Program-made: the position numbers and the translations under genes
Shown here: piece by piece, positions 1 through 64,000 of the stretch
Layout of the letters: every line of letters begins with the position of its first letter
How positions within the stretch are numbered: the stretch's first letter is position 1
Notes under the pieces: generated by a model
The model's database searches: none
Seen by the model: the letters and a program-made list of their open reading frames with translations, nothing else
What the model was told of the DNA's origin: nothing
Origin: Patescibacteria group bacterium
GTDB lineage: Bacteria > Patescibacteriota > Patescibacteriia > Patescibacteriales > UBA12465
Length of the DNA stretch: 64,000 bases
Reading direction: 5' to 3'
NCBI GenBank assembly: GCA_050949505.1
Contig: JBMNFV010000001.1
Coordinates: forward strand, 573,644-637,643

Positions 1-505
1 CTTCATCTACTTCGCCTTGACCTAAGTCCGAGAACCGTAACCCAGCCTGCAGGCGTAGGCCCGCTGAATCTATTATCTTAGTCTTGGTATTAGTAGCAAA
101 ATTCCAACGCCTTAACTTAGGACTAACTGAGGCTAGCGACTGGTTCTGTTCTAGGGCCTGAATCAAGAGCTTAATTGCTTCTGGCTCAATAATTACATCT
201 GGATTGATAATTAGAAAGTAGTCAGCTCGCCACTCTTCTGCCTTAGTTAATAAAATATTATAAGCCCGACTAAACCCTAAATTACTATTAGTTCCCCAAA
301 ATTCTATTGGAAATTCTTGCTCTTGACTAAATTTCTTCAAATACTCTTGGTTAGCTAAATAGCCCGCCTCACTATTATCAAAAGCAAAAATACGATAGTC
401 CGACTTAGGCAAAAATTTAAGCGCTAAATTAAGACTCTCTAAAAAGTCTGGTAAATAAGCTAGCGTTGCCTCATTGTAAGTTAAGAATCCGACTACTAAC
501 TTCAT
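1..505 (-). CDS. Glycosyltransferase family 2 (rhamnosyltransferase-like), N-terminal part; gene runs off the left edge
   Basis: Own translation of the minus strand from ATG (complement of 503-505): MKLVVGFLTYNEATLAYLPDFLESL..FAFDNSE..NLGFSRAYN..LIINPDV, open to base 1. GT-A/GT2-type motifs. Absent from the ORF track because no stop lies inside the window. Confidence 0.6.
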   Translation of the reverse strand, partial: MKLVVGFLTYNEATLAYLPDFLESLNLALKFLPKSDYRIFAFDNSEAGYLANQEYLKKFSQEQEFPIEFWGTNSNLGFSRAYNILLTKAEEWRADYFLIINPDVIIEPEAIKLLIQALEQNQSLASVSPKLRRWNFATNTKTKIIDSAGLRLQAGLRFSDLGQGEVDE

Positions 506-506
506 A

Positions 507-1232
507 TTAAATTATCATTTTTTTAGCTAATTTATCTTTAGCTAATTGCTGAGCTTCTAGCAAGCTATCAAAGGTACCCGCATCTAACCACTCTTCTTTG
601 ACCGTAGCCACCTGCAGTTCCTGCCGTTGTAGGTACCAATTATTAACATCAGTAATCTCTAGCTCCCCTCGCTCACTAGCTTTAATACTCTTAGCTACCG
701 CTACCACTCGGTGGTCATAAACATAAAGACCAGTTACGGCCTGATTACTTAAATACTCTTTAGGTTTTTCTACAATCTGCTCTGCTTGGCCTTGGTCATT
801 AAATTTAACCACTCCAAATCTTTCTGGATCCGGAACTTCTTTAGCAAAAATTAATGCTCCAGTTTTAAAGTTTTTTATCTCTGCAGAAAAATCATCAGCA
901 AAAATATTGTCCCCGAGGATCATCGCTACCTTGTCTTGGCCAATAAATTGTTCGCCGATAATAAAGGCTTGAGCCAGGCCTTCTGGCTTATCCTGTATTT
1001 CGTAAGTAAATTTAGCTCCGAACTCTTTGCCTGACCCCAAAAGATTCAAATAGTCTCCCGCTCGCTCCGGGGCGACAATAATCAAAATCTCTTTAATCCC
1101 CGCTTTTAATAGGGTATTTAAGGGGTAGTAAATCATTGGCCGATTATAGATTGGCAATAATTGTTTGCTAGTTATTTTAGTTAAAGGTCGCAAGCGGGAG
1201 CCTGAACCTCCTGATAAAATTATTCCTTTCAT
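507..1232 (-). CDS. rmlA: Glucose-1-phosphate thymidylyltransferase (short-form sugar nucleotidyltransferase)
   Basis: 241-aa ORF. N-terminal pyrophosphorylase signature LSGGSGSRLRPLTKITSKQLLPIYNRPMIYY and RmlA-like sequence throughout. 4-nt overlap with the upstream rmlD. Confidence 0.85.
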   Translation of the reverse strand: MKGIILSGGSGSRLRPLTKITSKQLLPIYNRPMIYYPLNTLLKAGIKEILIIVAPERAGDYLNLLGSGKEFGAKFTYEIQDKPEGLAQAFIIGEQFIGQDKVAMILGDNIFADDFSAEIKNFKTGALIFAKEVPDPERFGVVKFNDQGQAEQIVEKPKEYLSNQAVTGLYVYDHRVVAVAKSIKASERGELEITDVNNWYLQRQELQVATVKEEWLDAGTFDSLLEAQQLAKDKLAKKMII

Positions 1233-2092
1233 AAGCCTTCTTTTAAATATTCACTTAAAGCCTCTCTAAAGGGGCGCATTTTTTTAAGGCGATTATTTTT
1301 TAAAACCGAAAACTTTGGCCGACGCGCCTCTCGTCGGTTATCTTCACTCCTCACTGCTCTTAGCTTAACTGGCCAATCTAACAACTGAAAAAACTTCCTC
1401 GCTCCCTCATACCAAGTATAGGCGCCTTCATTAACTAAATGATAAATGCCAACTGGAGTTTCTAGCTCCCACAGTCGCTTGGTTGCTAGCGCTAAATCCA
1501 CAGTGTAAGTAAAGCAACTTAACTCTTCATTAACTATTTGCAGTTCCGCTTTTTCTTGAGCCTGCCGGGCAATAATACTAAAAAAACTAGGCTTCGCTAA
1601 GGGACTGGTTCCCTGAGGGCCAAATAATTTAGAACTCCTAATTAGATAATAAGACAAGCCTAATTCTCCCCACTTTAAAAGCTCTCGCTCCCCCGCAAAC
1701 TTGCTCTCACCATATTTATTAATCGGATTAGGTGTTTCTGTTTCACTAAATTCTCGCTTCTCTTCCGTTCCACTAAAGACATAATCCGTTGAATAATGAA
1801 TTAGGGTAGCCGATAACTGATAGGCTATCTCCGCTAACACCCTAGGCCAGTTTATATTGAGTTGGACGGCCAAATCGTAGGACTCCGCTTGCTCGCAAGC
1901 GTCCACCGCATTATAGGCAATGGTATTAATAATTAAATCTGGCTTTAATTCACTAATTTTCTTTTGAGCCACTGAAAAATCAAGGACATCTAAGTCCTCT
2001 TTATCCCAGGCAACCGTAGTATATTCCGTTGAAAATACCTTAACTAATTGCGTTCCTAAATTACCTTGACTTCCTAAAATTAAGACTGTCAT
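1229..2092 (-). CDS. rmlD: dTDP-4-dehydrorhamnose reductase
   Basis: 287-aa ORF. Rossmann start ILGSQGNLG, YSTDYVF and YGESK (Tyr-x3-Lys) motifs typical of RmlD. Translationally coupled to rmlA. Confidence 0.8.
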   Translation of the reverse strand: MTVLILGSQGNLGTQLVKVFSTEYTTVAWDKEDLDVLDFSVAQKKISELKPDLIINTIAYNAVDACEQAESYDLAVQLNINWPRVLAEIAYQLSATLIHYSTDYVFSGTEEKREFSETETPNPINKYGESKFAGERELLKWGELGLSYYLIRSSKLFGPQGTSPLAKPSFFSIIARQAQEKAELQIVNEELSCFTYTVDLALATKRLWELETPVGIYHLVNEGAYTWYEGARKFFQLLDWPVKLRAVRSEDNRREARRPKFSVLKNNRLKKMRPFREALSEYLKEGL

Positions 2093-2131
2093 ATAGTCCT
2101 AGTATACCGACTATTAACTTAATTGACAACC

Positions 2132-2154
2132 AAAAAGCAGACTTTCGTCTGCTT
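2132..2154 (-). terminator. Rho-independent terminator after murF
   Basis: Minus strand reads AAGCAGAC-GAAA-GTCTGCTT followed by TTTTGG, 26 nt downstream of the murF stop. Confidence 0.5.
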
Positions 2155-2179
2155 CAAGTTAGCCTAATCTTAATTTGCT

Positions 2180-3466
2180 TTAATCTGACCACTCTTGGCC
2201 CTGGCGAACTAGTAGTTGCGGGGCTAAGTCTGGTTCAGCCATTAACTCTTTAACTATTTTCTCCATTCTGGCTCCCTGTGAACCCTTAACAAGAATAACA
2301 TCTCCTAACTTTATTCGATCTTGTAAAAACTTACCTGCCTCCTCTGGTTTAGCGAAATAGAAAATAAAGTCATCTTTCATTCCCGCTTGTCGAGCTCCTC
2401 GCCTAAAGTCTCGGGCCTTTTCACCAACGGTAATCAAATATTTAATCTTGCTAGTTGCCACTAAGCGACCCACTAACTGGTGCCCTTCTTCGGAATAGGA
2501 ACCAATTTCTAACATTTCTCCTAAGACGGCATATTTATCAGCCGCTTCATCTATCTTTATTTTAGCCAAAGTACTAACTGCTGCCAAAGAGGCCTCCGGT
2601 GAAGAATTATAGGTATCGTCTATTAAAAATGAATGCTTGATTCCTGCTAATAAATTCATTCGTCCTTTGGGTAAATTAAATTCCTTTAGTCGCTGGGCAG
2701 TCTCTAGTACTCCTAAGCCCAACTGTATCCCTACTGCCGTGGCCGCCAGAGCGGCGTAAATAGCGGTTTCGGACATAACATTTTTCATCACCACCGGAAC
2801 TATGGAGCCCTGATAGTTCAACTTAAAGTTAACCCCACTGAGCTCATAGCCTCCTTTAGAGAAATTATAGACAATATCTTGAGCCAATAGATCGGCCCCC
2901 GGCGTAAGCCCAAAAGTCAGCACCTTAGCCTTGCTAACTGAGGCAATGCTGCGACTTAGCTCACTATCATAATTTAAAACTGCCAAGCCCTGAGAGTCTA
3001 ATTTTTCTATCAAGACCTGTTTTTCTTTTTTGATATTAGCTAAATTGCCAAAATACTCTAAATGGGAATGACTAATATAGGTAATTAGTCCTATCTTTGG
3101 TTTAGCTATCTTAGTTAAGTAATCCATATCTCCTGGCCGATCTACTCCCATTTCTAAAATTAAAATTTCTGGATACTGCCTACTTTTAATAATCAGTAGT
3201 CTTAAGGAATATAAAAATACCTTAAGCCACCCCCCCAGACTGCGTTGCGGCGACTCTTTGCCAATAATTACCAAGGGGAGCCCTATTTCATTATTATAAT
3301 TTTTAAAACTAGTCCGCACTCTAAATTTATCTTTCAAGACCCAATCAATTGCCTCCTTAGTGCTAGTTTTACCAATTGAACCAGTGATTCCCACAATTTG
3401 TGGTTGATACTTTTTAACTATCGCTTGAGCAAGTATTTTTAAAATTGTTTGTAATACCTTTTTCAT
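2180..3466 (-). CDS. murF: UDP-N-acetylmuramoyl-tripeptide--D-alanyl-D-alanine ligase
   Basis: 428-aa ORF. Mur-ligase P-loop GITGSIGKTSTKE. Last gene of the mraZ-rsmH-ftsL-ftsI cluster. Confidence 0.85.
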   Translation of the reverse strand: MKKVLQTILKILAQAIVKKYQPQIVGITGSIGKTSTKEAIDWVLKDKFRVRTSFKNYNNEIGLPLVIIGKESPQRSLGGWLKVFLYSLRLLIIKSRQYPEILILEMGVDRPGDMDYLTKIAKPKIGLITYISHSHLEYFGNLANIKKEKQVLIEKLDSQGLAVLNYDSELSRSIASVSKAKVLTFGLTPGADLLAQDIVYNFSKGGYELSGVNFKLNYQGSIVPVVMKNVMSETAIYAALAATAVGIQLGLGVLETAQRLKEFNLPKGRMNLLAGIKHSFLIDDTYNSSPEASLAAVSTLAKIKIDEAADKYAVLGEMLEIGSYSEEGHQLVGRLVATSKIKYLITVGEKARDFRRGARQAGMKDDFIFYFAKPEEAGKFLQDRIKLGDVILVKGSQGARMEKIVKELMAEPDLAPQLLVRQGQEWSD

Positions 3467-3477
3467 AATTTTCTATA

Positions 3478-5436
3478 TTATTCTCTAGTCTTAGGAATCT
3501 GATAATATTTTAACATAAAATCCGCTATTTCTCTCCAAAGCGGGACGGTGGTTCCTTCAGCGTAAATAATGTTCTTGGGGTTATCTATCTTAGTTAACAT
3601 CACAAACTTTGGCTCTTCAATCGGAGCAATCCCCACAAAGTTATGAATCCTATTAGTCAGAGAATAGCCACCTCTTTCGGCTACTTGAGCAGTTCCCGTT
3701 TTCCCTCCAGTGTAATAGCCTTCAATGTAGGCCCGATTAGCATGTCCCTTTTCCACAATATTAACTAACATCGCTAAAATGGTATCGGCTGTTTTAGCCG
3801 AGACCACTTGTCTAACTGGTAGTGGCTTTATTTCCTCGCGCTGACCATTCTCTTTAATAATTTCCTTGACTACGTGTGGTTGCATTAGTACCCCTTTATT
3901 AGCTAAGGCCTGAAAAGACATCACCATTTGCAGAGGGGTGACCGCTATTCCCTGCCCATAAGAAGCAGTGGCCGCATCTATCTCCTTAATTTTATTACTA
4001 AGCAAATTTTTAATATTCCCCGGACTCTCCGCCCCCAACTCTATTCCACTGCGCTCACCAAAGCCAAAGTTTTGTACATACTGAGAAAATACTTTTGCTC
4101 CCACCTGGCGCATGGCAAAGACGGCTCCCGTATTTAATGACTTCTCTAGCACGCCATTCATATCCACCACCCCATGAGGACCATGGGTGCTAAAATCAGA
4201 ATTACTAATCGGCTTAGGCCAGCCACTGATCATCATTTTACCCTCATCAATAAAAGTAGTTGCTGGGCTAACTTTTTCCTGGTCTATGGCCGCGGCCATG
4301 GTAATTACCTTAAACACTGACCCCGGTTCATATTGATCACTAAGGGCGGGATTTTTAAAGGCTGACAAATCAGCAGTCAGTTGATAGTTATTAGGATCAA
4401 AGTCAGGCACTGAGCACATCGCAATTACTGCTCCTGTTTGGGGCTCAATGATAATAACGCTTCCGCCATCAGCCTGATGCCTAGCGACTGCCTCTTTTAG
4501 CTTTTCACAAGCGACTGACTCAATATTACGATCTATCGTGAGCACCAAATCATCCCCCTTGCTGGGCTTAACATACTCGCGGCCATTAACAATTATGGTA
4601 TTTGCCGTAGCCGCTTTCTCCGACTTTAAATACCCTGACTGGCCAGCTAATTCGGTATTAAAAAACTCTTCTAAACCATATTTACCCACCTCCTGATTGT
4701 CAGCATAACTCACAAAGCCTAGCAAGTGGGCCCCTATTTCTTTCTCGGGATAACTTCGCACTATCTGCAGCTCATAGCCTAGGCCGGGAATCGTTATTTT
4801 AGCACCCGCCCCCTCAGCTTGCTTAAGGTAGACCTGTCCGGCTCTCAGTTCTAAGTCATTAAGCGTTAAGGGCTGCTCATCGGTAGAGGCAAAAAAGGCA
4901 ATGAACTCTAAAAACTCATCTAAATTAAGCTTTTTATTCAAAGTTTCATAAGGGTCCCCTGGTTTATCTACTCTAATTAAATAATTATCTAATATCTTCG
5001 CCCGACTGCTAGACGCTAGCTCCGCTCTTTCCTCCTGGCTTAAATCCGCCTGTTCTTCCGCTATCTTTTTCTCCACCACCGCTTGATCAAAATAGTCATA
5101 AAGTTTTTCGGCAAATTCTAGCGGCGCGGTAATATCCTGAGGCACTACATAGATATCCATTAAACTTTTATTGGTCGCTAGGGGATATAATTTTTCTTGA
5201 CCATTAATTTTCTCTTGTGAAAATATTTTCCCTCGCTCAGCCTTTAGTTCACTAAAAGTACTATGCTGTAAGGTGGCGATGGAGGAATAGCGCTTAGCGT
5301 CTTTGATTTGTAAAATAGCTAAACGAACTATCAGTGCTCCCGCAATTAAAAAAATGGCGACTATCGCTAAGCGGAAGCGCCCCTTATTTAGCAAAGTTTG
5401 ACTTGGCTGACTCTTAGCCGCTTGGTCTCGCCACAT
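3478..5436 (-). CDS. ftsI: Class B penicillin-binding protein / septal transpeptidase
   Basis: 652-aa ORF with an N-terminal TM anchor. Transpeptidase motifs SVFK (SxxK), SNS (SxN) and KTGT. dcw-cluster position. Confidence 0.8.
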   Translation of the reverse strand: MWRDQAAKSQPSQTLLNKGRFRLAIVAIFLIAGALIVRLAILQIKDAKRYSSIATLQHSTFSELKAERGKIFSQEKINGQEKLYPLATNKSLMDIYVVPQDITAPLEFAEKLYDYFDQAVVEKKIAEEQADLSQEERAELASSSRAKILDNYLIRVDKPGDPYETLNKKLNLDEFLEFIAFFASTDEQPLTLNDLELRAGQVYLKQAEGAGAKITIPGLGYELQIVRSYPEKEIGAHLLGFVSYADNQEVGKYGLEEFFNTELAGQSGYLKSEKAATANTIIVNGREYVKPSKGDDLVLTIDRNIESVACEKLKEAVARHQADGGSVIIIEPQTGAVIAMCSVPDFDPNNYQLTADLSAFKNPALSDQYEPGSVFKVITMAAAIDQEKVSPATTFIDEGKMMISGWPKPISNSDFSTHGPHGVVDMNGVLEKSLNTGAVFAMRQVGAKVFSQYVQNFGFGERSGIELGAESPGNIKNLLSNKIKEIDAATASYGQGIAVTPLQMVMSFQALANKGVLMQPHVVKEIIKENGQREEIKPLPVRQVVSAKTADTILAMLVNIVEKGHANRAYIEGYYTGGKTGTAQVAERGGYSLTNRIHNFVGIAPIEEPKFVMLTKIDNPKNIIYAEGTTVPLWREIADFMLKYYQIPKTRE

Positions 5437-5442
5437 AATTTC

Positions 5443-5784
5443 TTATTTCAAAGCTAACACTGGCTTAGTTACTGTTAAGTAGTCAATTTCTTCTACCGCC
5501 ACTAAATTTAAGTTGGCGGTTTTATCAGTTAGATAATTATATGACTGCAAGCGATTAACTGTTTCCTCTTTTTCTAAGCAAGCACTTTCTAGCAAGTTAG
5601 CCTGACTTTTTAAGTCCCTGAGGATAAAGCCCTTAGCGCTTAAATCGCTGATATTAAATAAGTGAAAAAACCCTAAGCAGAAAATGATTACTCCAATGCC
5701 TAAATTTAGTTTCTTAAGATTCAGGCGCCTTGGTTTAGACTGACTAGACTGAGGTGATTGGTAATAGTTAATTACTCCACTCAT
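5443..5784 (-). CDS. FtsL-like small bitopic cell-division protein (assigned by position)
   Basis: Single TM helix (GIGVIIFCLGFFHLF) followed by a coiled-coil-like segment, between rsmH and ftsI where ftsL normally sits. I prefer the ATG at 5784 over the TTG at 5817 given in the ORF track. Confidence 0.4.
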   Translation of the reverse strand: MSGVINYYQSPQSSQSKPRRLNLKKLNLGIGVIIFCLGFFHLFNISDLSAKGFILRDLKSQANLLESACLEKEETVNRLQSYNYLTDKTANLNLVAVEEIDYLTVTKPVLALK

Positions 5785-5813
5785 ATGACTAATATTTATT
5801 AATTTAAAAATTA

Positions 5814-6698
5814 TCAAATTTTAATTGCGGAACGAAGTTTAGCGCTTCGCGACCGAGGATTAAGGGCCACTTCTGTTTCGCTAGCAATTAATGGCTTCTT
5901 GCTTAAAGCCAGTAACTGATCATTGTTTTTAAAAAATCTCTTCACTATTCGGTCTTCTCCGCTATGGAAAGAGACTACCGTAATCCGTCCCCCTATTTTC
6001 AGTAGTTTCAGAGCTTCAGCTAACACTGCCGTTAAAGAATTTAACTCATCATTGGTCTCTATTCTCAAGGCTTGAAATACTTTAGTGGCTGGATTAATTC
6101 TTGAATAATACTTAAACGGAATAGTTGAGCCCATTACTTCCAAAAACTTGGCGGTAGTGGTGATTCGTTCTGTGCGCCTAGCCTTGACTATCGCCTTAGC
6201 TATTTGATAGGCGCGCTTCTCTTCTCCGTAGTCTCTAAAGACTCTAGTTAATTCCTCTAGACTATACTCATTAACTATCTCTTCAGCGGTTCGCTCACTT
6301 TTCGGCCCAAAGCGCATATCTAAGGGATAGTCTCCCAAGAAAGAAAAGCCCCGTTCACCGTCCGCTAATTGCGCTGATGATAGTCCTAGGTCTAAAACTA
6401 AGCCATCTAACTTTTTTCCTGGCAAGACTCGCTCTAGTTCCGTAGTTAAATTTTTAAAGTTATTATTGATTAAAATAACATTATCAATCTTCTCCTTAGC
6501 TAATAATTCTTTAGCATTCGCAATCGCCGCCTCATCTAAATCAAAACTAACTACCTTTCCTGATGGTCCAACTAGCCGAGCAATTTCTAAAGTATATGAA
6601 GCGCCGCCTAAAGTTCCGTCTACATATATTCCTCCCGACTCGGGAGCTAATTGCTCAATTACCTCCTTTAGCATCACTGGTGTGTGTTGGTACTTCAT
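5814..6698 (-). CDS. rsmH: 16S rRNA (cytosine1402-N4)-methyltransferase
   Basis: 294-aa ORF. HTPVML start, SAM-binding YVDGTLGGASY, DLGLSSAQL motif. Follows mraZ. Confidence 0.9.
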   Translation of the reverse strand: MKYQHTPVMLKEVIEQLAPESGGIYVDGTLGGASYTLEIARLVGPSGKVVSFDLDEAAIANAKELLAKEKIDNVILINNNFKNLTTELERVLPGKKLDGLVLDLGLSSAQLADGERGFSFLGDYPLDMRFGPKSERTAEEIVNEYSLEELTRVFRDYGEEKRAYQIAKAIVKARRTERITTTAKFLEVMGSTIPFKYYSRINPATKVFQALRIETNDELNSLTAVLAEALKLLKIGGRITVVSFHSGEDRIVKRFFKNNDQLLALSKKPLIASETEVALNPRSRSAKLRSAIKI

Positions 6699-6706
6699 AT
6701 CAACTA

Positions 6707-7138
6707 TTAGATACCTAAGTCTCCTAAGGTCTCCGCAATGGCATTACTATTTTTCTCATTCTCCTGCTTATACTTATTCCAAGCCCCTTCATCCCAAATT
6801 TCCAAATGATCATAAAGACCGGCAATCACCACCTTCTTTTTCAATTTAGAAAACTGTCGCAAATATTCTGGTAAAGTTATCCGGCCCTGATTATCAAACT
6901 CTAAGTCCATTGCCCCAGCTAACATGTGTCGACTAAAGGCTCTAACTCTCGCCTGGCTAACTGGTAGGCTAGAAAACTTTTTAGCTAGGTCAGCAAACTT
7001 TTCCTGAGGGTACAAAAAAAGACAATCATCTAAGCCCTTAGTAACGACAGCGCCTTTTTTTAAAAGCAAACGAAACTTAGCTGGGATAGCTAATCGTCCT
7101 TTATCATCTAGATTGTGATTGTATTCACCGATGAACAT
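6707..7138 (-). CDS. mraZ: Transcriptional regulator MraZ
   Basis: 143-aa ORF. Two SpoVT/AbrB-like halves with DxxGR motifs (DDKGRLAIP, DNQGRITLP). First gene of the dcw cluster. Confidence 0.92.
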   Translation of the reverse strand: MFIGEYNHNLDDKGRLAIPAKFRLLLKKGAVVTKGLDDCLFLYPQEKFADLAKKFSSLPVSQARVRAFSRHMLAGAMDLEFDNQGRITLPEYLRQFSKLKKKVVIAGLYDHLEIWDEGAWNKYKQENEKNSNAIAETLGDLGI

Positions 7139-7171
7139 AAGTACTTAATTAAGGTGATCGTCTAGTTACTT

Positions 7172-7196
7172 CTCCACAATTCCCCACCAATCACCT
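7172..7196 (-). promoter_or_regulatory. Candidate MraZ operator (GTG-box direct repeats)
   Basis: Minus strand reads caGGTGAttGGTGGGGaattGTGGAGa. There are three GTG(G/A) boxes, the last two exactly 10 bp apart, lying between the predicted -10 box and the mraZ ATG. Confidence 0.35.
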
Positions 7197-7206
7197 GACA
7201 AGTCCT

Positions 7207-7235
7207 ATTATACACCACTTATGCCCTCGGGTCAA
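7207..7235 (-). promoter_or_regulatory. Sigma70-type promoter of the mraZ/dcw operon
   Basis: Minus strand: TTGACC (7235-7230), 17-nt spacer, TATAAT (7212-7207). About 70 nt upstream of the mraZ ATG. Confidence 0.5.
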
Positions 7236-7271
7236 CACTTAGCTTTTGTCTAAAATAAGCCAAAAAATAAT

Positions 7272-7307
7272 AAAAAAATCTACTTATCAACAAGTAGATG
7301 TTTTTTT
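7272..7307. terminator. Bidirectional hairpin terminator downstream of tsaB-like gene
   Basis: ATCTACTT-ATCAAC-AAGTAGAT stem-loop flanked by A7 on the left and T7 on the right. Confidence 0.55.
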
Positions 7308-7382
7308 CTTTAATATTATTAGCTAGTATTTATTAAAGTTTTCAACAGGTAGTCCCCAAGATTAAACCGCCTTATTGCTCTA

Positions 7383-7784
7383 TCATTTTTTAGTCTCCTT
7401 AGGTCTGCTCTTATTAAATAAGACTTTGCGCTGATAAATAGGTTTAACTATCCCTATTCCTGATTGACCTGATAAAAGCTTATCATTCCCCTCAGCAGCA
7501 ACTACCGGAATTTTTAAAGCATAGGCAAGAGCATTAGCGGTCAAGACCCCGATTCGTAAAGAGGTAAAACTAGAGCCAGTTTGCTTAACAATAATCTTCT
7601 TAAGCTCTGATAAGTTAAATTTATTTTTAACTAAGAGTTGGTCTATGGCTACTAACAGTTTCTCAGACTGTTGGCGGGGGGCTTTAATTTCTTCTTTAAC
7701 TAAAAAATCAGCTCCCTGTTGCAAGCCGATAATCATTAGCTCCGCCTCAGCGGTATTAATATATAGGGCTAATTCCTCTTTCAT
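7383..7784 (-). CDS. tsaB: TsaB (YeaZ)-like protein, N-terminal half only
   Basis: 133-aa ORF. Similar to the first ASKHA half of TsaB (SELKKIIVKQTGSSFTSLRIGVLTANALAYALKIPV). About half the usual length. Confidence 0.55.
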   Translation of the reverse strand: MKEELALYINTAEAELMIIGLQQGADFLVKEEIKAPRQQSEKLLVAIDQLLVKNKFNLSELKKIIVKQTGSSFTSLRIGVLTANALAYALKIPVVAAEGNDKLLSGQSGIGIVKPIYQRKVLFNKSRPKETKK

Positions 7785-7796
7785 ATATATAGTCTT

Positions 7797-9212
7797 TTAT
7801 TGATCAGTCTCTAAAGTTAATTTAACTCCCTGAGGGCCATCTTCTAGTCGGTAGCCCTGTTGCCTAATTTCTTCCCTCAAGCGATCGGCTTCTAGCCAAT
7901 CTTGCTTCTCTCTGGCCTGAGCGCGACTTAATAGCAAGGCCTTAACTGTTGCTGGTAAATCAGACTCCGCTACTACCTTCTCGGCCCTTGGCTCTAGTTC
8001 AGTTAGTCTTAAGCCTAGCACTCTATCAAAGTCTAAAACCGTCGCCAGCTTATCAGCTTTAGATAGCTTTGATTTTAAAACCGCGGAAACTACCGCTAAG
8101 GCTTGCGCGGTATTTAAATTATTATTAACCGCTGCTAAGAATTTAGCTTGAAAGACTTGACTGGGCTGACCTTGTTCTTGGCCCAAATTAATTACTGAGT
8201 TTTGTAAACTACTTAAACCTTCCTGAGCCCTTAACAATCCTTCCTCACTATATTCCATGGGCTTATGGTAGTTGCCTTGTAGGAAATAGAATCTAAAGGC
8301 CAGCGGGTCTACGCCCGACTGACTAGTTGCTCGCTCTAGGGTTAAAAAATCATCAGTACTTTTAGACATTTTCTCCCCCTCTTTATTAACCAAAAAGGCA
8401 TTGTGTAGCCAGTAGTTAAAGAAGGGGCGGCCAGTCGCTGCCTCCGATTGAGCAATTTCATTAGTGTGGTGAATATTAATATGGTCACTTCCCCCACAGT
8501 GAATATCTAAGTTATCTTTCAAGTATTTTAAACTAATCGCCGAACATTCTATGTGCCAACCCGGAAAACCGACTCCCCAAGGCGAAGGCCATTCCATTTG
8601 TCTTTGCTTGTCTTGAGGAGAAAACTTCCACAAGGCAAAGTCAGGAGGATTCTTTTTCTCTTTATTTTTCTCTACCCGTGCCCCTTCTTTTAACTCTTCT
8701 ATAGGCAACTTGCTAAGCTTATTATAATCCGTAACTAGGGCAGTATTGAAATAAAGACCATCGCTAGTTTGGTAGGTATAGCCCTTTGCTTCTAGTATTT
8801 TAATTAATTCTATTTGCTCTTTAATATGATCAGTTACCCGAGCATAAATACTTGGTGGAATAATATTTAATAACTGCAAGTCTTGCTTAAAAGCTTCTTC
8901 GTAAAACCTAGCTATTTCTATTGCGCTCTTATTTTCCTTCCTAGCACTTAGCTCTAGCTTATCCTCGCCCATACTCCTATCACCAACTAAGTGACCAACG
9001 TCAGTGATATTCATAATATGCTTAACCTGATAGCCATTATAGCTTAAGGTTCTTTTGAGAATATCAACGAATAGGAAGGCACGTAAATTACCCAAATGCG
9101 CATACTTATAGACCGTAGGACCACAGGAATAAAGGCCCACGGTTTTTCCGGCGATGGCCTTGAATTCTTCTTTTTTTCTTGTAAGCGTGTTATAAAAAAA
9201 TAACTTAGCCAT
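7797..9212 (-). CDS. cysS: Cysteinyl-tRNA synthetase
   Basis: 471-aa ORF. Class I motifs YAHLGNLR (HIGH-type) and KMSKS, plus CGPTVY at the N-terminus. Confidence 0.9.
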
Positions 9213-9230
9213 AGTCTTTATTTAAGCTAT

Positions 9231-9746
9231 TTAACGAAACCTGAGGGGCATAATTATTCTCCCCTGATTCTCTGCTAATCCAGAAGGATTGTCTTTGCTA
9301 ATTGCTAAAAATCCCGACTCTACCTCTATCGTCTCCGGGTTATACTCTAGTAGTCCCACATATTCCACTAACTCTTCATTAAGCCAATCACCGTCCGCTA
9401 CGGCCACTCCTGTTGCTAAGGAATTATTATCCTCATCTATTAGCTGCAAGACTAACTGCCCCTCAAAAAACCAGGTCCGTGAAATCTTACCCTTAACCAA
9501 CAAGGGTGAGCTAATTAATTGATTGCTCTCCGGAGTGCTAATTAGTACCCCAATTGGCTCCGTGGCTTCCCTAGTCGCCGCTATCTCTACCTCCTCATCA
9601 GCCACTGGCTCGTTCTCTGCTTCTAACTGAATAATTTCAGCAACTTGTCGGTTTGATTTTTGCTGACTAAACTCCTTAATTCGTAAAACTACCATACTCA
9701 CCAAGATTATCATGACCACCACTAAGAGAAATTTATTTTTATTCAT
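9231..9746 (-). CDS. Secreted or membrane-anchored protein with Gmad2-like Ig domain
   Basis: 171-aa ORF. N-terminal TM/signal, acidic linker, C-terminal segment (ISSPLLVKGKISRTWFFEGQLVLQLIDEDNNSLATG) resembling Gmad2 immunoglobulin-like domains. Confidence 0.4.
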   Translation of the reverse strand: MNKNKFLLVVVMIILVSMVVLRIKEFSQQKSNRQVAEIIQLEAENEPVADEEVEIAATREATEPIGVLISTPESNQLISSPLLVKGKISRTWFFEGQLVLQLIDEDNNSLATGVAVADGDWLNEELVEYVGLLEYNPETIEVESGFLAISKDNPSGLAENQGRIIMPLRFR

Positions 9747-9816
9747 ATACTAAAATAACTAACTACTAACTCTCTGCTTTGATTATATCATAATCTCCCC
9801 ACTTTGTCTTAGACTA

Positions 9817-9825
9817 TGATATAAT
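9817..9825 (+). promoter_or_regulatory. Extended -10 promoter element for rnhB
   Basis: TGATATAAT lies 18 nt upstream of the rnhB ATG, implying a very short leader. No -35 box is evident. Confidence 0.3.
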
Positions 9826-9842
9826 AATTATATCAATATTTT

Positions 9843-10466
9843 ATGTTAGACTTGCAAACTGAACAAGAGTTTTTTAATTTAGGCTACCAATATTTAGGCG
9901 GCCTAGATGAGGCTGGCCGTGGCCCCTTGGCTGGGCCAGTAGTCGCGGCCTGTGTGGTTATTGATAGTCATTTTAAAATAGACCAGTCTGACCTTAAATT
10001 AGTAACTGACTCTAAAAAATTAAGTGCCTCAAAACGAGAACAGTTATTTAAAATTATCAAAGAAAAGGTTACGGCGGTGGAGATCGGAATAGCTACTAAC
10101 GAAGAAATTGATCAAATTAACATTCTCCAGGCTAGCTTTTTAGCCATGCGCCGGGCGGTTAAGAAATTAAAAATTCAACCTGATTACCTATTAGTTGATG
10201 GAAATTTTAAAGTTCCTCAACTTAATAAATCACAAACAGCGATAGTCCATGGCGATGCTCAGGTCTTTTGTATTGCCGCCGCCTCAATTATTGCTAAGGT
10301 TAGTCGTGACTGGTTAATAACTGAGTTAGCTAAAAAATACCCTCAATATGAATTAGAGAAACACAAGGGTTATGGCACTAAAAGACACTTAGAGCTAATT
10401 GCTAAGTATGGACCCTCTCCCCTGCACCGCCTTAGCTTTGCGCCATTTAGAAATAAAAAAGCTTGA
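9843..10466 (+). CDS. rnhB: Ribonuclease HII
   Basis: 207-aa ORF. GLDEAGRGPLAGPVV catalytic motif and RNase HII-like sequence throughout. Confidence 0.9.
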   Translation: MLDLQTEQEFFNLGYQYLGGLDEAGRGPLAGPVVAACVVIDSHFKIDQSDLKLVTDSKKLSASKREQLFKIIKEKVTAVEIGIATNEEIDQINILQASFLAMRRAVKKLKIQPDYLLVDGNFKVPQLNKSQTAIVHGDAQVFCIAAASIIAKVSRDWLITELAKKYPQYELEKHKGYGTKRHLELIAKYGPSPLHRLSFAPFRNKKA

Positions 10467-10489
10467 TTTTAAATCAAGCTTATTTTTTT
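10459..10489. terminator. Bidirectional terminator between convergent rnhB and HAD-like gene
   Basis: AAGCTTGAT-TTTAA-ATCAAGCTT hairpin containing the rnhB stop codon, flanked by A6 and T7 runs. Confidence 0.55.
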
Positions 10490-10490
10490 A

Positions 10491-11150
10491 TTATCCTATT
10501 TCGTGCTGATCTATTACAACATCAAGATACTCCTTAACACTATAATAGACATCTTCCACCTTAAAGGCTCTCCACAGCCCCAACAACTGGGGCGAAGAAA
10601 TGGCTACAAAGCCTATCCCGTAGGCCTTGGCCACTGGTAAGTCTTTATTAACATCGCTGCCCACAAAGACTATTTCTTCTGGCCTAAATCTAGCCAGAAC
10701 TTTTTCTAAGGAACTAGGGTCAGGCTTTAGAACTCCCTCGTCGGAAGTTTTAATAAAATCAAAGTCTTCTACCTTTAACTTTATTTTCTCTAAACCACTT
10801 TTAACATCCGCCATCTTCCTATTGGTCAAAATACCAAAGGAATAACCGGATTTCTTTAGGAGATTTATTTTTTTAAACAACTCACTATTGAGTTGTTTAT
10901 TTATCTTCCTAAACTCTTTTTTGGCCTCATTTACAACTGCCGAAATCTGATTTCGGGTCCAGTTATACTTAAGAGCCATTTTTGGCAGGACTACCGTTTC
11001 ATAGCACCTACCATAGTCCTCTGAATAGACTAGGGCCTCATCTTGTAGTAATCCCTGACTTCTCAATGCTTGTCGCCAAACATTGATAGTTTCATCGTCT
11101 GACAACATAAGCGTGCCCCCTAGGGCGAAGATAATTAGTTTTCTTTTCAT
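10491..11150 (-). CDS. HAD-superfamily hydrolase-like protein lacking the motif I aspartates
   Basis: 219-aa ORF. HAD motifs II-IV are recognisable (GILTNRK, KPDP, VGSDVNKD), but motif I reads FALGGTL where FDxDGTL is expected. Confidence 0.6.
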   Translation of the reverse strand: MKRKLIIFALGGTLMLSDDETINVWRQALRSQGLLQDEALVYSEDYGRCYETVVLPKMALKYNWTRNQISAVVNEAKKEFRKINKQLNSELFKKINLLKKSGYSFGILTNRKMADVKSGLEKIKLKVEDFDFIKTSDEGVLKPDPSSLEKVLARFRPEEIVFVGSDVNKDLPVAKAYGIGFVAISSPQLLGLWRAFKVEDVYYSVKEYLDVVIDQHEIG

Positions 11151-11175
11151 TTCTTATTGTTTTTTATGTTTAACA

Positions 11176-11229
11176 TTAGGTTAATTATTAAAACTACTAA
11201 TTTAGTAGCGGTCTTAATAATTAACCTAA
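11176..11229. repeat. 54-nt AT-rich palindrome (perfect 16-bp arms plus an inner 5-7-bp stem)
   Basis: TTAGGTTAATTATTAA (11176-11191) and its exact reverse complement TTAATAATTAACCTAA (11214-11229). The inner CTACTAA/TTAGTAG also pairs. No adjacent T-run on either strand. Confidence 0.7.
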
Positions 11230-11312
11230 GGTAAAGCTATTGTCAAAGAACTAGTTATTAAACTTTAATTTCCCTTTCTGACCTCTCACTATAGTATATT
11301 TACCTTAAATAA

Positions 11313-13100
11313 TCAAGATCGTCCGGCTCTAATACGCTCACTTTCAGTTAATTGCTGTTTTCTTAATCTAATACTTTTAGGAGTTACTTCTAAATATTCA
11401 TCTTTATTGATAATCCCTAAGCCTCGTTCTAGGTCTAGCTCCCAAGGGGGAGTGAGAATAATTGCCTCATCTGAACCAGAGGCTCGGACATTAGTCTGTT
11501 TTTTGCCCTTAATTGGATTAACCGTTAAGTCGCTCCCCTTGGCGACATTACCGACCACCATTCCTTCATAGACTTCAGTATTAGGCTTAATGTATAAAGT
11601 GCCTCGCTCTTGTAGGTTCCATAGAGAATAGGCTAGGGCCTTACCAGTTACCATAGAAATCATTGAGCCCAGCTCATTACGCTCTATCTCTCCCGCCCAA
11701 GGTTTAAAGGCTAGAAAGTGGGAATAAAGGATACCCTCTCCCCTAGTATCAATGATAAATTCTCCTCGGTAACCTAAAAGTCCTCGGGTGGGAATTTGAA
11801 ATACCATTCTAGTTTGACCATCCTTATTTACTAAATCTAACATTTGTCCGCGTCGCTTAGCCAACTTTTCTATCACTGCCCCGGCCTTAGCTTCAGGAAC
11901 ATCTACCCGCACTTCCTCATAGGGCTCTAATTTTTCACCCTGCTCCTCTTTGATAATGACCTGTGGTTGAGAAACTTGCAGTTCATAGCCCTCGCGACGA
12001 AGATTTTCCAACAACACCGCAATATGTAGTTCGCCGCGACCAAACACCTGATAAACATTAACATCGGAAAAATCTATTTTTAATCCCACATTAATCTCTA
12101 GTTCTTTTTCTAAGCGCTCTTTTAGTTGCCGGTTAGTTACAAATTTCCCTTCCCGACCGGCAAACGGAGAATTGTTAATCAAAAAACTTAAGGAAATAGT
12201 TGGCTCAGCTATTGTTATTGCTGGCCAAGGAGTTTCATCTTTTTTCTCAGAAATAGTTTCACCGATATAAGCATCGCTCAGACCAGCGATTAAGACAATG
12301 TCGCCTGCGCTAGCTTCAGACATTTCTTGGCGAACTAGACCCTGAAAAGAAAATAATTTAGCCACCCGACCTGAATTAATACCATTGTCCAAATCATGCT
12401 TAAAAATAGTTTGCCCCACCTTTATTTTCCCTCGATAAATTCTCGCTACCGCTAATCGTCCTAAAAAATTATCGTAAGCTAAGTTAAAGATTTGAGCAAC
12501 TAAAGGCTTCTTGATGTCTTCTTGACTAGCCGCTGGTTTAACTTGTTTTAAAATTAAATCTAACAAGGGATTTAAATTATCCTCTAACTGACTAGCTTTA
12601 TTCCCCGCCAAACCCTGCTTAGCAATGGTGTAAATAACGGGAAAGTCTAATTGTTCATCATTAGCGCCTAGGTCTAAAAATAGTTCATAGACCATCTCCT
12701 CCACCTCAGCTGGCCGAGCAGCCGGCTTATCTATTTTATTAATCACTACTATTGGTTTTAAGCCTAACTCTAGGGATTTTTGGAGAACAAATTTGGTTTG
12801 TGGCATGGGCCCCTCTTGAGCATCTACCACTAGCAAAACTGAATCTATCGATCGCAAGACTCGTTCTACCTCGGAGCTAAAGTCAGCGTGACCAGGGGTG
12901 TCAACAATATTAATCTTAGTGTTTTGATAAAAAAGACTACAATTTTTAGCATAGATAGTAATTCCTCTCTCTTGTTCTAGAGAATTACTATCCATACTAG
13001 TACTGTCAGTCGCTAAGCCAGCCTGACGGAGCAAGGAGTCTGTTAGGGTGGTTTTACCATGGTCAACGTGAGCGATAATAGCTAAATTACGAATTTCCAT
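11313..13100 (-). CDS. typA: Translational GTPase TypA/BipA
   Basis: The ORF begins MEIRNLAIIAHVDHGKTTL at the ATG at 13100. G-domain motifs AHVDHGKT, DTPGH and NKID are present. The 10 extra codons from the TTG at 13130 look spurious. Confidence 0.9.
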   Translation of the reverse strand: MEIRNLAIIAHVDHGKTTLTDSLLRQAGLATDSTSMDSNSLEQERGITIYAKNCSLFYQNTKINIVDTPGHADFSSEVERVLRSIDSVLLVVDAQEGPMPQTKFVLQKSLELGLKPIVVINKIDKPAARPAEVEEMVYELFLDLGANDEQLDFPVIYTIAKQGLAGNKASQLEDNLNPLLDLILKQVKPAASQEDIKKPLVAQIFNLAYDNFLGRLAVARIYRGKIKVGQTIFKHDLDNGINSGRVAKLFSFQGLVRQEMSEASAGDIVLIAGLSDAYIGETISEKKDETPWPAITIAEPTISLSFLINNSPFAGREGKFVTNRQLKERLEKELEINVGLKIDFSDVNVYQVFGRGELHIAVLLENLRREGYELQVSQPQVIIKEEQGEKLEPYEEVRVDVPEAKAGAVIEKLAKRRGQMLDLVNKDGQTRMVFQIPTRGLLGYRGEFIIDTRGEGILYSHFLAFKPWAGEIERNELGSMISMVTGKALAYSLWNLQERGTLYIKPNTEVYEGMVVGNVAKGSDLTVNPIKGKKQTNVRASGSDEAIILTPPWELDLERGLGIINKDEYLEVTPKSIRLRKQQLTESERIRAGRS

Positions 13101-13130
13101 AAAATTTATTAGTTTAAAAATAGTTGGCAA

Positions 13131-13159
13131 AAGAAAACGCGACAGTCTGGTCGCGTTTT
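13131..13159 (-). terminator. Rho-independent terminator after hisS
   Basis: Minus strand: AACGCGAC-CAGACT-GTCGCGTT followed by TTCTTTTG. Confidence 0.5.
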
Positions 13160-13213
13160 AAACTATCAGTCCGATTAAATTAAATTATTACAAACAAGTC
13201 CTAAAGTCAAGTC

Positions 13214-14503
13214 CTAAAAACTACGCTGCTTCTCTTCACCGCTGGTCATGTCCTTAATTTTATACACTCCCTTGGTTGCCTCCTCGGGGCCCACTATAAT
13301 TACCTTGGAGAAATTTTTCTTGTTAGCTAATTCTAGGGCCTTGGCTATCTTTTGCTCCTCTAGGCCTAGATAAACTTGATGACCACGACTCCGCCACTCC
13401 TTGGCTAGTCGTTGAATAGTCATTTGCAAACTTTTATCTAACAAAGGGAGGTAATAAACATCTGGTTGAATTAAATCAAGTCCAGCTAACAGGCCCCAAC
13501 TTTCTAAGAACAACTTAAAAGTTTCATCGCCCGGAGCAAAGCCCAGCGCAGGAAAGTTTTTTTCTCCAAATATTTCGGCTAAACCATTATAGCGCCCTCC
13601 GCCAAACATCGCCCGACGATTATCTGGATGATTATCATAAACTTCAAAGACTAAGCCGTCATAATAATCAAATCCCCGAATAATTGCTGGCTTAAATTCT
13701 ATTAAATCTCCATAACCTAACTCCTCTAACTTCTCTATTAGTCCTGCTATTTCTAACAAGCCTTGATTAGTTTTAAGAACTGGAAACTCTTGTAGCAACT
13801 CATCTAAACTGGTGCTGGTCATAAATTTCAATAGTATGTCTATCGCCTCAGAGTCTAGGTCAAGTTCACCAAGACGGACCTTAATTTCTTCTTGAGTTAA
13901 TTTATTCCACTTATCTAAAATACGCCCTACCTTAACTCTCTGCTCTGGGGCTAAGCCCTCGGGTTGACACAAATCAAAGATCGCTTCTAGTAGTTTTCTA
14001 TTATTAATTCCTAAGAAAAAAGAATTCTGAGGAGGATCAAATTCTAACACTAAATCTAGGGCTAATTGTAGTAGTTCTAAGTCAGCACTTAGATTATTGC
14101 TACCAAAAATATCACAATTTAACTGCCAGAATTCCCGATTACGCCCTCGCTGTGGTTTCTCATTGCGCATGAAATTAGCAATTGAAAACAGCTTAATAGG
14201 CTTAGGGCTAGCCGCATAAACCTTAGTTAACAAGCGCACTACTGATGGGGTCATTTCTGGTCTAATCGCCAATTCACGACCTCCCAAGTCAGAAAAAGTT
14301 AAGAGCTCTGGCCCTCCTACGTCCTCACCTGATTTAGCTCGGTATATTTCAGCATTCTCCACTAAAGGAGTGAGATACTCTTCAAAGCCATAACGCAAAC
14401 AGACCTGTCGCCAAGTATCAAAAATATACTTTCGCACCGCAAACTCAGCTGGTAACCAGTCTTGAGTTCCTTTTGGCTCTTGATTGGAAATGGGTTTGTT
14501 CAT
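13214..14503 (-). CDS. hisS: Histidyl-tRNA synthetase
   Basis: 429-aa ORF. Class II aaRS motifs (ELAIRPEMT, FGGGRYNGL) and a C-terminal anticodon-binding domain. Confidence 0.9.
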   Translation of the reverse strand: MNKPISNQEPKGTQDWLPAEFAVRKYIFDTWRQVCLRYGFEEYLTPLVENAEIYRAKSGEDVGGPELLTFSDLGGRELAIRPEMTPSVVRLLTKVYAASPKPIKLFSIANFMRNEKPQRGRNREFWQLNCDIFGSNNLSADLELLQLALDLVLEFDPPQNSFFLGINNRKLLEAIFDLCQPEGLAPEQRVKVGRILDKWNKLTQEEIKVRLGELDLDSEAIDILLKFMTSTSLDELLQEFPVLKTNQGLLEIAGLIEKLEELGYGDLIEFKPAIIRGFDYYDGLVFEVYDNHPDNRRAMFGGGRYNGLAEIFGEKNFPALGFAPGDETFKLFLESWGLLAGLDLIQPDVYYLPLLDKSLQMTIQRLAKEWRSRGHQVYLGLEEQKIAKALELANKKNFSKVIIVGPEEATKGVYKIKDMTSGEEKQRSF

Positions 14504-14750
14504 ATTCTTTATTTTAACCCCTTTTAATTATCTTGGCAACTAAAAGAGGTTTGACACAAGGGCAGCCTAGAAATGTCGTAGTGGTGGGCTATTTAGAGAT
14601 GTCATTCCTCCTTAATTTATTATTTTTATTAACTAGAGCAGTTAACAATTATTTATCCCCAAATTTTAGCTGAGGTTTAGTAATAACTTAAATGTTCTTT
14701 AGGGATTTTTTGCCATAATAGTTAAACTTATTAACTAACTAAAAAATCCT

Positions 14751-15437
14751 ATGAAAATATTAATTATTGACGATGAATTAAGTATTTTAGAATTCCTTAA
14801 AGAAGGCCTTAAGAGCAAACTATATGACGTTGACTGTGCTAGTGATGGCGAGCGAGGGGCTTGGCTAGCTAAAACTGGAAGTTATGATTTAGTAATACTA
14901 GACTACACTTTACCTAAAATGAATGGAGCCCAAGTGCTAAAGGAAATTAGAGCAGAAAAGAAGCATTTACCAGTGATCATTTTAAGTGTCGCCTCTGAAT
15001 TAAAAAACAAACAAGAATTATTTTCTCTTGGGGCTGATGACTATCTCACTAAGCCCTTTTTATTAGAAGAATTATTACTAAGAATTGAGGCCGTGCTAAG
15101 AAGGCCTCAGAAGCTAAGTCCTGATTTATATAAAATAGATAATCTAACTTTTAACGCTAGCGCTCGCACCGTTAGGCGCGCGGGGCGAGAAATATATTTA
15201 ACTAGACGAGAATTCTTTTTATTAGAATACTTTCTAAAAAATCGCAATATTATTCTTTCTCGTCAACAGATTCTAGAAAACGTTTGGGATTATAATGCCG
15301 ATCCCTTTTCTAATTCTATTGAAACTCATATTGCTAGCTTGCGCCGTAAATTAAATCAGGGAAAATACCGAGAGCTCATTCATACCTTTAGTGGTCGGGG
15401 GTACAAGTTGGCTTTGAATAAATTAACTGACAACTAG
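14751..15437 (+). CDS. OmpR/PhoB-family response regulator (no adjacent histidine kinase)
   Basis: 228-aa ORF. Receiver domain (DDE.., DLVILDYTLPKMNG, LTKPF) followed by a winged-helix trans_reg_C domain (LTRREFFLLEYF..GRGYKL). Confidence 0.85.
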   Translation: MKILIIDDELSILEFLKEGLKSKLYDVDCASDGERGAWLAKTGSYDLVILDYTLPKMNGAQVLKEIRAEKKHLPVIILSVASELKNKQELFSLGADDYLTKPFLLEELLLRIEAVLRRPQKLSPDLYKIDNLTFNASARTVRRAGREIYLTRREFFLLEYFLKNRNIILSRQQILENVWDYNADPFSNSIETHIASLRRKLNQGKYRELIHTFSGRGYKLALNKLTDN

Positions 15438-16639
15438 TCATCAATGAATTTTTTACCCAATAACTCTTTGGGTAAATATTCTTGCTGGCTATCATCTTCC
15501 TTAGGACTATACTTATAGCCCTGAGCGTACCCTAAGTCTTTCATTAACTTAGTAGGAGCATTACGCAAGTGAATTGGTACCGGCAAGTTACCACTTAGTT
15601 TTATTTCCTCACGAACTCGCTGATAAGCCTCATAGGCTTTAATACTTTTAGCTGACTTAGCTAAATAGGCGACACAATGACTTAAATTAACTCCACACTC
15701 TGGATAGCCTATTTGCTGACAAGCAGTATAGGTAGCGGTAGCTAATAATAAGGCGCTATTATTAGCTAGCCCCACATCTTCACTAGCAAAGCGTACTAAA
15801 CGCCTTGCTATATATAAAGGATCCTCTCCGGCCTCAAGCATTCTGCCTAGATAATATAAAGCGGCATCAGGATGCGAGCCCCGAAGCGATTTATGAAGAG
15901 CGGAAATTAAATTATAATGCTCTTCCCCGTCGCGGTCATATAATAGGTTAGGTTGATTGCTTATCTCCTTTAAGAGTTTAGTGGTGATTTTCTTTCCCTG
16001 GTCCTTTGCCGATTCTAGGGCGCTTTCTAATATCCCTAAAGCTCGCCGAGCATCACCATTAGCTAATTGAGCTAACAAGGAAGATGCTTTAGGGTCTAGT
16101 TTAAGTGCTAATGCTTGGGCTGCCCGATTAATAATTTCTTGCAACTCTTGGTCAGTTAATCTTTCTAGCACTACTATCTTCACTCGAGATAATAAGGCGC
16201 TATTGAGAGAAAAGCTAGGATTCCCTGTTGTCGCCCCAATTAAAGTAATGGTGCCATTTTCCACTAAGGGTAGTAGGGCATCTTGCTGAGCTTTATTCCA
16301 ACGGTGAATCTCGTCAATAAATAATATAGTTTTAGCTCCCAGTCGGCGAGCAGACTTAGCGCGTTCGGCAATTTCTTTTAATTCCTTAACCCCACTATTA
16401 GTTGCGCTTAACTCTCTAAACTCCGCCTTTGTTTCCTGGGCAATAATTAGGGCCAAGGTGGTCTTGCCAGTGCCTGGTGGTCCCCAAAAAACCAAGGAGG
16501 GAGTTCTGTCCTGCTTGATCGCTTGATACAACCAAGACCCTGGAGCAATTACCTGCTGCTGGCCCACGAACTCCGTTAAATTTTTTGGCCGGAAATAAAT
16601 GGCCAGTGGTTGAGATTTGATCATCGCTGTAAACTTCAT
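15434..16639 (-). CDS. rarA: Replication-associated recombination protein A (MgsA/RarA AAA+ ATPase)
   Basis: 401-aa ORF. Walker A GPPGTGKTT, Walker B LFIDEIHRWNK and a MgsA C-terminal domain. Confidence 0.85.
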   Translation of the reverse strand: MKFTAMIKSQPLAIYFRPKNLTEFVGQQQVIAPGSWLYQAIKQDRTPSLVFWGPPGTGKTTLALIIAQETKAEFRELSATNSGVKELKEIAERAKSARRLGAKTILFIDEIHRWNKAQQDALLPLVENGTITLIGATTGNPSFSLNSALLSRVKIVVLERLTDQELQEIINRAAQALALKLDPKASSLLAQLANGDARRALGILESALESAKDQGKKITTKLLKEISNQPNLLYDRDGEEHYNLISALHKSLRGSHPDAALYYLGRMLEAGEDPLYIARRLVRFASEDVGLANNSALLLATATYTACQQIGYPECGVNLSHCVAYLAKSAKSIKAYEAYQRVREEIKLSGNLPVPIHLRNAPTKLMKDLGYAQGYKYSPKEDDSQQEYLPKELLGKKFIDD

Positions 16640-16684
16640 TTACTACTCTAGCAAAAATTAACAAAATTTTCTAGTTCCTGGCTA

Positions 16685-16711
16685 AGAAAAAACTGGCCTA
16701 TTTGGCCAGTT
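16685..16711 (-). terminator. Rho-independent terminator after tspO
   Basis: Minus strand: AACTGGCC-AAATA-GGCCAGTT followed by TTTTTCTT. Confidence 0.55.
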
Positions 16712-16725
16712 TAATATTATTCCCC

Positions 16726-17208
16726 TTAATTTAATTGCCAAATTAAATAGTTAAAGACCCCTAGATAACTAATCCAAATTAAGTAAGGGAAAAACAGCCA
16801 AGCCGCTGTTTTTTTTATCTGGTAAAGATAATAAAAACTAACAATAATCATTGATAAATAGGAAATCATTGCCCAAAAAGATAGCCCTGGCAATTTGATG
16901 TAAAAAAACAAGAACACCCAATATAGCGAAAGCAGCAATTGAGCGCTAAAACTTAAATAAGCAGAGCGATAAGCTTTTTTTGCTTGATGGTCTTTAGCTA
17001 CTAAAAATAATGCGACTCCCATTAGTAGAAATAGTCCCAACCAAATATAAGCTAATATATTACTAGGCACTGATAAACTTGGCTTGTTTAAACTCTGATA
17101 CCAAGTACTCAAGCCTGGTGAGGCCAGCCCAAAAGCCAAGAGACCAATCGCTAGTGGGCTAAGTAGGCATAAAATAAATAAAGCTATTTTCCTAAAAGAG
17201 TTAGTCAT
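16726..17208 (-). CDS. tspO: TspO/MBR family tryptophan-rich sensory protein
   Basis: 160-aa ORF with five TM helices. WYQSLNKPSLSVPSN motif and aromatic-rich helices typical of TspO. Confidence 0.7.
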   Translation of the reverse strand: MTNSFRKIALFILCLLSPLAIGLLAFGLASPGLSTWYQSLNKPSLSVPSNILAYIWLGLFLLMGVALFLVAKDHQAKKAYRSAYLSFSAQLLLSLYWVFLFFYIKLPGLSFWAMISYLSMIIVSFYYLYQIKKTAAWLFFPYLIWISYLGVFNYLIWQLN

Positions 17209-17283
17209 AGAATAAATTTAGAATCACTAAATTTAGTATAGCATTTTTTAATTTAAGATAAAAGAGAAAACTCTCACCTAGGT

Positions 17284-17312
17284 TTGTTAAATTATAAAAA
17301 TATTGTTATGAT
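17284..17312 (+). promoter_or_regulatory. Candidate sigma70-type promoter for adk
   Basis: TTGTTA (17284-17289), 17-nt spacer, TATGAT (17307-17312). 41 nt upstream of the adk ATG. Confidence 0.3.
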
Positions 17313-17352
17313 GATAAACGGTTAAAGTGATTAATAATCGTTAAAATATTTT

Positions 17353-17916
17353 ATGAAAAAAGTTATCTGTCTTTACGGCCCAGCGGCGGCGGGCAAAACT
17401 ACTCAAGCCGAATTATTAACAAAAAAATATGGCCTCTTCTCTTTTGGGATGGGAGACCATTTGCGAGCGGAAATAAACTCTCATTCTGAACTAGGAAAAG
17501 AGATCGCGGAGACAGTTGCTCAAGGACTATTAATCCCTGACCACTTAATGGACCAGGTTCTTGAAAGTATTAAAGAGCCGGCTCGCACTACAGGCATCGT
17601 TTTAGATGGCTTCCCTCGGGTCTTAAGTCAGGCTAAGTCTTTAGCTAAGGTTTTACAAACGGTCAATTTAGAGGTTGAGCTCTTTGTCCTTTTAGATATT
17701 AATGAAGACGAGATTTTAAATAGAATTGCCGCTCGGGCTAAGCTAACTGGGCGCCATGATGACTTAGATGCTCAAGCGATTAGCAATCGCCTAGCTGTTT
17801 ATAATAAAGAGTCTTTAGCTTTAATTGATCATTATCACTCCTTGGGAAAATTAGTAAAAATAGATGGCTCTTTGCCTAGGGAGGATGTCTTTAAAGAAAT
17901 AGAGAAACATCTTTAA
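17353..17916 (+). CDS. adk: Adenylate kinase (short lid, no zinc cysteines)
   Basis: 187-aa ORF. P-loop GPAAAGKTTQA and an adenylate-kinase-like core (GDHLRAE, LDGFPR). Confidence 0.9.
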   Translation: MKKVICLYGPAAAGKTTQAELLTKKYGLFSFGMGDHLRAEINSHSELGKEIAETVAQGLLIPDHLMDQVLESIKEPARTTGIVLDGFPRVLSQAKSLAKVLQTVNLEVELFVLLDINEDEILNRIAARAKLTGRHDDLDAQAISNRLAVYNKESLALIDHYHSLGKLVKIDGSLPREDVFKEIEKHL

Positions 17917-19421
17917 GCGGGAATAAGTTTCTTTAGCTCTAGCCAAATAGCATACATCGCATAAGTATCTAGGGCACAATATTTTAATAGGTCGCCAATT
18001 GCCTTCTCCCTGCTAGGAGAAGCCGGTGCTCGTAAAACTTGTTGATACCAAGTGTCTGAGGCCGTACCACCTTCTTTTATCTCCAACCCCTCATAGCTTA
18101 ACTCGGGCACCATAACTGGTAGAACTTTTTTTATAGTCGTCTTCCCTTCAAAGCCCGGATGAACGTAATATTGTTTGGTAAACACATCAATTAGGTCATA
18201 GACTCGCTTATTTAGTCCTAATATAAATTGCTTCTCTTGTGGTAAAATTTTAGCCATCTCAATGTTACGACTATTTTCAAATCCTTTGTTCCAAACAATA
18301 ATCCGACCGACTGGACCAATGTTTTTTTTAAGTGCCGCTACTAACTCCGGAACTGGATCTTCAGGACTTAAGCTAAGAAACTCCGCGTGACGTACTTCCC
18401 CGCCTTCTTCCGTTAAAATATGAAGAGAGAACTGAAAGGTAATTTGCTGATAGGGATGGTAACCAGAAAACAAGGGGATAGCGGCCGCATAGGTTTCATA
18501 ATCAAGGAAATAGAGTGGGTATTCTAAATTAGATAACTCCGCCTTGATCGCAGGAAGGTCTATTATTGACTTCTGACTTTGATAAACATCAACCTGATTC
18601 CTTTGAATGACACTTAACTTAAACCCATCGGGAATATCATTTAAATCTAAGATCCCCGAGTCCACTAACTCGGTTAATTTTTTCTTGCTTGAACCTATCC
18701 GAGATAGGTCATGAACAGAATAGGCAGGTACTTCTGGATAGGAATAATTAAAAGTAGAACACTGATTACTTCTTCCAGAATAAAGACAAGTACAAGTGAG
18801 GGTCGCTTCATCGGTTTGGGAAAATTCAGCCAAAACCTTCTCCATTCGCAAGCGAGTATTAGTCTCCCGCTCTTTAACTGAATCAGTAATATCTTCTATT
18901 TTAAATAGCGACTCTAGCTCTATCTCTCCTTGTCTAACATAATCTTTGTTAAGGTGTATTAAAAAAACCTGATTTATTGGCAAACCAGTTTCTAATAAGA
19001 CCGCATACTGGAAAGTAGCATCTTCAATGTGGTCTAACTCCTTAACATTCTCTTTAATTGTATTAGTCCCCTTAATTTCATACAAATTCCAAGCCTGACT
19101 AGCTTCGTCATATTCTAATACATCATTTCTTACTAAAAATTTATCCTTCTTAAAGGTTGATTGAAAAATGACTGATTGTTTCTGATTTATTAATTCAACC
19201 GTCTCCCTAACCGCCTCAAGGTCACGACTCTCTATCAAGCGCCCCTTGGGAAAAAGCTTTCTAGCCCACTGTTCCACCAGATTACCGCTAGCCATCAAGC
19301 CTCGCTCAAAGGCCGATAAAGTAAATTGACTGGCTAATTCTGGCTGATTTAATTTTAGCCAAGCATTCTTGGGACAAGCAAGAAAATCTAAATAAATTGT
19401 TTTAGTAATATATTGAGACAT
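17913..19421 (-). CDS. DUF2779-type protein: Cas4/RecB-like PD-(D/E)xK nuclease fused to a DnaQ-like exonuclease-like domain
   Basis: 502-aa ORF. N-terminal YLDFLACPKNAWLK, EIKGT (ExK) and a C-x-C-x9-C cluster (LTCTCLYSGRSNQC) give a Cas4-like 1+3 cysteine pattern. The C-terminal half carries FLDYET (DxE) and CALDTYAMY motifs. Confidence 0.55.
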   Translation of the reverse strand: MSQYITKTIYLDFLACPKNAWLKLNQPELASQFTLSAFERGLMASGNLVEQWARKLFPKGRLIESRDLEAVRETVELINQKQSVIFQSTFKKDKFLVRNDVLEYDEASQAWNLYEIKGTNTIKENVKELDHIEDATFQYAVLLETGLPINQVFLIHLNKDYVRQGEIELESLFKIEDITDSVKERETNTRLRMEKVLAEFSQTDEATLTCTCLYSGRSNQCSTFNYSYPEVPAYSVHDLSRIGSSKKKLTELVDSGILDLNDIPDGFKLSVIQRNQVDVYQSQKSIIDLPAIKAELSNLEYPLYFLDYETYAAAIPLFSGYHPYQQITFQFSLHILTEEGGEVRHAEFLSLSPEDPVPELVAALKKNIGPVGRIIVWNKGFENSRNIEMAKILPQEKQFILGLNKRVYDLIDVFTKQYYVHPGFEGKTTIKKVLPVMVPELSYEGLEIKEGGTASDTWYQQVLRAPASPSREKAIGDLLKYCALDTYAMYAIWLELKKLIPA

Positions 19422-19472
19422 ACTCTTATTTTTATATAATTCTATTATACCACAAACCCCAATCTAGTAGTT

Positions 19473-19503
19473 AAAAGTAAAAAGCAGACAAATTAGTCTG
19501 CTT
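19473..19503 (-). terminator. Rho-independent terminator after tRNA-Trp
   Basis: Minus strand: AAGCAGAC-TAATTT-GTCTGCTT followed by TTTACTTTT. The stem sequence is the same as in the murF terminator. Confidence 0.45.
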
Positions 19504-19515
19504 AATAAATCTAAT

Positions 19516-19589
19516 TGGCACGGGCGGTAGGAATCGAACCCACGCTAAAGGTTTTGGAGACCTCGGTACTACCACTATACGACGCCCGC
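19516..19589 (-). tRNA. tRNA-Trp (anticodon CCA), 3' CCA encoded
   Basis: Minus strand: GCGGGCGTCGTATAGTGGTAGTACCGAGGTCTCCAAAACCTTTAGCGTGGGTTCGATTCCTACCGCCCGTGCCA. Folds as a cloverleaf by hand, with anticodon loop CTCCAAA. Confidence 0.9.
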
Positions 19590-19644
19590 TTAACTTTAAG
19601 GTCATTCTACTACTATTTAGCTTTAATTACAAGGGAGGGATAAT

Positions 19645-19670
19645 AAAAAAACCGCAAGTCTAACTTGCGG
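19645..19670 (-). terminator. Rho-independent terminator of orphan gene 19677-20291
   Basis: Minus strand: CCGCAAGT-TAG-ACTTGCGG followed by T7, starting 7 nt after the stop codon. Confidence 0.6.
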
Positions 19671-19676
19671 CTATCG

Positions 19677-20291
19677 CTACCAAGGATAATAACCAATTTT
19701 CAGGGCTGCTTGAAAATCACGCAGCTCTTGTTCCAGAGAGAATCTCAATTCTCCATCCTCTTTAAAGAGAAGGTCGTAATAATACCGATGCAACTCTTTA
19801 TAAATCATCATTAAGAGCTCTCTAGCCCGATTGTCTTGAGGATACACTTCTTTGATAACTTTTCTAACAATAACTAGATCTTTAGATCTTTTTTTAACTA
19901 CTGCTAGAAAATATGCATTAGTCCAAAAAGCAACCCCTTGAGAAATAAAGGCCCTTTTAAATATTGCCCGAACATCAGCTTTACCTGCTCCTGACAAATT
20001 ATCATAACAGGCAAGCACCTCAGACAAGTTTTCCATGGACATTAGTTCTGTTAAGTGCCCAGAAATCATCCTTATTTCCCTCGCTCCCTCAAAAACTCCT
20101 GCTGGAGTTCTCCTAATTGAGACCAAGAACTTGATCAGATCTTTGTCTCGGATCGCCTCTAGGATAGCAACTTTAGTGGTTGCTGCTCTAGCAAGCCTTG
20201 AGACAAAAACAATGCCCGTTCCTAATAGCACTATAACTATTAGCCAGGTCGGCATCAGCCACCCATAATTCTCTGTAAAAAATACTTGCAT
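19677..20291 (-). CDS. Orphan membrane-anchored protein, no recognisable family
   Basis: 204-aa ORF with one N-terminal TM helix (WLMPTWLIVIVLLGTGIVFV) and a helical remainder. It has its own strong SD (GGGAGGGGG), an upstream 18-nt motif and its own terminator. Confidence 0.5.
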   Translation of the reverse strand: MQVFFTENYGWLMPTWLIVIVLLGTGIVFVSRLARAATTKVAILEAIRDKDLIKFLVSIRRTPAGVFEGAREIRMISGHLTELMSMENLSEVLACYDNLSGAGKADVRAIFKRAFISQGVAFWTNAYFLAVVKKRSKDLVIVRKVIKEVYPQDNRARELLMMIYKELHRYYYDLLFKEDGELRFSLEQELRDFQAALKIGYYPW

Positions 20292-20320
20292 AATCTCGCC
20301 CCCTCCCTTGGGCCTTTATA

Positions 20321-20338
20321 TTTAATTGTTAAATAACT
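20321..20338 (-). promoter_or_regulatory. 18-nt motif AGTTATTTAACAATTAAA (minus strand), copy 1
   Basis: The plus strand reads TTTAATTGTTAAATAACT, identical to 51421-51438. It ends 29 nt upstream of the orphan ATG at 20291 and contains the inverted repeat TTTAA-N3-TTAAA. Confidence 0.35.
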
Positions 20339-20343
20339 GAAAT

Positions 20344-21504
20344 TTAACGCTGAAATCTTTTAGGTAGCCACCAGGGCTTCTTTGTTTCTTTTTCAGCCTC
20401 TCCTGCTAAAATTCTTTGTGACTCTTTCTTTAGCTCCCGACAATCACTTCCGTCTAAAGAATCACAAAACTCTAATTCGTAAATATGAAAAACTGTGACC
20501 ATTAAGGCGATAATTAGAGGACCAACTATTATTCCCCAGAAGCCAAATAATGTTAAGCCTCCGAGAATGGAAAATAGGACAAAGATGGGATTAACCTCAG
20601 CATCATCTTTGATCATTAAGGCCCTGATAACATTATCGATCGTCCCGATAATTAAGGCTCCCCAAGCGAGAATAAAAATTCCCTCTCTGATGTCTCCTGA
20701 TAAGAGATAAAATATTCCCACGGGCACATAAAAAATCATTGAACCCACATAAGGCAGGAGTGATAGTAGGGCGACTAGAACTCCAGCCAGTAGTGGCGGA
20801 AAGCCCACTATCCAAAAACCAATTGCGCCCACCACTCCCTGTCCAGCTGCGGCAACGAAAGTGGAGATAAAAATGGAATAACTAACTTTACGGAATTTAT
20901 TAAAAATTACCCGATCATGGTCATTAGACAGAGGCGATAACAACATAATTCGCTTAAGAATCTTAGGTCCATCAACAAAGAAAAAGAACATGGATAAGAC
21001 AATAAAGACTAAGGAGATAATAAATTTAGTCGTTTCCCTAAAAATTGCCACGGCTCCCGTTAAAAATATCCCACTAACCTTCTTAGAAATTTCTAAAATA
21101 GTACTCTGAAAAGCCTCGCTACCAGTATTAATCTTCTCTAGTCCTAAATACTGCAAGGGAGAGTCTTGAATAATGCTTTGATCAAAAAGATCGCCAAAGG
21201 AATTGTTTTCAAAAAAAGTCACTGTATTACTATACAGATCTAATGACTTTTGTCCCCCGAAAGAAATTAATTTAACCACCGGAATAATTACTACCAAGAC
21301 CAACAAGAGGCACATAATTAGGGCCGCCAAATTTCTTCTCCCCTTCATTGCCTTAACTAAATACTCAAAGGGTGAATAAAAGACAGACACTAATATAGTG
21401 GCCACTAATACTTCTAATAAGAATGGGCGGAAAATTAAATAAGCCAAAAAAAGAACCCCGGCCACTAAAATAATAAGAAATGGCTTAGCTAAATTTTTGG
21501 TCAT
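20344..21504 (-). CDS. AI-2E family transporter (PerM/YhhT-like permease)
   Basis: 386-aa polytopic membrane ORF with AI-2E-like topology and conserved C-terminal helices (LLSLLPYVG, GGLTLFGFWGIIVGP). Confidence 0.75.
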   Translation of the reverse strand: MTKNLAKPFLIILVAGVLFLAYLIFRPFLLEVLVATILVSVFYSPFEYLVKAMKGRRNLAALIMCLLLVLVVIIPVVKLISFGGQKSLDLYSNTVTFFENNSFGDLFDQSIIQDSPLQYLGLEKINTGSEAFQSTILEISKKVSGIFLTGAVAIFRETTKFIISLVFIVLSMFFFFVDGPKILKRIMLLSPLSNDHDRVIFNKFRKVSYSIFISTFVAAAGQGVVGAIGFWIVGFPPLLAGVLVALLSLLPYVGSMIFYVPVGIFYLLSGDIREGIFILAWGALIIGTIDNVIRALMIKDDAEVNPIFVLFSILGGLTLFGFWGIIVGPLIIALMVTVFHIYELEFCDSLDGSDCRELKKESQRILAGEAEKETKKPWWLPKRFQR

Positions 21505-21519
21505 AATTAAGAAAATTAA

Positions 21520-21675
21520 TTATTTAGTTTCCTTGTGAAGCGTGTGAGTTTTACACTGATTGCAATATTTTTTCATCTCCAAGCGCTCCTTGAGAGTTTT
21601 TTTATTTTTTCGCGAATGATAATTTGTCGTCTTACAAACTGTACACTCCAATTTAATCATGTTGTCTTGTGACAT
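21520..21675 (-). CDS. rpmG: 50S ribosomal protein L33
   Basis: [51 protein letters not shown]: the zinc-ribbon form of L33. I start at the ATG at 21675; the upstream extension to 21750 looks spurious. Confidence 0.85.
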
Positions 21676-21766
21676 ATTTTTCTTAAAATTAATTAAACTT
21701 TTTTGACTCAATCTACCTTCAACCTTATATAAAAATTGGCTAATTGTCAACTAGAGCCCTCATTCT

Positions 21767-22642
21767 TCATTTCTGACAAGTCGGACAATAATGCGTTCCC
21801 CGCCCTCCTAGTTTTACCTTAACTATTATGTCTCCGCAGCAAAAACAGCTCTGTCCCTGACGACCATAAACTTGTAAAAATCTTAAAAAGTTTCCCGACC
21901 GTCCTTGGGTGTCTATAAAGTCACTAAAGGTGGTTCCTCGGTATTTAATCGCCTTAGCAATTATACGCCTAATCGCTAACCGTAAACTTTTAATTTCTGC
22001 TGTTGTTAAGCTGGCTGAGACTCTGTCTGGTCTAATTTTAGCTAAAAACAAACTTTCATCAACATAAATATTGCCTAGTCCGGCAATAACTCGCTGATTT
22101 AACAATAGGGGCTTTATCTTAATGGTTCTTTTTTCCAATTGTTGACTTAAATAGTTAACACTAAACTCCGCCTCCAAGGGCTCTGGCCCATAATTATTAG
22201 CTAATATTTTTTCCAGTTCCTGACTATCTACCACCTTTAAATAGCCGAACTTTCTTAAGTCATTAAAAAATAATCTCTGCTGGTTATTTAAATAGAGAAT
22301 GACTCGGGTGTGCTGATTGGGCAAAGGACCACCAACTGCTTTCTCTCTATCAACTTCACTAGTACTATGTCCTCCATAAATAGTCTGCCTAGATTGCTGA
22401 TAAATTAACTGACCAGTCATCTTAAGATGAATTAAAAGTTGGGCTTGATTACTGAGGGAAAAAATTAATAACTTACCCCGGCGAGTCAGAGAGATTATTT
22501 TCTGATCAATAATTTTCTTTTTTAAAAAAGCCGCACTAGGTTGAGCGGTCTTTTGGTTCAAGATTTTTATATTAACAAACTTCTTTCCCAACAAGCCTTG
22601 TAGGTCTTGTCTAATAGTTTCCACTTCTGGTAATTCAGGCAT
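21767..22642 (-). CDS. mutM: Formamidopyrimidine-DNA glycosylase
   Basis: 291-aa ORF. MPELPEVE start (catalytic Pro2/Glu3), H2TH region and a C-terminal CxxC..CxxC zinc finger. Confidence 0.9.
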   Translation of the reverse strand: MPELPEVETIRQDLQGLLGKKFVNIKILNQKTAQPSAAFLKKKIIDQKIISLTRRGKLLIFSLSNQAQLLIHLKMTGQLIYQQSRQTIYGGHSTSEVDREKAVGGPLPNQHTRVILYLNNQQRLFFNDLRKFGYLKVVDSQELEKILANNYGPEPLEAEFSVNYLSQQLEKRTIKIKPLLLNQRVIAGLGNIYVDESLFLAKIRPDRVSASLTTAEIKSLRLAIRRIIAKAIKYRGTTFSDFIDTQGRSGNFLRFLQVYGRQGQSCFCCGDIIVKVKLGGRGTHYCPTCQK

Positions 22643-22645
22643 AAG

Positions 22646-22750
22646 CTAAAAAGCGAGCAGAATAGCAACAACAATCGCCAGGACCAAAAAGAGGACAACA
22701 AATATTCTGACTAAACTCCAACCTAATTTGTCGGGATTAAAGATTGCCAT
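22646..22750 (-). CDS. Possible 34-aa hydrophobic micro-protein
   Basis: Own translation: MAIFNPDKLGWSLVRIFVVLFLVLAIVVAILLAF, a single TM helix. It ends 3 nt before the mutM ATG. Too short for the ORF track. Confidence 0.25.
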   Translation of the reverse strand: MAIFNPDKLGWSLVRIFVVLFLVLAIVVAILLAF

Positions 22751-22758
22751 AATTTAGG

Positions 22759-22841
22759 TGGGCCGAGTAGGATTCGAACCTACGAAGGCAAATGCCAGCG
22801 GATTTACAGTCCGCCCCAGTTGACCGCTTTGGTATCGACCC
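22759..22841 (-). tRNA. tRNA-Tyr (anticodon GTA), long variable arm
   Basis: Minus strand: GGGTCGATACCAAAGCGGTCAACTGGGGCGGACTGTAAATCCGCTGGCATTTGCCTTCGTAGGTTCGAATCCTACTCGGCCCA. Anticodon loop CTGTAAA. CCA is not encoded. Confidence 0.9.
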
Positions 22842-22899
22842 TGATAAATAACTAAGCTCTATAATAAGAAATAAAAAACCTTCTGTCAAACAGTCATCA

Positions 22900-23628
22900 C
22901 TACTTTACTATCGTAATCAAGACCTGAACTAAAGCGTAAGATAAAAATACTGCCGCTAATCCCAAAACTGACCACACGATAATATTCATGCTCTTCTTAA
23001 CCTTCTCTGGATTACCACTAGATACCATCCACGAAATTCCTCCATAAATGAGCATAATCAAGGCCAATGTTCCCACCAAGCCCATTACATAATTAATTAC
23101 CTTACCAATCAAAACATTAGGAGAACTAACTCCAGATAAGGGATTAGGAAAAGTAAAATCAAAACTAATTGCCGGAAGAGAGGGAACGGTAGAACCAGTT
23201 GACTTTTTCTCTTCAGCTTCTTTTTTTTCTTCAACTTCTTTTTCTTCCTCAGTTGTATTAGTAGCTACCTGGCCATCAATAACCGTGGGGATATTTAAGC
23301 CTTCTATCCATTCACAAAGTCTATTTTTTCCTGAAAAATCATATTTTTTATCACAATCTTCTTTTGTTCTTATGCTTCTACAACCAGCTGAATCAATCTT
23401 TGCATAACAAACGTGGGTCCCTGCTAGTCCAGAGCCTACTAGCTCAGATGAACAACTACTATCCTCCACGCAACTCGTAGGAACCCCAGATAAGTAAATA
23501 CAACTACTACCTGTTGGTTGGCATACTTGAGCCTCAGTGATAGCTGGGAGAGTTCCTAGAACTAAGACTCCCATAAAGATAATGACTTTAATGGTCTTGG
23601 TTAATTTGAAATTAAGTCTCTTGTTCAT
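22900..23628 (-). CDS. T4SS-pilin-like (TrbC/VirB2-type) membrane protein with a Cys-rich N-terminal ectodomain
   Basis: 242-aa ORF. Signal peptide, a ~75-aa domain with 10 Cys, an E/K-rich linker, then PNPL..VINYVMGLVGTLALIMLIYGGISWMVSSGNPEKVKKSMNIIVWSVLGLAAVFLSYALV, paralogous to the neighbouring gene. Confidence 0.5.
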   Translation of the reverse strand: MNKRLNFKLTKTIKVIIFMGVLVLGTLPAITEAQVCQPTGSSCIYLSGVPTSCVEDSSCSSELVGSGLAGTHVCYAKIDSAGCRSIRTKEDCDKKYDFSGKNRLCEWIEGLNIPTVIDGQVATNTTEEEKEVEEKKEAEEKKSTGSTVPSLPAISFDFTFPNPLSGVSSPNVLIGKVINYVMGLVGTLALIMLIYGGISWMVSSGNPEKVKKSMNIIVWSVLGLAAVFLSYALVQVLITIVK

Positions 23629-23638
23629 ATTTAGTTAA

Positions 23639-23971
23639 CTAATTCATAATTCCAATAACCACTCGGACTAAGGCATAGGAGGAGAAGATAACAAACAGCC
23701 CAATTGCGGCCCACATAAAGATATTTCTTCCCTGCTTAACTTTCTCCGGATTACCCGCTGATAACATCCAAGTTAGTCCACCGTAAATAAACATGGCCAA
23801 GGCAATTGAACCAATTAATCCCATGGCGGAATTAATTACCCTGCCTATCATCACTTGAATAGATGTCCCGCTCGTGCCTAAGGGATTGGGAAGGTTGGTG
23901 GATTGCGCTCTAGCCATTTGGGTAAATAAAAAACTAAAAATAGTATTTAGGCTGATAAGTAATTTTTTCAT
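23639..23971 (-). CDS. T4SS-pilin-like (TrbC/VirB2-type) small membrane protein
   Basis: 110 aa from the ATG at 23971. Signal peptide, PNPLGTSGTS, then two TM helices flanking SAGNPEKVKQGRN. This pattern is typical of the pilin-like family common in CPR and Gram-positive conjugation loci. Confidence 0.55.
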   Translation of the reverse strand: MKKLLISLNTIFSFLFTQMARAQSTNLPNPLGTSGTSIQVMIGRVINSAMGLIGSIALAMFIYGGLTWMLSAGNPEKVKQGRNIFMWAAIGLFVIFSSYALVRVVIGIMN

Positions 23972-24055
23972 GTTTTTTAAAAAAATAAACAAACTCTTAA
24001 CATTTCTATTATACCATTAATTAATAGCAAATAGAAGGAAAATAATATCAAACTC

Positions 24056-25240
24056 TTAACTTATTTTCAAAAACTTTAGCTTCCCTTTTTGGAGCACATC
24101 CCCTGATGTCATTTGAAAGTCTAGGTCTGCCACTACTTCATTATTAACCTTTACTCCCCCTTGACTAAGCAGCCGCCTAGCCTCTGACTTAGAGTTAGCT
24201 AAACCTGCCTCAACCAAGACTTCTATTAACTTATAATCACTGGGAGTAAATTCTTCTAGTTCGTCCGGAGTTTCTTTGTTGGAAATAGTTTTAATAAAAT
24301 AGGCTTGGGCCGCCTCGGCTTGAGGCGCCGAGTGGTAGGTTTTGGTTAGCTCAAAGGCCAGCTTCATTTTTAACTCACGAGGATTAAGTCCTTGAGCCAA
24401 GTCTTGCTCATAGCCCTTGATGGTGACCAAATCAACCCTAGTTGTTAGTCTGAAGTATTTAATAATCAGCTCATCCTGAAGGGACATTATTTTTCCATAC
24501 ATCTCCTCTGGAGCATCAGTTAAATTAACGGTATTGCCATAACTAGAACTCATTTTCCGTCCATCTAAACCCTCTATTAATGGTCCAGTTATAATATCTT
24601 GCGGCTCTTGGCCATAGGCTCGCTGCAAGTCTCGCCCAGCTAATAAATTAAAGCGCTGATCACTGCCGCCGAGCTCAACGTCGGCTTTAACCTTAACCGA
24701 GTCATAGCCTTGCATTAGGGGATATAATAATTCTCGTAAAGAAACTCGCTTCCCTGCCTCTAAGCGACGCTTGATATTGTCTCGGGAAATAAACTCATTC
24801 AGGGAGAATTGATTAGCTTGAAAGCCTATATCTAAATACTTTAATTCTTCTAACCAGTCTCCATTATAATGAATTTCGGCCCGGTTAATATCAATAATCT
24901 TAGCCGCTTGAGCAACATAGCTTTGCAAATTACGCTTAACTTGTTCTTCGGCTAACATAGGTCGCTCACTATCCTTATCTGAAGTATCACCAATTAAGCC
25001 TGTAAAATTACCAATAATCAAAACTACTTGATGCCCTAGGTCTTGAAAATCCTTTAATTTTAATAACGGAATGGACCGTCCTAAGTGAATATTGGGGCTA
25101 GTTGGATCGATGCCCAACTTAACTCGTAAGGGACGACCATTTTTTAAGCGCTCCGTTAAGTGCTCTCGGTCTATTATTTCCTCCACTCCTCTAGTTAGGA
25201 TTGTTTCTATTGCTAGCTCGGTTGACTTTTTTTTGTCCAT
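24056..25240 (-). CDS. tyrS: Tyrosyl-tRNA synthetase
   Basis: 394 aa from the ATG at 25240. HIGH-type PNIHLGR, KMSSS and a C-terminal S4 domain. The 25-codon extension to 25315 overlaps a terminator and is rejected. Confidence 0.9.
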   Translation of the reverse strand: MDKKKSTELAIETILTRGVEEIIDREHLTERLKNGRPLRVKLGIDPTSPNIHLGRSIPLLKLKDFQDLGHQVVLIIGNFTGLIGDTSDKDSERPMLAEEQVKRNLQSYVAQAAKIIDINRAEIHYNGDWLEELKYLDIGFQANQFSLNEFISRDNIKRRLEAGKRVSLRELLYPLMQGYDSVKVKADVELGGSDQRFNLLAGRDLQRAYGQEPQDIITGPLIEGLDGRKMSSSYGNTVNLTDAPEEMYGKIMSLQDELIIKYFRLTTRVDLVTIKGYEQDLAQGLNPRELKMKLAFELTKTYHSAPQAEAAQAYFIKTISNKETPDELEEFTPSDYKLIEVLVEAGLANSKSEARRLLSQGGVKVNNEVVADLDFQMTSGDVLQKGKLKFLKIS

Positions 25241-25313
25241 AAAATTAGATCTAACTAAGGTTATAATTAGTAATATAACTAGCTTAAATATATCATTTAG
25301 ACAAGCTGAAGTC

Positions 25314-25341
25314 AAAAAAAATCAAGCCTTTAAGCTTGATT
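25314..25341 (-). terminator. Rho-independent terminator after tRNA-Thr
   Basis: Minus strand: AATCAAGC-TTAAAG-GCTTGATT followed by T7. Confidence 0.55.
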
Positions 25342-25400
25342 ATCTTAACGTACGTGATTAACACTCATTAGCTAAATTCTATCAACTTGTTTATTCACTG

Positions 25401-25473
25401 AGCCGTTGACCGGGCTTGAACCGGTGACCTTCTCCTTACCATGGAGATGCTCTACCAACTGAGCTACAACGGC
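25401..25473 (-). tRNA. tRNA-Thr (anticodon GGT)
   Basis: Minus strand: GCCGTTGTAGCTCAGTTGGTAGAGCATCTCCATGGTAAGGAGAAGGTCACCGGTTCAAGCCCGGTCAACGGCT. Anticodon loop ATGGTAA. Confidence 0.9.
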
Positions 25474-25482
25474 TAACTATAA

Positions 25483-26289
25483 TTACAGGCGATCGATTTG
25501 CTCTTGCCAGTCAACTAACTTCTGATTATCAGGATTAACTGCCGTTAATCTGTCTAGAGCTAATTGAGCCTGTAGCTTATCTTTTTTTATTATACTTAAA
25601 TTCAAAATTAAATCAAGGTAGCGCGGACTACTCGGCTCATACTCTAGAGCCTCCTTAATATTATCTAGGGCTAAATCTAAATTATCTGTAGCCTCTGCTA
25701 GCTTAGCGAGGGAAAAATATATCTCTTGAATAGTTACTGCTAAGTCTGTTATTGCTTGACGCTTAGCTTGCTTAGCTATCTTAAGCGCGTGCTCATAGGT
25801 TTGCCTAGCTTCACTCCAACGTTTTTCAGCTTCATAAACATTAGCTAACTCAAAAAAGGCCCGAAGATTTTGCTGGTCTTGAGAGATAACTGCTAATAGT
25901 TTTTCTTCAGCCTTTTCCCAATCTTCTTCTTTTTCTAGCTTCTCATATTCTAAAAATAGTTGGTCCAATAGTTCATCTTTTTCAGTAGTAGCCAGTTGCT
26001 CAGAAATTTGTTGACTAGTCTTTATTTTCTTTAACCTCTTATGAGCTGCCTGTAGAAACTCACTTAGCTGATCGCTAAGAGATAATAATCTTTTAACTAG
26101 ACGACCACTTAACTGAAAAATATCTCGCTCCACTTTCTGCCTAATTATTTTATGCTTAAACTTTGTTTCTTTTTCTTGATAAATGTTCTCAGTATCTAGT
26201 ATTGCTAAAACTGGAAACTTCCTAATAATGATTACTAAGAGAACAATTAAAGCAATAATAATTAATATCCAAGAGATTGTGATTAACAT
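25483..26289 (-). CDS. Membrane-anchored TPR-repeat protein
   Basis: 268-aa ORF. N-terminal TM helix, charged coiled region and C-terminal TPR-like repeats (AFFELANVYEAEKRWSEARQTYEHALKI, ALDNIKEALEYEP). Confidence 0.55.
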   Translation of the reverse strand: MLITISWILIIIALIVLLVIIIRKFPVLAILDTENIYQEKETKFKHKIIRQKVERDIFQLSGRLVKRLLSLSDQLSEFLQAAHKRLKKIKTSQQISEQLATTEKDELLDQLFLEYEKLEKEEDWEKAEEKLLAVISQDQQNLRAFFELANVYEAEKRWSEARQTYEHALKIAKQAKRQAITDLAVTIQEIYFSLAKLAEATDNLDLALDNIKEALEYEPSSPRYLDLILNLSIIKKDKLQAQLALDRLTAVNPDNQKLVDWQEQIDRL

Positions 26290-26308
26290 AAATAAGACTC
26301 CTTAAACT

Positions 26309-27049
26309 TTATTTAACTATCTTAACAAATTCACCAACCTGAAGGCTAGCACCTCCCACTAAAAGACCATCTACACCGGCTGCTGCTAAAAACTCTTGGG
26401 CGTTGTCTGCTTTTACGCTACCTCCATAAAGCACTGGAGGTACAATTTGATAAAGTTTTTGCCACTCAGCTTTAATAAATTGCTGCACTTGGCTAGCCTC
26501 TTGGGCCTTCATTGGCTTAGCGGCTTGATTAGTGCTAATTGCCCAAACTGGCTCATAGGCAATGATAATTTTCTTTAAACTTTTAACTGGTAGTCCGGTA
26601 AATATCTTTTTTAACTCGCGGCGCAGATAAATTTTAGTCTGACCCGCTAATTTAATAGCCTCAGTTTCACCTAGGCAAACGACTGGTTGAAGCTGAGCTT
26701 CTAGGGCGGCAATAATTTTATCCCTAATCAATTCTGGTGACTCCTGAAACCGAGCTCGTCTTTCGCTGTGACCAATGATTACATAATTCGCTCCTAGACT
26801 TCTAATAACTTGAGGGCTAACCTCGCCTGTTAAAGCCCCTTGCTTGGCTGGCGCACAATTTTGCGCTCCTAGTTTAAACTGACTATCTGTAAAAATTGGC
26901 GCTAGAAATGCTAAAGCAACATAATCTGGACAAACTATAATAGTATGGGAATTATCCTTAATTTTTTTAACATATTCCCTAGCTAATTTTAAGCTACTCA
27001 CTAGGTCTAGCTGCATTTTCCAATTAGCTAAGATAATTTTTTGACTCAT
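26309..27049 (-). CDS. tpiA: Triosephosphate isomerase
   Basis: 246-aa ORF with the NWKM, IIGHSERR and AYEPVWAIS motifs. Confidence 0.9.
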   Translation of the reverse strand: MSQKIILANWKMQLDLVSSLKLAREYVKKIKDNSHTIIVCPDYVALAFLAPIFTDSQFKLGAQNCAPAKQGALTGEVSPQVIRSLGANYVIIGHSERRARFQESPELIRDKIIAALEAQLQPVVCLGETEAIKLAGQTKIYLRRELKKIFTGLPVKSLKKIIIAYEPVWAISTNQAAKPMKAQEASQVQQFIKAEWQKLYQIVPPVLYGGSVKADNAQEFLAAAGVDGLLVGGASLQVGEFVKIVK

Positions 27050-27212
27050 ATCTTTTATTCCTTATTAACTAAATCCATCATAGCATTATTTTTTTAAAAA
27101 ATAAAATTATCGACTACTCTAGTATCGGTCCTCCTTATTGCTACCACTTTGTCTTAAACTTTTTGCCTCCAGTCTTGCTCTTATTTACCACTTTTAACAC
27201 CTAATCTAAGCC

Positions 27213-27241
27213 TTGCCTTCTTTGCTATTTTTTGCTAAAAT
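27213..27241 (+). promoter_or_regulatory. Candidate sigma70-type promoter for gyrB
   Basis: TTGCCT (27213-27218), 17-nt spacer, TAAAAT (27236-27241) preceded by TGC (extended -10). Leaves a ~80-nt leader. Confidence 0.4.
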
Positions 27242-27330
27242 AATAACATCAGTTTAGTTTATTTTATTATTTAATCAGCAAGAAATACCCGGCCTGACGG
27301 GGAATTTTTTTGTTTAAACCTGCATTACTT

Positions 27331-29352
27331 ATGGCTAAAAAATCAGAAAAAACTAATTACGGAGCCGATCAAATTACCGTGCTGGAGGGCTTAGACCCAA
27401 TCAGAAAGCGTCCGGGAATGTATATCGGTTCAACTTCTTCAGCTGGACTGCACCACCTAATTTGGGAGGTAGTTGATAATGCTATTGACGAGGCCATGGC
27501 TGGCTTTGCTAATGAAATTAAAGTGACTCTGCTCCCCGATGGTTACGTCGAGGTCTCTGACAATGGTCGGGGTATTCCGGTGGGCAAACATAAGACTACC
27601 GGGGTCTCGGCCTTAGAAACCGTTTTAACCAAACTACACGCTGGAGGAAAATTCGGTGGAGGTGGTTACAAGGTATCGGGAGGACTGCACGGAGTGGGAG
27701 TCTCTGTAGTTAATGCTTTAAGCGAACACTTACAAGCAGAAATTCATCGGGAAGGAAAAATTTGGCGACAAGACTATAAAATTGGTCAGGCCTTAAAACC
27801 TATTAAAAGTGTTGGCCCCTGCCAAGATAGTGGAACTATCATCACTTTTAAACCTGACCCTACTATTTTTACCGAAACTGAATTTAATTGGGGTAAAATA
27901 TTAGACCGTCTCCGTCAGCAAGCCTATCTAACCAAAGGTATTACAGTAAATGTTTTTGACAAGCGACCCGGTCACCGAGAAAAAAGTTATAAATTCCATT
28001 TTGAAGGCGGCATTAAGTCCTATATCAAGTCTTTGCATCGTAATAAGAATGTTAAAAATGAAACTGTTTTTTATATTGAAAAGGAGGTCACTGATGGCAA
28101 GGTGGAGATCGCCTTGCAATACAATGACGAATACAACGAAACCCTCTTAGCCTTTGCTAATAATATTCATAACCCTGAAGGCGGTACTCATGTCGTTGGT
28201 TTTAGATCAGCTTTAACCAGAACTTTAAACAACTACGCACGCTCTAAAAATCTCTTGAAGGATAAGCAAGATAATCTAAGTGGTGAAGATGTGCGCGAAG
28301 GCTTAACCGGAATTATTAGCGTTAAATTAACTGAACCACAATTTGAAGGTCAAACTAAGGGTAAGCTAGGTAATGCGGAAATGAAAGGTTATGTTGAGAC
28401 TACCTTTGGTGAAGCTTTTATGAACTATCTAGAAGAAAATCCCAAAGAAGCTGAGTCTATCATCGGCAAATGCCTATTATCTGCCCAAGCCCGTCTAGCC
28501 GCCCGCTCGGCTCGGGCCACTATCTTGCGTAAAGGAGCTCTAGAGGGCATGACCCTGCCGGGCAAACTAGCTGATTGTTCTAGTCGTCACCCTGAAGAAT
28601 GCGAGCTATTTATCGTTGAGGGAGACTCGGCTGGCGGTAGTGCTAAGCAAGGACGAAATCGTAAGTTTCAAGCGATTCTTCCCTTACGGGGTAAGATTCT
28701 CAATGTTGAGCGAGCCCGCTTAGATAAAATGTTAGCTAACAATGAGGTTAAGAACATGATTATTGCCTTTGGGACTAATATTAACGATCAATTAGATATT
28801 ACTAAACTGCGCTATCATCGGATTATCATCATGACTGACGCTGACGTTGATGGAGCTCATATTCGTACCCTGCTACTAACCCTATTTTTCCGTCACTTCA
28901 CTCCCCTAATTAGTGGTGGTCATGTTTATATCGCTCAGCCACCCCTTTATCAATTAAAGAAAGGGGCCACTATCCGCTACGCTTATAGTGACCAAGAGAA
29001 AGAAGCCATTATTTTAGAGCTAGGAGGCAGCGTTGAAGATAGTTTAGAGGTCGGTAAAGAGACTGATGAAGAAGAATCTCTTGAGGTGGCTACTTCAACT
29101 TCTAAGAAAAAGGCTGTTCCTGGTCGAGCTGATAAGATTAGAATTCAACGCTACAAAGGTTTGGGAGAAATGAATCCTGACCAACTATGGGAAACCACCA
29201 TGAATCCCGAAACTAGAACCATTAAACAGGTAACCATTGAGGATGCGGCACAAGCTGATTTAGTTTTTGATATGTTAATGGGTGATAACGTTGCTCCCCG
29301 AAAAAACTTTATTCAAACTCATGCTAAAAAAGTTCAAAATTTAGATATTTAA
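27331..29352 (+). CDS. gyrB: DNA gyrase subunit B
   Basis: Starts at ATG 27331 (MAKKSEKTNYGADQITVLEGLDPIRKRPGMYIGS). GHKL ATPase motif EVVDNAIDE, TOPRIM EGDSAGGS, PLRGKILNVE. gyrA is not adjacent. Confidence 0.92.
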   Translation: MAKKSEKTNYGADQITVLEGLDPIRKRPGMYIGSTSSAGLHHLIWEVVDNAIDEAMAGFANEIKVTLLPDGYVEVSDNGRGIPVGKHKTTGVSALETVLTKLHAGGKFGGGGYKVSGGLHGVGVSVVNALSEHLQAEIHREGKIWRQDYKIGQALKPIKSVGPCQDSGTIITFKPDPTIFTETEFNWGKILDRLRQQAYLTKGITVNVFDKRPGHREKSYKFHFEGGIKSYIKSLHRNKNVKNETVFYIEKEVTDGKVEIALQYNDEYNETLLAFANNIHNPEGGTHVVGFRSALTRTLNNYARSKNLLKDKQDNLSGEDVREGLTGIISVKLTEPQFEGQTKGKLGNAEMKGYVETTFGEAFMNYLEENPKEAESIIGKCLLSAQARLAARSARATILRKGALEGMTLPGKLADCSSRHPEECELFIVEGDSAGGSAKQGRNRKFQAILPLRGKILNVERARLDKMLANNEVKNMIIAFGTNINDQLDITKLRYHRIIIMTDADVDGAHIRTLLLTLFFRHFTPLISGGHVYIAQPPLYQLKKGATIRYAYSDQEKEAIILELGGSVEDSLEVGKETDEEESLEVATSTSKKKAVPGRADKIRIQRYKGLGEMNPDQLWETTMNPETRTIKQVTIEDAAQADLVFDMLMGDNVAPRKNFIQTHAKKVQNLDI

Positions 29353-29356
29353 ACTT

Positions 29357-29788
29357 ATGTATATTTATTTACTCGCACCAATTATCGCTTTTTCCTTAGC
29401 TCAGGGCACCAAAGTCTTGCTCCGCTCTAGACGACAAGCAATAACTTGGCGTGATATTTTTGCCTATTCCGATATGCCTAGTGGTCATACCTCAGTGGTA
29501 ATCGCCCTAGTCTCTATCTTAGCCCTTAAAGAGGGTTTAACCTCCCCGATCTTTGCTTGTGCCTTTGTTTATGCCATGATTGTGATCACCGATGCCATTG
29601 GTCTAAGAAACTACCTAGGCAATCAAGGCAAAACCTTAAATGTTTTAGTGGATGATTTACAAGAGGACGACTTTTTAGATCGTCCTTATCCCAAACATTT
29701 AGAGCGTATTGGTCACACTCCCTTACAAGTTTTAATTGGCGCCTTAATCGGCTCCCTAACTAGTTTAATCCTCTTCCTGATCTTCTAA
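29357..29788 (+). CDS. Divergent PAP2-family membrane protein (DUF212-like)
   Basis: 143-aa ORF with 3-4 TM helices and the motif SDMPSGHTSVV. Confidence 0.55.
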   Translation: MYIYLLAPIIAFSLAQGTKVLLRSRRQAITWRDIFAYSDMPSGHTSVVIALVSILALKEGLTSPIFACAFVYAMIVITDAIGLRNYLGNQGKTLNVLVDDLQEDDFLDRPYPKHLERIGHTPLQVLIGALIGSLTSLILFLIF

Positions 29789-30670
29789 TCCTAACTGCGC
29801 ACTCCATAAAGATTTACCGGTCAGCTTGGCCGGTATTTTTATAGCTAATAATTTTAAGATTGTCGGTGCTAGGTCAGTTAATGAACCTAGTTGTGGTAAG
29901 AGACTTAAGTCATCACTATCTAGCTCATTTTGTTGAGAAGTTTTTCCCGCTAAGTGCTTATTAACTAAAATAGCAGGAACGGGCTGTTGACTGAGTTCCT
30001 TGTTAATTAGGTCTGTGGTTAGGTCTCGGTAGCGCTCTGCGCCACCACTAGCCGCGCTCACTATTAAGTTAAAGTTATTATCTAAAGCAAGGGAAACTAT
30101 TTTACCTAAACTTTTATCAATTAACTCTACAAATTCTTGAATAGTTGCTAAGTCTGCTTGCTGAGCAATTGTTTCCGTCCCCGAAATACTTAAAACTACC
30201 AAGGAGTAGTTCTCTTCACTAAGCTTGGTAGTTAATTCTTTTCTTAGCAGACTTAAATTAGTCTCTAATTCCGCTGGAGTGTTTGCCACTTTAGGCAAAA
30301 ACACCCAGTCTTCGCCAGGGTACTTGGTCTCTTGCTCACCATTGAAATAATAACTAAGAGCAGTTAGGCGATCAGGGGTCCCTAGTTTTAACTGCTTTAG
30401 TCCCGCTAGGGAAACTAGCTGGCTAAGAGAAGTCTCTGCCACTAAGTCGCCTGTCTGTCCTGTTCCCATTACCGCATAGCGCTGATTAATTTCTTTATCA
30501 GGAACCGAAAGACTTAGTACTGGATAGTTTTTAATTAGCTTTAAAAAATTGGGTAAGTGACTAAAACTTAAAACATTAGCCTCACTGGGGGGAGCGATTC
30601 CCCAGCCATCAATTAGCAAGAGAATCACTGGCCGTGGAGACTGGGGCTCACTAGACGTCTGACTAGTCAT
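29765..30670 (-). CDS. Cofactor-independent phosphoglycerate mutase-like protein (phosphatase-domain only, degenerate)
   Basis: 301-aa ORF. The N-terminus PVILLLIDGWGIAPPSEANV and C-terminus GSLTDLAPTILKLLAIKIPAKLTGKSLW align to both ends of iPGM. The ~230-aa transferase domain is absent. Last gene after pgk-eno. Confidence 0.5.
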   Translation of the reverse strand: MTSQTSSEPQSPRPVILLLIDGWGIAPPSEANVLSFSHLPNFLKLIKNYPVLSLSVPDKEINQRYAVMGTGQTGDLVAETSLSQLVSLAGLKQLKLGTPDRLTALSYYFNGEQETKYPGEDWVFLPKVANTPAELETNLSLLRKELTTKLSEENYSLVVLSISGTETIAQQADLATIQEFVELIDKSLGKIVSLALDNNFNLIVSAASGGAERYRDLTTDLINKELSQQPVPAILVNKHLAGKTSQQNELDSDDLSLLPQLGSLTDLAPTILKLLAIKIPAKLTGKSLWSAQLGLEDQEED

Positions 30671-30677
30671 AAATTAA

Positions 30678-31937
30678 CTATTGTTTATTTAAAATTTCCT
30701 CTATCTCTAGAAGGCGATTATATTTTGCTAACCTCTCGCCTCGTGATAAGGAACCGGCCTTCAAATATTGAGCGCCACAAGCAACGGCTAAGTCAACAAT
30801 AAAGTCATCATTAGTTTCGCCACTGCGATGTGAGATTACTAATTCATAGCCATGACTTTGAGCTAACTTAAGATAGGCAATTGTTTCCGTTAGGGTACCG
30901 GCTTGTCCAGGCTTAACGACCACCGTATTAGCTACCTGCTCTTTAATCCCTCGTCGTAAGCGATCACTGCTGGTAGCAAAAATATCATCTCCAGATATTT
31001 TTAACTGTCCCCCTAATTCCGTACTAAGTTCGCGCCAAGCTGACCAATCATTCTCCGCTAAGGGGTCTTCTAGATAAATTAACGGATATTTTCTTAGCCA
31101 TTCATTATATAGTCCAATTAAATTATCCGCACTAAACTGAATGCTATCTAAGGGAAAGATATATTTTTGACTAGTCTCATCATAAAGTGACGAGGAGCCG
31201 ATGTCTAAACCTAAAAATAGATCTTCTCCTGGCTGGTAGCCTGCCCTAGTTATGGCAGCGATAATAAATTCTAAGGCCTCTATACTAGAGTCCATATCTG
31301 GAGCATAGCCTCCCTCTAGGCCGGTGTCGGTATCATAGTTAGACTCCTTTAGCACCTTAGCTAGCTCGCTAAAGACCTCCGCTCCCATTCTGACCATGGT
31401 CTCCGCTTGAGTTGGACGAGGGATTAGCAAGAATTCCTGAAAATCTAAATTAGTGTCAGCATAAGCGCCACCATTGAAGATATTAAATAAAGGGACTGGT
31501 AATTTAAACTCTGCGGGGTAGTCATATTTTTCACTTAAATAGACAAACAGCTCCTTCCCTTCGGCCAAAGCAGCGGCTCGGGCACAAGCTAGGGAAACGG
31601 CCATCATGGTATTAGCCCCTAAGACTCGCTTATCCTTGCTATCATCTAACTCAATTAAGCGCTGATCTATCATGGCCTGGTCACTAATTTCTAGCCCCTC
31701 TAGGGCGGGGGAGATCACATCTATCACCTTAGCGATCGCCAAAAGAACGCCTTGGCCCTGATAGCGATGCGGATCTTGGTCTCGTAATTCTAAGGACTCA
31801 TAAGAGGCTGGTAGAATACTACTTGGGGCACTGGCCTGAGCTTGAAGTTGATTGTCTAAAGTTACCTTAACTTCTATGGTGGGTTTTCCCAGAGAATTTA
31901 GGATCTCTCTGGCAGTAATTTGCTTTATTTTTGCCAT
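30678..31937 (-). CDS. eno: Enolase
   Basis: 419-aa ORF. AREILNS start, SHRSGETND and enolase-like sequence throughout. Confidence 0.92.
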   Translation of the reverse strand: MAKIKQITAREILNSLGKPTIEVKVTLDNQLQAQASAPSSILPASYESLELRDQDPHRYQGQGVLLAIAKVIDVISPALEGLEISDQAMIDQRLIELDDSKDKRVLGANTMMAVSLACARAAALAEGKELFVYLSEKYDYPAEFKLPVPLFNIFNGGAYADTNLDFQEFLLIPRPTQAETMVRMGAEVFSELAKVLKESNYDTDTGLEGGYAPDMDSSIEALEFIIAAITRAGYQPGEDLFLGLDIGSSSLYDETSQKYIFPLDSIQFSADNLIGLYNEWLRKYPLIYLEDPLAENDWSAWRELSTELGGQLKISGDDIFATSSDRLRRGIKEQVANTVVVKPGQAGTLTETIAYLKLAQSHGYELVISHRSGETNDDFIVDLAVACGAQYLKAGSLSRGERLAKYNRLLEIEEILNKQ

Positions 31938-31973
31938 ATAGTGATATTTTAAAAACTAAAAATTAATTATTTA

Positions 31974-33131
31974 TTACAATCCCGGCATTTCTTCTCCGCC
32001 CAGATAGGCGAGCAAGGCTCCCCCCGCCGTAGATACCCAGTCAACATACTCGGCCATCTTGGTTAAATTAAGGGCGGCAATTGTCTCTCCGCCACCAACC
32101 ACCCCGTAAGCTCGTCCCTTAGAGCGAGCCGCTACTGATCGGGCAATAGATAGAGTTCCCTGTTTAAAAGGCGCTTCTTCAAACTTACCCATTGGCCCAT
32201 TCCAAATTAGAGTCTGGGCTTGACTAATATACTTAGCAAAGAGACTGATGGTCTGAGGGCCAATGTCTAAGATCATTTCACTTTTAGTTAGCTGGTCTGG
32301 GCGACATAGTCTCACTCGTCCTAGTCGGTTTTTAACCACTACATCAATTGGGAGAATTATTTTAGACTTTAATTTATTTTGACTATAGAATTGCTGAAGC
32401 ACTGTTTGTCCAGTTTGATCTATTAAAGATTGTCCGACCTCCCAGCCCTGTTCGGCAAAAAAATTATTAGCCAAGGCCCCTCCAATGAGAATTTGATTAG
32501 CACTCTTAAATAGTTTAGCGATGAGCGGCGCCTTAGTCTCTATTTTAGCTCCCCCCATAATCACCACCAAGGGTAGGCGAGGCTTCACCACCTTATCTAG
32601 GGCTTGAAGCTCTTCGGTTAATAGTAGTCCAGCGTAAACTGGTAAATACTTTTTAATCGCTGCCACTGAGGCATGCGCCCGATGAGAAACGGCCAAGGCA
32701 TCATTAACATAGACATCTGCTAACCGTGCTAACTTTTCAGCAAACCCCTGGTCATTGCTAGTCTCCTCTGGTCTAAAACGTAGGTTTTCTAAGAGAATTA
32801 TCTCCCCCGGCTTTAATTTAGCAACCGCTGTTTTGACTTGATTGCCCAACACTTCGGGGATAAATTTAACTGGTCGTCCTAATAGTTTTTGTAAATGTTT
32901 AGCGACTGGTCTTAATGATAGCTCCTTTGACTCTCCCCGTGGTTGTCCTAGGTGGCTAATAATAATTAGACTGGTACCTTTAGCCAGTAGCCATTTAATG
33001 GTTTTTAATGAAGCTTGTAGGCGGTAATCTTCTTTAATCTTACCCTTCTCAATTACTACATTATAATCAACTCGCAACAAGACCCTTTGATTCTTTAAAT
33101 TTTTTAATTGCTTGATTGATTGAATTTTCAT
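31974..33131 (-). CDS. pgk: Phosphoglycerate kinase
   Basis: 385-aa ORF with RVDYNV, ISHLGQP, FRPEE and GGGET motifs. Confidence 0.92.
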   Translation of the reverse strand: MKIQSIKQLKNLKNQRVLLRVDYNVVIEKGKIKEDYRLQASLKTIKWLLAKGTSLIIISHLGQPRGESKELSLRPVAKHLQKLLGRPVKFIPEVLGNQVKTAVAKLKPGEIILLENLRFRPEETSNDQGFAEKLARLADVYVNDALAVSHRAHASVAAIKKYLPVYAGLLLTEELQALDKVVKPRLPLVVIMGGAKIETKAPLIAKLFKSANQILIGGALANNFFAEQGWEVGQSLIDQTGQTVLQQFYSQNKLKSKIILPIDVVVKNRLGRVRLCRPDQLTKSEMILDIGPQTISLFAKYISQAQTLIWNGPMGKFEEAPFKQGTLSIARSVAARSKGRAYGVVGGGETIAALNLTKMAEYVDWVSTAGGALLAYLGGEEMPGL

Positions 33132-33133
33132 AA

Positions 33134-34294
33134 TTAGTCAGCTAATTTTAAAGCTCCCAATCGTAAGTCCACCCGATTCTCCACTCCTGCTCGTAGATAG
33201 CTAAGAGTGATTTTATCGTTGGCCTTATACTCGGAAATTAAGTCAGCTAAGTCATTAGCACTACTTAATTCTTGATTATTAACCCAGGTAATTATATCCC
33301 CTGCTTGTAGACCAGCTTCGGCGGCGGGACTATCAGGAATAACCGCCACTTGATCAGTGGCTGGATAAATTAAAGCCCCCTTATTTAAACTAATCCCCCT
33401 AACTTCAACTGCCGCTAAATTTAAATAATTAACTCCTAGCTGAGGCCTTAAAGGAAACTCTCCCTCAGCTTTTAACCCGACCCAATAGTTATGGTAAATA
33501 AAAGCGGGAATAATTGTTTGCTGAGAGTCAATAATTGCCACTAAATCACCCGCTAAGTTAAACAGATAGGCATTTTGCTGACTGCTCTCCAATTCATTGG
33601 CTAAGCTAATAAAGGCCTGGGGGTGGTCACTGCTTAAGACTGAGTTAGACTTCTTAAAGGCTGCTAAACTGGTCGGCCAAACATTTCGGGCATTATCTAT
33701 CGCTAATAGTGTTTGTCCTTGAGCTAGGTCAGCCCGAGGAGCAATCTTTCTAACTGGTAAATTACTGGCCTCAGTTAAGTGGAAAAAGACAATCCCCGGT
33801 TCAGCAATAGTTGCTGGCTGCACTTTATCTATTTGATAAATTTTCCTATCACTAGTGATTGCTAGATAGTCAGAAATTAGCGAATCCTCTACCAGCTCTT
33901 CAGCGACGGCGGCCATAACCCAACCATCACTAGTGACTGCTAAGCCAACCAAATCTGGCTCTTCTAGGAAATAGTATTCTTCCTCATTTATCTGCGCTGC
34001 TGGCGAGATTGTCTTAGCTTTAAAGACACTCACCAAGGAAGAATTGATTGCTTGTAAGGTTTCTTCCGTCTTAACATCTTGATTAACAATCACTTTTTTC
34101 GGTTCCCTGATAATTAGACTAGACTGAGAGGGATTTAAGGCCCCTAAATTTAATTCTCCTGAATATAGAAAAGGATAATTACTCCCTCTTCCCCAATAGC
34201 TAGCTAACAAGGCCCCTAAAAACCCCGCTATCAAAGCAACTAATACTAATAAGCCAACTACTAATAAAGATTTGTCTTTAAAACGTTTAATCAT
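33134..34294 (-). CDS. Membrane-anchored HtrA/DegP-like protein with PDZ domain, catalytic triad not recognisable
   Basis: 386-aa ORF. N-terminal TM helix, a trypsin-fold-like middle and a C-terminal PDZ (DSPAAEAGLQAGDIITWVNNQEL). The GNSGGP position reads FNLAGDL. Confidence 0.5.
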   Translation of the reverse strand: MIKRFKDKSLLVVGLLVLVALIAGFLGALLASYWGRGSNYPFLYSGELNLGALNPSQSSLIIREPKKVIVNQDVKTEETLQAINSSLVSVFKAKTISPAAQINEEEYYFLEEPDLVGLAVTSDGWVMAAVAEELVEDSLISDYLAITSDRKIYQIDKVQPATIAEPGIVFFHLTEASNLPVRKIAPRADLAQGQTLLAIDNARNVWPTSLAAFKKSNSVLSSDHPQAFISLANELESSQQNAYLFNLAGDLVAIIDSQQTIIPAFIYHNYWVGLKAEGEFPLRPQLGVNYLNLAAVEVRGISLNKGALIYPATDQVAVIPDSPAAEAGLQAGDIITWVNNQELSSANDLADLISEYKANDKITLSYLRAGVENRVDLRLGALKLAD

Positions 34295-34303
34295 AAATTT
34301 AAA

Positions 34304-35059
34304 CTAACGCCAACGAGAGGCAAGTAGGATTATAAACATGGTAATTAGAGCAAACACTAAAGGCTTAATAATTAGTTTAGCTCTTAACCTTCCCTCCCGT
34401 CGCCAATTATTAAATAAAACTAGTAAATAAAAGATAATTGCGGCTAATAAGCCTTTAATATGATAACTAAGTGGTAAAAATAATATCGCTACTGACAACT
34501 CACCTAAGACCAAGCTATTTATTAGATAAAAATAACGATCCTCCCGACTAAGCTCCCAGTCCACTCTAGTCTGACTTAAAATTACTAAAACGCTAAGTAG
34601 TAATAAGCCACCCAATTGCCAATACGGCGGACTAAGGTAAATGGGTAGGGCATAAATCGTAGCCGTGGCAGTAAAGAAGGTCAAGAAGGAGGTGCTTAAA
34701 ACTAGTCTTTCTAAGCGCTCCTTTCTTTCTGGAGCTTGAAAAGATTGGTAATAATAAAGATTTTTTAAATAATAATAAACAACTACCGTCGCACTTAAAA
34801 TAACTCCCTGCACTAACCAGTGGTTAATTAAAATAGCACTAAAGGACATGACTGCCAAGAAAAACAAAACTGGATTAAGCGTTAATAATAACCAATAAGG
34901 TTGTGATTTTTTCTTCACTATTTTTCCCACCGTCAAGACAATTACTAAAGCGGCTAACGGTAAGGCGGTCCAAAAGAATTGCGGCCAGATCAAAAATCCT
35001 TGACTGAGCAAAAACAAGATTAAGGGACTAAGAATTAAACTTAAACCTTTCTTATTCAT
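34304..35059 (-). CDS. Polytopic membrane protein, unknown family
   Basis: 251-aa ORF with about 8 hydrophobic helices. 1-nt gap to the upstream gene. Confidence 0.5.
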   Translation of the reverse strand: MNKKGLSLILSPLILFLLSQGFLIWPQFFWTALPLAALVIVLTVGKIVKKKSQPYWLLLTLNPVLFFLAVMSFSAILINHWLVQGVILSATVVVYYYLKNLYYYQSFQAPERKERLERLVLSTSFLTFFTATATIYALPIYLSPPYWQLGGLLLLSVLVILSQTRVDWELSREDRYFYLINSLVLGELSVAILFLPLSYHIKGLLAAIIFYLLVLFNNWRREGRLRAKLIIKPLVFALITMFIILLASRWR

Positions 35060-35060
35060 A

Positions 35061-37346
35061 TTAATCTGCTGTTTCTATAACTTCTGGTGCTTCTGGCTCT
35101 GGATTTGGTGGGACCTCTAGCTCGGGCTCAATAACTAAGTCCGCCTCTTGAGACTCTGGTGTTTCAATTTCTTGCGGAGCAGCCTCCTCTTCCTCACTAA
35201 ACTCTGGCTGCCCTAAGTCTTCCCTGTCGTTATCAATAGCTGGCTCTAACTCTTCCTCAGCCTCTTCAGTTATGACTTCAATTAAATCTACTAAAGGCGA
35301 GCTAGACAATGGTTCTAAGTCACTAGCATCATTAACTTTCAAATACCGACTTGAAAGCGTATACAGATTGGTGCTAGTTAGCCAGGTTCGCCTAATTAGA
35401 TCTAAACTTGATTGACTAGTGGCGGCTAAGGTGACTGTCTCGGGCAGACGATGGTCAACATTGCCCTGTAGCGCTAACTTAGCGTTATTAATCGTGAAAA
35501 ATAGAAAGCCATCAAAGTTTAGGTCGCCGTTATCATATAAGGTAACAGGGAAAGAGATAATATTTTTTTCTGGAGAGTAGAAGAAGGCTTGCTGGTCGGT
35601 CATGACCGCTGATTGACTACTTCGATCACCAATATTGTAATAGTCTAAGACCTTAGGTTCTTTGATGTTGGTAAAGTCAAATAATGACAACTTTAGATTC
35701 TTAACTACTAGCCGACCATTATCATTGGCTCGTTCTTGGCCTATACCAATAAATTTACTAGCCTCTCGATCTAGGGCATATAAATACTGGGCATATTCCG
35801 GCACCTTAATCGCCCCTAACACCGCGGGCTGAAGCGGGTCCGCTAAGTTAATTACATATAAAGACTCATTGGCCTTAAAGGTTCCCAAATAGGCCCGTTC
35901 ATTAGAGAAATGGGCGGCGGTAATTTGCCCCTCAGTTGTAATATTCTCTAATTTTCCTACCAATTTCAGTTCATTATTTAAAACATAAATATTGCTAGAA
36001 TATTTCCCCTCACTTAAATTTTTAGCCTGATTGCTCGTTACCACTCTTAAATATGAGTCTGCCTCATTAAGTGTTAGTCCGGAAATGAGTTGACCATTCA
36101 CCTCTCCCATCCCTCGGTACACCGCCTGATTAGCGGTTAAGCCAAACTTATGGATAATAGTTTTCTCCGACTTGATAGCTGCTTGCTTTAATCTCTCCTG
36201 CCAAGCCTCCGCTAGTCTGGCTTGCTCCACTTGACGCTCGGTTTCTGTTAGCTTGTTTAAATATTCATCTATTAGCTTATTTAACTTAAATTCCTTTTCA
36301 TCTTGAGTTAAAATATAGTCCGCCACCACCTTAATTTCTTCCGCCTTTTGTTGGTCAGCTGAACTTAATTGGGCTAAAAATAGTTCTTGTTTAAGGGCTA
36401 ATAATAAGCCCTCGGTTTCAGATTTTTCAGTATAGGTTAAATAGATATTTTTATCGGTTAGATAATAATTCTGCTCCCCACTCATTAAATAGGCTTGACC
36501 AGTTAGGGGGGCTGATTGATTGTTAAGGTCTAAGGTAGTGGTCTGTAAATACTTAAATGAATGATAGTCTATATCAAAATAATAGACTTCAGGTAAGTAA
36601 CAGGCAGTTGTTTTTGCTGAGCACTCAGAGTCTAATAAAGCTCCTTGAGAAAAAACTTGTGGCGTGATCGTCTGTCCCCGCGCTGGCGAAACGGCACTCG
36701 CTACCGAAATATTAAGATAATTTCCACTTAAACTAAGGTCAGCTAACTGGCCTTCAAATATTAAATCGCTACCTAAGTTAGGATTAGTAATCCGACTAAG
36801 GTCATAAACTTGCAAAAAGGTATACTTATCAGTCGCGCTTAGATTAGCGGCCATTTGAGCACTTGATAAACTCTCATCTGCTCCATAAATAATTGCCTGA
36901 CTACCTGAAATAATTAGACCTTGTGGGGTCTTATTTAATTTTAACTCCGATACCAACTCGGCCGTCTTAAGGGAAAATACTTTCAAGAAATTTTCCTCTA
37001 TTAGATAGAGATACTGACCATCAGTTTGCTGCAAACTATCCTTAACTAGCCCTCCCGCCTGGCTGGCAATAAACTTAACTTCTAAAGCTAAGTCTCCTGA
37101 CTCAACTTCTGCTTGCCCTAGTAGTCCTTGGCTGGCTTGTAAGAATGCAGCCAACTCCGTCTGGTTAGCAAACTTTTTAATCTTGTTAGTCCTAGTCTTG
37201 CTAGTGCTAGTGGCCGTCTCACTAATCTGATTATTAGTCGCCACCTTTTCCTTAAGGCGACTTTTTCTACTAGGTAAAGAACAGGCACTGAGCACTACTA
37301 AGGCTAAGAGGAAAATTAAACTAAACCGATAAATATTTTTTGACAT
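35061..37346 (-). CDS. Lipoprotein with beta-propeller domain (COG4880-like) and an acidic Pro/Glu-rich tail
   Basis: 761-aa ORF. Lipobox LSAC, a long central coiled insert, beta-propeller-family-like blocks (YLYLI, LSLFDFTNIKEPKVL, FFYSPEKNIISFPV) and a C-terminal ~70-aa E/P-rich low-complexity tail. Confidence 0.55.
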   Translation of the reverse strand: MSKNIYRFSLIFLLALVVLSACSLPSRKSRLKEKVATNNQISETATSTSKTRTNKIKKFANQTELAAFLQASQGLLGQAEVESGDLALEVKFIASQAGGLVKDSLQQTDGQYLYLIEENFLKVFSLKTAELVSELKLNKTPQGLIISGSQAIIYGADESLSSAQMAANLSATDKYTFLQVYDLSRITNPNLGSDLIFEGQLADLSLSGNYLNISVASAVSPARGQTITPQVFSQGALLDSECSAKTTACYLPEVYYFDIDYHSFKYLQTTTLDLNNQSAPLTGQAYLMSGEQNYYLTDKNIYLTYTEKSETEGLLLALKQELFLAQLSSADQQKAEEIKVVADYILTQDEKEFKLNKLIDEYLNKLTETERQVEQARLAEAWQERLKQAAIKSEKTIIHKFGLTANQAVYRGMGEVNGQLISGLTLNEADSYLRVVTSNQAKNLSEGKYSSNIYVLNNELKLVGKLENITTEGQITAAHFSNERAYLGTFKANESLYVINLADPLQPAVLGAIKVPEYAQYLYALDREASKFIGIGQERANDNGRLVVKNLKLSLFDFTNIKEPKVLDYYNIGDRSSQSAVMTDQQAFFYSPEKNIISFPVTLYDNGDLNFDGFLFFTINNAKLALQGNVDHRLPETVTLAATSQSSLDLIRRTWLTSTNLYTLSSRYLKVNDASDLEPLSSSPLVDLIEVITEEAEEELEPAIDNDREDLGQPEFSEEEEAAPQEIETPESQEADLVIEPELEVPPNPEPEAPEVIETAD

Positions 37347-37412
37347 AAATAAAAAACTTAGCGAATTATCACTTTGTTTATTATAGCAGTTATTGAAGAA
37401 AATTAGAAATTA

Positions 37413-38456
37413 CTATTTCTTAAGCTGCTTAGCTTGATAAAGATTGAAAAAAGCTAGCAAACCTAACATTAAGGCGACTAAACCAATAAGTAGCCACAAC
37501 TTACCCTGACTTTGAAGAAATAGTCCTCCTAAACCAAAGCTTAGTGAGAAAAGATAAAAAATTAACACTGTTTTTCTTTGTCCTAGACCCAAGGCTAGAA
37601 AACGGTGATGAAGATGCTGTCGGTCAGCTGAGCGAAAAGGATTCTGTCCTTTAGCTAGCCGTCTAATTATAGTCCAAATTAAATCTAACATCGGAATGCC
37701 CATAATTAACAAAGCAATGGCAATTTTTCCTCCTGAGATTATGGCTAAGACTCCTAAGAGGTAGCCAACTAAAATTGAGCCCCCTTCCCCCAGAAAGATT
37801 TTGGCTGGGTGCCAATTGAATATCAAAAACCCCAGCAAGGCTCCCACCAAGAGGATGCCTGCTAAGGCTAAGTCGGGCTGATAATATCGGCTAGTTAAGG
37901 TAAAGAGAAAGATAATTAAGGCGCCGATTGCCCCCACTCCTGAAACTAGGCCATCTACCCCATCTAGCAACTTAGTGGCATACATCATGCCTAGTAGCCA
38001 AATAATTATAATTAAATAGCTAATTATCATTAATGAGGATAAGTCCCAAACTCCCCCAAAGGGATGACTAATTCTCTCTATCTTGATCCCCCCTAAGATT
38101 AAAACCGCTATTGCTAATAGCGGAGAAATTAGTTGCTGCCAAGCGGGTAAATTATGCTTATCATCCAAACTGCCTCCAATAATTATTATCAAGGCTCCCA
38201 GAAAGAAAGCTAATAATTGTTGCCAAACTAAGTCTCCTTGTAAGAAGTGTCGCTGGAAAATAAACAACCAAAAAAAGAAGGCTAAAAAAATAGCCACTCC
38301 GCCAAGTAGGGGAATAGGCTGTTGGTGAATTTTACGACCAACTACTGGCTTATCAGGATTATCTACCACCCCTAACCGTAAGGCCACTCGCCTAACTAAA
38401 TAAGTTAGGCCGGCACTACTTGCTAAACTAACAATGAAGCTAAGTAGGTAAAACAT
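37413..38456 (-). CDS. Glycosyltransferase family 4 (MraY/WecA-type polyprenyl-phosphate sugar-1-phosphate transferase)
   Basis: 347-aa polytopic ORF with the LDDKHNL and LDGVDGL motifs characteristic of the MraY/WecA family. Confidence 0.8.
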   Translation of the reverse strand: MFYLLSFIVSLASSAGLTYLVRRVALRLGVVDNPDKPVVGRKIHQQPIPLLGGVAIFLAFFFWLFIFQRHFLQGDLVWQQLLAFFLGALIIIIGGSLDDKHNLPAWQQLISPLLAIAVLILGGIKIERISHPFGGVWDLSSLMIISYLIIIIWLLGMMYATKLLDGVDGLVSGVGAIGALIIFLFTLTSRYYQPDLALAGILLVGALLGFLIFNWHPAKIFLGEGGSILVGYLLGVLAIISGGKIAIALLIMGIPMLDLIWTIIRRLAKGQNPFRSADRQHLHHRFLALGLGQRKTVLIFYLFSLSFGLGGLFLQSQGKLWLLIGLVALMLGLLAFFNLYQAKQLKK

Positions 38457-38460
38457 GCGT

Positions 38461-41157
38461 TTATAGGTCTTTAGCTGGCTCTATCTCTAGGCGCCCTCGT
38501 TGATTAATCATAATTGTATCTCGTCGCTTCAGTTCGCCACTCAAAAACTTAACAGCAATCTCATTTTCTATCTCATCTTGAAGTAGTCGCCTTAAAGGTC
38601 GGGCCCCAAATTTAGGGTCATAACCTTTTTTAGCTAAAACCTTTACTCCCTTTTTGTCTGCCTTTAGGCCAACTCCCTTAAGCTCTAAGTTTTTCTTGAT
38701 CTGCTTTAACATAATGGTAGCAATCGCTTCCACATTTTCTGGACTCAAGGGCTTAAAGACAATGATGCCATCAAAACGATTAATTAATTCTGGGCGAAGA
38801 TGTTTATTTAAATGATTATCTATTAATTCCTGTCTAATCTCTGCCATCTTAGTCTCTGCTTTAATTTCTTGCTGAATATACAAAGCCCCGATATTAGAGG
38901 TAGCGATAATAATTGACTCAGTAAAATTAATAGTTCTGCCCTGGCCATCCGTTAGGCGACCATCATCTAGGAGTTGGAGGAAAAGATTTAAGATATCGGG
39001 ATTGGCCTTTTCTATTTCATCAAAGAGAATTAAGGAAAATGGCTTCTTCCTAACTGCCTCCGTGAGATAGCCTAAGGTGCCATCTGGATCACCAATCATT
39101 TTCTTAATACTATCTAGCCCCTGATATTCACTCATATCTATTCTAATCAAATAGTCTTCAGCCCCAAAATAAATATCAGAAACGGCTTTAGCGAGCTCCG
39201 TCTTACCCACTCCAGTAGGCCCCATAAACAAAAAGCTAGCAATGGGGCGATTAGAACCTTTAAGTTGTACTCGCGCTCGCCTGAGACTAGCCGCCACCGC
39301 CTTAACCGCCTCCTCTTGACCGATTAATCGTTGGTGAATTTCGGCCTCTAGATTTAATAACTTCTGACTTTCATCTATACTGATTTTATTCACTGGAATG
39401 CCAGTTAATTCCCCAATGGCAATAGCCACCTCTTCCCCGGAACAACTAGACTGCTCCGGATTATTCTGCGCTCGTTGTCTAGTAATTAGGGCTGCTTTTT
39501 CTAGTAAATCTATTGCCTTAGCTGGTAAGGATCTTTCGTGTAGATATTTTTTAGACATCTTCACCGCTTGTTCTAAGGCACTATAGACAATGAAAATATC
39601 ATACTTAGCCTCCAGTGAGCCAACCTTGCTTTCTAGAATTTGTACCGCTTCATTAAATTCAGGCTCGCTAATCTTTATTCTAGTCATAACCGAGCCTAGG
39701 GCTTGATTTTCTATATAACGATGATAATTCTCTTCAGTTGCTGAGGCCAGGCAGCGCAAATGATTCCTTTTTAACGCCTCGGCGAGCACCTCTGATAAAT
39801 CTAGGCTTTCCTGAGTGCCGGCACTGACTCCAATAAGATTTTCAATATTATCAATATATAAAACTATATTACCAGAACGACCGATCTCATTAATCATCAC
39901 TAATAGTCGCTCCTGAGCTTGAGCAGGATTAGCTCCAGAAATTAGACGAGAAACGTCTAGTTCCACTAAGCGTTTGTCCTTGAGAAAATCTGGTACTTTT
40001 TCTTCCACCATTAGCTGACTAAGTCCATTAATAATGGTTCGCTTACCAACCCCAATCGGCCCACTTAAGATAATGCCGTTCTGGCCACTAAGAAAAGCAT
40101 CAAAGATAGACTTTAACTCCTGCTCACGGGCAACACAAAGTTCAGTTTGATTATATTTAGACTGAACTGTTAGGTCATGAGAAAAGTGGTCTAGAGTGGG
40201 CGTGGAAATGGCGGTGTATGACCGATTCATTCCTGAGTCTGGTTTTAATAAGGCTGACTTTCGGTACTTACGATAATTAGACAGCATCTTCTTGTTGACC
40301 CGAAACCACGCTACCGCATTATGAATTTTATCTTGGTCTATTTCTAGTTCATACAATATTTCTATCAACCAAGCATCGCCCGCATAAGAGAAGTTTAATA
40401 AATTTAAGACATCAACATTCGGTTGTTGAAGTTCATGAGCCTCCACAAAAGACTGAATAAGAATTTTTTTCAAACTCTGATTAAAGTCATATTCCTTAGC
40501 AATTCCCGTCTCTGGTCGCTTGAGCAAGTTAGTGTCAATTAATTCCACTAATCTTTTTATATCCACATCCAAGCGGATCATTAATGCTTGAATCTCCTTG
40601 TCTTGCAACAAAACTCTAAACAGGTGCAGTGAGGTGATCTCTTTTTGGCCCAAACGTCTGGCTAACAAAAAGGTCTCTCCTAACGTGGCGGTAATCTTAG
40701 GCCCATAGGCCAGGCTAACATTATAAATTCGCTTAGAAACAGTTTTCTTTTGGCGACTGTCACTAAACTTACGGTAATTAATCTTATTATCCGCCACTCG
40801 CGCCTCACTATTTTTGTAAACTAGAAATAGATTAAAGGTGGTGGTTAATAAGAAGATTAGAATTAGCGGGTCTCGCTGCAACCAAAAGGTTAGTAGTAAG
40901 GTGGGGTCAGCCAAAATGGCCTGATGATTAAAGTATAGCCAAAGACCCAAAGAGAGGTAGCCTAAATAAACTATTGCCCAGAAAATAAACTTAATAATTT
41001 TTTTAATGCGCTTTTTATTTTTCTCTAACACTACTACTGAGCGAGAAAACTTTTTACCCCAAATTAACTCATAACCTAAATACCACAGACTAGGCGAGTC
41101 AGTGGGTCGGTGGTATCCATAGTGAAGATTAGAAAAGTTGGTCTTCTCTAAATTCAT
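38461..41157 (-). CDS. Membrane-anchored Hsp100/Clp-family AAA+ protein with a degenerate first ATPase module
   Basis: 898-aa ORF. Two N-terminal TM helices and a Clp_N-like repeat. D1 reads GPIGVGKRT / VLYIDNIENLIG where clpB has GEAGTGKTA / [13 protein letters not shown]2 is canonical ([26 protein letters not shown]). No long M-domain and no IGF/LGF loop seen. Confidence 0.75.
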   Translation of the reverse strand: MNLEKTNFSNLHYGYHRPTDSPSLWYLGYELIWGKKFSRSVVVLEKNKKRIKKIIKFIFWAIVYLGYLSLGLWLYFNHQAILADPTLLLTFWLQRDPLILIFLLTTTFNLFLVYKNSEARVADNKINYRKFSDSRQKKTVSKRIYNVSLAYGPKITATLGETFLLARRLGQKEITSLHLFRVLLQDKEIQALMIRLDVDIKRLVELIDTNLLKRPETGIAKEYDFNQSLKKILIQSFVEAHELQQPNVDVLNLLNFSYAGDAWLIEILYELEIDQDKIHNAVAWFRVNKKMLSNYRKYRKSALLKPDSGMNRSYTAISTPTLDHFSHDLTVQSKYNQTELCVAREQELKSIFDAFLSGQNGIILSGPIGVGKRTIINGLSQLMVEEKVPDFLKDKRLVELDVSRLISGANPAQAQERLLVMINEIGRSGNIVLYIDNIENLIGVSAGTQESLDLSEVLAEALKRNHLRCLASATEENYHRYIENQALGSVMTRIKISEPEFNEAVQILESKVGSLEAKYDIFIVYSALEQAVKMSKKYLHERSLPAKAIDLLEKAALITRQRAQNNPEQSSCSGEEVAIAIGELTGIPVNKISIDESQKLLNLEAEIHQRLIGQEEAVKAVAASLRRARVQLKGSNRPIASFLFMGPTGVGKTELAKAVSDIYFGAEDYLIRIDMSEYQGLDSIKKMIGDPDGTLGYLTEAVRKKPFSLILFDEIEKANPDILNLFLQLLDDGRLTDGQGRTINFTESIIIATSNIGALYIQQEIKAETKMAEIRQELIDNHLNKHLRPELINRFDGIIVFKPLSPENVEAIATIMLKQIKKNLELKGVGLKADKKGVKVLAKKGYDPKFGARPLRRLLQDEIENEIAVKFLSGELKRRDTIMINQRGRLEIEPAKDL

Positions 41158-41165
41158 AAATAATA

Positions 41166-41540
41166 CTAATTAATCTTTATAAACTGTAACAAGATCGCTA
41201 GGCCTAATAAAATGGGCAAGGCTAACCAAATAATTATTAATCCTAGGCTTAATATCCCCCAGACAATTAAAATTAAGCCCCGCGCCACTACTTGCACCGA
41301 ACGAATAACGAAGCTAATTAACTTGCCCCAGAAATCAGACTGCCCATACATCGGGACAAAAATGTTTTTTAACCAAACGGAAAACCCTAAAGATTTTTCT
41401 CGGTTACGTAAAAATCGCCAAACCTTTTTAGCGACTCTAAATAAGCCAACGCTGTACCACCAAATTGGGAAATAGATGACCTCTAAAAACAAGGAGGCGA
41501 TAATTTTTCCCAGATAAAGCAGGGAGTTTTGCTTAAACAT
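41166..41540 (-). CDS. Small polytopic membrane protein, first gene of the membrane-Clp operon
   Basis: 124-aa ORF with 3-4 TM helices. 8-nt gap to the Clp paralog. Confidence 0.5.
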   Translation of the reverse strand: MFKQNSLLYLGKIIASLFLEVIYFPIWWYSVGLFRVAKKVWRFLRNREKSLGFSVWLKNIFVPMYGQSDFWGKLISFVIRSVQVVARGLILIVWGILSLGLIIIWLALPILLGLAILLQFIKIN

Positions 41541-41573
41541 AAGTTCTAGAAATTTTGTCTTTAATTTAGTTAT

Positions 41574-41582
41574 ATTTTAGCA
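41574..41582 (-). promoter_or_regulatory. Extended -10 element for the membrane-Clp operon
   Basis: Minus strand reads TGCTAAAAT, 34 nt upstream of the ATG at 41540. Confidence 0.3.
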
Positions 41583-41619
41583 CATTTTAAATAATAAAGA
41601 AAATCTCTTCCCTATTTAT

Positions 41620-41648
41620 TTGACAAGAAAAATGGCTTGTATTATGAT
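41620..41648 (+). promoter_or_regulatory. Sigma70-type promoter of clpB
   Basis: TTGACA (41620-41625), 17-nt spacer, TATGAT (41643-41648), immediately upstream of the CIRCE element. Confidence 0.55.
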
Positions 41649-41652
41649 GTTA

Positions 41653-41679
41653 TTAGCACTCTTAGCTAGAGAGTGCTAA
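41653..41679 (+). promoter_or_regulatory. CIRCE operator (HrcA binding site)
   Basis: TTAGCACTC-TTAGCTAGA-GAGTGCTAA is a perfect match to the CIRCE consensus TTAGCACTC-N9-GAGTGCTAA. It lies 5 nt after the -10 box and 29 nt before the clpB ATG. Confidence 0.85.
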
Positions 41680-41707
41680 AGATCTAAATCCTTTATTTTT
41701 TAATTTT

Positions 41708-44350
41708 ATGTTTAATAAATTCACTGACAAAAGCCAAGAAGCAATCATTAATTCCCAGCTAATTGCCTCAGCCTTTGGGCAGGCTGATATTGGCGCTCTG
41801 CACATGCTGCTATCCTTATTACAACAGCGAGAAAGCTTGGTAAGAGCTATTTTAGAAAAGATGAAAATAGACCCTGAAGTTATAGAAGAAGCGGTTATTA
41901 AGGAAATAGAGAAATTACCTAAAGTAAAAACTCCCAGCAAGAGCACTCCCATGCAATCGGTTTCTGGCACTCCTGAAACTGCCCTGATCTTAGAACGATC
42001 CAAGAAAGAGGCCGACGGCATGGGAGATGACTTTATCTCCACCGAACACTTATTGCTCGCTCTCATAGGCATTGAGTCTGATGCGCAGGCGATTCTCTTA
42101 AGTTTCCAAGTGGAATTAAAGTCAGTTAAGGAGATATTAAAGTCCTTACGGGGCAATCAAAGGGTTCACGACCCCTTTCCGGAAAATAAATATAATGTCT
42201 TAGAAAAATACACTAGCAATCTCACCGAATTAGCTCGTCAAGAAAAACTGGACCCGGTTATCGGTCGCGATCAGGAAATTAGGCGGATCATGCAAGTGCT
42301 TCTGCGCCGCACTAAAAACAATCCCGTCTTAATTGGTGAGGCTGGCACCGGAAAAACCGCTATTGTTGAGGGACTAGCCCAAAGAATAGTGGCTGGTGAT
42401 GTTCCTGAAAATTTGAAGAATAAAGAAGTGGTCACCTTAGACCTAGGCTCTTTAGTGGCGGGAGCTAAATTTCGGGGAGAATTTGAAGATCGTTTTAAAG
42501 CCGTCCTTAAAGAAGTTCAGTCTCAAAATGGCAAGATCATTCTCTTTATTGATGAGCTCCACACCCTAATCGGTGCGGGAGCTTCCGAGGGCTCTATGGA
42601 TGCTTCTAATATGTTAAAGCCGGCTCTGGCACGCGGTGAGCTCCGAACCATTGGGGCCACCACTACCAAAGAGTATCAAAAATATATTGAAAAAGATGCC
42701 GCTTTGGAGAGGCGCTTTCAGCCAGTGATGGTCAATGAGCCGAATTTAGATGATGCGGTTTCTATGTTAAGAGGACTTAAAGAAAAATATGAAGTCCATC
42801 ACGGGGTAAGGATCACTGACAACGCTTTAATTGCTGCTGTTAAGCTATCTAACCGCTATATTAGTGATCGCTTTCTGCCTGATAAGGCGGTTGACTTAAT
42901 TGATGAAGCCACCTCTTCCCTGCGCATGGAGATAGACTCTATGCCTGATGATTTAGACCAACTTAAGCGAGAAATTAAGCAATTGGAATTAAATAAGGCG
43001 GGACTAATGACTACCAATAAGCGCTCTGCTAAGCTCCGCACTATTAACCAAGAGTTGGCTAAGTTAAAAGAGCAAGCCACGCAGCTAGAATTGCATTGGA
43101 ATAATGAGAAGAATATTATTTCTCAAATTCGGGAATCTAAAAAGAAGATTGATGACCTTAAAATTCAAGCCGAGATCGCCCAACGTCAAGGCAGTGACCT
43201 AACTGAGGTAGCGAAAATAAAATATGGCCTAATCCCGGACTTAGAAAACAATATTAACGAACGTCAAAATGAATTAGTTAAAATTCAAAAACAAGGACAA
43301 CGAATTCTCAAGGAGGAAGTAGACGAAGAGGATATTGCTAAGGTGGTCGCTCGCTGGACTGGAATTCCCCTTAATCGCATGCTCCAAGATGAAATAAAAA
43401 AACTAAGTGAAGCCGAAGCTGAGTTGGAAAAAGTAGTGGTAGGGCAATCAGAGGCTATTCAAGCAATTGCTAACGCTATTCGTCGCTCTCGGGCGGGAAT
43501 TAATGAAGAGAAAAAACCAATTGGCTCTTTCCTCTTTGTTGGTCCTAGTGGAGTAGGAAAAACTGAACTAGCTAAGGCCTTAGCTCGCTTTATGTTTAAC
43601 GACGACAAATCCTTAATTAGATTAGACATGAGTGAATTTATGGAGCGTCATTCTGTGGCTAAATTAATTGGCTCCCCTCCTGGCTATGTTGGTCATGATG
43701 AAGGCGGACAATTAACTGACCGCGTTCGTCGTCATCCCTATAGTGTTATTCTCTTTGATGAAATAGAGAAGGCTCACCCAGACATGTTTAACATGTTGCT
43801 ACAAATTCTTGATGATGGTCGCCTAACTGATTCTAAGGGACGAACCGTTAACTTTAAAAATACTATTATCATTATGACCTCCAATTTGGGCAATGAGGTG
43901 ATCAGACAATATTCAATTGGTTTTGCTGACACCTCTAATCAGACTGAGGTCGCTGTTCAACAAACCTCTGAAATGAAGGCTAAGATAGATAAAATTCTAA
44001 AAAACCACTTTAAGCTGGAATTTCTCAATCGGATTGATGAAATTGTCCTTTTCCGCAGCCTCAGTCTTAAGGCTCTAGAAAAGATCGTGGACCTAGAGCT
44101 TAATAAGGTAGAAGCGAGGTTGAATAATAAAAATATTAATCTGCGAATTACTCCTAAGATCAAAAAGATGTTAGCTGAGAAAGGTTATGACATTACCTAT
44201 GGGGCCCGACCCTTAAAGCGCATTATTCAGACTATGATCTTAGATGAACTGGCTCTAGATATCATTGCTAACAAAATTAAGGATGGGGATAAGGTAAAAA
44301 TAGATTTAAATAAGCAAGAAGCGATTGATATTAGCATTCTTAAACGATAA
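41708..44350 (+). CDS. clpB: Chaperone ClpB (Hsp100 disaggregase)
   Basis: 880-aa ORF. Clp_N, D1 ([15 protein letters not shown]), a long coiled-coil M-domain, D2 ([25 protein letters not shown]). Confidence 0.92.
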
Positions 44351-44370
44351 AAAACAAGCTAACTTTAATA

Positions 44371-44404
44371 AAATTGACTAGCTAGTCTAGTCAATTTTAG
44401 TTTG
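44371..44404 (+). terminator. Rho-independent terminator after clpB
   Basis: AAATTGACTAG-CTAGT-CTAGTCAATTT hairpin followed by a T-rich tract. Confidence 0.55.
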
Positions 44405-44430
44405 TCAGCCACTTAGTTATTTGTTATAAT
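44402..44430 (+). promoter_or_regulatory. Sigma70-type promoter of the 44467 gene
   Basis: TTGTCA (44402-44407), 17-nt spacer, TATAAT (44425-44430). Confidence 0.5.
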
Positions 44431-44466
44431 TATTACTACTTTAATCTAACTAATTTTTAAATAATT

Positions 44467-46044
44467 ATGCCTAAATTATCACTTAAACTGATTCTTTTGC
44501 TCGCTATCTTTCTGCTTAGCCCTAAGTTTAGCTTAGCGCAAACAAACATTGATCCCAATTTCAACCCTAACCGAGTCCTGGAAGACAGTCAATTACTAAA
44601 TGTTAATAGTTTCTCTTTAGCCCAAATTCAAGATTTTCTAATGAGCCGAAATAGCTACCTTGCTCAGTATTACACTGAAAATGCTTACGGAGTAGTTAAG
44701 TCCGCTGCCGAAATTATCTACGAAGCCGCCACTAGAAATTATGATATTTCCTTAGACTCTAAAACTGGAGTCTATAAATGTGATGGCCAGACTATTTTAG
44801 GAGAAACCTTAATTGAATCAGAGATTGTTGCTAAGTGTAAGCAAATTACCACGGTTAGTCCTCAGTTCCTGTTAGTACTTCTCCAAAAAGAATCTAGTGT
44901 AGTAGAGATGGCTAATCCGCCACAAACCAGACTAGACTTCGCCACCGGCTATATGATCTATGATGGCATGCGTGTCTGCTCTCCTTATGACCCCTGCTAC
45001 CGCTACAAAGGTTTTGGCAAACAAGTTAACAGTGCCGCCCTACAGTTTAGAGCCTATCTATTAGAGCCCAATCGCTATACCTATAAACTCGGCGGAACTT
45101 ATAATTTTAAAAATCACTTGGGAAATATTTCCCAAGAACCCTTAGTGGTTACCCCCGAAACTCAAGCTACCGCCGCTCTGTATAACTACACTCCTCATGT
45201 TTTTGATAGCGCTTATAACGCTTTTAGAATTTGGCAGCGCTTCTTTCCTAATGCTATTGCTCCCCCCACCGGCTCGGGGGTAAAGATGCCTGACCCTGTC
45301 TCTAGACTTTATCCTGATGGCTCCCTATTAAAACTAGCTGATGACCCTGGCATCTGGTTAATAGAACAAGGCAAAAAGCGCCCCTTCTTAAATTACGCCT
45401 CCTTTGTCTCTCGTTTTATTCCCGAGCAAATAGTTATTAGTACCGCTAGTGAATTAGCTAAGTATGAAACCGGAACGGCTATTCGCTTCCCTAACTATTC
45501 CTTAGTCCAAACTCCTGATAAGCAAATTTATTTATTAGTGGATAATAAAAAACGACCCTTTGCTAATGAAGCGGCCTTTAAGAGCTTTGGCTTTAATCCG
45601 GCTGAACTAGAGCCAGCTAGCTTAGAAGACTTAGCGATGTATCAAGAAGGTGATCCAATTACCGCTAACTCTACCAATATTACCGGCGCTCTCTGGCAAG
45701 ATAATCGTTCTGGGGGAGTATACTATATTGAAAATAACACTAAGTCACCCTTGCTAGACAAGTCTCTTCTGACCACTAAGTTCAAAGGTTTGAAAATAAA
45801 GTCCGTTAGTCCGGCTGAGTTAGCTAAATATGAAACCATTGACCCGGTCCTCCTACCTGATGGCACCCTAGTCAAAACTGACGCCTTTCCCACTGTTTAT
45901 CTAATCTCTAATGGCCTCAAGCGACCCTTTGCTAATGACCTAGTTTTCACCGGCTTAGGCTACCGCTATCAAAATGTAATCACCGTTCCTTCTTCCTTCT
46001 TGTACCATTACAATATGGGTGAACAAATTAAAGACTTAAATTAA
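44467..46044 (+). CDS. Secreted protein with four C-terminal ~55-aa repeats, function unknown
   Basis: 525-aa ORF. Signal peptide (FSLAQT), an N-terminal domain containing SPQFLLVLLQKESS, then four repeats with the core G.(I/V)(W/Y)LI..G.KRPF.N...F (aa ~283-516). Confidence 0.5.
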   Translation: MPKLSLKLILLLAIFLLSPKFSLAQTNIDPNFNPNRVLEDSQLLNVNSFSLAQIQDFLMSRNSYLAQYYTENAYGVVKSAAEIIYEAATRNYDISLDSKTGVYKCDGQTILGETLIESEIVAKCKQITTVSPQFLLVLLQKESSVVEMANPPQTRLDFATGYMIYDGMRVCSPYDPCYRYKGFGKQVNSAALQFRAYLLEPNRYTYKLGGTYNFKNHLGNISQEPLVVTPETQATAALYNYTPHVFDSAYNAFRIWQRFFPNAIAPPTGSGVKMPDPVSRLYPDGSLLKLADDPGIWLIEQGKKRPFLNYASFVSRFIPEQIVISTASELAKYETGTAIRFPNYSLVQTPDKQIYLLVDNKKRPFANEAAFKSFGFNPAELEPASLEDLAMYQEGDPITANSTNITGALWQDNRSGGVYYIENNTKSPLLDKSLLTTKFKGLKIKSVSPAELAKYETIDPVLLPDGTLVKTDAFPTVYLISNGLKRPFANDLVFTGLGYRYQNVITVPSSFLYHYNMGEQIKDLN

Positions 46045-46047
46045 TTT

Positions 46048-46878
46048 ATGCCCCTATTAAAAGCTTCCATCTTACCTCACTCCCCTCTATTAATTCCTGA
46101 AATTGGCAAAGCCAATACCGCTCGGTTAGACAGAACTCAATTAGCTTACCAACAAATTGCCGAGCAACTTAAGTTCCTAGGAGTGGATACTGTAATTATT
46201 ATTAGCCCTCACCAATTAACTACCGATAATCTTATTACCATTAACGTGTCTCCTGAATTAGAACTTAACTTCCAGGACTTCGGTTTAATTAACAAAAAAA
46301 CCATTCTCCCAGGAGACAGTCTCTTGGCCGATAAGCTCTATTCCGAACTTAAATCTAATCAATCTATTGGCCTAATTTCCCATAGCCTCCTAGACCATGG
46401 TAGCGCTGTTCCCGCCTATATATTAAAATCCCTAGACCTAGACTTTAAGCTAGTCTCTATCACCCTTAACCAATCCTTGCCCCTAAAGGATGCTCTCGCT
46501 CTAGGAGAAAGCCTGGCTAAGCCTTTAAGGCTAAGCAATAAGCGGGTGGCGATCATTGCTTCTTGTGGCTTATCTCACCGTTTGGAAAAAAAATCCCCCG
46601 GTGGCTATTCTCCCAAAGGGGCTAAATTTGATAATAAATTAATTGAATACTTAAATAATCCAGAGCAAGCAATTGAGAATATTTTGAATCTGGACCCCCA
46701 CTTAATCGCTGAGGCCGGTGAATGTGGCCTGCTTCCCATCATAACCTTGCTGGGAGCAATTACTGACTTAAAGCCTAAGGCTGATACTTTAGCCTATCAA
46801 ACTAATTTTGGAGTTGGCTATTTAAGTTTAGATTTCATCTTTCCCGCGCAACTTGAAACTTCTAAATCCCATGAGTAA
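46048..46878 (+). CDS. LigB-family (class III extradiol dioxygenase / Memo-like) protein
   Basis: 276-aa ORF. ILPHSPLLIPE start, IIISPHQ and LLDHGSAVP motifs typical of the LigB/AmmeMemoRadiSam-B fold. Confidence 0.6.
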   Translation: MPLLKASILPHSPLLIPEIGKANTARLDRTQLAYQQIAEQLKFLGVDTVIIISPHQLTTDNLITINVSPELELNFQDFGLINKKTILPGDSLLADKLYSELKSNQSIGLISHSLLDHGSAVPAYILKSLDLDFKLVSITLNQSLPLKDALALGESLAKPLRLSNKRVAIIASCGLSHRLEKKSPGGYSPKGAKFDNKLIEYLNNPEQAIENILNLDPHLIAEAGECGLLPIITLLGAITDLKPKADTLAYQTNFGVGYLSLDFIFPAQLETSKSHE

Positions 46879-47164
46879 GTCTGATTCTAAAACTAATCCA
46901 CCAGCTAATAATAACTTCTCTTCAATTGCTGATGTTTTTAAAGGCAAACCGAAAGTTAAGCCTCCCGCTTATCCCTGGCAAGAGCTAGCCCTGCAGGTAA
47001 TTAAAGAATTAAATATTCCCAACTTTAAGCGCAGTGCGGTGTTTAAGGTTTGCCGAGACCTGCCTCGCCAGCAAATCCTCATTGCTCTAAATGATACTAA
47101 AGAATTAGCCACTCCTGGCTCAGCTTGGCGCTATTTCTTTAAAATTGTTGAGCAAAGAAAATAA
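46871..47164 (+). CDS. Small basic hypothetical protein
   Basis: 97 aa from the ATG at 46871, which overlaps the previous stop by 8 nt. No recognisable motif. Confidence 0.4.
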   Translation: MSKSDSKTNPPANNNFSSIADVFKGKPKVKPPAYPWQELALQVIKELNIPNFKRSAVFKVCRDLPRQQILIALNDTKELATPGSAWRYFFKIVEQRK

Positions 47165-47168
47165 TTAT

Positions 47169-47669
47169 ATGGCTAAAGAACTAAAAATTCTCAATCATCC
47201 TCATCCCCTTCTCAGAAAAATGTCCGTTCCGGTAGACTTGGCTGATTTGAAGAATCCAAAATTTAAAACTTTTTTCCCAGACTTAATAGCCACAATGTTA
47301 GCCAAAGATGGCTTAGGGATAGCCGCTCCTCAGGTAGGGGAAAATATCCGGGTGTTTGCTATGGTTTATCAAACTAAACCAATTATTCTCATTAACCCCA
47401 TAATTACCAAACGCTCCTGGGCTAAGGTAATAGATGATGAGGGCTGCTTATCAGTTTTAGACGAAGCTGGTAATTTCATTTACGGGCCAGTAGAACGTCA
47501 TCGCCGCATCAACTGCCTCTACTACAATGAGCAAGGAGATAAAAAAAAGCTAGTCCTTGAGGACCTAGCGGCGCGAGTCGTTCAACATGAAATTGATCAT
47601 TTAGACGGAATTCTTTTTCTTGATCGCTTGGTAGATAAACCAACTGACCCACAGTCCTCCCAAAGCTAA
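47169..47669 (+). CDS. def: Peptide deformylase
   Basis: 166 aa from the ATG at 47169. GIAAPQVG, EGCLS and HEIDHLDG motifs. Confidence 0.88.
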   Translation: MAKELKILNHPHPLLRKMSVPVDLADLKNPKFKTFFPDLIATMLAKDGLGIAAPQVGENIRVFAMVYQTKPIILINPIITKRSWAKVIDDEGCLSVLDEAGNFIYGPVERHRRINCLYYNEQGDKKKLVLEDLAARVVQHEIDHLDGILFLDRLVDKPTDPQSSQS

Positions 47670-48224
47670 CAGGCCATATTTAATCTCTTGATAATATAGA
47701 TGCAAGAGCGCTCGGTTAGCACCAATGAAGTAGCCTAGGGCGGCTAAAATGGAGACCCAAATAAAGGCTCCTAAGGTAGTGTGGATAATAAACTTCCCTA
47801 AGGGCATTTTAGAAAAGCCAGCGGGTAAGGAAATTAACTGACGAATAACCGGAATTAAACGACCAATAAAAGTCGCTGAAGAGGAGTTTTTTAGAAAATA
47901 TTTTTCGGCCTTAGCTACCTTAGCCTGGTCTATTAACAGAAACTTCGCCCAAGAATGACCGGCTAATTTATAAATTAAAGGCCGGCCTAAATAATAGGCG
48001 AAATAGTAATTAAAAATTGCCCCGACTAAACTACCAAGTACGCCAAAGAGAACAATTAGAAAAATATTCATTTCTCCTTGGCTGGCTAAATAAGCGGCGG
48101 GAGGAATGATAATCTCTGAGGGCATGGGAATAAAGGAGCTTTCAATTGCCATTAAAATCCCCACCCCTCCATAGCCTAGTCCTTGAGTAATCTTCAATAA
48201 AAAATCAAAAAAAACTTTAAACAT
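47601..48224 (-). CDS. DedA-family membrane protein
   Basis: 207-aa ORF with DedA/SNARE-associated signature regions (ESSFIPMPSE, GRLIPVIRQLISLPAG). Confidence 0.8.
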   Translation of the reverse strand: MFKVFFDFLLKITQGLGYGGVGILMAIESSFIPMPSEIIIPPAAYLASQGEMNIFLIVLFGVLGSLVGAIFNYYFAYYLGRPLIYKLAGHSWAKFLLIDQAKVAKAEKYFLKNSSSATFIGRLIPVIRQLISLPAGFSKMPLGKFIIHTTLGAFIWVSILAALGYFIGANRALLHLYYQEIKYGLLALGGLWVSWFIYQAIKKKNSV

Positions 48225-48251
48225 AATTTAAATATAGCACAACAAGCAACT

Positions 48252-49193
48252 ATGTCTAGTCAGTTAAAGAAAAAATTACGCCTGATCTTTATGGGCACCC
48301 CAGCCTTTGCCCTGCCTAGTCTGCAGGCCCTAGCTAGTCATCAAGACTTTGAACTAGTCGCTGTCTTCACTCAACCAGACAGGCCGGCTGGTCGCGGACA
48401 GGCCTTGAGTTTTTCACCAGTTAAGCAGTTAGCCCTAGAGCTTAATCTGCCTATTTATCAACCCCTTAAACTAACTGACTCTAGTCAATTAATCGCTGAC
48501 CTTAAACCTGATTTAATAGTAGTTGTTGCTTATGGACTAATTATTCCTCCCGACATCTTGGCTATCCCTCCTCAGGGCTGCCTTAATGTGCATGCTTCCC
48601 TGCTACCTAAATATCGCGGGGCAGCCTGTTTAAGTGCTCCCCTTCTTAATGGCGATCAGACAACTGGAGTCACTATTATGCTAATGGATAAGGGCTTAGA
48701 CACTGGTCCTATATTAAGGCAAGCAGAGGTCCCACTTAGCGACCATGAAACTACTCCCTCCTTACATGACAAGTTGTCCTTATTAGGAGCTAAACTACTC
48801 CCGGAAACTATTTTAGACTGGGTACAGAAAAAGATTGAGCCTCAAAATCAGACTAACTCTTTGTCTAGTTATGTAGGAATGATAAAAAAGCGTGATGGCC
48901 TAATTGATTGGCAAAAGCCTGCTTTAATGATAGAGCGGGAAATTAGGGCCTATCAAGGCTGGCCCAGTTCCTACTCCTATTATCAAGGTCAACTAATTAA
49001 AATACTAGCAGTTGACAAAAAACCAATAAACCTTAATAATTATAAGGCTGGTCAATTATTTTCCCACCAGCAACAACTTGCCGTGCAAACTGGTAGCCAA
49101 GCTTTAATGATCACTAAACTACAATTAGCTGGCAAAAGAGCTTTAACTGGCCAAGAGTTCTTACGTGGTTATCAGTTAGCTATTTTAACTTAA
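48252..49193 (+). CDS. fmt: Methionyl-tRNA formyltransferase
   Basis: 313-aa ORF. IFMGTPAFA start and NVHASLLPKYRGAA motif. Genomic neighbour of def. Confidence 0.9.
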   Translation: MSSQLKKKLRLIFMGTPAFALPSLQALASHQDFELVAVFTQPDRPAGRGQALSFSPVKQLALELNLPIYQPLKLTDSSQLIADLKPDLIVVVAYGLIIPPDILAIPPQGCLNVHASLLPKYRGAACLSAPLLNGDQTTGVTIMLMDKGLDTGPILRQAEVPLSDHETTPSLHDKLSLLGAKLLPETILDWVQKKIEPQNQTNSLSSYVGMIKKRDGLIDWQKPALMIEREIRAYQGWPSSYSYYQGQLIKILAVDKKPINLNNYKAGQLFSHQQQLAVQTGSQALMITKLQLAGKRALTGQEFLRGYQLAILT

Positions 49194-49194
49194 A

Positions 49195-49266
49195 GGTCCC
49201 TTCGTCTAGTGGTTAGGACATCAGGTTCTCATCCTGAAAACAGGAGTTCGATTCTCCTAGGGACTA
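49195..49266 (+). tRNA. tRNA-Glu (anticodon CTC)
   Basis: GGTCCCTTCGTCTAGTGGTTAGGACATCAGGTTCTCATCCTGAAAACAGGAGTTCGATTCTCCTAGGGACTA. Anticodon loop TTCTCAT. Starts 2 nt after the fmt stop. Confidence 0.9.
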
Positions 49267-49272
49267 CAAGAA

Positions 49273-49301
49273 AAGAACTAGGGTTAACTAGTTCTTTTTT
49301 T
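49273..49301 (+). terminator. Rho-independent terminator after tRNA-Glu
   Basis: AAGAACTAG-GGTTAA-CTAGTTCTT followed by T6. Confidence 0.6.
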
Positions 49302-49352
49302 AAATAAACTAACCGCTGCTATCTCTATGTAGTTAACAATTAAAATTCTTAC

Positions 49353-50807
49353 TTACTTCAACTGACTTAAGTCTAGCTCTTCAGTAATTTTAATTTGCTC
49401 TACAAACTCTGTCATGTGACTAACCATAATTACCCCACCAGCAAAATTATTAATCGCCTCGGCAATTACTGGTAAGTGCCTAAAGTTAATATGATTAGTG
49501 GGTTCGTCTAAAATAAGTAGCCCTGGCTCCATTAGCACCAAGCTGGCTAGGGTAAGCAGACCTTTTTGACCTTCAGATAGGTCACCAATTTTTTGATTCA
49601 TCAGCTCACCAGTAATTAGAAAGCCCGCTGCAATAGAGCGCATACTGGGCTCATCATGCCCATCAGCCATCACTGACATTAAAAAATCAAATACTCGCTC
49701 TTCTAAATTAAGGGTGGAAAAATCTTGACTATAATAACCAACCTTAACTCCGGGGCTAATCTTTTGCCCCTCAGTATTGTTTGCTACTAAAGACCTAAGA
49801 AAAGTGGACTTACCAATTCCATTAGGACCAGTGACTAAAATCTTGTCTTTCTTGCGAATAGATTTATCTACCTTTTTCAGAATTGGTTCATGATTGATAA
49901 TAACTTTTATCTGCTTCACTTGTGCTAATTCACCGCTAATTTCTGGTAGAGGAATTTCAAAGGGTCTAATGGTTCGGTCTTCGCGTCTAACCTCTACCAA
50001 ACTTTCTTCTAGCTCTTCTGTTTCTTCCTTTAATTTCTTGGCCAACTTTCTCATTTTCCCTCCCTTGTGAGCAAAGAAATTAACCTTCTCTTTGCGATCA
50101 AGAATTTGCTTTTCTAGTTGAGCATTCTCCCGACGCTCCTTTTCCACTCGTCGGTTAATCTCCTCTACTACAGAAAAGTAGTCACCAACATACATCTCTG
50201 TCTGGTGAGTATGATTATTGAGATAAATAACTCCCTCCGTGAAACAATTTAAAAAGTCGGCATCATGAGATATCACTAAAACTGTTTTATCATACATGAT
50301 TAAAAAGGTAATCAAGTGGTCAATTCCCGCTTGGTCTAAATTATTAGTTGGCTCATCTAAGAGCAGAATATCCGGACTTTGAATTAGGGCATAGGCTAGT
50401 AGTAGTCTAGCTTGCTGTCCACCTGACAAGTCGCCCACTAGCTTATCATAGGCAACCTCAAAATTAACTGCCTCTAAAACTTTAGCTATTTGGCTTTTTA
50501 AATTGCCTGGCACCTCATTAAAGGCGGTAGCAAAATACTCTTCAATTGTTAGGGGAAAATATTCTCTAGCCATAACCTGCTTAGCATAGCCAATACTCGC
50601 TCCACCGGTAATAGAAATTTGTCCACTCTTGGGAGTTAACTCTCCTCTAATTAGATTGAAAATAGTGCTTTTGCCGGCCCCATTTTGACCCATTAAGGTT
50701 ATTTTCGCTCCTCGTCTCACTAAAAAATTAGCCTCAGACAATACCGGCTTTTTAGGAACATATTCAAATTTAACCTCAGCAAAGCGCAAAATTACTTCTT
50801 CTGCCAT
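49353..50807 (-). CDS. ABC-F family ATPase (two ABC cassettes, no TM domain)
   Basis: 484-aa ORF. GQNGAGKST/LSGGQ/LLLDEPTN and GPNGIGKST/LSEGQ/LILDEPTN separated by a charged linker. Confidence 0.85.
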   Translation of the reverse strand: MAEEVILRFAEVKFEYVPKKPVLSEANFLVRRGAKITLMGQNGAGKSTIFNLIRGELTPKSGQISITGGASIGYAKQVMAREYFPLTIEEYFATAFNEVPGNLKSQIAKVLEAVNFEVAYDKLVGDLSGGQQARLLLAYALIQSPDILLLDEPTNNLDQAGIDHLITFLIMYDKTVLVISHDADFLNCFTEGVIYLNNHTHQTEMYVGDYFSVVEEINRRVEKERRENAQLEKQILDRKEKVNFFAHKGGKMRKLAKKLKEETEELEESLVEVRREDRTIRPFEIPLPEISGELAQVKQIKVIINHEPILKKVDKSIRKKDKILVTGPNGIGKSTFLRSLVANNTEGQKISPGVKVGYYSQDFSTLNLEERVFDFLMSVMADGHDEPSMRSIAAGFLITGELMNQKIGDLSEGQKGLLTLASLVLMEPGLLILDEPTNHINFRHLPVIAEAINNFAGGVIMVSHMTEFVEQIKITEELDLSQLK

Positions 50808-50920
50808 AAAATCTTTTATTTATCTTTGATTACCCCCTTAGCCTAGCAAAAAACTTAAAAAAAATCCAGTCTAACCGACCACCTGTCCCTTCTTATCATC
50901 AATATTTATTAGGCTATTTA

Positions 50921-50953
50921 GAAAAATAAAAAGTGACTTATTATAAGTCACTT
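50921..50953 (-). terminator. Terminator of orphan gene 50948-51370
   Basis: Perfect 10-bp hairpin AAGTGACTTA-TTA-TAAGTCACTT that includes the stop codon. The minus strand continues TTTTTATTTTT. Confidence 0.5.
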
Positions 50954-51370
50954 AAAATTTATAGTTTTCCGCGTCACCTTCCAGATGGCGCGTATCACCT
51001 TCTTGTCCCCTACCTGTCCTGGCATTCGCCAAGGACTGAGGCTAATGGCCGATAAGCCTTGACCACCAAGTCTTTTAAAGAAGCAATCTCGGCACAAGGC
51101 TATTTCCTCTAAGTGACAACTGCCCCCGAAGAATCTCACTGGAGTCACTTCGGCTGGACCGAGGCAACACTGACACTTAGTGTCTGCGACCGCCTGATCT
51201 ACTCTAGCCACCAAGCTTATTAAGCTACGGTGAAGTTGATTGGGGCTCTTTGGATTAGCCCCTTTTGTCTCTAAATTGTATTTTAGAGCAAGAAAGTCAT
51301 TTATCTGGTACTTCAACATCCAGGATAATGACTTGCCAGCATGTTTGCCGGATTTAAGGATATATTCCAT
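50948..51370 (-). CDS. Orphan Cys-rich (zinc-ribbon-like) protein, GC-richer than its surroundings
   Basis: 140-aa ORF. CQCC..x16..CH..x7..CRDC cysteine pattern. It has its own SD (GGGGAGAG), an upstream 18-nt motif and its own terminator, and looks clearly more GC-rich by eye than the flanks. Confidence 0.45.
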   Translation of the reverse strand: MEYILKSGKHAGKSLSWMLKYQINDFLALKYNLETKGANPKSPNQLHRSLISLVARVDQAVADTKCQCCLGPAEVTPVRFFGGSCHLEEIALCRDCFFKRLGGQGLSAISLSPWRMPGQVGDKKVIRAIWKVTRKTINFK

Positions 51371-51420
51371 TTTCTCTCCCCTAGCTTACCCCACTACTGG
51401 TCTCACTAGAGGTCTCCTTT

Positions 51421-51438
51421 TTTAATTGTTAAATAACT
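51421..51438 (-). promoter_or_regulatory. 18-nt motif AGTTATTTAACAATTAAA (minus strand), copy 2
   Basis: The plus strand reads TTTAATTGTTAAATAACT, identical to 20321-20338. It ends 50 nt upstream of the orphan ATG at 51370. Confidence 0.35.
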
Positions 51439-52042
51439 TATTTTAAATCTAAATACTCTAGCATAGATATAGAAAAATGTCAATTGTCTCAACCTACATT
51501 CTGCTCCCAATCTTAGTTTTTACAGAGACATTTTTGCTTAGTGTAATAATTATCTAGCTAATAATTAGCTATCCAACTAGAGTCTTGTTGGCATCACTTT
51601 AAAGTAATTTGAATTAGTGTATTGATTTTAATAATCTCAAGCTTTTTCAGGTATCTCTTGTCTGATTTTTCTGGTTCAGGGATATATTTTTTCTATTATT
51701 TTTTTATCACCGACAGATAATTTTTCAACATGAAGATCGTGTCCGTTTTTAAATGATTTCTAACCCACGCTTTTTCTTTTATCGCTTTATCAATAACATT
51801 TTTCTGTTGATATTTATATTATAGGCAATATAAAAAAATATTATCAATAATTATGTAAAGAAACCTTTACATTAAACTTAATGATAATTGAGAGAATCAA
51901 ATCGGTATCCAATTTTTTAGCTAATTTTTTCAGTTAAATACAGCCAGGACCCATCATTGGAAGCCAAATTAGAAGCTGCTATTTCTACCTTGGGAACTGC
52001 CCCTCTCTGCTCATTTTTTAGCTCAAATTTCATAATATAAAA

Positions 52043-52070
52043 AATATATTGACCCTTGGTTCAATATATT
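52043..52070. repeat. Perfect 10-bp inverted repeat with 8-nt spacer
   Basis: AATATATTGA-CCCTTGGT-TCAATATATT, located between the tRNA-Ser 3' end and a 38-codon mini-ORF. Confidence 0.6.
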
Positions 52071-52108
52071 TAATGATAATATCAGTTTTTTAACTTGCTA
52101 ACTACTAG

Positions 52109-52193
52109 CGGAGAGTAAGGGATTCGAACCCTTGATACCTTGCGGTATACTCGCTTTCCAAGCGAGCGCACTAGACCACTATGCGAACTCTCC
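52109..52193 (-). tRNA. tRNA-Ser (anticodon GGA), long variable arm
   Basis: Minus strand: GGAGAGTTCGCATAGTGGTCTAGTGCGCTCGCTTGGAAAGCGAGTATACCGCAAGGTATCAAGGGTTCGAATCCCTTACTCTCCG. Anticodon loop TTGGAAA. Confidence 0.9.
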
Positions 52194-52224
52194 TGTATGG
52201 GCCTTAAAGGCCCAATCTTTTTTA

Positions 52225-52950
52225 TTACTCTAACTCCCCCAACTTTCTTTCTACTAAGGAAAACAATCCCTCCACTTGAGTCCCACTAGAGTCCTCATAG
52301 TCATCATAGGGTCTCGCCCCAATGATTAGTTCCTCGCCAATAAACATAGTTGGCGCTCCTAAAATATTGCTTTCTGCTAGGGCTAGTACTAGTTCATCTA
52401 ATTTTTCATATTTTTCTAAATCAGTCAAGCAGTTAGCAAAATCTCGCTCTTTTAACTTTAGCGCTTGCCCATACTCCACACTATTATTAACACTTAAACT
52501 CTGATCTCTGGTAGCGGCTAATAACAGTTCTCGCATTTCTTGCCATTTGCCCTGCTCTTTAGCGCATTCTAGCATTAAATAACTATCCCGAGAATTAATA
52601 TTTTCCTTAATCACAAAGGGACGCACTACTAGGGCGACCTCTTTCTTATGGGCCTGATAAACCTTATCTAAAGACTCGGCTAGCTCAGCACTAAAAATAT
52701 TAGCAACATCCTCATAAACGAATATTGGCAAACTGGCCTTCTGGCTACCAATCACCTGATCTTCTTTAGTAATCACTAGCTCATTGTCCGTCTGATATGA
52801 CTGCTTATTAGCCCCCGCTAGCTTTTCTCCCGACTTTATCTCTGGTGAGTTTAATTGTCCTTTAAGCAACAAAGCCACTACTAGAATTACTCCTACCAAG
52901 ACTAGGCCACTAATTATTACTATTTTTTTATTCTTCATATTATTAATCAT
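52225..52950 (-). CDS. Membrane-anchored DsbA-like thioredoxin-fold protein lacking the CxxC motif
   Basis: 241-aa ORF. N-terminal TM helix and a DsbA-like layout with the cis-Pro loop GAPTMFIG. The position of the active-site CxxC reads YEDVANIFSAEL. Confidence 0.55.
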   Translation of the reverse strand: MINNMKNKKIVIISGLVLVGVILVVALLLKGQLNSPEIKSGEKLAGANKQSYQTDNELVITKEDQVIGSQKASLPIFVYEDVANIFSAELAESLDKVYQAHKKEVALVVRPFVIKENINSRDSYLMLECAKEQGKWQEMRELLLAATRDQSLSVNNSVEYGQALKLKERDFANCLTDLEKYEKLDELVLALAESNILGAPTMFIGEELIIGARPYDDYEDSSGTQVEGLFSLVERKLGELE

Positions 52951-52989
52951 TAATGAAAATAAATTTAACTGACTAGCTTAATAATAACA

Positions 52990-54435
52990 TTATTTTAAGA
53001 GATCAGCCACTAGTAGCAACTCTTCTTCTTGCCAAGGAGGAGCAATTAACTGAGCCCCTATGGGCAAACTGGTTCCCGCTTGACTCACTAACTCACCCGC
53101 GGGAATTGAAATAGCCGGCAAGCCGGCCAGTGAAGCGCCTGTTACAAAGATATCCTCTAAATACATCGCTAACGGGTCATTGACCTGTTCACCTAGCTTA
53201 AAAGCCGGATGAGGAGTAGTGGGGGTAAGGAGCAAGTCAACTGATTTAAAAGCTTCCTCAAAATCTCTAATAATTAAAGTTCTAGCGGTTTGCGCCTTTT
53301 TGTAATATTCATCATAATAGCCGGCACTAAGCGCATAGGTGCCGATCATTAACCGCCTCTTTACCTCTGAGCCAAAGCCTTGGCCTCGGTTCTTTCTATA
53401 AAAATCCTTAAGATTTTCTACCTCTGGATGAGCGAGTCCCCAAGCAACCCCATCAAAACGAGCTAGATTGGAGCTTATTTCCGCGGGAGTGATGATGTAG
53501 TAGATTGCCACCCCATACTCTGTATGTGGCAAGCTAACTTCCTGTAAGGTGGCCCCTAAGGCCTCTAGCTTGCTAGCTACTGCTCGCACTCGCTCAGCCA
53601 CCAAGGGGTCAAGGTCTTGACTAAAGTATTCTCGCGGCAAGCCCACTTTAAGGCCCGCTAAGCTCTGCTCTTGCCCTGATTCTAGCTTAGCTTCATAGTG
53701 CTTAACCATCTCCGGAGAACTGCTAGCATCTAGTCGATCTACCCCCGCAATAGTCTTTAAAACCAAGGCACTATCATAGGCGCTCTTGGCTAAAATGGCA
53801 ACCGTGTCAGTAGATGAGGTCATAGATAGCAAGCCAAAGCGAGAAATACGTCCATAACTTGGCTTAAGGCCATACTGCCCACAAAAAGAAGCTGGCTGCC
53901 TAACTGAGCCGCCGGTATCTGAGGCTAGGGCAAACAGGCACATCTTAGCTGCTACCGCAGCAGCTGAGCCCCCCGAAGAACCCCCAGGCACCCGACTTAA
54001 GTCATGGGGATTTTTAGTCGGACCAAAGGCTGAGCTTTCCGTTGAAGCTCCGTGAGCAAATTCATCTAAGTTAGTCTTACCTAAAAGAATTGCTCCCGCT
54101 TCCTTAAGCTTTTTTACCACGGTTGCATCATAGGGAGCCAAGTAGTTAGCTAACATCTTAGAGCCCGCCGTAGTCTTTACTCCCTTGGTCATTAAATTGT
54201 CTTTACATAAATAGGGGATTCCTAATAATCCACCGCGCTCACCTGCGGCTAATCGTTGGTCAGCCGCCTTAGCTTGCTCTAGAGCTAAGTCCTCACAAAC
54301 AGTGATCACTGCATTGATAACTGGATTTTCTTGCTTAATTTGCGCTAAACAGTCCTTAGTTAACTCTAGGGCACTAATCTGACCCGTATCTAATTGCTGT
54401 CTAGCTTGCTTAATGTTTAATTCATTTAATTTCAT
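52990..54435 (-). CDS. gatA: Asp/Glu-tRNA(Asn/Gln) amidotransferase subunit A
   Basis: 481-aa ORF. Amidase signature GGSSGGSAAAVA. Follows gatC with a 4-nt overlap. Confidence 0.9.
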   Translation of the reverse strand: MKLNELNIKQARQQLDTGQISALELTKDCLAQIKQENPVINAVITVCEDLALEQAKAADQRLAAGERGGLLGIPYLCKDNLMTKGVKTTAGSKMLANYLAPYDATVVKKLKEAGAILLGKTNLDEFAHGASTESSAFGPTKNPHDLSRVPGGSSGGSAAAVAAKMCLFALASDTGGSVRQPASFCGQYGLKPSYGRISRFGLLSMTSSTDTVAILAKSAYDSALVLKTIAGVDRLDASSSPEMVKHYEAKLESGQEQSLAGLKVGLPREYFSQDLDPLVAERVRAVASKLEALGATLQEVSLPHTEYGVAIYYIITPAEISSNLARFDGVAWGLAHPEVENLKDFYRKNRGQGFGSEVKRRLMIGTYALSAGYYDEYYKKAQTARTLIIRDFEEAFKSVDLLLTPTTPHPAFKLGEQVNDPLAMYLEDIFVTGASLAGLPAISIPAGELVSQAGTSLPIGAQLIAPPWQEEELLLVADLLK

Positions 54436-54740
54436 AGAACTCGTTTAACCCTAACTTTACCATCTTTAAGATTGCTTAAAGCTAACATTTGTTGAACTTC
54501 AGTTTCGTCCCAGGGAATCACCTCATCATTTCTTAAAACATCCCTTAAATTACTGACCTGACTAGTGGGAGGAACATTATCCAACTTTATCTCTTGTAAC
54601 TTCTCAACGTAAAGCAAAATATCTGTTAGCTGACTAGCAAATTTCTTTTTCTCTTCCGCTTCTAGCTCTAGATTAGCTAGGTCAGCAATGCGTAATAATT
54701 CTGCTGAGCTTAGCGTTTTAGTTTTTTTTCCTATCTTCAT
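54432..54740 (-). CDS. gatC: Asp/Glu-tRNA(Asn/Gln) amidotransferase subunit C
   Basis: 102-aa ORF. GatC-like sequence (IADLANLELEAEEKKKF..DILLYVEKL) and its position upstream of gatA. Confidence 0.85.
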   Translation of the reverse strand: MKIGKKTKTLSSAELLRIADLANLELEAEEKKKFASQLTDILLYVEKLQEIKLDNVPPTSQVSNLRDVLRNDEVIPWDETEVQQMLALSNLKDGKVRVKRVL

Positions 54741-54742
54741 AG

Positions 54743-56947
<2,205 letters not shown>

Positions 56948-56960
56948 TTAATACTGCTAA

Positions 56961-57209
56961 TTACTGAGCCTCAGGAGTGGCTTCGGGAGCCGCTTGGTTC
57001 AAGAAATTAACTACATCATTAAGAGTGTTGGAGTTCTGAACCGTGGCCTGCTGTAATTGAACTAAAGCATTAGTAGCATTATTCATCCGAACACTAAAGT
57101 TCAGAAAGACCATAATTAAAACTCCTGCGATAATTCCCACAACAAAGGGAAAAACGAAATCTTTTTTCATAGGTTTTTTATTAGTTGTTTTTTTAATTAG
57201 CTTATTCAT
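56961..57209 (-). CDS. Small bitopic membrane protein, paralog B
   Basis: 82-aa ORF. One TM helix, then LVQLQQATVQNSNTLNDVVNFLNQ. Paralogous to the upstream 66-aa ORF. Confidence 0.45.
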   Translation of the reverse strand: MNKLIKKTTNKKPMKKDFVFPFVVGIIAGVLIMVFLNFSVRMNNATNALVQLQQATVQNSNTLNDVVNFLNQAAPEATPEAQ

Positions 57210-57402
57210 TGGCTTGGATTTGAAGTGAATTAAGGAACTCTACAATTGCGCTCACTTGAGCTGAATTATTGTAGGTAGTTTGTTGCAACTCTATAATATT
57301 CTTATCTAGTCGTTGCAAAGAAAAAAATGAATAGATAAATAGTGTCGCGACTAAAACACCAGCTACTATCCAAATAATTAAATTAACAGCTGACTTATTC
57401 AT
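57202..57402 (-). CDS. Small bitopic membrane protein, paralog A
   Basis: 66-aa ORF. One TM helix, then IIELQQTTYNNSAQVSAIVEFLNS. 8-nt overlap with paralog B. Confidence 0.45.
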   Translation of the reverse strand: MNKSAVNLIIWIVAGVLVATLFIYSFFSLQRLDKNIIELQQTTYNNSAQVSAIVEFLNSLQIQANE

Positions 57403-57485
57403 AAGATTTAATAACTAACTTTTATTTATTAAATGTTTAACTAAGGCTAATTATAGCAATATTAGAAACTAGGGTCAATAATTCT

Positions 57486-60203
57486 CTACTTAGACTTATT
57501 CTTAATCTCTAAAATGCTTAGTCTAGCCTCTAAATTATTAATTATTTTCTGCTGTTCCTTCACAGCTTCTATTAAAGGCGCCACTAAGTTACCATACTGT
57601 ACCCCCTTCTCATCGTCACCAGAGACTAACTCAGGGAAAATCTTTTCTACTTCTTGAGCAATGAGACCAACACTAGGCTTCCCATTCTCTTTCCAGGTGA
57701 AGTTAACTCCTCGCAAAGCCAAGACCTTATCCAAGGCTCCACTGATCGTCCGAACATCTTTCTTTAACCTAATATCCGAATTATAAACGAATCCTAAAGA
57801 CCTCGCCTGACCATTGATGTCTAGCTTGTACTGAGGACTGTTAGTCCCAATACCAACTCTCCCTGTTCCATTGCCATCAGACCTTGTAATCATAAACTCT
57901 GGAATACTGGGAAAGGTGCCTCCTGATGTATCCTTTATAGAAAAGGCGTCTACTGCATAAGTATTGCCACTCTCTATTCTCCAACGTCTATAATTCCCAC
58001 TAGTTTGATGTATAAGCGTTATGTCTGCTGGCCCACTAGTATTATTTATCTCTAGCTTAGCCCCAGGATTAGTAGTACCAATACCAACTCGCCCACTATT
58101 ATTTTCAACTAATACTTTCCTCCAAGTTCCCCAAGTAGTTGCTCCGGTTGAAAGCCTAGTCCATAAGTTGCCATTACTAGTATAAGATAGTTGCATCACT
58201 GGTCCTCCAGAAAAGTCTGTAGTGTTACCATAGCTCTTCCAAGTCATCACCCCATTGTAGCTTCCTCCATCATATAGTCCATTAGTGCCATTTGATTTAA
58301 AATCAAATTTAACAACCGCAGGATAAGCATTAGGGCTATCATTAACACTTCTGGTATCTCTCGATCTTAAAAAGATAGCCGCGTCTACCTCATCTACTGC
58401 TCCGCAATATATTCTACCCGTAGAATCCGTTTTCAAAGCGCTCCCTGATGCGGTGCAAGTCAAATTAGTCCTTATAGTCCCTACTACATGCAACTTATCA
58501 AGAGGATTAGTAGTACCAATACCGACATTGCCATTATCCAATATTCTCATTCTTTCTTGGACATTACTACCTCCTGTTCTAAATATCATATCTCCTGCCC
58601 CTCCACTTCTTCTTATTCCTCCTATCTCTGGACCATAGCCAACGCTAGTGCTAGTCCTAAACTTAATAGTCGCTCCTCCATTTTCATTAGTGGTGTCAGC
58701 TGCAGTTACTCCCATTAATTCTATATAAGGACGAACTGTTCCTGGCGTTCCTTGACTGGCTATTCTTAATATTGAAGTTGAAGTTGGTCCACTAAAAACA
58801 GACCCTCCTAATAAGACTGGACCACCAACAACATTTAATTTATTAATGCCTGGATTACTCGTTCCTATTCCCACATTACCATTACTCGCTAAAATAGTCA
58901 TCCTTTCTATATTATTAGTCTTTATTCCTATATCATAGTTATTACTAGACCCAAACATTCCTTTACCGCCGCCAGTTATATTATTCCCTCCCACATACCA
59001 AGGAGAAGCAGGAGTGGTGGGTGCTAATGCATTAGCTATGCCATCTACATAACTTTTAGTAACTGCACTACTAGAAGTTAATGGAGTATCTACATGTACT
59101 TGTCCCTTAAGATAAGTATTGGTTATGTTGTCATTTCCTAAAACTACAGTACTTGAGCCTTTGCCTATAGCATTATAGCCAATCACAATTTCATTATTAG
59201 TTCCATCTGCCGAGGCTTTAGAATTAGCCCCTATATACACTCCATAATTACCAGTTGTTCTAGTCGCTTTGTTATCTGCCAACCTACTGCCTGCATGCAA
59301 GCCTATTCCCACATTTCCCGTTCCTGAAGTTTGATAATATAGAGAATAGACTCCTACTCCTGTATTAGAATTACCTGTTTTATGACTAACTAAAGCACCA
59401 TGACCAAGTGCTGAATTATCATTTCCATCTATATTATTACCCAACGAAGACCCTCCAATGGCAACGTTTTGATAGCCTGTTTCATTACTGCGCAAAGCAA
59501 CATTTCCAAAAGCTAGATTTTTAAAACCCGAGGTAGTAGATGCTAACGCCTCGCTTCCAATTGCTGTATTTAGATATCCAGTGGTCAACTTAGTCAATGC
59601 TAAGTATCCCATTGCTGTATTGAATCTTCCTTCAGTTATTGAGGTTAAAGTATTGGCACCAACAGCTATATTGTATGATCCGTGAGCACTACTACTACCT
59701 CTCATGGTAAAATTACCTGAATTCATGCCTATAAAGACATTGTAACCATCACGTCCTGCTGGTTTAAAATCATGAATAAAGGGAATGCCATCTTTATAAA
59801 TCACTCCCGTAGTAGTGCTAGTAGTCACTGGTAAACGAAGACTACCAGTTAACTGTAATTGCTGTTGAGGATTGGTGGTGCCGATACCCACTCTAGTCCC
59901 ATTATCATATAACACTCCTGTGCCCAGAGTACTAGCTCCAGTCCAGCGAGCGGTATAATTAGCGATCCCTGTGCCTCCTGTTCCTCCTGCGCTACCACAC
60001 TCTAAGAATCCTCCATTTCCCACAATAATCACCTCGCCTTCATCACAATCTAAGTTATCTACTCTTAGTCTAGTTGATATAAAAACATCCTTGGTGTCGC
60101 CAATCTCAATCTCCAGTGCTTGCGTTTGACTGGTTGCTAAAACTACGCCACCAATAATTATTGCTAGCGCTAATAATGAATTAATAAAGGTTGATTTTTT
60201 CAT
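57486..60203 (-). CDS. Secreted tail-fibre-like surface protein with a C-terminal S74-type intramolecular chaperone domain
   Basis: 905-aa ORF. Signal peptide (ATSQTQA-LE), ~14-aa-period NxAxGxxAL head-like repeats (aa ~175-350), five G(N/R)VGIGTxxP modules, TKSYVDG motif and a C-terminal 97 aa beginning SDIRLKKDV..LRGVNFTWK..GLIAQEVEKIFPELV (57489-57779). Confidence 0.7.
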   Translation of the reverse strand: MKKSTFINSLLALAIIIGGVVLATSQTQALEIEIGDTKDVFISTRLRVDNLDCDEGEVIIVGNGGFLECGSAGGTGGTGIANYTARWTGASTLGTGVLYDNGTRVGIGTTNPQQQLQLTGSLRLPVTTSTTTGVIYKDGIPFIHDFKPAGRDGYNVFIGMNSGNFTMRGSSSAHGSYNIAVGANTLTSITEGRFNTAMGYLALTKLTTGYLNTAIGSEALASTTSGFKNLAFGNVALRSNETGYQNVAIGGSSLGNNIDGNDNSALGHGALVSHKTGNSNTGVGVYSLYYQTSGTGNVGIGLHAGSRLADNKATRTTGNYGVYIGANSKASADGTNNEIVIGYNAIGKGSSTVVLGNDNITNTYLKGQVHVDTPLTSSSAVTKSYVDGIANALAPTTPASPWYVGGNNITGGGKGMFGSSNNYDIGIKTNNIERMTILASNGNVGIGTSNPGINKLNVVGGPVLLGGSVFSGPTSTSILRIASQGTPGTVRPYIELMGVTAADTTNENGGATIKFRTSTSVGYGPEIGGIRRSGGAGDMIFRTGGSNVQERMRILDNGNVGIGTTNPLDKLHVVGTIRTNLTCTASGSALKTDSTGRIYCGAVDEVDAAIFLRSRDTRSVNDSPNAYPAVVKFDFKSNGTNGLYDGGSYNGVMTWKSYGNTTDFSGGPVMQLSYTSNGNLWTRLSTGATTWGTWRKVLVENNSGRVGIGTTNPGAKLEINNTSGPADITLIHQTSGNYRRWRIESGNTYAVDAFSIKDTSGGTFPSIPEFMITRSDGNGTGRVGIGTNSPQYKLDINGQARSLGFVYNSDIRLKKDVRTISGALDKVLALRGVNFTWKENGKPSVGLIAQEVEKIFPELVSGDDEKGVQYGNLVAPLIEAVKEQQKIINNLEARLSILEIKNKSK

Positions 60204-60273
60204 AATGAAACAATCAATTGATAATAATTAATCTAACATGGCTATTATACCATTTTTTTAAACTCCTGCCTAG

Positions 60274-61809
60274 CTAATCAACCGCTTGATAATAGATGAC
60301 CCCTATTCTCTTTAACCAAGGAGAATAGTTAGCCGAACCAGTTATAAAGTTAATTTTAAAAATAAGTTGCTCACCTTGTGGCTCTAGGTCTACTCGCCAA
60401 TTAGTTAGCTTCTGCCAAGATTGGCTATCGGTAGAATAGAGAACTTGATAAGCATTCTCTGGGGCTTGAAGTTGAGTATTAAATTGAAAATTTAACAATT
60501 TCTTTCCCACAAAAGAATTAAAATTATTACTCTGATAAACTTTACTAGATTGATTATCAAAGCCTAGGTCTTGGAAGCGATATAGCTCCTGCTCACTAGC
60601 AATCATTAGCACCCCGGGAGACTCTAAGGAGCAATAGGTGGCGCCGGTTGGTAAAATATAACTTAAATCTATAGAGCCTTGTATTTGCTTAGTACCATTT
60701 TGCCATAACTTAACTAGCTTAGGCTTCTTAGGATCATTACTACATAAATACCAAGTGCTCCCTACCCCAACCCCATCCTTAATTAGTCTTCCCGGGAAAC
60801 CTCCTTTCATCACCCTTAGCCCCAAATTATCAGAAACATCTTGCCAGACTCCTTGCTGATACAATAATGCCAAAGATTCATAGCCAGTATAGATAATAAG
60901 AAAATTATCATCCTCTCCGGCAGCGGTCACTGTCCCAAGAGGACGACTGTAGGTAGTTTTAGACTTTAAGGCTTCACTTTTAATAACTATTTCTAAAAAC
61001 TTACCTTGACTAAAGAAATAGGGGAGGAGTCGCTCCTCCTCTCCTTCAGCAACGATAAACACTACTAACCATTTACTAGTTAACGGAGTGACTGATAGGT
61101 TTCTAATCTCCTCCGTCATTAACTCTGAGGGTAAAGCTACTAAGCGATTATTATAAATTAACTGGCCTTCGCTCACTCGGAGACAATTTTCCGCTAAACA
61201 AGTTTCCGATTCTACTTGATCTAGCCCACAATAGGGGGTAAAGCAATCTCCCACTTGATTAAGACTATAAAGTGGCGGAAAGCTTAGAGCAGAGACTAGG
61301 CCATCATAATACAAATTAGTGATAGTTTGGTCATAAAATAACCGATTAGAAAAATTATCTACCGCAATATTATTATAGACCTTGCCACTATAGCTAGGTG
61401 GAGTGCCGGAGAGAGTTTCTGGATCTAAGACTTTAGCCTCATAGTCTATCTCCGGAGGAATGAATTGATATTCCTCACCACTCACTATCTCTACCTCTGG
61501 TCTCTCAGCTGACTCTGGAGCTTTAGATAAAGTAACTGACTGACTATTAGTCTCACTGTTGGTGGCCAAAGAAATTACCTTGCCCTGAGCATTGACCACT
61601 AAAGGAGAGTTCTTTATCATTCCTATCTCTTCACCCCTCTCTTTTAATACTTCTTGGATAATATAATCAGTTTGCTGTCGTAGCTTTATAGTGCTAATCA
61701 GATTAACTATCGTTAGCGTGCTGATAAATAGTAATAATACTCCGAGAACTATAATATAGAGGTCAACCGTTAGCTGCCTATTCTTTTTTGTCACTTTAGC
61801 TTTAGTCAT
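60274..61809 (-). CDS. Membrane-anchored extracytoplasmic protein, unknown family
   Basis: 511-aa ORF. N-terminal TM helix and a large Cys-containing ectodomain. No motif I can name. Confidence 0.5.
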   Translation of the reverse strand: MTKAKVTKKNRQLTVDLYIIVLGVLLLFISTLTIVNLISTIKLRQQTDYIIQEVLKERGEEIGMIKNSPLVVNAQGKVISLATNSETNSQSVTLSKAPESAERPEVEIVSGEEYQFIPPEIDYEAKVLDPETLSGTPPSYSGKVYNNIAVDNFSNRLFYDQTITNLYYDGLVSALSFPPLYSLNQVGDCFTPYCGLDQVESETCLAENCLRVSEGQLIYNNRLVALPSELMTEEIRNLSVTPLTSKWLVVFIVAEGEEERLLPYFFSQGKFLEIVIKSEALKSKTTYSRPLGTVTAAGEDDNFLIIYTGYESLALLYQQGVWQDVSDNLGLRVMKGGFPGRLIKDGVGVGSTWYLCSNDPKKPKLVKLWQNGTKQIQGSIDLSYILPTGATYCSLESPGVLMIASEQELYRFQDLGFDNQSSKVYQSNNFNSFVGKKLLNFQFNTQLQAPENAYQVLYSTDSQSWQKLTNWRVDLEPQGEQLIFKINFITGSANYSPWLKRIGVIYYQAVD

Positions 61810-61816
61810 AATTAGT

Positions 61817-61846
61817 AAAAAGGGCGCGGCCTCTTGGCGGCGCCCC
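61817..61846 (-). terminator. GC-rich rho-independent terminator after the cupredoxin gene
   Basis: Minus strand: GGGCGC-CGCCAAGAGGCC-GCGCCC followed by T5. Ends 8 nt before the next ATG. Confidence 0.55.
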
Positions 61847-61862
61847 TTTGGCTTAACTACTA

Positions 61863-62543
61863 TTATTCAACAATCATGCTGCCAATTTCCCCCCGACCTG
61901 AGTGTCCGGGAACATCACAGCGGAAAGAATATTCTCCCTTCTCGCTAGGAGCATTAAAGGTAATCGCCCGAGTCTCATTAGGGCCAACCCCAATTGCCAC
62001 CGCCATTAACTGTGGGTCATCAAACATAAACACGTGGGTAATGTTATCCACTGAGGAAATAGCCATAGTCACTGGCGCTCCCGCCTTAACGGTAAAGGAA
62101 CTAGGAGAGAATCCTGAAGCACTGGCCTCAACTTTAATCACTGAACCTGGCAACTCATCTCTACTTATTGGCCCAGTCTGCTGAGGAGCCTCAGGGGACA
62201 TTGGGACCACATCATTCTTGGTGGCCTCACCAGTTAAGGTAACTACAGTATTTTCAATAATCGGATTAGCTCCATCTATCTCTACCCGAGAACCTTCAGG
62301 GATTAATTGCCCTGACTCCGTCTCAGTCATTTCCATTGGTTCAAAGTCTTCTAAGCCCTCTGGACCTACGACTTCTTCAGTCTCAGTCTCCGTACCGCCA
62401 GGAACTTGAGAAGAAGTTTCCTCTGACTTGTTAACAACTAGAGCAATCACTACTAAGATAACAATGATCGCTATTCCTAAAATTAGCAAGATTTTGCTAT
62501 TAGGTTTTTTGGCATTATTAGCCATCTTTTCTTCATTTTCCAT
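61863..62543 (-). CDS. Membrane-anchored cupredoxin (type-1 copper-site-like) protein
   Basis: 226-aa ORF. TM helix, acidic Thr/Glu-rich linker and a C-terminal cupredoxin fold with ligand-like pattern H (NITHVF) ..C-x2-PGH-x9-M (FRCDVPGHSGRGEIGSM). Confidence 0.6.
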   Translation of the reverse strand: MENEEKMANNAKKPNSKILLILGIAIIVILVVIALVVNKSEETSSQVPGGTETETEEVVGPEGLEDFEPMEMTETESGQLIPEGSRVEIDGANPIIENTVVTLTGEATKNDVVPMSPEAPQQTGPISRDELPGSVIKVEASASGFSPSSFTVKAGAPVTMAISSVDNITHVFMFDDPQLMAVAIGVGPNETRAITFNAPSEKGEYSFRCDVPGHSGRGEIGSMIVE

Positions 62544-62621
62544 AATATTTAGGGATAAATCTAGCTATTCTAAGAAATAGACTATCTTTATCTTAATTAT
62601 TAATTAGTTTAAAATTATTGC

Positions 62622-64000
62622 TTAGTTAATAATAAAGCTAGGCCTCTCCTGTTGGTCTTGAGCCTTAGTGGGCCAATTGCGCCAATCAAATCGTTTAGCG
62701 GTAAATCGATAACTAACCTCCACTGACTGATCAGCTCGCAAGATTAACTTTTGTCCATCTATATAATAATAGGTGTTAGCTAGTTTACCGTAAGGAGTCA
62801 TAATCACCTCCACATTATTTCTATTGAAATCTACCACCTGATACCAAACCCACAAGTCACTCCCTTCCGCCTCCTTAGAGAAGTCTATCACTGCCTGATA
62901 CTCATTCCCTACCCGCTCCGCCAATTTAATCCTCCCCACAATCTCTTCCGTCACCCCTCCCACCAACGCTGAAGCAAAGGTAGAGTAGTTAACCCCCCTA
63001 ATCTGATACAGAGGGTCAATGGTACCAACGGTGAGTTTATTTCCAATATCAAGATCTTTAATATATATCTTTGAGGCTGTAAGACTAAAAGATGGCGCCC
63101 TATAAGCAGAAGGAATAGTGGAAATTTCAGCAGCTTCTTCTATTTGAATAGCATCAAAATAAATAGTTTCAGAAGTAGAGCCATCAGAGTCTATGTCCAT
63201 TCTTACTAATGTAAGCAAGGTGGTGTCAGGGGCTGTGGTAAATACAGTTGAGCAACGGACCCATTTGCCAGTTCCGAGAGTATCTTTGTTTATTGTACAT
63301 CCTCGATGAGTAAGGGCTGAACCATTTTCCCTAGTATACATTTGCGCACTAGCTTTATTGCCGCTAGGTCGATAAGCATAATATGAGAAGATGTATTTAG
63401 TATTAGGTTTAACATTAATAGATAAATTAGCATCTGGAATACAATATCCATCAGTATGGTTTCCAGTTAATTTATAAGAATAGCTACCATCAAGAGAATA
63501 GTCATCACTAACCTCACCTCTACCACTGCCATCTGGGGTATTTGGATTACAAAGACTTTCTCCCAAAGGAAAGTTTTCAAAAGATGAATATCTTCCATCC
63601 ATTATATTAGGATGAATTAAAGATCGATAATTCTTTTGTAAGAAATCTAAAGACACAGCATGGTCAGGATTATATGGAGTAATATTTAATCCTGAAATCA
63701 GTCCCCCTTTTACATCTATCACATTTCCTGTCCCACCGTTCACTACTAAAGTGGTGGTGGGATTAGTGGTGCCAATTCCTACATAATTACTACTATTAAC
63801 TGTAATCCCCGGTTTTACATCATATCTAAGTTGAATATTCTTATTAGTGGTGTCATAAGCTATTTGCCCCGCATTACTAGATGACGAGCCTCCTCCAAAA
63901 AGAATATATCCAATACTGCTGCTTAAAATACTTAACCCTCTACTACTCGAGCCTTCTATCACTAAATCATCCGCATTAACATTGGGCGTAGTTACTGACG
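62622..64000 (-). CDS. Second tail-fibre-like surface protein with a CBM-like jelly-roll domain; 5' end beyond the window
   Basis: The reading frame stays open to the right edge (..SVTTPNVNADDLVIEGSSS..), so the GTG at 63962 is probably not the true start. Contains YVGIGTTNP, GLISGLNITPYNPDHAVSLDFLQKNY (tail-fibre collar-like) and a ~160-aa CBM4/9-like region (63132-63611). Confidence 0.6.
   Translation of the reverse strand, partial: SVTTPNVNADDLVIEGSSSRGLSILSSSIGYILFGGGSSSSNAGQIAYDTTNKNIQLRYDVKPGITVNSSNYVGIGTTNPTTTLVVNGGTGNVIDVKGGLISGLNITPYNPDHAVSLDFLQKNYRSLIHPNIMDGRYSSFENFPLGESLCNPNTPDGSGRGEVSDDYSLDGSYSYKLTGNHTDGYCIPDANLSINVKPNTKYIFSYYAYRPSGNKASAQMYTRENGSALTHRGCTINKDTLGTGKWVRCSTVFTTAPDTTLLTLVRMDIDSDGSTSETIYFDAIQIEEAAEISTIPSAYRAPSFSLTASKIYIKDLDIGNKLTVGTIDPLYQIRGVNYSTFASALVGGVTEEIVGRIKLAERVGNEYQAVIDFSKEAEGSDLWVWYQVVDFNRNNVEVIMTPYGKLANTYYYIDGQKLILRADQSVEVSYRFTAKRFDWRNWPTKAQDQQERPSFIIN

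What the first reader, a model, noticed from the sequence alone, without database searches (positions are those of the whole stretch)
20321..20338. Identical 18-nt motif upstream of two unrelated orphan genes 31 kb apart
TTTAATTGTTAAATAACT occurs at 20321-20338 and again at 51421-51438. Both copies have the same orientation relative to a downstream minus-strand orphan gene, 29 nt and 50 nt before the ATG. My rough estimate for a chance identical 18-mer pair anywhere in an AT-rich 64-kb window is about 0.1-0.2. The matching position and orientation make chance less likely still. The motif contains the inverted repeat TTTAA-N3-TTAAA and does not read as a -35/-10 pair. A shared regulator-binding site or a relic of a common mobile-cassette end seems plausible.
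Basis: seen in the sequence. Interest (0 to 1): 0.55.

Follow-up and report, generated by a model that had tools for sequence, protein, structure and literature searches.

The report
Shared promoter-proximal regulatory box, two genes
The identical 18 bases in front of two unrelated small genes are real and very unlikely to be chance: they are two perfect copies of a conserved control sequence (core TTAACAATT) that sits just downstream of strong promoters in this group of ultra-small (Patescibacteria) bacteria, whose binding partner is still unknown.

Summary
TTTAATTGTTAAATAACT occurs exactly at 20321-20338 and 51421-51438. On the gene (minus) strand it reads AGTTATTTAACAATTAAA, 29 and 50 nt before the ATGs of a 204-aa and a 140-aa gene.

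An exact repeat of 18 nt or more somewhere in the window is not rare (0.15-0.32 in shuffles). Between two of the window's intergenic regions it is rare (about 1%).

Independent comparative evidence shows a real element:
- The 204-aa "orphan" has fast-evolving positional orthologues (23-28% identity) in three related species. Their leaders keep TT(T)AACAATT.
- TTAACAATT is among the most over-represented words of its composition in 911 leaders of relatives.
- Ten of 16 sense instances lie 11-22 nt after a TTGACx-N17-TAnnnT promoter, against 9.7% of control positions.
- The box recurs before PIN-PhoH genes. In one genome titled Candidatus Falkowbacteria it is the exact 18-mer.
- The window holds two further TTAACAATT sites, one upstream of the OmpR-type regulator gene.

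Best reading: an operator-like box for an unidentified sequence-specific factor, probably a repressor. A role in the 5' end of the mRNA is the main rival. The mobile-cassette idea is not supported. It is a new member of a known kind and of moderate interest.

The parts
20321..20338 (-). Box copy A. It reads AGTTATTTAACAATTAAA on the gene strand. It starts 5 nt after the AI-2E transporter stop codon (20344-20346) and ends 29 nt before the ATG of the 204-aa gene.
   Evidence: The core is conserved at the orthologous position in L097, L093 and L204.
51421..51438 (-). Box copy B, an identical 18-mer. It ends 50 nt before the ATG of the 140-aa gene and 3 nt before a strong Shine-Dalgarno-like AAGGAG.
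51455..51483 (-). Sigma-70-type promoter of copy B: TTGACA-N17-TAGAGT, with TG before the -10. The -10 ends 16 nt before the 18-mer and 22 nt before TTAACAATT.
49330..49345 (+). Partial copy C, TAGTTAACAATTAAAA, in inverted orientation. It matches 51420-51435 at 15 of 16 positions. It lies 8 nt beyond the ABC-F stop codon, so B and C bracket the 140-aa + ABC-F unit. No gene lies downstream of it in its own orientation.
   Evidence: (pair I4). The chance of such a match is about 0.02-0.03 by my own calculation.
14640..14651 (+). Site D, AGTTAACAATTA, about 100 nt upstream of the ATG of the OmpR-type response-regulator gene (14751-15437). It is the same 12-mer as in copy C.
19677..20291 (-). Gene for a 204-aa protein with an N-terminal transmembrane helix and an all-helical body. 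It evolves fast and has positional orthologues in relatives.
50948..51370 (-). Gene for a 140-aa protein with four conserved cysteines (zinc-ribbon / treble-clef-like). It belongs to a very rare family.
20298..20313 (-). Hairpin GCCC-AAGGGAGG-GGGC, which presents the Shine-Dalgarno sequence of the 204-aa gene in its loop. Orthologues keep the hairpin with changes on both arms (CCGCC/GGCGG, and GGTGG in L204).
51386..51406 (-). Possible 6-codon upstream ORF (GTG...TAA) that starts 7 nt after the AAGGAG following copy B.
   Evidence: Read directly from the sequence. Inference only.

Best explanation
The 18-mer is two perfect copies of a lineage-conserved cis-regulatory box. Its invariant core is TTAACAATT. 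Extended, it reads (A/T)GTTAT-TTAACAATT-AAA, an imperfect palindrome of the type TTGTTA-TT-TAACAA. The box lies in the first ~10-30 transcribed bases, just downstream of strong sigma-70-type promoters.

The most likely mechanism is an operator. A sequence-specific DNA-binding protein, probably a repressor, sits on the box and blocks RNA polymerase as it leaves the promoter. This would put the 204-aa and 140-aa genes under one common control. At copy A the gene's own promoter has been lost, so the block would act on read-through from the AI-2E gene. The orphan OmpR-type response regulator at 14751 has a box upstream of its own gene and is the only obvious candidate in the window.

**Shown:** the identity, conservation, enrichment and promoter-linked position of the box.
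**Inferred:** that it acts as DNA rather than RNA, that it represses, and which protein binds it.
For: 1. **Not chance.** An intergenic-to-intergenic exact repeat of 18 nt arises in about 1% of simulations. The 18-mer has a probability of about 2e-9 per intergenic position.
2. **Orthologous conservation.** L097, L204 and L093 encode 23-28% identical positional orthologues of the 204-aa protein. Their leaders read TTGAC(G/T)-N17-TA(A/G)TAT, then 18-20 nt, then TT(T)AACAATT. The DNA box is better conserved than the protein.
3. **Enrichment in relatives.** In 917 leaders from about 1.08 Mb of relatives, TTAACAATT occurs 14 times in sense and 6 times in antisense. The mean for the 630 words of the same composition is 2.7, and only CTATAATAT, which contains the -10 box, scores higher. 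After collapsing orthologous contexts (911 leaders), it occurs in 10 independent contexts against a mean of 2.4, placing it in the top 0.6%.
4. **Promoter-linked position.** Ten of 16 sense instances have a promoter scoring at least 9 of 12, with a spacer of exactly 17, whose -10 ends 11-22 nt upstream. Only 9.7% of control positions do (p = 3e-7). Counting only independent groups not used to define the motif gives 4 of 8, p about 0.005 (my calculation).
5. **Frequency in this window.** TTAACAATT occurs 4 times in the window's intergenic DNA against 0.35 expected. One site is upstream of the response-regulator gene.
6. **The same gene family in different genomes.** PIN-PhoH gene leaders carry GT(T/A)A(T/C)TTAACAATT 16-17 nt after the -10 in L158, L171 and L057. 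L057 carries the exact 18-mer, and its record is titled Candidatus Falkowbacteria.
7. **Other Patescibacteria genomes.** L043 has TTGACA-N17-TATAAT-N8-18-mer-N11-ATG.
Against: - Copy A has no detectable promoter. The AI-2E stop codon is 5 nt upstream, so a classical operator has nothing of its own to control there.
- The left arm of the palindrome is weak in the window (AGTTAT against TTGTTA). The TTTAA-N3-TTAAA dyad is broken by a 1-nt insertion in L093 and L204.
- All leader instances are in the sense orientation, which would also fit an RNA-level role.
- No binding protein is identified.
- The exact 13-mer core is absent from 990 kb around the ABC-F genes of relatives, and matches with up to 1 mismatch are not significantly enriched there. 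The 12-mer count is only borderline (p = 0.06).
- Six exact 18-mer hits in Patescibacteria genomes of the species collection are not clearly more than the 3-4 I estimate by chance.
- Promoters here are consensus matches, not mapped transcription starts.
- Gene starts in relatives come from a crude ORF caller.
Confidence: 0.5

Rival explanations
1. The box acts in the mRNA rather than the DNA. It would be an A/U-rich, unstructured 5'-leader element near the 5' end of the transcript and upstream of the Shine-Dalgarno sequence. Possible roles are a ribosome standby or enhancer site, or a binding or cleavage site for an RNA-binding protein or RNase. Either would tune translation or stability of the two mRNAs.
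For: - Every leader instance is in the sense orientation.
- Copy A is retained in a purely intercistronic position without its own promoter, directly before a conserved hairpin that presents the Shine-Dalgarno sequence in its loop.
- Copy B and the L086 instance abut an AAGGAG(G) Shine-Dalgarno sequence.
- Conservation is asymmetric and tolerates a 1-nt insertion in the right arm.
- A synthetic high-efficiency model-mRNA leader happens to read UUAACAAUUAAGGAGG (PMC8131318). This is a lead only.
Against: - The distance to the start codon varies widely (-1 to 53 nt), while the distance to the -10 box is tight (11-22 nt, mostly 18-22).
- Enhancers that work through A/U-richness do not need a fixed 9-18-nt sequence.
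- No stable or conserved RNA structure includes the box.
- No complementary partner stands out. The ABC-F 3'UTR duplex energies with leaders A and B are no better than shuffled controls.
Confidence: 0.27
2. Coincidence. Two AT-rich leaders happen to share 18 bases, and the 'motif' elsewhere is an ordinary frequent word of AT-rich leaders.
For: - An exact repeat of 18 nt or more somewhere in a window like this occurs in 15-32% of shuffles.
- The 18-mer turns up 75 times in unrelated genomes and 15 times in viral contigs as single scattered hits.
- Two other words of the same composition reach the same de-duplicated leader count.
- A 15-nt leader word is also shared by two other genes (21512/31959).
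Against: - The intergenic-only chance is about 1%.
- The core is conserved at the orthologous position in three species whose proteins are only 23-28% identical.
- The promoter-distance association has p = 3e-7, or about 0.005 on independent groups.
- There are 4 intergenic copies of the 9-mer in the window against 0.35 expected.
- The box recurs before PIN-PhoH genes in different genomes.
Confidence: 0.1
3. A short-patch copy or relic of a mobile element or cassette end, with no present function. Copies B and C would be its terminal inverted repeats.
For: - The identity has sharp edges with unrelated flanks.
- Both genes are lineage-restricted and sit next to tRNA genes.
- B and the inverted partial copy C bracket the 140-aa + ABC-F unit.
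- Assemblies break at tRNA-Trp, and partial tRNA-Trp repeats exist in relatives.
Against: - The 204-aa gene and its box are ancestral at this position in related species.
- ABC-F is a conserved housekeeping gene present in all relatives.
- No transposase, integrase or cassette recombination site is present.
- The 140-aa family in other lineages has no box.
- No further exact copy turned up in the genome-collection scan, although the source genome was not in that collection.
Confidence: 0.08
4. The T-rich strand is the tail of an intrinsic terminator for antisense transcription. The pattern would be a hairpin followed by TTTTTAATTGTTAAA on the + strand.
For: - The scan flags GGTCTCACTAGAGGTC followed by TCCTTTTTTA on the + strand at 51399-51414, running into copy B.
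- Orthologous leaders read CCGCC-N7-GGCGG-TTTTTAATTG on the antisense strand.
- The L101 instance sits in the T-tract of a strong bidirectional terminator.
Against: - The stems are only 4-6 bp, and the + strand fold at copy B is no better than shuffles (z = 0.09).
- No gene on that strand needs terminating.
- Most lineage instances (L113, L124, L127, L158, L171) have no adjacent hairpin.
Confidence: 0.05

Closest known systems
Rex operator (redox-sensing repressor), 18-bp palindrome TTGTTAA-N4-TTAACAA as listed for Thermoanaerobacterium (PMC5886521)
   Same: - The right half-site TTAACAA is identical to the invariant part of the box.
- Both are AT-rich and partly palindromic.
- Both are promoter-proximal, consistent with repression.
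- In relatives the 204-aa gene lies next to oxidative-stress genes (rubrerythrin, desulfoferrodoxin-N).
   Different: - The left arm abuts the right arm, giving a 14-bp TTGTTA-TT-TAACAA at best (L158). It is not 4 nt further away as in the 18-bp Rex box.
- At Rex spacing the window copies match only 2-3 of 7 left-arm positions.
- No rex gene is seen in the window.
- The genes carrying the box are not fermentation or NADH genes.
OmpR/PhoB-family response-regulator boxes built from TTAACA-type hexamers: B. subtilis PhoP TT(A/T/C)ACA repeats and WalR TGTWAH-N5-TGTWAH (from my own knowledge, not checked in a paper here)
   Same: - The box contains the hexamer TTAACA.
- The only response regulator in the window is OmpR-type, has no adjacent kinase gene, and has a box about 100 nt upstream of its own gene.
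- A PhoH-like gene recurs among the genes that carry the box.
   Different: - I saw no second hexamer in direct repeat at about 11 bp, by eye only.
- Most boxes lie downstream of the -10. That is a repressor position, not the usual activator position at -35.
A/U-rich translational enhancers and ribosome standby sites in 5' leaders. One example is the synthetic leader UUGUUAACAAUUAAGGAGG used in model mRNAs (PMC8131318)
   Same: - Sense-strand, A/U-rich and unstructured, lying upstream of a Shine-Dalgarno sequence.
- Eleven bases (UUAACAAUUAA) are identical to that synthetic leader.
- Copy B and the L086 instance abut the Shine-Dalgarno sequence.
   Different: - Such enhancers are defined by composition. 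This box is defined by sequence.
- Its position follows the promoter, not the start codon.
LexA (SOS) operators
   Same: - Imperfect palindromes that overlap or follow strong promoters.
- Small regulons that typically include lineage-specific small genes of unknown function.
   Different: - The sequence does not resemble GAAC-N4-GTTC or the other published LexA motifs quoted in PMC8565304.
- No recA or lexA gene lies in any locus fetched, so the link could not be tested.

Membership tests
Rex operator (ROP box) | Half-site TTAACAA / TTGTTAA | tested here: met
   TTAACAA is invariant in all instances.
Rex operator (ROP box) | 18-bp architecture: two inverted 7-bp half-sites separated by 4 bp | tested here: not met
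   At that spacing the left half reads AAATAAG (copy B) or ATTTCAG (copy A), 2-3 of 7 matches. The best palindromes (L158, L127, L171) have the arms adjacent, giving a 14-bp unit.
Rex operator (ROP box) | A rex gene in the genome, and a regulon of NADH / fermentation genes | not testable with these tools
   Only 64 kb of the 706-kb genome is available. No Rex-like gene is in the window.
Sigma-70 promoter (-35/-10) | Two hexamers resembling TTGACA and TATAAT, 16-18 bp apart, within or spanning the motif | tested here: not met
   The scans place no promoter on the 18-mer. The promoter of copy B lies upstream at 51483-51455.
Intrinsic terminator | G+C-rich stem of at least 5 bp followed by a T-run, on the strand of an upstream gene | tested here: not met
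   None is found on the gene strand. On the opposite strand there is only a weak hairpin with G-T pairs at copy B, and its fold is no better than shuffles.
OmpR/PhoB-type direct-repeat box | Two or more similar hexamers in direct repeat with a period of about 11 bp | tested here: inconclusive
   One TTAACA hexamer is present. Hexamers 11 bp away match at only 3-4 of 6 positions, by eye only. No binding data exist.
Mobile-element or cassette end (terminal inverted repeat, att or attC) | Repeat at the boundary of an inserted segment, with a recombinase or transposase gene, or an empty site in relatives | tested here: not met
   The flanks are unrelated. The 204-aa gene and its box are ancestral in relatives. 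No recombinase lies near either copy.
Known RNA families (Rfam 15) | A covariance-model match at or near the motif | tested here: not met
   Only tRNAs are found in the window. Nothing relevant appears in 51300-52250 up to an E-value of 1.
LexA / SOS box | The box lies upstream of lexA, recA and other repair genes | not testable with these tools
   No recA or lexA homologue is in the window or in about 2 Mb of fetched loci.
Transcription-factor operator (generic) | Recurs at a fixed position relative to promoters of several unrelated genes, and is conserved across species | tested here: met
Transcription-factor operator (generic) | Specific binding by a protein | not testable with these tools
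   This needs a gel-shift, DAP-seq or footprinting experiment.

The most novel reading that the evidence does not exclude
The TTAACAATT box marks a conserved regulon across Patescibacteria. The regulon would include PIN-PhoH ATPases, a KGG-type stress protein, and fast-evolving small membrane and zinc-ribbon proteins. It would be controlled from a fixed position about +10 to +30 after near-consensus promoters by a so far unrecognised global regulator, possibly the kinase-less OmpR-type response regulator. That would make it one of the first regulatory networks defined for these uncultured, reduced-genome bacteria. It would also explain how newly arising 'orphan' genes get wired into a common control.
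Probability: 0.25. Interest if true: 0.6.

Novelty: new member of a known kind. Interest (0 to 1): 0.45.

Why it matters
Almost nothing is known about how Patescibacteria (CPR) regulate their genes. They are uncultured, have few transcription factors, and many of their genes are lineage-specific and of unknown function.

This work gives a sequence-defined box with a fixed position after strong promoters. The box is conserved more strongly than the proteins it precedes and recurs before the same gene family (PIN-PhoH) in different genomes. That makes a concrete, testable handle. It predicts a co-regulated gene set, it names one candidate regulator, and it can be checked with metatranscriptomes and with proteins expressed in another host.

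For annotation, it shows that the two 'orphan' genes are real, expressed-looking genes with their own promoter or leader architecture, not ORF noise.

Tried and rejected
1. **Longer diverged repeat around the 18-mer.** The flanks align no better than shuffles.
2. **Whole-collection scans for the exact 18-mer.** There were 75 single hits in unrelated genomes and 15 in viral contigs. The source genome is not in the species collection, so no genome-wide count was possible. About 8 of the hits are yidD coding sequence, because the only open frame of the 18-mer encodes SYLTIK.
3. **Strain variation.** Seventeen same-species contigs are 98.8-100% identical and carry no change near either copy, so they give no information.
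4. **Synteny at locus 2.** Eighty ABC-F relatives do not keep the tRNA-Ser / 140-aa / ABC-F order. Only L177 has gatA and the DsbA-like gene upstream.
5. **Translocation of the old promoter region to locus 2, or rubrerythrin / desulfoferrodoxin pseudogenes in the 737-nt gap.** No similarity was found.
6. **The 140-aa family's own leaders.** They have promoters but no box, and are always paired with an ArsR-type gene that is absent from the window.
7. **ABC-F 3'UTR as an antisense RNA partner of the box.** Duplex energies are -15.6 and -12.0 kcal/mol against -14 +/- 3 for shuffles.
8. **Conservation upstream of type-IV-secretion pilin genes, prompted by the L101 hit.** Not conserved.
9. **Structure-based function for the two proteins.** No significant match in the solved-structure library.
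10. **A combined protein query to reach both loci in one search.** Only AI-2E hits were listed.
11. **Literature search for the sequence.** It returned primers and one synthetic mRNA leader. The paper on the Patescibacteria SOS network is not held.
12. **recA / lexA in the fetched loci, to test an SOS link.** None were found.

Full report
**Observation**

The 18-mer TTTAATTGTTAAATAACT is present exactly twice, at 20321-20338 and 51421-51438. The only other match with up to three mismatches is at 49327-49344 on the other strand. Both copies lie in front of minus-strand ORFs, so on the gene strand the motif reads AGTTATTTAACAATTAAA.
- Copy A ends 29 nt before the ATG of a 204-aa ORF (19677-20291). 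It starts 5 nt after the stop codon of an AI-2E-family transporter gene, and the whole spacer is only 52 nt.
- Copy B ends 50 nt before the ATG of a 140-aa ORF (50948-51370). It lies at the downstream end of a 737-nt ORF-free gap that follows tRNA-Ser.

The flanks of the two copies are no more alike than shuffled sequence. The window is 39.8% G+C and has the gene content of a Patescibacteria (CPR) genome. The same proteins occur on a 706-kb contig labelled 'Patescibacteria group bacterium'.

**Chance**

A non-self exact repeat of 18 nt or more somewhere in a window of this composition is unremarkable: 15% of order-1 and 32% of order-3 Markov shuffles have one. Both copies, however, are in the 5,015 intergenic bases (29% G+C). 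I simulated intergenic sets with Markov models trained on 124 kb of intergenic DNA from relatives. Only 0.9-1.5% contained any such repeat, and the 18-mer has a probability of about 2e-9 per intergenic position. On its own this is suggestive, given that the pair was picked after the fact. The comparative evidence below is independent of it.

**The genes are not strict orphans**

Neither protein finds anything but itself among 5.8 billion proteins in the word-indexed search.

Relatives whose AI-2E transporter is 73-76% identical keep the upstream gene order (triose-phosphate isomerase, TPR protein, TyrRS, pilins, Fpg, L33, AI-2E). They continue with rubrerythrin, a desulfoferrodoxin-N gene, a ~200-aa protein without Pfam match, and then tRNA-Trp. 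That ~200-aa protein is a remote homologue of the 204-aa protein:
- 27% identity, E = 2e-20 (L097)
- 28% identity, E = 1e-20 (L204)
- 23% identity, E = 1e-9 (L093)

The 204-aa gene is therefore a fast-evolving positional orthologue. The window genome has lost the rubrerythrin and desulfoferrodoxin genes and the promoter region in between, and no remnants were found.

The 140-aa protein has three remote homologues among 1.84 billion representative proteins (30-35% identity). All three are paired divergently with an ArsR-type regulator gene, and their leaders have promoters but no box. The two window proteins are unrelated to each other. Structure prediction gives a confident but unmatched zinc-ribbon-like fold for the 140-aa protein. 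For the 204-aa protein it gives a helical membrane-anchored model.

**Conservation at the orthologous position**

The leaders of the three orthologues read:
- TTGACG-N17-TAATAT-N19-TTTAACAATTAAAAA... (L097)
- TTGACG-N17-TAATAT-N19-TTTAACAATTTAAC... (L204)
- TTGACT-N17-TAGTAT-N18-TTAACAATTTAAAAAA... (L093)

Each is followed by a short G+C hairpin that carries GGAGG in its loop, and then the ATG. The window keeps the same module: box, hairpin GCCC-AAGGGAGG-GGGC, ATG. The block TTAACAATT is invariant although the proteins are about 25% identical. A chance exact 13-mer in the 137-nt L097 spacer would have a probability of about 1e-4 (my calculation).

Copy B has the same layout as the orthologues: TTGACA-N17-TAGAGT (with TG before the -10), then 16 nt, then the 18-mer. 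Copy A has no detectable promoter.

**A lineage-wide element**

I fetched 80 loci (990 kb) around ABC-F genes of relatives (66-79% identity), in addition to the AI-2E loci.
- The exact 13-mer core is absent from the ABC-F loci. Matches with up to 1 mismatch are not significantly enriched there, so the long form is not a generic word.
- The invariant 9-mer is a different matter. In 917 leader windows it occurs 14 times in sense and 6 times in antisense. The mean for the 630 words of the same composition is 2.7, and only CTATAATAT, which contains the -10 box, is more frequent.
- After collapsing orthologous contexts (911 leader windows), it has 10 independent contexts against a mean of 2.4, which places it in the top 0.6%. 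One of the ten is the orthologue group that defined the motif.
- Ten of 16 sense instances, window included, have a promoter scoring at least 9 of 12, always with a 17-nt spacer. Its -10 ends 11-22 nt upstream, mostly 18-22. Only 9.7% of control positions at the same distances from start codons have one (p = 3e-7).
- Counting only independent groups that were not used to define the motif gives 4 of 8, p about 0.005 (my calculation).
- The distance to the start codon is much looser (-1 to 53 nt).
- The genes behind the box are unrelated: an adenylosuccinate-lyase-like protein, membrane proteins, a flavoprotein, a Gly/Arg-rich zinc-ribbon protein, and PIN-PhoH ATPases.

**Beyond the immediate lineage**

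Of the 75 scattered genome-collection hits to the exact 18-mer, six are in Patescibacteria. All six are intergenic, in the sense orientation, and 5-68 nt before a start codon. I estimate 3-4 chance hits in Patescibacteria intergenic DNA, so the number alone proves nothing. Two of them do repeat the architecture:
- L043: TTGACA-N17-TATAAT-N8-18-mer-N11-ATG.
- L057: TTGATT-N17-TAGAAT-N16-18-mer. Its record is titled Candidatus Falkowbacteria.

The gene behind the L057 site is a PIN-PhoH ATPase. This is the same family that carries GT(T/A)A(T/C)TTAACAATT 16-17 nt after the -10 in L158 and L171, and weaker versions in L173/L175 and L164. In these sites the left flank completes an imperfect palindrome, TTGTTA-TT-TAACAA.

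**More sites in the window**

TTAACAATT occurs four times in the window's intergenic DNA against 0.35 expected. Only 2 of 630 same-composition words reach four. Besides A and B these are:
- Site C (49330-49345). It is inverted and matches copy B at 15 of 16 positions. It lies 8 nt past the ABC-F stop codon, so B and C bracket the 140-aa + ABC-F unit.
- Site D (14640-14651, AGTTAACAATTA). It lies about 100 nt upstream of the OmpR-type response-regulator gene. That gene and mraZ are the only regulator genes found in the window.

**Mechanism**

The element is sequence-specific. Its position follows the promoter rather than the start codon. It sits after near-consensus promoters and recurs before the same gene family in different genomes. 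These features fit an operator bound by a sequence-specific protein, most simply a repressor acting at about +10 to +30. At copy A it would act as a roadblock to read-through from AI-2E.

Against this reading:
- Copy A has no promoter of its own.
- The left arm of the palindrome is weak in the window.
- All leader instances are in the sense orientation.
- Copy B is followed directly by a Shine-Dalgarno sequence and a possible 6-codon upstream ORF.

These points keep an RNA-level leader function as a serious rival. I put the operator at about 0.5, the RNA element at about 0.27, coincidence at about 0.1, and relic or terminator readings below 0.1 each.

**Comparison with known systems**
- **Rex operator.** The right half of the box equals the Rex half-site TTAACAA (18-bp box TTGTTAA-N4-TTAACAA; PMC5886521). 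The spacing test fails, so it is not a Rex box.
- **OmpR/PhoB-type boxes.** The box contains a PhoP/WalR-type hexamer (TTAACA), but I saw no direct repeat.
- **LexA motifs.** It does not resemble the published LexA motifs, and no SOS genes were available to test the link.
- **Rfam.** Nothing matches here.
- **Synthetic mRNA leader.** An 11-nt identity with a synthetic efficient mRNA leader (PMC8131318) is noted as a lead only.

**Verdict**

'Shared regulator-binding site' is supported in substance, and 'mobile-cassette relic' is not. The element is a previously undescribed member of a familiar class, a promoter-proximal cis-regulatory box, in a group of bacteria whose regulation is almost unexplored.

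**Limits of this analysis**
- Promoters are consensus matches, not mapped starts.
- Gene starts in relatives come from a simple ORF rule.
- Only 9% of the source genome could be read.
- No binding partner is known.

Noticed in passing
window 51371-52107: A 737-nt gap between tRNA-Ser and the 140-aa gene has no ORF and no Rfam match. That is unusually long for this compact genome. It carries a near-consensus promoter (TTGATA-18-TATAAT, 51847 to 51818 on the minus strand). It could hold an unknown non-coding RNA, a long leader, or decayed genes.
   Followed up: partly
window 19516-19589 (tRNA-Trp); L004, L006-L008; L093, L097: Several independent assemblies of the same species end inside tRNA-Trp or diverge exactly at it. 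Two related species carry 19-23-nt partial copies of the tRNA nearby. This suggests an integration hot spot or strain-variable region downstream of tRNA-Trp.
   Followed up: partly
window 20292-20343, compared with L093, L097, L099, L100, L101, L204: This genome lacks the rubrerythrin and desulfoferrodoxin-N genes that follow the AI-2E transporter in six of the seven related species examined (L095 has the desulfoferrodoxin-N gene only). The last ~25 residues of its AI-2E protein also differ from those of the relatives.
   Followed up: partly
L102-L107 (homologues of the 140-aa protein): The four-cysteine 140-aa family is extremely rare, with 4 clusters among 1.84 billion representative proteins. 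Outside this genome it is always divergently paired with an ArsR-type HTH regulator gene across a conserved spacer.
   Followed up: partly
window 20298-20313; L097, L093, L204 leaders: A short G+C hairpin that presents the Shine-Dalgarno GGAGG in its loop is conserved in front of the 204-aa gene family. The arms differ on both sides between species (GCCC/GGGC against CCGCC/GGCGG, with a G-U pair in L204).
   Followed up: partly
L057, L158, L171, L173/L175, L164: PIN-PhoH (YlaK-like) ATPase genes of different Patescibacteria carry the box, or a weaker version of it, a fixed 16-17 nt after the -10 of a strong promoter.
   Followed up: partly
window 38461-41157 (-) and 41708-44350 (+): Two ClpB-type paralogues on opposite strands share exact inverted repeats of 20 and 17 nt (39011/43748 and 38951/43811).
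   Followed up: no
window 58065-58085 and 58503-58523: A 21-nt exact direct repeat lies inside the 905-aa Peptidase_S74-domain gene. It is probably an internal protein repeat.
   Followed up: no
genome-collection hits L020, L021, L022, L035, L042, L060, L068, L083: The 18-mer has stop codons in five of its six reading frames. Its single open frame encodes SYLTIK. Its hits in unrelated bacteria are often the conserved G-SYLTIK-R stretch of what looks like the yidD gene.
   Followed up: yes
window 51386-51406 (-): A possible 6-codon upstream ORF (GTG AGA CCA GTA GTG GGG TAA) has a strong AAGGAG Shine-Dalgarno sequence directly after box copy B. It ends 15 nt before the ATG of the 140-aa gene.
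   Followed up: no
L093 11690-11715: The rubrerythrin-to-desulfoferrodoxin spacer of one relative reads TAAGTTTC-GTTATTTATAAATTAAA. This closely resembles the window's TAAATTTCAGTTATTTAACAATTAAA, which also follows a stop codon (alignment score 30 against 16 +/- 2.5 for shuffles).
   Followed up: partly

What the first reader, a model, noticed from the sequence alone, without database searches (positions are those of the whole stretch)
57486..60203. 905-aa mosaic fibre with a Sec signal, adhesin-head-like repeats, five VGIGTxxP modules and a self-cleaving S74 chaperone
The C-terminal 97 aa (57489-57779) start with SDIRLKKDV and continue LRGVNFTWK..GLIAQEVEKIFPELV. This matches the intramolecular chaperone domain of endosialidases and tail spikes, which drives trimerisation and then cleaves itself off at the conserved Ser. 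Upstream, aa ~175-350 form a ~14-residue periodic NxAxGxxAL repeat like the heads of trimeric autotransporter adhesins. I would not expect this combination in one cellular, signal-peptide-bearing protein. It predicts a trimeric, proteolytically matured surface fibre.
Basis: partly seen in the sequence, partly recalled or inferred. Interest (0 to 1): 0.55.

Follow-up and report, generated by a model that had tools for sequence, protein, structure and literature searches.

The report
Phage-tail-fibre-like surface fibre of a Patescibacterium
This gene encodes an exported, probably three-stranded surface fibre built from phage-tail-fibre parts with a self-removing folding domain; the protein type is very common and was already characterised in the predator Bdellovibrio, and here it sits in the chromosome of an ultrasmall Patescibacteria bacterium.

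Summary
The ORF is real: 57486-60203 on the minus strand, 905 aa. It has an N-terminal Sec-type leader and five exact VGIGT modules (0.009 expected by chance). It ends in a Peptidase_S74 intramolecular chaperone (62 bits against a cutoff of 22) with the Ser809/Lys814 SDxxxK dyad, and the predicted fold matches the MyRF chaperone domain.

The "adhesin-head-like" repeat has a 17-residue period, not 14, and matches no YadA_head or Hep_Hag model. The combination is also not unexpected. The exhaustive search found 131,301 related 50%-identity clusters. NCBI already names this exact protein [quoted passage not shown]. Signal peptide, VG-x-G/N...P...L capping loops and a self-cleaving S74 define the Bdellovibrio MAT (mosaic adhesive trimer) fibres, for which cleavage was shown experimentally (Caulton 2024).

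The context is chromosomal (LigA, GatCA, GyrB, tRNAs), not prophage.

The best reading is a MAT-like trimeric surface fibre that sheds a 10.8-kDa chaperone and exposes its distal tip, plausibly for attachment to host cells.

The mildly new elements are the Patescibacteria setting and a conserved cassette (second fibre, cupredoxin-like protein, lineage-specific 511-aa membrane protein, fibre). This is a new member of a known kind, of modest interest.

The parts
57486..60203 (-). Whole fibre gene, 905 aa (94.5 kDa precursor). Identical to NCBI MGI6374304.1, 'MAG: tail fiber domain-containing protein [Patescibacteria group bacterium]'.
60117..60203 (-). aa 1-29, Sec-type signal peptide (possibly an uncleaved signal anchor): KK n-region, 18-aa hydrophobic core, T-Q-A|L site. 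A29 and I32 are invariant in five positional orthologues.
   Evidence: heuristic; no SignalP run
59979..60116 (-). aa 30-75, short cell-proximal N-terminal segment with the Cys53/Cys69 pair, followed by a Gly-rich linker. Poorly conserved: only 3 of 119 homologues match aa 1-100.
59754..59966 (-). aa 80-150, first VGIGT capping-loop module plus the neck motif (LQLTGSLRLPVTTSTTTGVIYKDGIPFIHDF). Shared with 93 of 119 homologues. VGIGTTNP itself is at 59868-59891.
59118..59726 (-). aa 160-362, about 12 copies of a 17-residue repeat xNTAxGxxALxxNTTGx. This is the most widely shared module (116 of 119 homologues). It also occurs in phage tail-spike and virion-structural PHROGs and in a Flavobacterium phage tail spike.
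58851..58874 (-). VGIGTSNP, capping-loop module 2 (aa 444-451), preceded by ERMTI as in Bd2133.
58503..58526 (-). VGIGTTNP, capping-loop module 3 (aa 560-567). The stretch ERMRILDNGNVGIGTTNPLDKLHVVG aligns with Bd2133 ERMRIDTSGNLGLGTAAPTSALHV.
58104..58451 (-). aa 585-700, non-repetitive insert with the Cys583/Cys600 pair just before it and a W-rich end (TTWGTWRKVL). Matches phage tail-fibre PHROGs. Candidate globular or knob domain; the fold is not resolved.
57780..58103 (-). aa 701-808, distal tip unit bounded by capping loops 4 (58065-58088) and 5 (57834-57857), the same layout as the Bd3182 tip. 63% identical to the positional orthologue in L002. It becomes the free C-terminal end after cleavage.
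57489..57779 (-). aa 809-905, Peptidase_S74 intramolecular chaperone. Ser809 is at 57777-57779 and Lys814 at 57762-57764. The C-terminal helix spans aa ~870-904. The predicted released fragment is 97 aa, 10.8 kDa.
60244..60272 (-). Promoter-like site TAGGCA-17-(TG)TATAAT in the 70-nt intergenic region upstream of the fibre gene. This is weak evidence, because the total number of such sites is not above shuffles.
60274..61809 (-). Conserved neighbour: a 511-aa N-terminally membrane-anchored protein with no Pfam or PHROG hit and only 4 homologues found. In all five loci examined it sits next to a cupredoxin gene and upstream of a fibre gene.
61863..62543 (-). Conserved neighbour: a 226-aa membrane-anchored cupredoxin-like protein.
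62622..64000 (-). Second fibre gene, cut off by the window end, with one VGIGTTNP module and a CBM_4_9 domain. Its C-terminal ~140-180 aa are 53-64% identical to the ends of the 1521-aa, 1948-aa and partial 'fibre A' proteins in L002, L004 and L006.
56961..57402 (-). Two small paralogous single-pass membrane proteins (66 and 82 aa; weak ZapG/YhcB-like hit) immediately downstream. One 93-aa orthologue sits in the same position in L002.

Best explanation
The gene encodes a Sec-exported, homotrimeric cell-surface fibre of the phage-tail-fibre / Bdellovibrio MAT (mosaic adhesive trimer) type, in the chromosome of a Patescibacteria (CPR) bacterium. Shown here by sequence: an N-terminal leader; a mosaic shaft made of a 17-residue repeat block and five VGIGTxxPxxxL capping-loop modules; and a C-terminal S74 intramolecular chaperone with the Ser809/Lys814 dyad. 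Inferred from characterised relatives (K1F endosialidase, T5 pb1, MyRF, Bd3182): the three C-terminal chaperone domains associate first and template trimerisation of the beta-helical shaft from the C-terminus. Ser809 then attacks the Asn808-Ser809 bond, the 10.8-kDa chaperone leaves, and the distal tip (aa ~701-808, perhaps with the aa 585-700 insert) is exposed as the ligand-binding end of a mature ~81-kDa-per-chain fibre. Scaling from the 550 A quoted for the 922-aa Bd3182 gives a length of roughly 45 nm. The N-terminal end stays cell-proximal, held either by an uncleaved leader or by the conserved membrane proteins encoded next to it (the 511-aa protein and the cupredoxin-like protein). More speculative: the fibre mediates attachment of the episymbiont to host-cell surface glycans.
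For: S74 hit at 62.2 bits against a cutoff of 22. Alignments to MyRF ICA 7dc3 and T5 pb1 6f45 place S809/K814 on their catalytic Ser/Lys. S809 and K814 are nearly invariant in alignment A2. The AF2 model of aa 809-905 has pLDDT 79-91, and Foldseek matches MyRF ICA at prob 1.00, TMt 0.61, rmsd 2.6 A. The VGIGT modules align to the Bd2133, Bd3182 and Bd1334 crystal chains. The published MAT motif, signal peptide and S782A-abolished self-cleavage are in PMC10769870. The protein is mosaic, with module-wise homology. The context is chromosomal and shows synteny with a related genome. The leader is conserved in positional orthologues. The paired cysteines and a nearby DsbA-like gene fit export.
Against: No experiment exists on this protein. 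Trimer formation could not be modelled; the monomer AF2 models of the shaft are poor (mean pLDDT 56 and 47.5). The leader was judged by eye only, so cleavage versus membrane anchoring is open. The ~130-aa conserved N-terminal domain of Bdellovibrio MATs could not be compared and is probably absent, because the fibre modules start ~75 aa after the leader. No ligand or host is known. The tip is the most conserved part between two orthologues (63% against 36% for the rest), which is not the pattern expected if tips are swapped to change host range.
Confidence: 0.75

Rival explanations
1. The molecule is the same, but its role is enzymatic or non-adhesive. It could be a tailspike-like glycan depolymerase, or a structural envelope or aggregation fibre that acts on the host or on the organism's own surface polymers rather than as a host-recognition adhesin.
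For: S74 chaperones are classically attached to endosialidases and depolymerising tail spikes (PMC10769870). The repeat block matches PHROG 'tail spike' families and a Flavobacterium phage tail spike. The neighbouring fibre carries a carbohydrate-binding CBM_4_9 domain.
Against: No glycosidase or lyase domain is detected by Pfam, NCBIfam or PDB sequence searches. The best structural relatives of the shaft modules are the non-enzymatic Bdellovibrio fibres.
Confidence: 0.13
2. It is a tail fibre of a prophage, tailocin or extracellular contractile injection system rather than a fibre of the cell itself.
For: 27 PHROG tail-fibre or baseplate families hit the protein. 1,026 phage records match parts of it. 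PGAP names it a tail fiber domain protein.
Against: The four flanking genes tested have no PHROG hit. Neighbours and the rest of the window are housekeeping genes: LigA, GatCA, DsbA, GyrB, ClpB, PBP, aaRS and tRNAs. The locus is syntenic with housekeeping flanks in another genome. The protein has an N-terminal export leader that virion fibres lack. No phage record covers 80% or more of it, and identities are below 37%.
Confidence: 0.07
3. It is a trimeric autotransporter adhesin (type Vc) with a YadA-like head, as the JGI names of several homologues suggest.
For: The Gly/Asn/Ala-rich periodic repeat superficially resembles head repeats. JGI labels several homologues 'trimeric autotransporter adhesin'. 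One homologue has a true YadA_head hit.
Against: The period is 17, not 14. No YadA_head, Hep_Hag or YadA_anchor hit appears. The profile of the repeat finds no TAA in the PDB. The C-terminus is an S74 chaperone, not a beta-barrel anchor. From general knowledge, Patescibacteria are not known to have an outer membrane for a type V anchor.
Confidence: 0.02

Closest known systems
Bdellovibrio bacteriovorus MAT (mosaic adhesive trimer) fibres, S74 subgroup, e.g. Bd3182 (Caulton et al. 2024, PMC10769870; PDB 8ojn/8onb/8onc, 8ond)
   Same: A cellular protein of ~900-1000 aa with a signal peptide, a mosaic shaft with repeated V-G-x-G/N-T-x-x-P-x-x-x-L capping loops, a tip bounded by two such loops, and a C-terminal S74 with SDxxxK. 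The chains align directly to the query's VGIGT modules.
   Different: The phylum and cell envelope differ (Patescibacteria versus a diderm predator). The conserved ~130-aa N-terminal MAT domain was not demonstrated and is probably absent. The shaft contains a 17-residue repeat block that did not align to any of the solved Bdellovibrio fragments. Patescibacteria are not in the paper's list of taxa.
Phage tail fibres and tail spikes with the intramolecular chaperone (K1F endosialidase 3gw6; T5 L-shaped fibre pb1 6f45/4uw8)
   Same: The C-terminal chaperone/protease domain with the Ser-Lys dyad, and a trimeric fibre logic with N-terminal attachment and a C-terminal receptor-binding tip. Many PHROG tail families match.
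   Different: The gene is chromosomal in a cell, it has an export leader, it has no virion gene neighbours, and no phage protein is collinear over 80% or more of its length.
Eukaryotic MyRF ICA domain (7dc3)
   Same: This is the best sequence and structure match of aa 781-898, including the preceding GRVGI(G/N)T capping loop at the same spacing from the catalytic Ser.
   Different: MyRF is a membrane-bound transcription factor. Only the chaperone unit is shared.
Trimeric autotransporter adhesins (YadA, Hep_Hag heads)
   Same: A trimeric fibrous adhesin concept, with a Gly/Ala/Asn-rich short periodic repeat.
   Different: A 17-residue rather than 14-residue period, no HMM match, no beta-barrel anchor, and a different secretion logic.

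Membership tests
Peptidase_S74 / intramolecular chaperone auto-processing domain | Match to PF13884 above the gathering score | tested here: met
   62.2 bits against 22, E 5.7e-17, aa 809-860, profile positions 1-57 of 58
Peptidase_S74 / intramolecular chaperone auto-processing domain | Catalytic Ser-Lys dyad in S-D-x-x-x-K | tested here: met
   S809-D-I-R-L-K814. It aligns with the dyad positions of T5 pb1 and MyRF and is nearly invariant in A2 (S379/K384 of the segment)
Peptidase_S74 / intramolecular chaperone auto-processing domain | Chaperone fold with a long C-terminal helix, at the C-terminal end of a fibre | tested here: met
   AF2 pLDDT 79-91 for aa 809-905. Foldseek to 7dc3 gives prob 1.00, TMt 0.61, rmsd 2.6 A. 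3gw6 is next, but weak
Peptidase_S74 / intramolecular chaperone auto-processing domain | Trimerisation-dependent autoproteolysis releasing the domain | not testable with these tools
   Needs expression of wild type against S809A/K814A. A 10.8-kDa fragment is predicted
Bdellovibrio-type MAT fibres (Caulton 2024) | N-terminal signal peptide | tested here: inconclusive
   The pattern is classical by eye and conserved in orthologues, but no predictor was available and an uncleaved anchor is not excluded
Bdellovibrio-type MAT fibres (Caulton 2024) | Repeated capping-loop motif V-G-(x)-G/N-pi-x-x-P-x-x-x-L along a beta-helical shaft | tested here: met
   Five copies. They align to Bd2133, Bd3182 and Bd1334 chains at E 1e-4 to 7e-4 for the whole protein. 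Chance expectation is 0.009
Bdellovibrio-type MAT fibres (Caulton 2024) | Conserved ~130-aa beta-rich domain directly after the signal peptide | tested here: inconclusive
   No Bdellovibrio N-domain sequence or structure was available. The query's aa 1-100 match only 3 of 119 homologues, and fibre modules begin at about aa 80, so the domain is probably absent
Bdellovibrio-type MAT fibres (Caulton 2024) | Intertwined homotrimer; surface display; adhesion | not testable with these tools
   Only monomer AF2 was available, and the shaft pLDDT is below 50 for most residues
Trimeric autotransporter adhesins (type Vc) | YadA_head / Hep_Hag 14-residue head repeats | tested here: not met
   No hit at E <= 1 on the whole protein or E <= 10 on the repeat region. 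The period is 17. The profile against the PDB finds no TAA
Trimeric autotransporter adhesins (type Vc) | C-terminal YadA-type beta-barrel membrane anchor | tested here: not met
   The C-terminus is S74 and there is no anchor hit
Prophage / tailocin tail fibre | Embedded among phage structural or assembly genes | tested here: not met
   Flanking genes have no PHROG hits. Flanks are housekeeping genes and synteny is conserved

The most novel reading that the evidence does not exclude
The fibre is one component of a conserved, lineage-specific Patescibacteria surface cassette: a fibre A with a CBM-type tip, a membrane cupredoxin-like protein, a ~511-aa orphan membrane protein, an S74 or other fibre B, and small YhcB-like membrane proteins. 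In this reading the cassette forms the host-attachment apparatus of these episymbionts. The orphan membrane proteins would be the cell-side socket, and fibre modules would be reshuffled at a fixed locus to track hosts. That would make it a CPR counterpart of the Bdellovibrio MAT system with a new anchoring solution for a cell without an outer membrane.
Probability: 0.25. Interest if true: 0.6.

Novelty: new member of a known kind. Interest (0 to 1): 0.3.

Why it matters
How Patescibacteria recognise and hold on to their host cells is largely unknown. The abstract of PMC11623550, seen, says so and points to type IV pili. MAT-type fibres mediate prey handling in Bdellovibrio. Finding the same kind of fibre in a CPR chromosome, at a conserved locus with lineage-specific membrane partners, gives concrete candidates for attachment and host-range determinants. 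As a protein architecture, however, it is ordinary. It is one of more than 100,000 related clusters, it is already named by PGAP, and its mechanism is established in relatives.

Tried and rejected
1. YadA_head/Hep_Hag homology: rejected.
2. The 14-residue period: rejected in favour of 17.
3. PF26696, which is precomputed on many homologues: it is absent from the Pfam copy at hand and from the paper library, so its identity is unknown.
4. Structure of the N-terminal half: the AF2 monomer has mean pLDDT 56 (70-83 only in aa ~129-259). Foldseek against the PDB gave noise only. Against BFVD it gave only weak hits to viral fibre and ICA proteins, none at E <= 0.001. The fold of the 17-residue repeat is therefore unresolved.
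5. Structure of the shaft in the C-terminal half: pLDDT below 50.
This gave no taxonomic survey.
7. The look-up of encoding contigs for the query itself: not on record.
8. Diversity-generating retroelement or recent duplication: no long template/variable repeat pair and no tandem DNA repeats. Only the VGIGT modules recur, at 61-77% DNA identity over 44-51 nt.
9. Sortase LPxTG motif and lipobox: absent.
10. Literature on S74 or MAT-like fibres in Patescibacteria: none found in the library.
Full report
OBSERVATION

The ORF at 57486..60203 on the minus strand exists and encodes 905 aa. Its N-terminus, MKKSTFINSLLALAIIIGGVVLATSQTQA|LEIE, has a basic n-region, an 18-residue hydrophobic core and small residues at -3/-1. 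It has no lipobox, and the protein has no LPxTG motif. No signal-peptide predictor was available, so cleavage versus an uncleaved anchor stays open.

The exact string VGIGT occurs five times, at aa 105, 444, 560, 706 and 783, each followed by xxPxxxL. In 20,000 shuffles of the protein the mean count is 0.009.

The periodic region is real but was mis-measured. BLOSUM autocorrelation of aa 151-362 peaks at lag 17 (z = 9.7) and lag 34 (z = 6.6), while lag 14 gives z = 0.3. The consensus, which is clearer in homologues, is xNTAxGxxALxxNTTGx.

Peptidase_S74 (PF13884) hits aa 809-860 at 62.2 bits (gathering score 22, E 5.7e-17). It is the only Pfam hit on the protein at E <= 1.

YadA_head and Hep_Hag do not hit the whole protein. 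They also do not hit the isolated repeat region at E <= 10, and neither does an idealised repeat region from a homologue. A profile of the repeat region (A1) finds no trimeric-autotransporter head in the PDB. It finds only Bdellovibrio fibres, through the VGIGT module. NCBIfam adds nothing.

THE S74 DOMAIN

Sequence searches against the PDB align aa 781-898 with the MyRF ICA domain (7dc3, E 2.5e-5; 6.7e-7 for the C-terminal segment alone). They align aa 807-898 with the chaperone of the phage T5 L-shaped tail fibre (6f45). In both, S809 and K814 fall on the catalytic Ser/Lys positions.

In an alignment with eleven homologous C-terminal segments, S809 and K814 are nearly invariant. The monomer AlphaFold2 model is confident only here (pLDDT 79-91 for aa 809-905), with a long C-terminal helix. 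Foldseek matches it to 7dc3 at probability 1.00, TMt 0.61, rmsd 2.6 A over 116 columns. The K1F chaperone 3gw6 and Bdellovibrio fibres follow as weak matches.

Cleavage before S809 would release a 97-aa, 10.8-kDa fragment from a mature chain of ~81 kDa.

THE VGIGT MODULES

These are the capping loops of the Bdellovibrio MAT fibres. Caulton et al. 2024 (PMC10769870) describe 21 MAT (mosaic adhesive trimer) proteins of ~1000 aa with these features:

- a signal peptide;
- a conserved N-terminal domain of ~130 aa;
- an intertwined trimeric beta-helical shaft bearing V-G-G/N-pi-x-x-P-x-x-x-L capping loops, which they also noted in MyRF;
- in 13 of the 21, a C-terminal S74 with SDxxxK.

They showed self-cleavage of Bd3182 at S782 and its loss in S782A.

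The query aligns directly to their crystal chains. ERMRILDNGNVGIGTTNPLDKLHVVG matches Bd2133 ERMRIDTSGNLGLGTAAPTSALHV, and NSGRVGIGTTNPGAKLEI matches Bd3182 DVGRVGVGTTAPTSALHV. The query's last ~100 residues before the cleavage site are bounded by two capping loops (aa 706 and 783), the same layout as the Bd3182 tip.

HOW COMMON IT IS

The exact protein is in NCBI as MGI6374304.1, [quoted passage not shown], on a 706-kb contig.

- The word-indexed search returned more than 3,705 homologues, and that figure is capped. Among the best 120, many carry PF13884. The sources name them "tail fiber domain-containing protein" or "trimeric autotransporter adhesin". The organisms named include Pacebacteria/Paceibacterota, Saccharimonadaceae and Bacteroidota.
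- The exhaustive search of 1.84 billion cluster representatives found 131,301 proteins at E <= 1e-3, 54,501 at <= 1e-10 and 4,380 at <= 1e-30.
- Of the 120 best, 63 start with a hydrophobic leader.
- One homologue, P0107, has a true YadA_head hit together with S74.

MOSAICISM

Different segments match different subsets of the 119 best homologues:

| Segment | Homologues matched (of 119) |
|---|---|
| 17-residue block | 116 |
| aa 90-150 module | 93 |
| S74 domain | 63 |
| aa 700-808 | 51 |
| aa 560-700 | 6 |
| aa 362-440 | 2 |
| aa 440-560 | 0 |
| aa 1-100 | 3 |

PHROGs places nearly all modules in phage tail proteins as well. The S74 end hits many tail-fibre and baseplate families, aa 562-899 hit a tail fibre, and the repeat block hits tail-spike and virion-structural families. 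A tblastn against 50,697 phage records finds 1,026 with partial matches. None covers 80% or more of the protein, and none exceeds 37% identity.

CONTEXT

The window is chromosomal. It carries five tRNAs, LigA, GatC/GatA and a DsbA-like protein just downstream, and GyrB, two ClpB-like genes, a PBP, BipA, CysRS and HisRS elsewhere. The four genes flanking the fibre have no PHROG hit.

A related genome (L002, GCA_964587195.1) has the same gene order. Flanking proteins are 40-73% identical. Its fibre at this position is 1416 aa. The last 203 aa are 63% identical to the query, the rest is 36% identical over ~500 aa, and about 500 aa are extra.

The upstream 511-aa membrane protein has only four homologues in 5.8 billion proteins. 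In every locus examined (window, L002, L004, L005, L006) it lies between a cupredoxin-like membrane protein and one or more leader-bearing VGIGT fibres. Where the contig extends upstream of the cupredoxin gene (window, L002, L004, L006), another fibre precedes it, and its C-terminal domain matches that of the window's truncated CBM_4_9 fibre at 62622-64000.

The positional fibre orthologues share the leader and an A|(K/Q/L)xIx(L/I)G motif just after it. No DGR-like repeat pair or tandem DNA repeat involves the gene.

MECHANISM

Shown here: the sequence features listed above.

Inferred from characterised relatives:

- export through Sec;
- C-terminal nucleation of a homotrimer by the chaperone domains;
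- folding of the shaft;
- Ser809/Lys814-mediated cleavage and loss of the chaperone;
- exposure of the distal tip as the binding end;
- the N-terminus remaining cell-proximal.

More speculative: the conserved membrane neighbours hold the fibre on the cell, and the fibre binds host-cell surface glycans during episymbiosis. The paired cysteines (53/69 and 583/600) and the nearby DsbA-like gene fit an extracytoplasmic location.

WHAT COULD NOT BE RESOLVED

- The fold of the 17-residue repeat. The monomer AF2 model reaches pLDDT 70-83 only for aa ~129-259, and there were no significant Foldseek matches in the PDB or BFVD.
- The trimeric state.
- Whether the signal peptide is cleaved.
- Whether the Bdellovibrio MAT N-terminal domain is present.
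- The ligand.

VERDICT

The structural prediction is well supported by homology, but the claim of an unexpected combination is not. This is a new member of a known kind: S74-terminated, MAT-like, phage-tail-fibre-derived cellular fibres.

I found no paper in the library describing such fibres in Patescibacteria, and Patescibacteria are absent from the MAT paper's taxon table. The phylum setting and the conserved cassette are therefore the only mildly new elements.

Noticed in passing
window 56961-64000; L002 125-12829; L004 1314-17438; L005 3197-6554; L006 1-6160: A gene cassette conserved in five loci: fibre A with a shared C-terminal domain (where the contig reaches that far upstream: window, L002, L004, L006), a membrane cupredoxin-like protein, a ~511-aa orphan membrane protein, and leader-bearing VGIGT fibre(s) with or without S74. 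The 511-aa proteins are only 29-40% identical across these loci.
   Followed up: partly
window 62622-64000 (-): The ORF listed as 446 aa with a GTG start has no in-frame stop upstream and runs off the window end. It is the C-terminal part of a larger second fibre (orthologues are 1521 and 1948 aa) with one VGIGTTNP module and a CBM_4_9 domain. It lacks S74, like the 'NS74' MATs.
   Followed up: partly
window 60274-61809 (-): A 511-aa N-terminally anchored protein with no Pfam or PHROG hit and only four homologues at E <= 1e-3 among 5.8 billion proteins. It is always adjacent to the cupredoxin and fibre genes.
   Followed up: partly
window 57202-57402 and 56961-57209 (-): Two small paralogous single-pass membrane proteins (66 and 82 aa) directly downstream of the fibre, overlapping by 8 nt. 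JGI names the 82-aa one YhcB/DUF1043-like. L002 has a single 93-aa orthologue in the same place.
   Followed up: partly
L002 8001-12251 versus window 57486-60203: Positional fibre orthologues differ by ~500 aa. The chaperone plus distal tip are the best conserved part (63%), while the shaft is 36% identical. The conserved end is the tip, not the cell-proximal part.
   Followed up: partly
L003 (GCA_017880035.1) 1-10820: Another genome has two S74-terminated proteins within 8 kb, separated by a 1335-aa DUF2341/CBM96 protein and three proteins with no Pfam hit. This suggests multi-copy fibre clusters.
   Followed up: no
protein P0107 (homologue, 1146 aa): It combines a genuine 14-residue YadA_head match (aa 635-659, 26.5 bits) with VGIGT modules and S74. 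True TAA-head modules therefore are sometimes part of this mosaic family.
   Followed up: partly
window 38461-41157 (-) and 41708-44350 (+): Two ClpB-like AAA+ genes are arranged head to head. The minus-strand copy shows no Clp_N hit and weaker first-AAA hits than the plus-strand copy.
   Followed up: no
window 57825-59897: The five VGIGT modules are still recognisable at the DNA level (44-51 nt, 61-77% identity). The 17-residue protein repeats leave no DNA-level tandem signal, so the repeat block is old rather than recently amplified.
   Followed up: yes
window 1-64000: GC skew is negative in almost every 2-kb bin and most genes are on the minus strand. This is consistent with the window lying within one replichore.
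   Followed up: no
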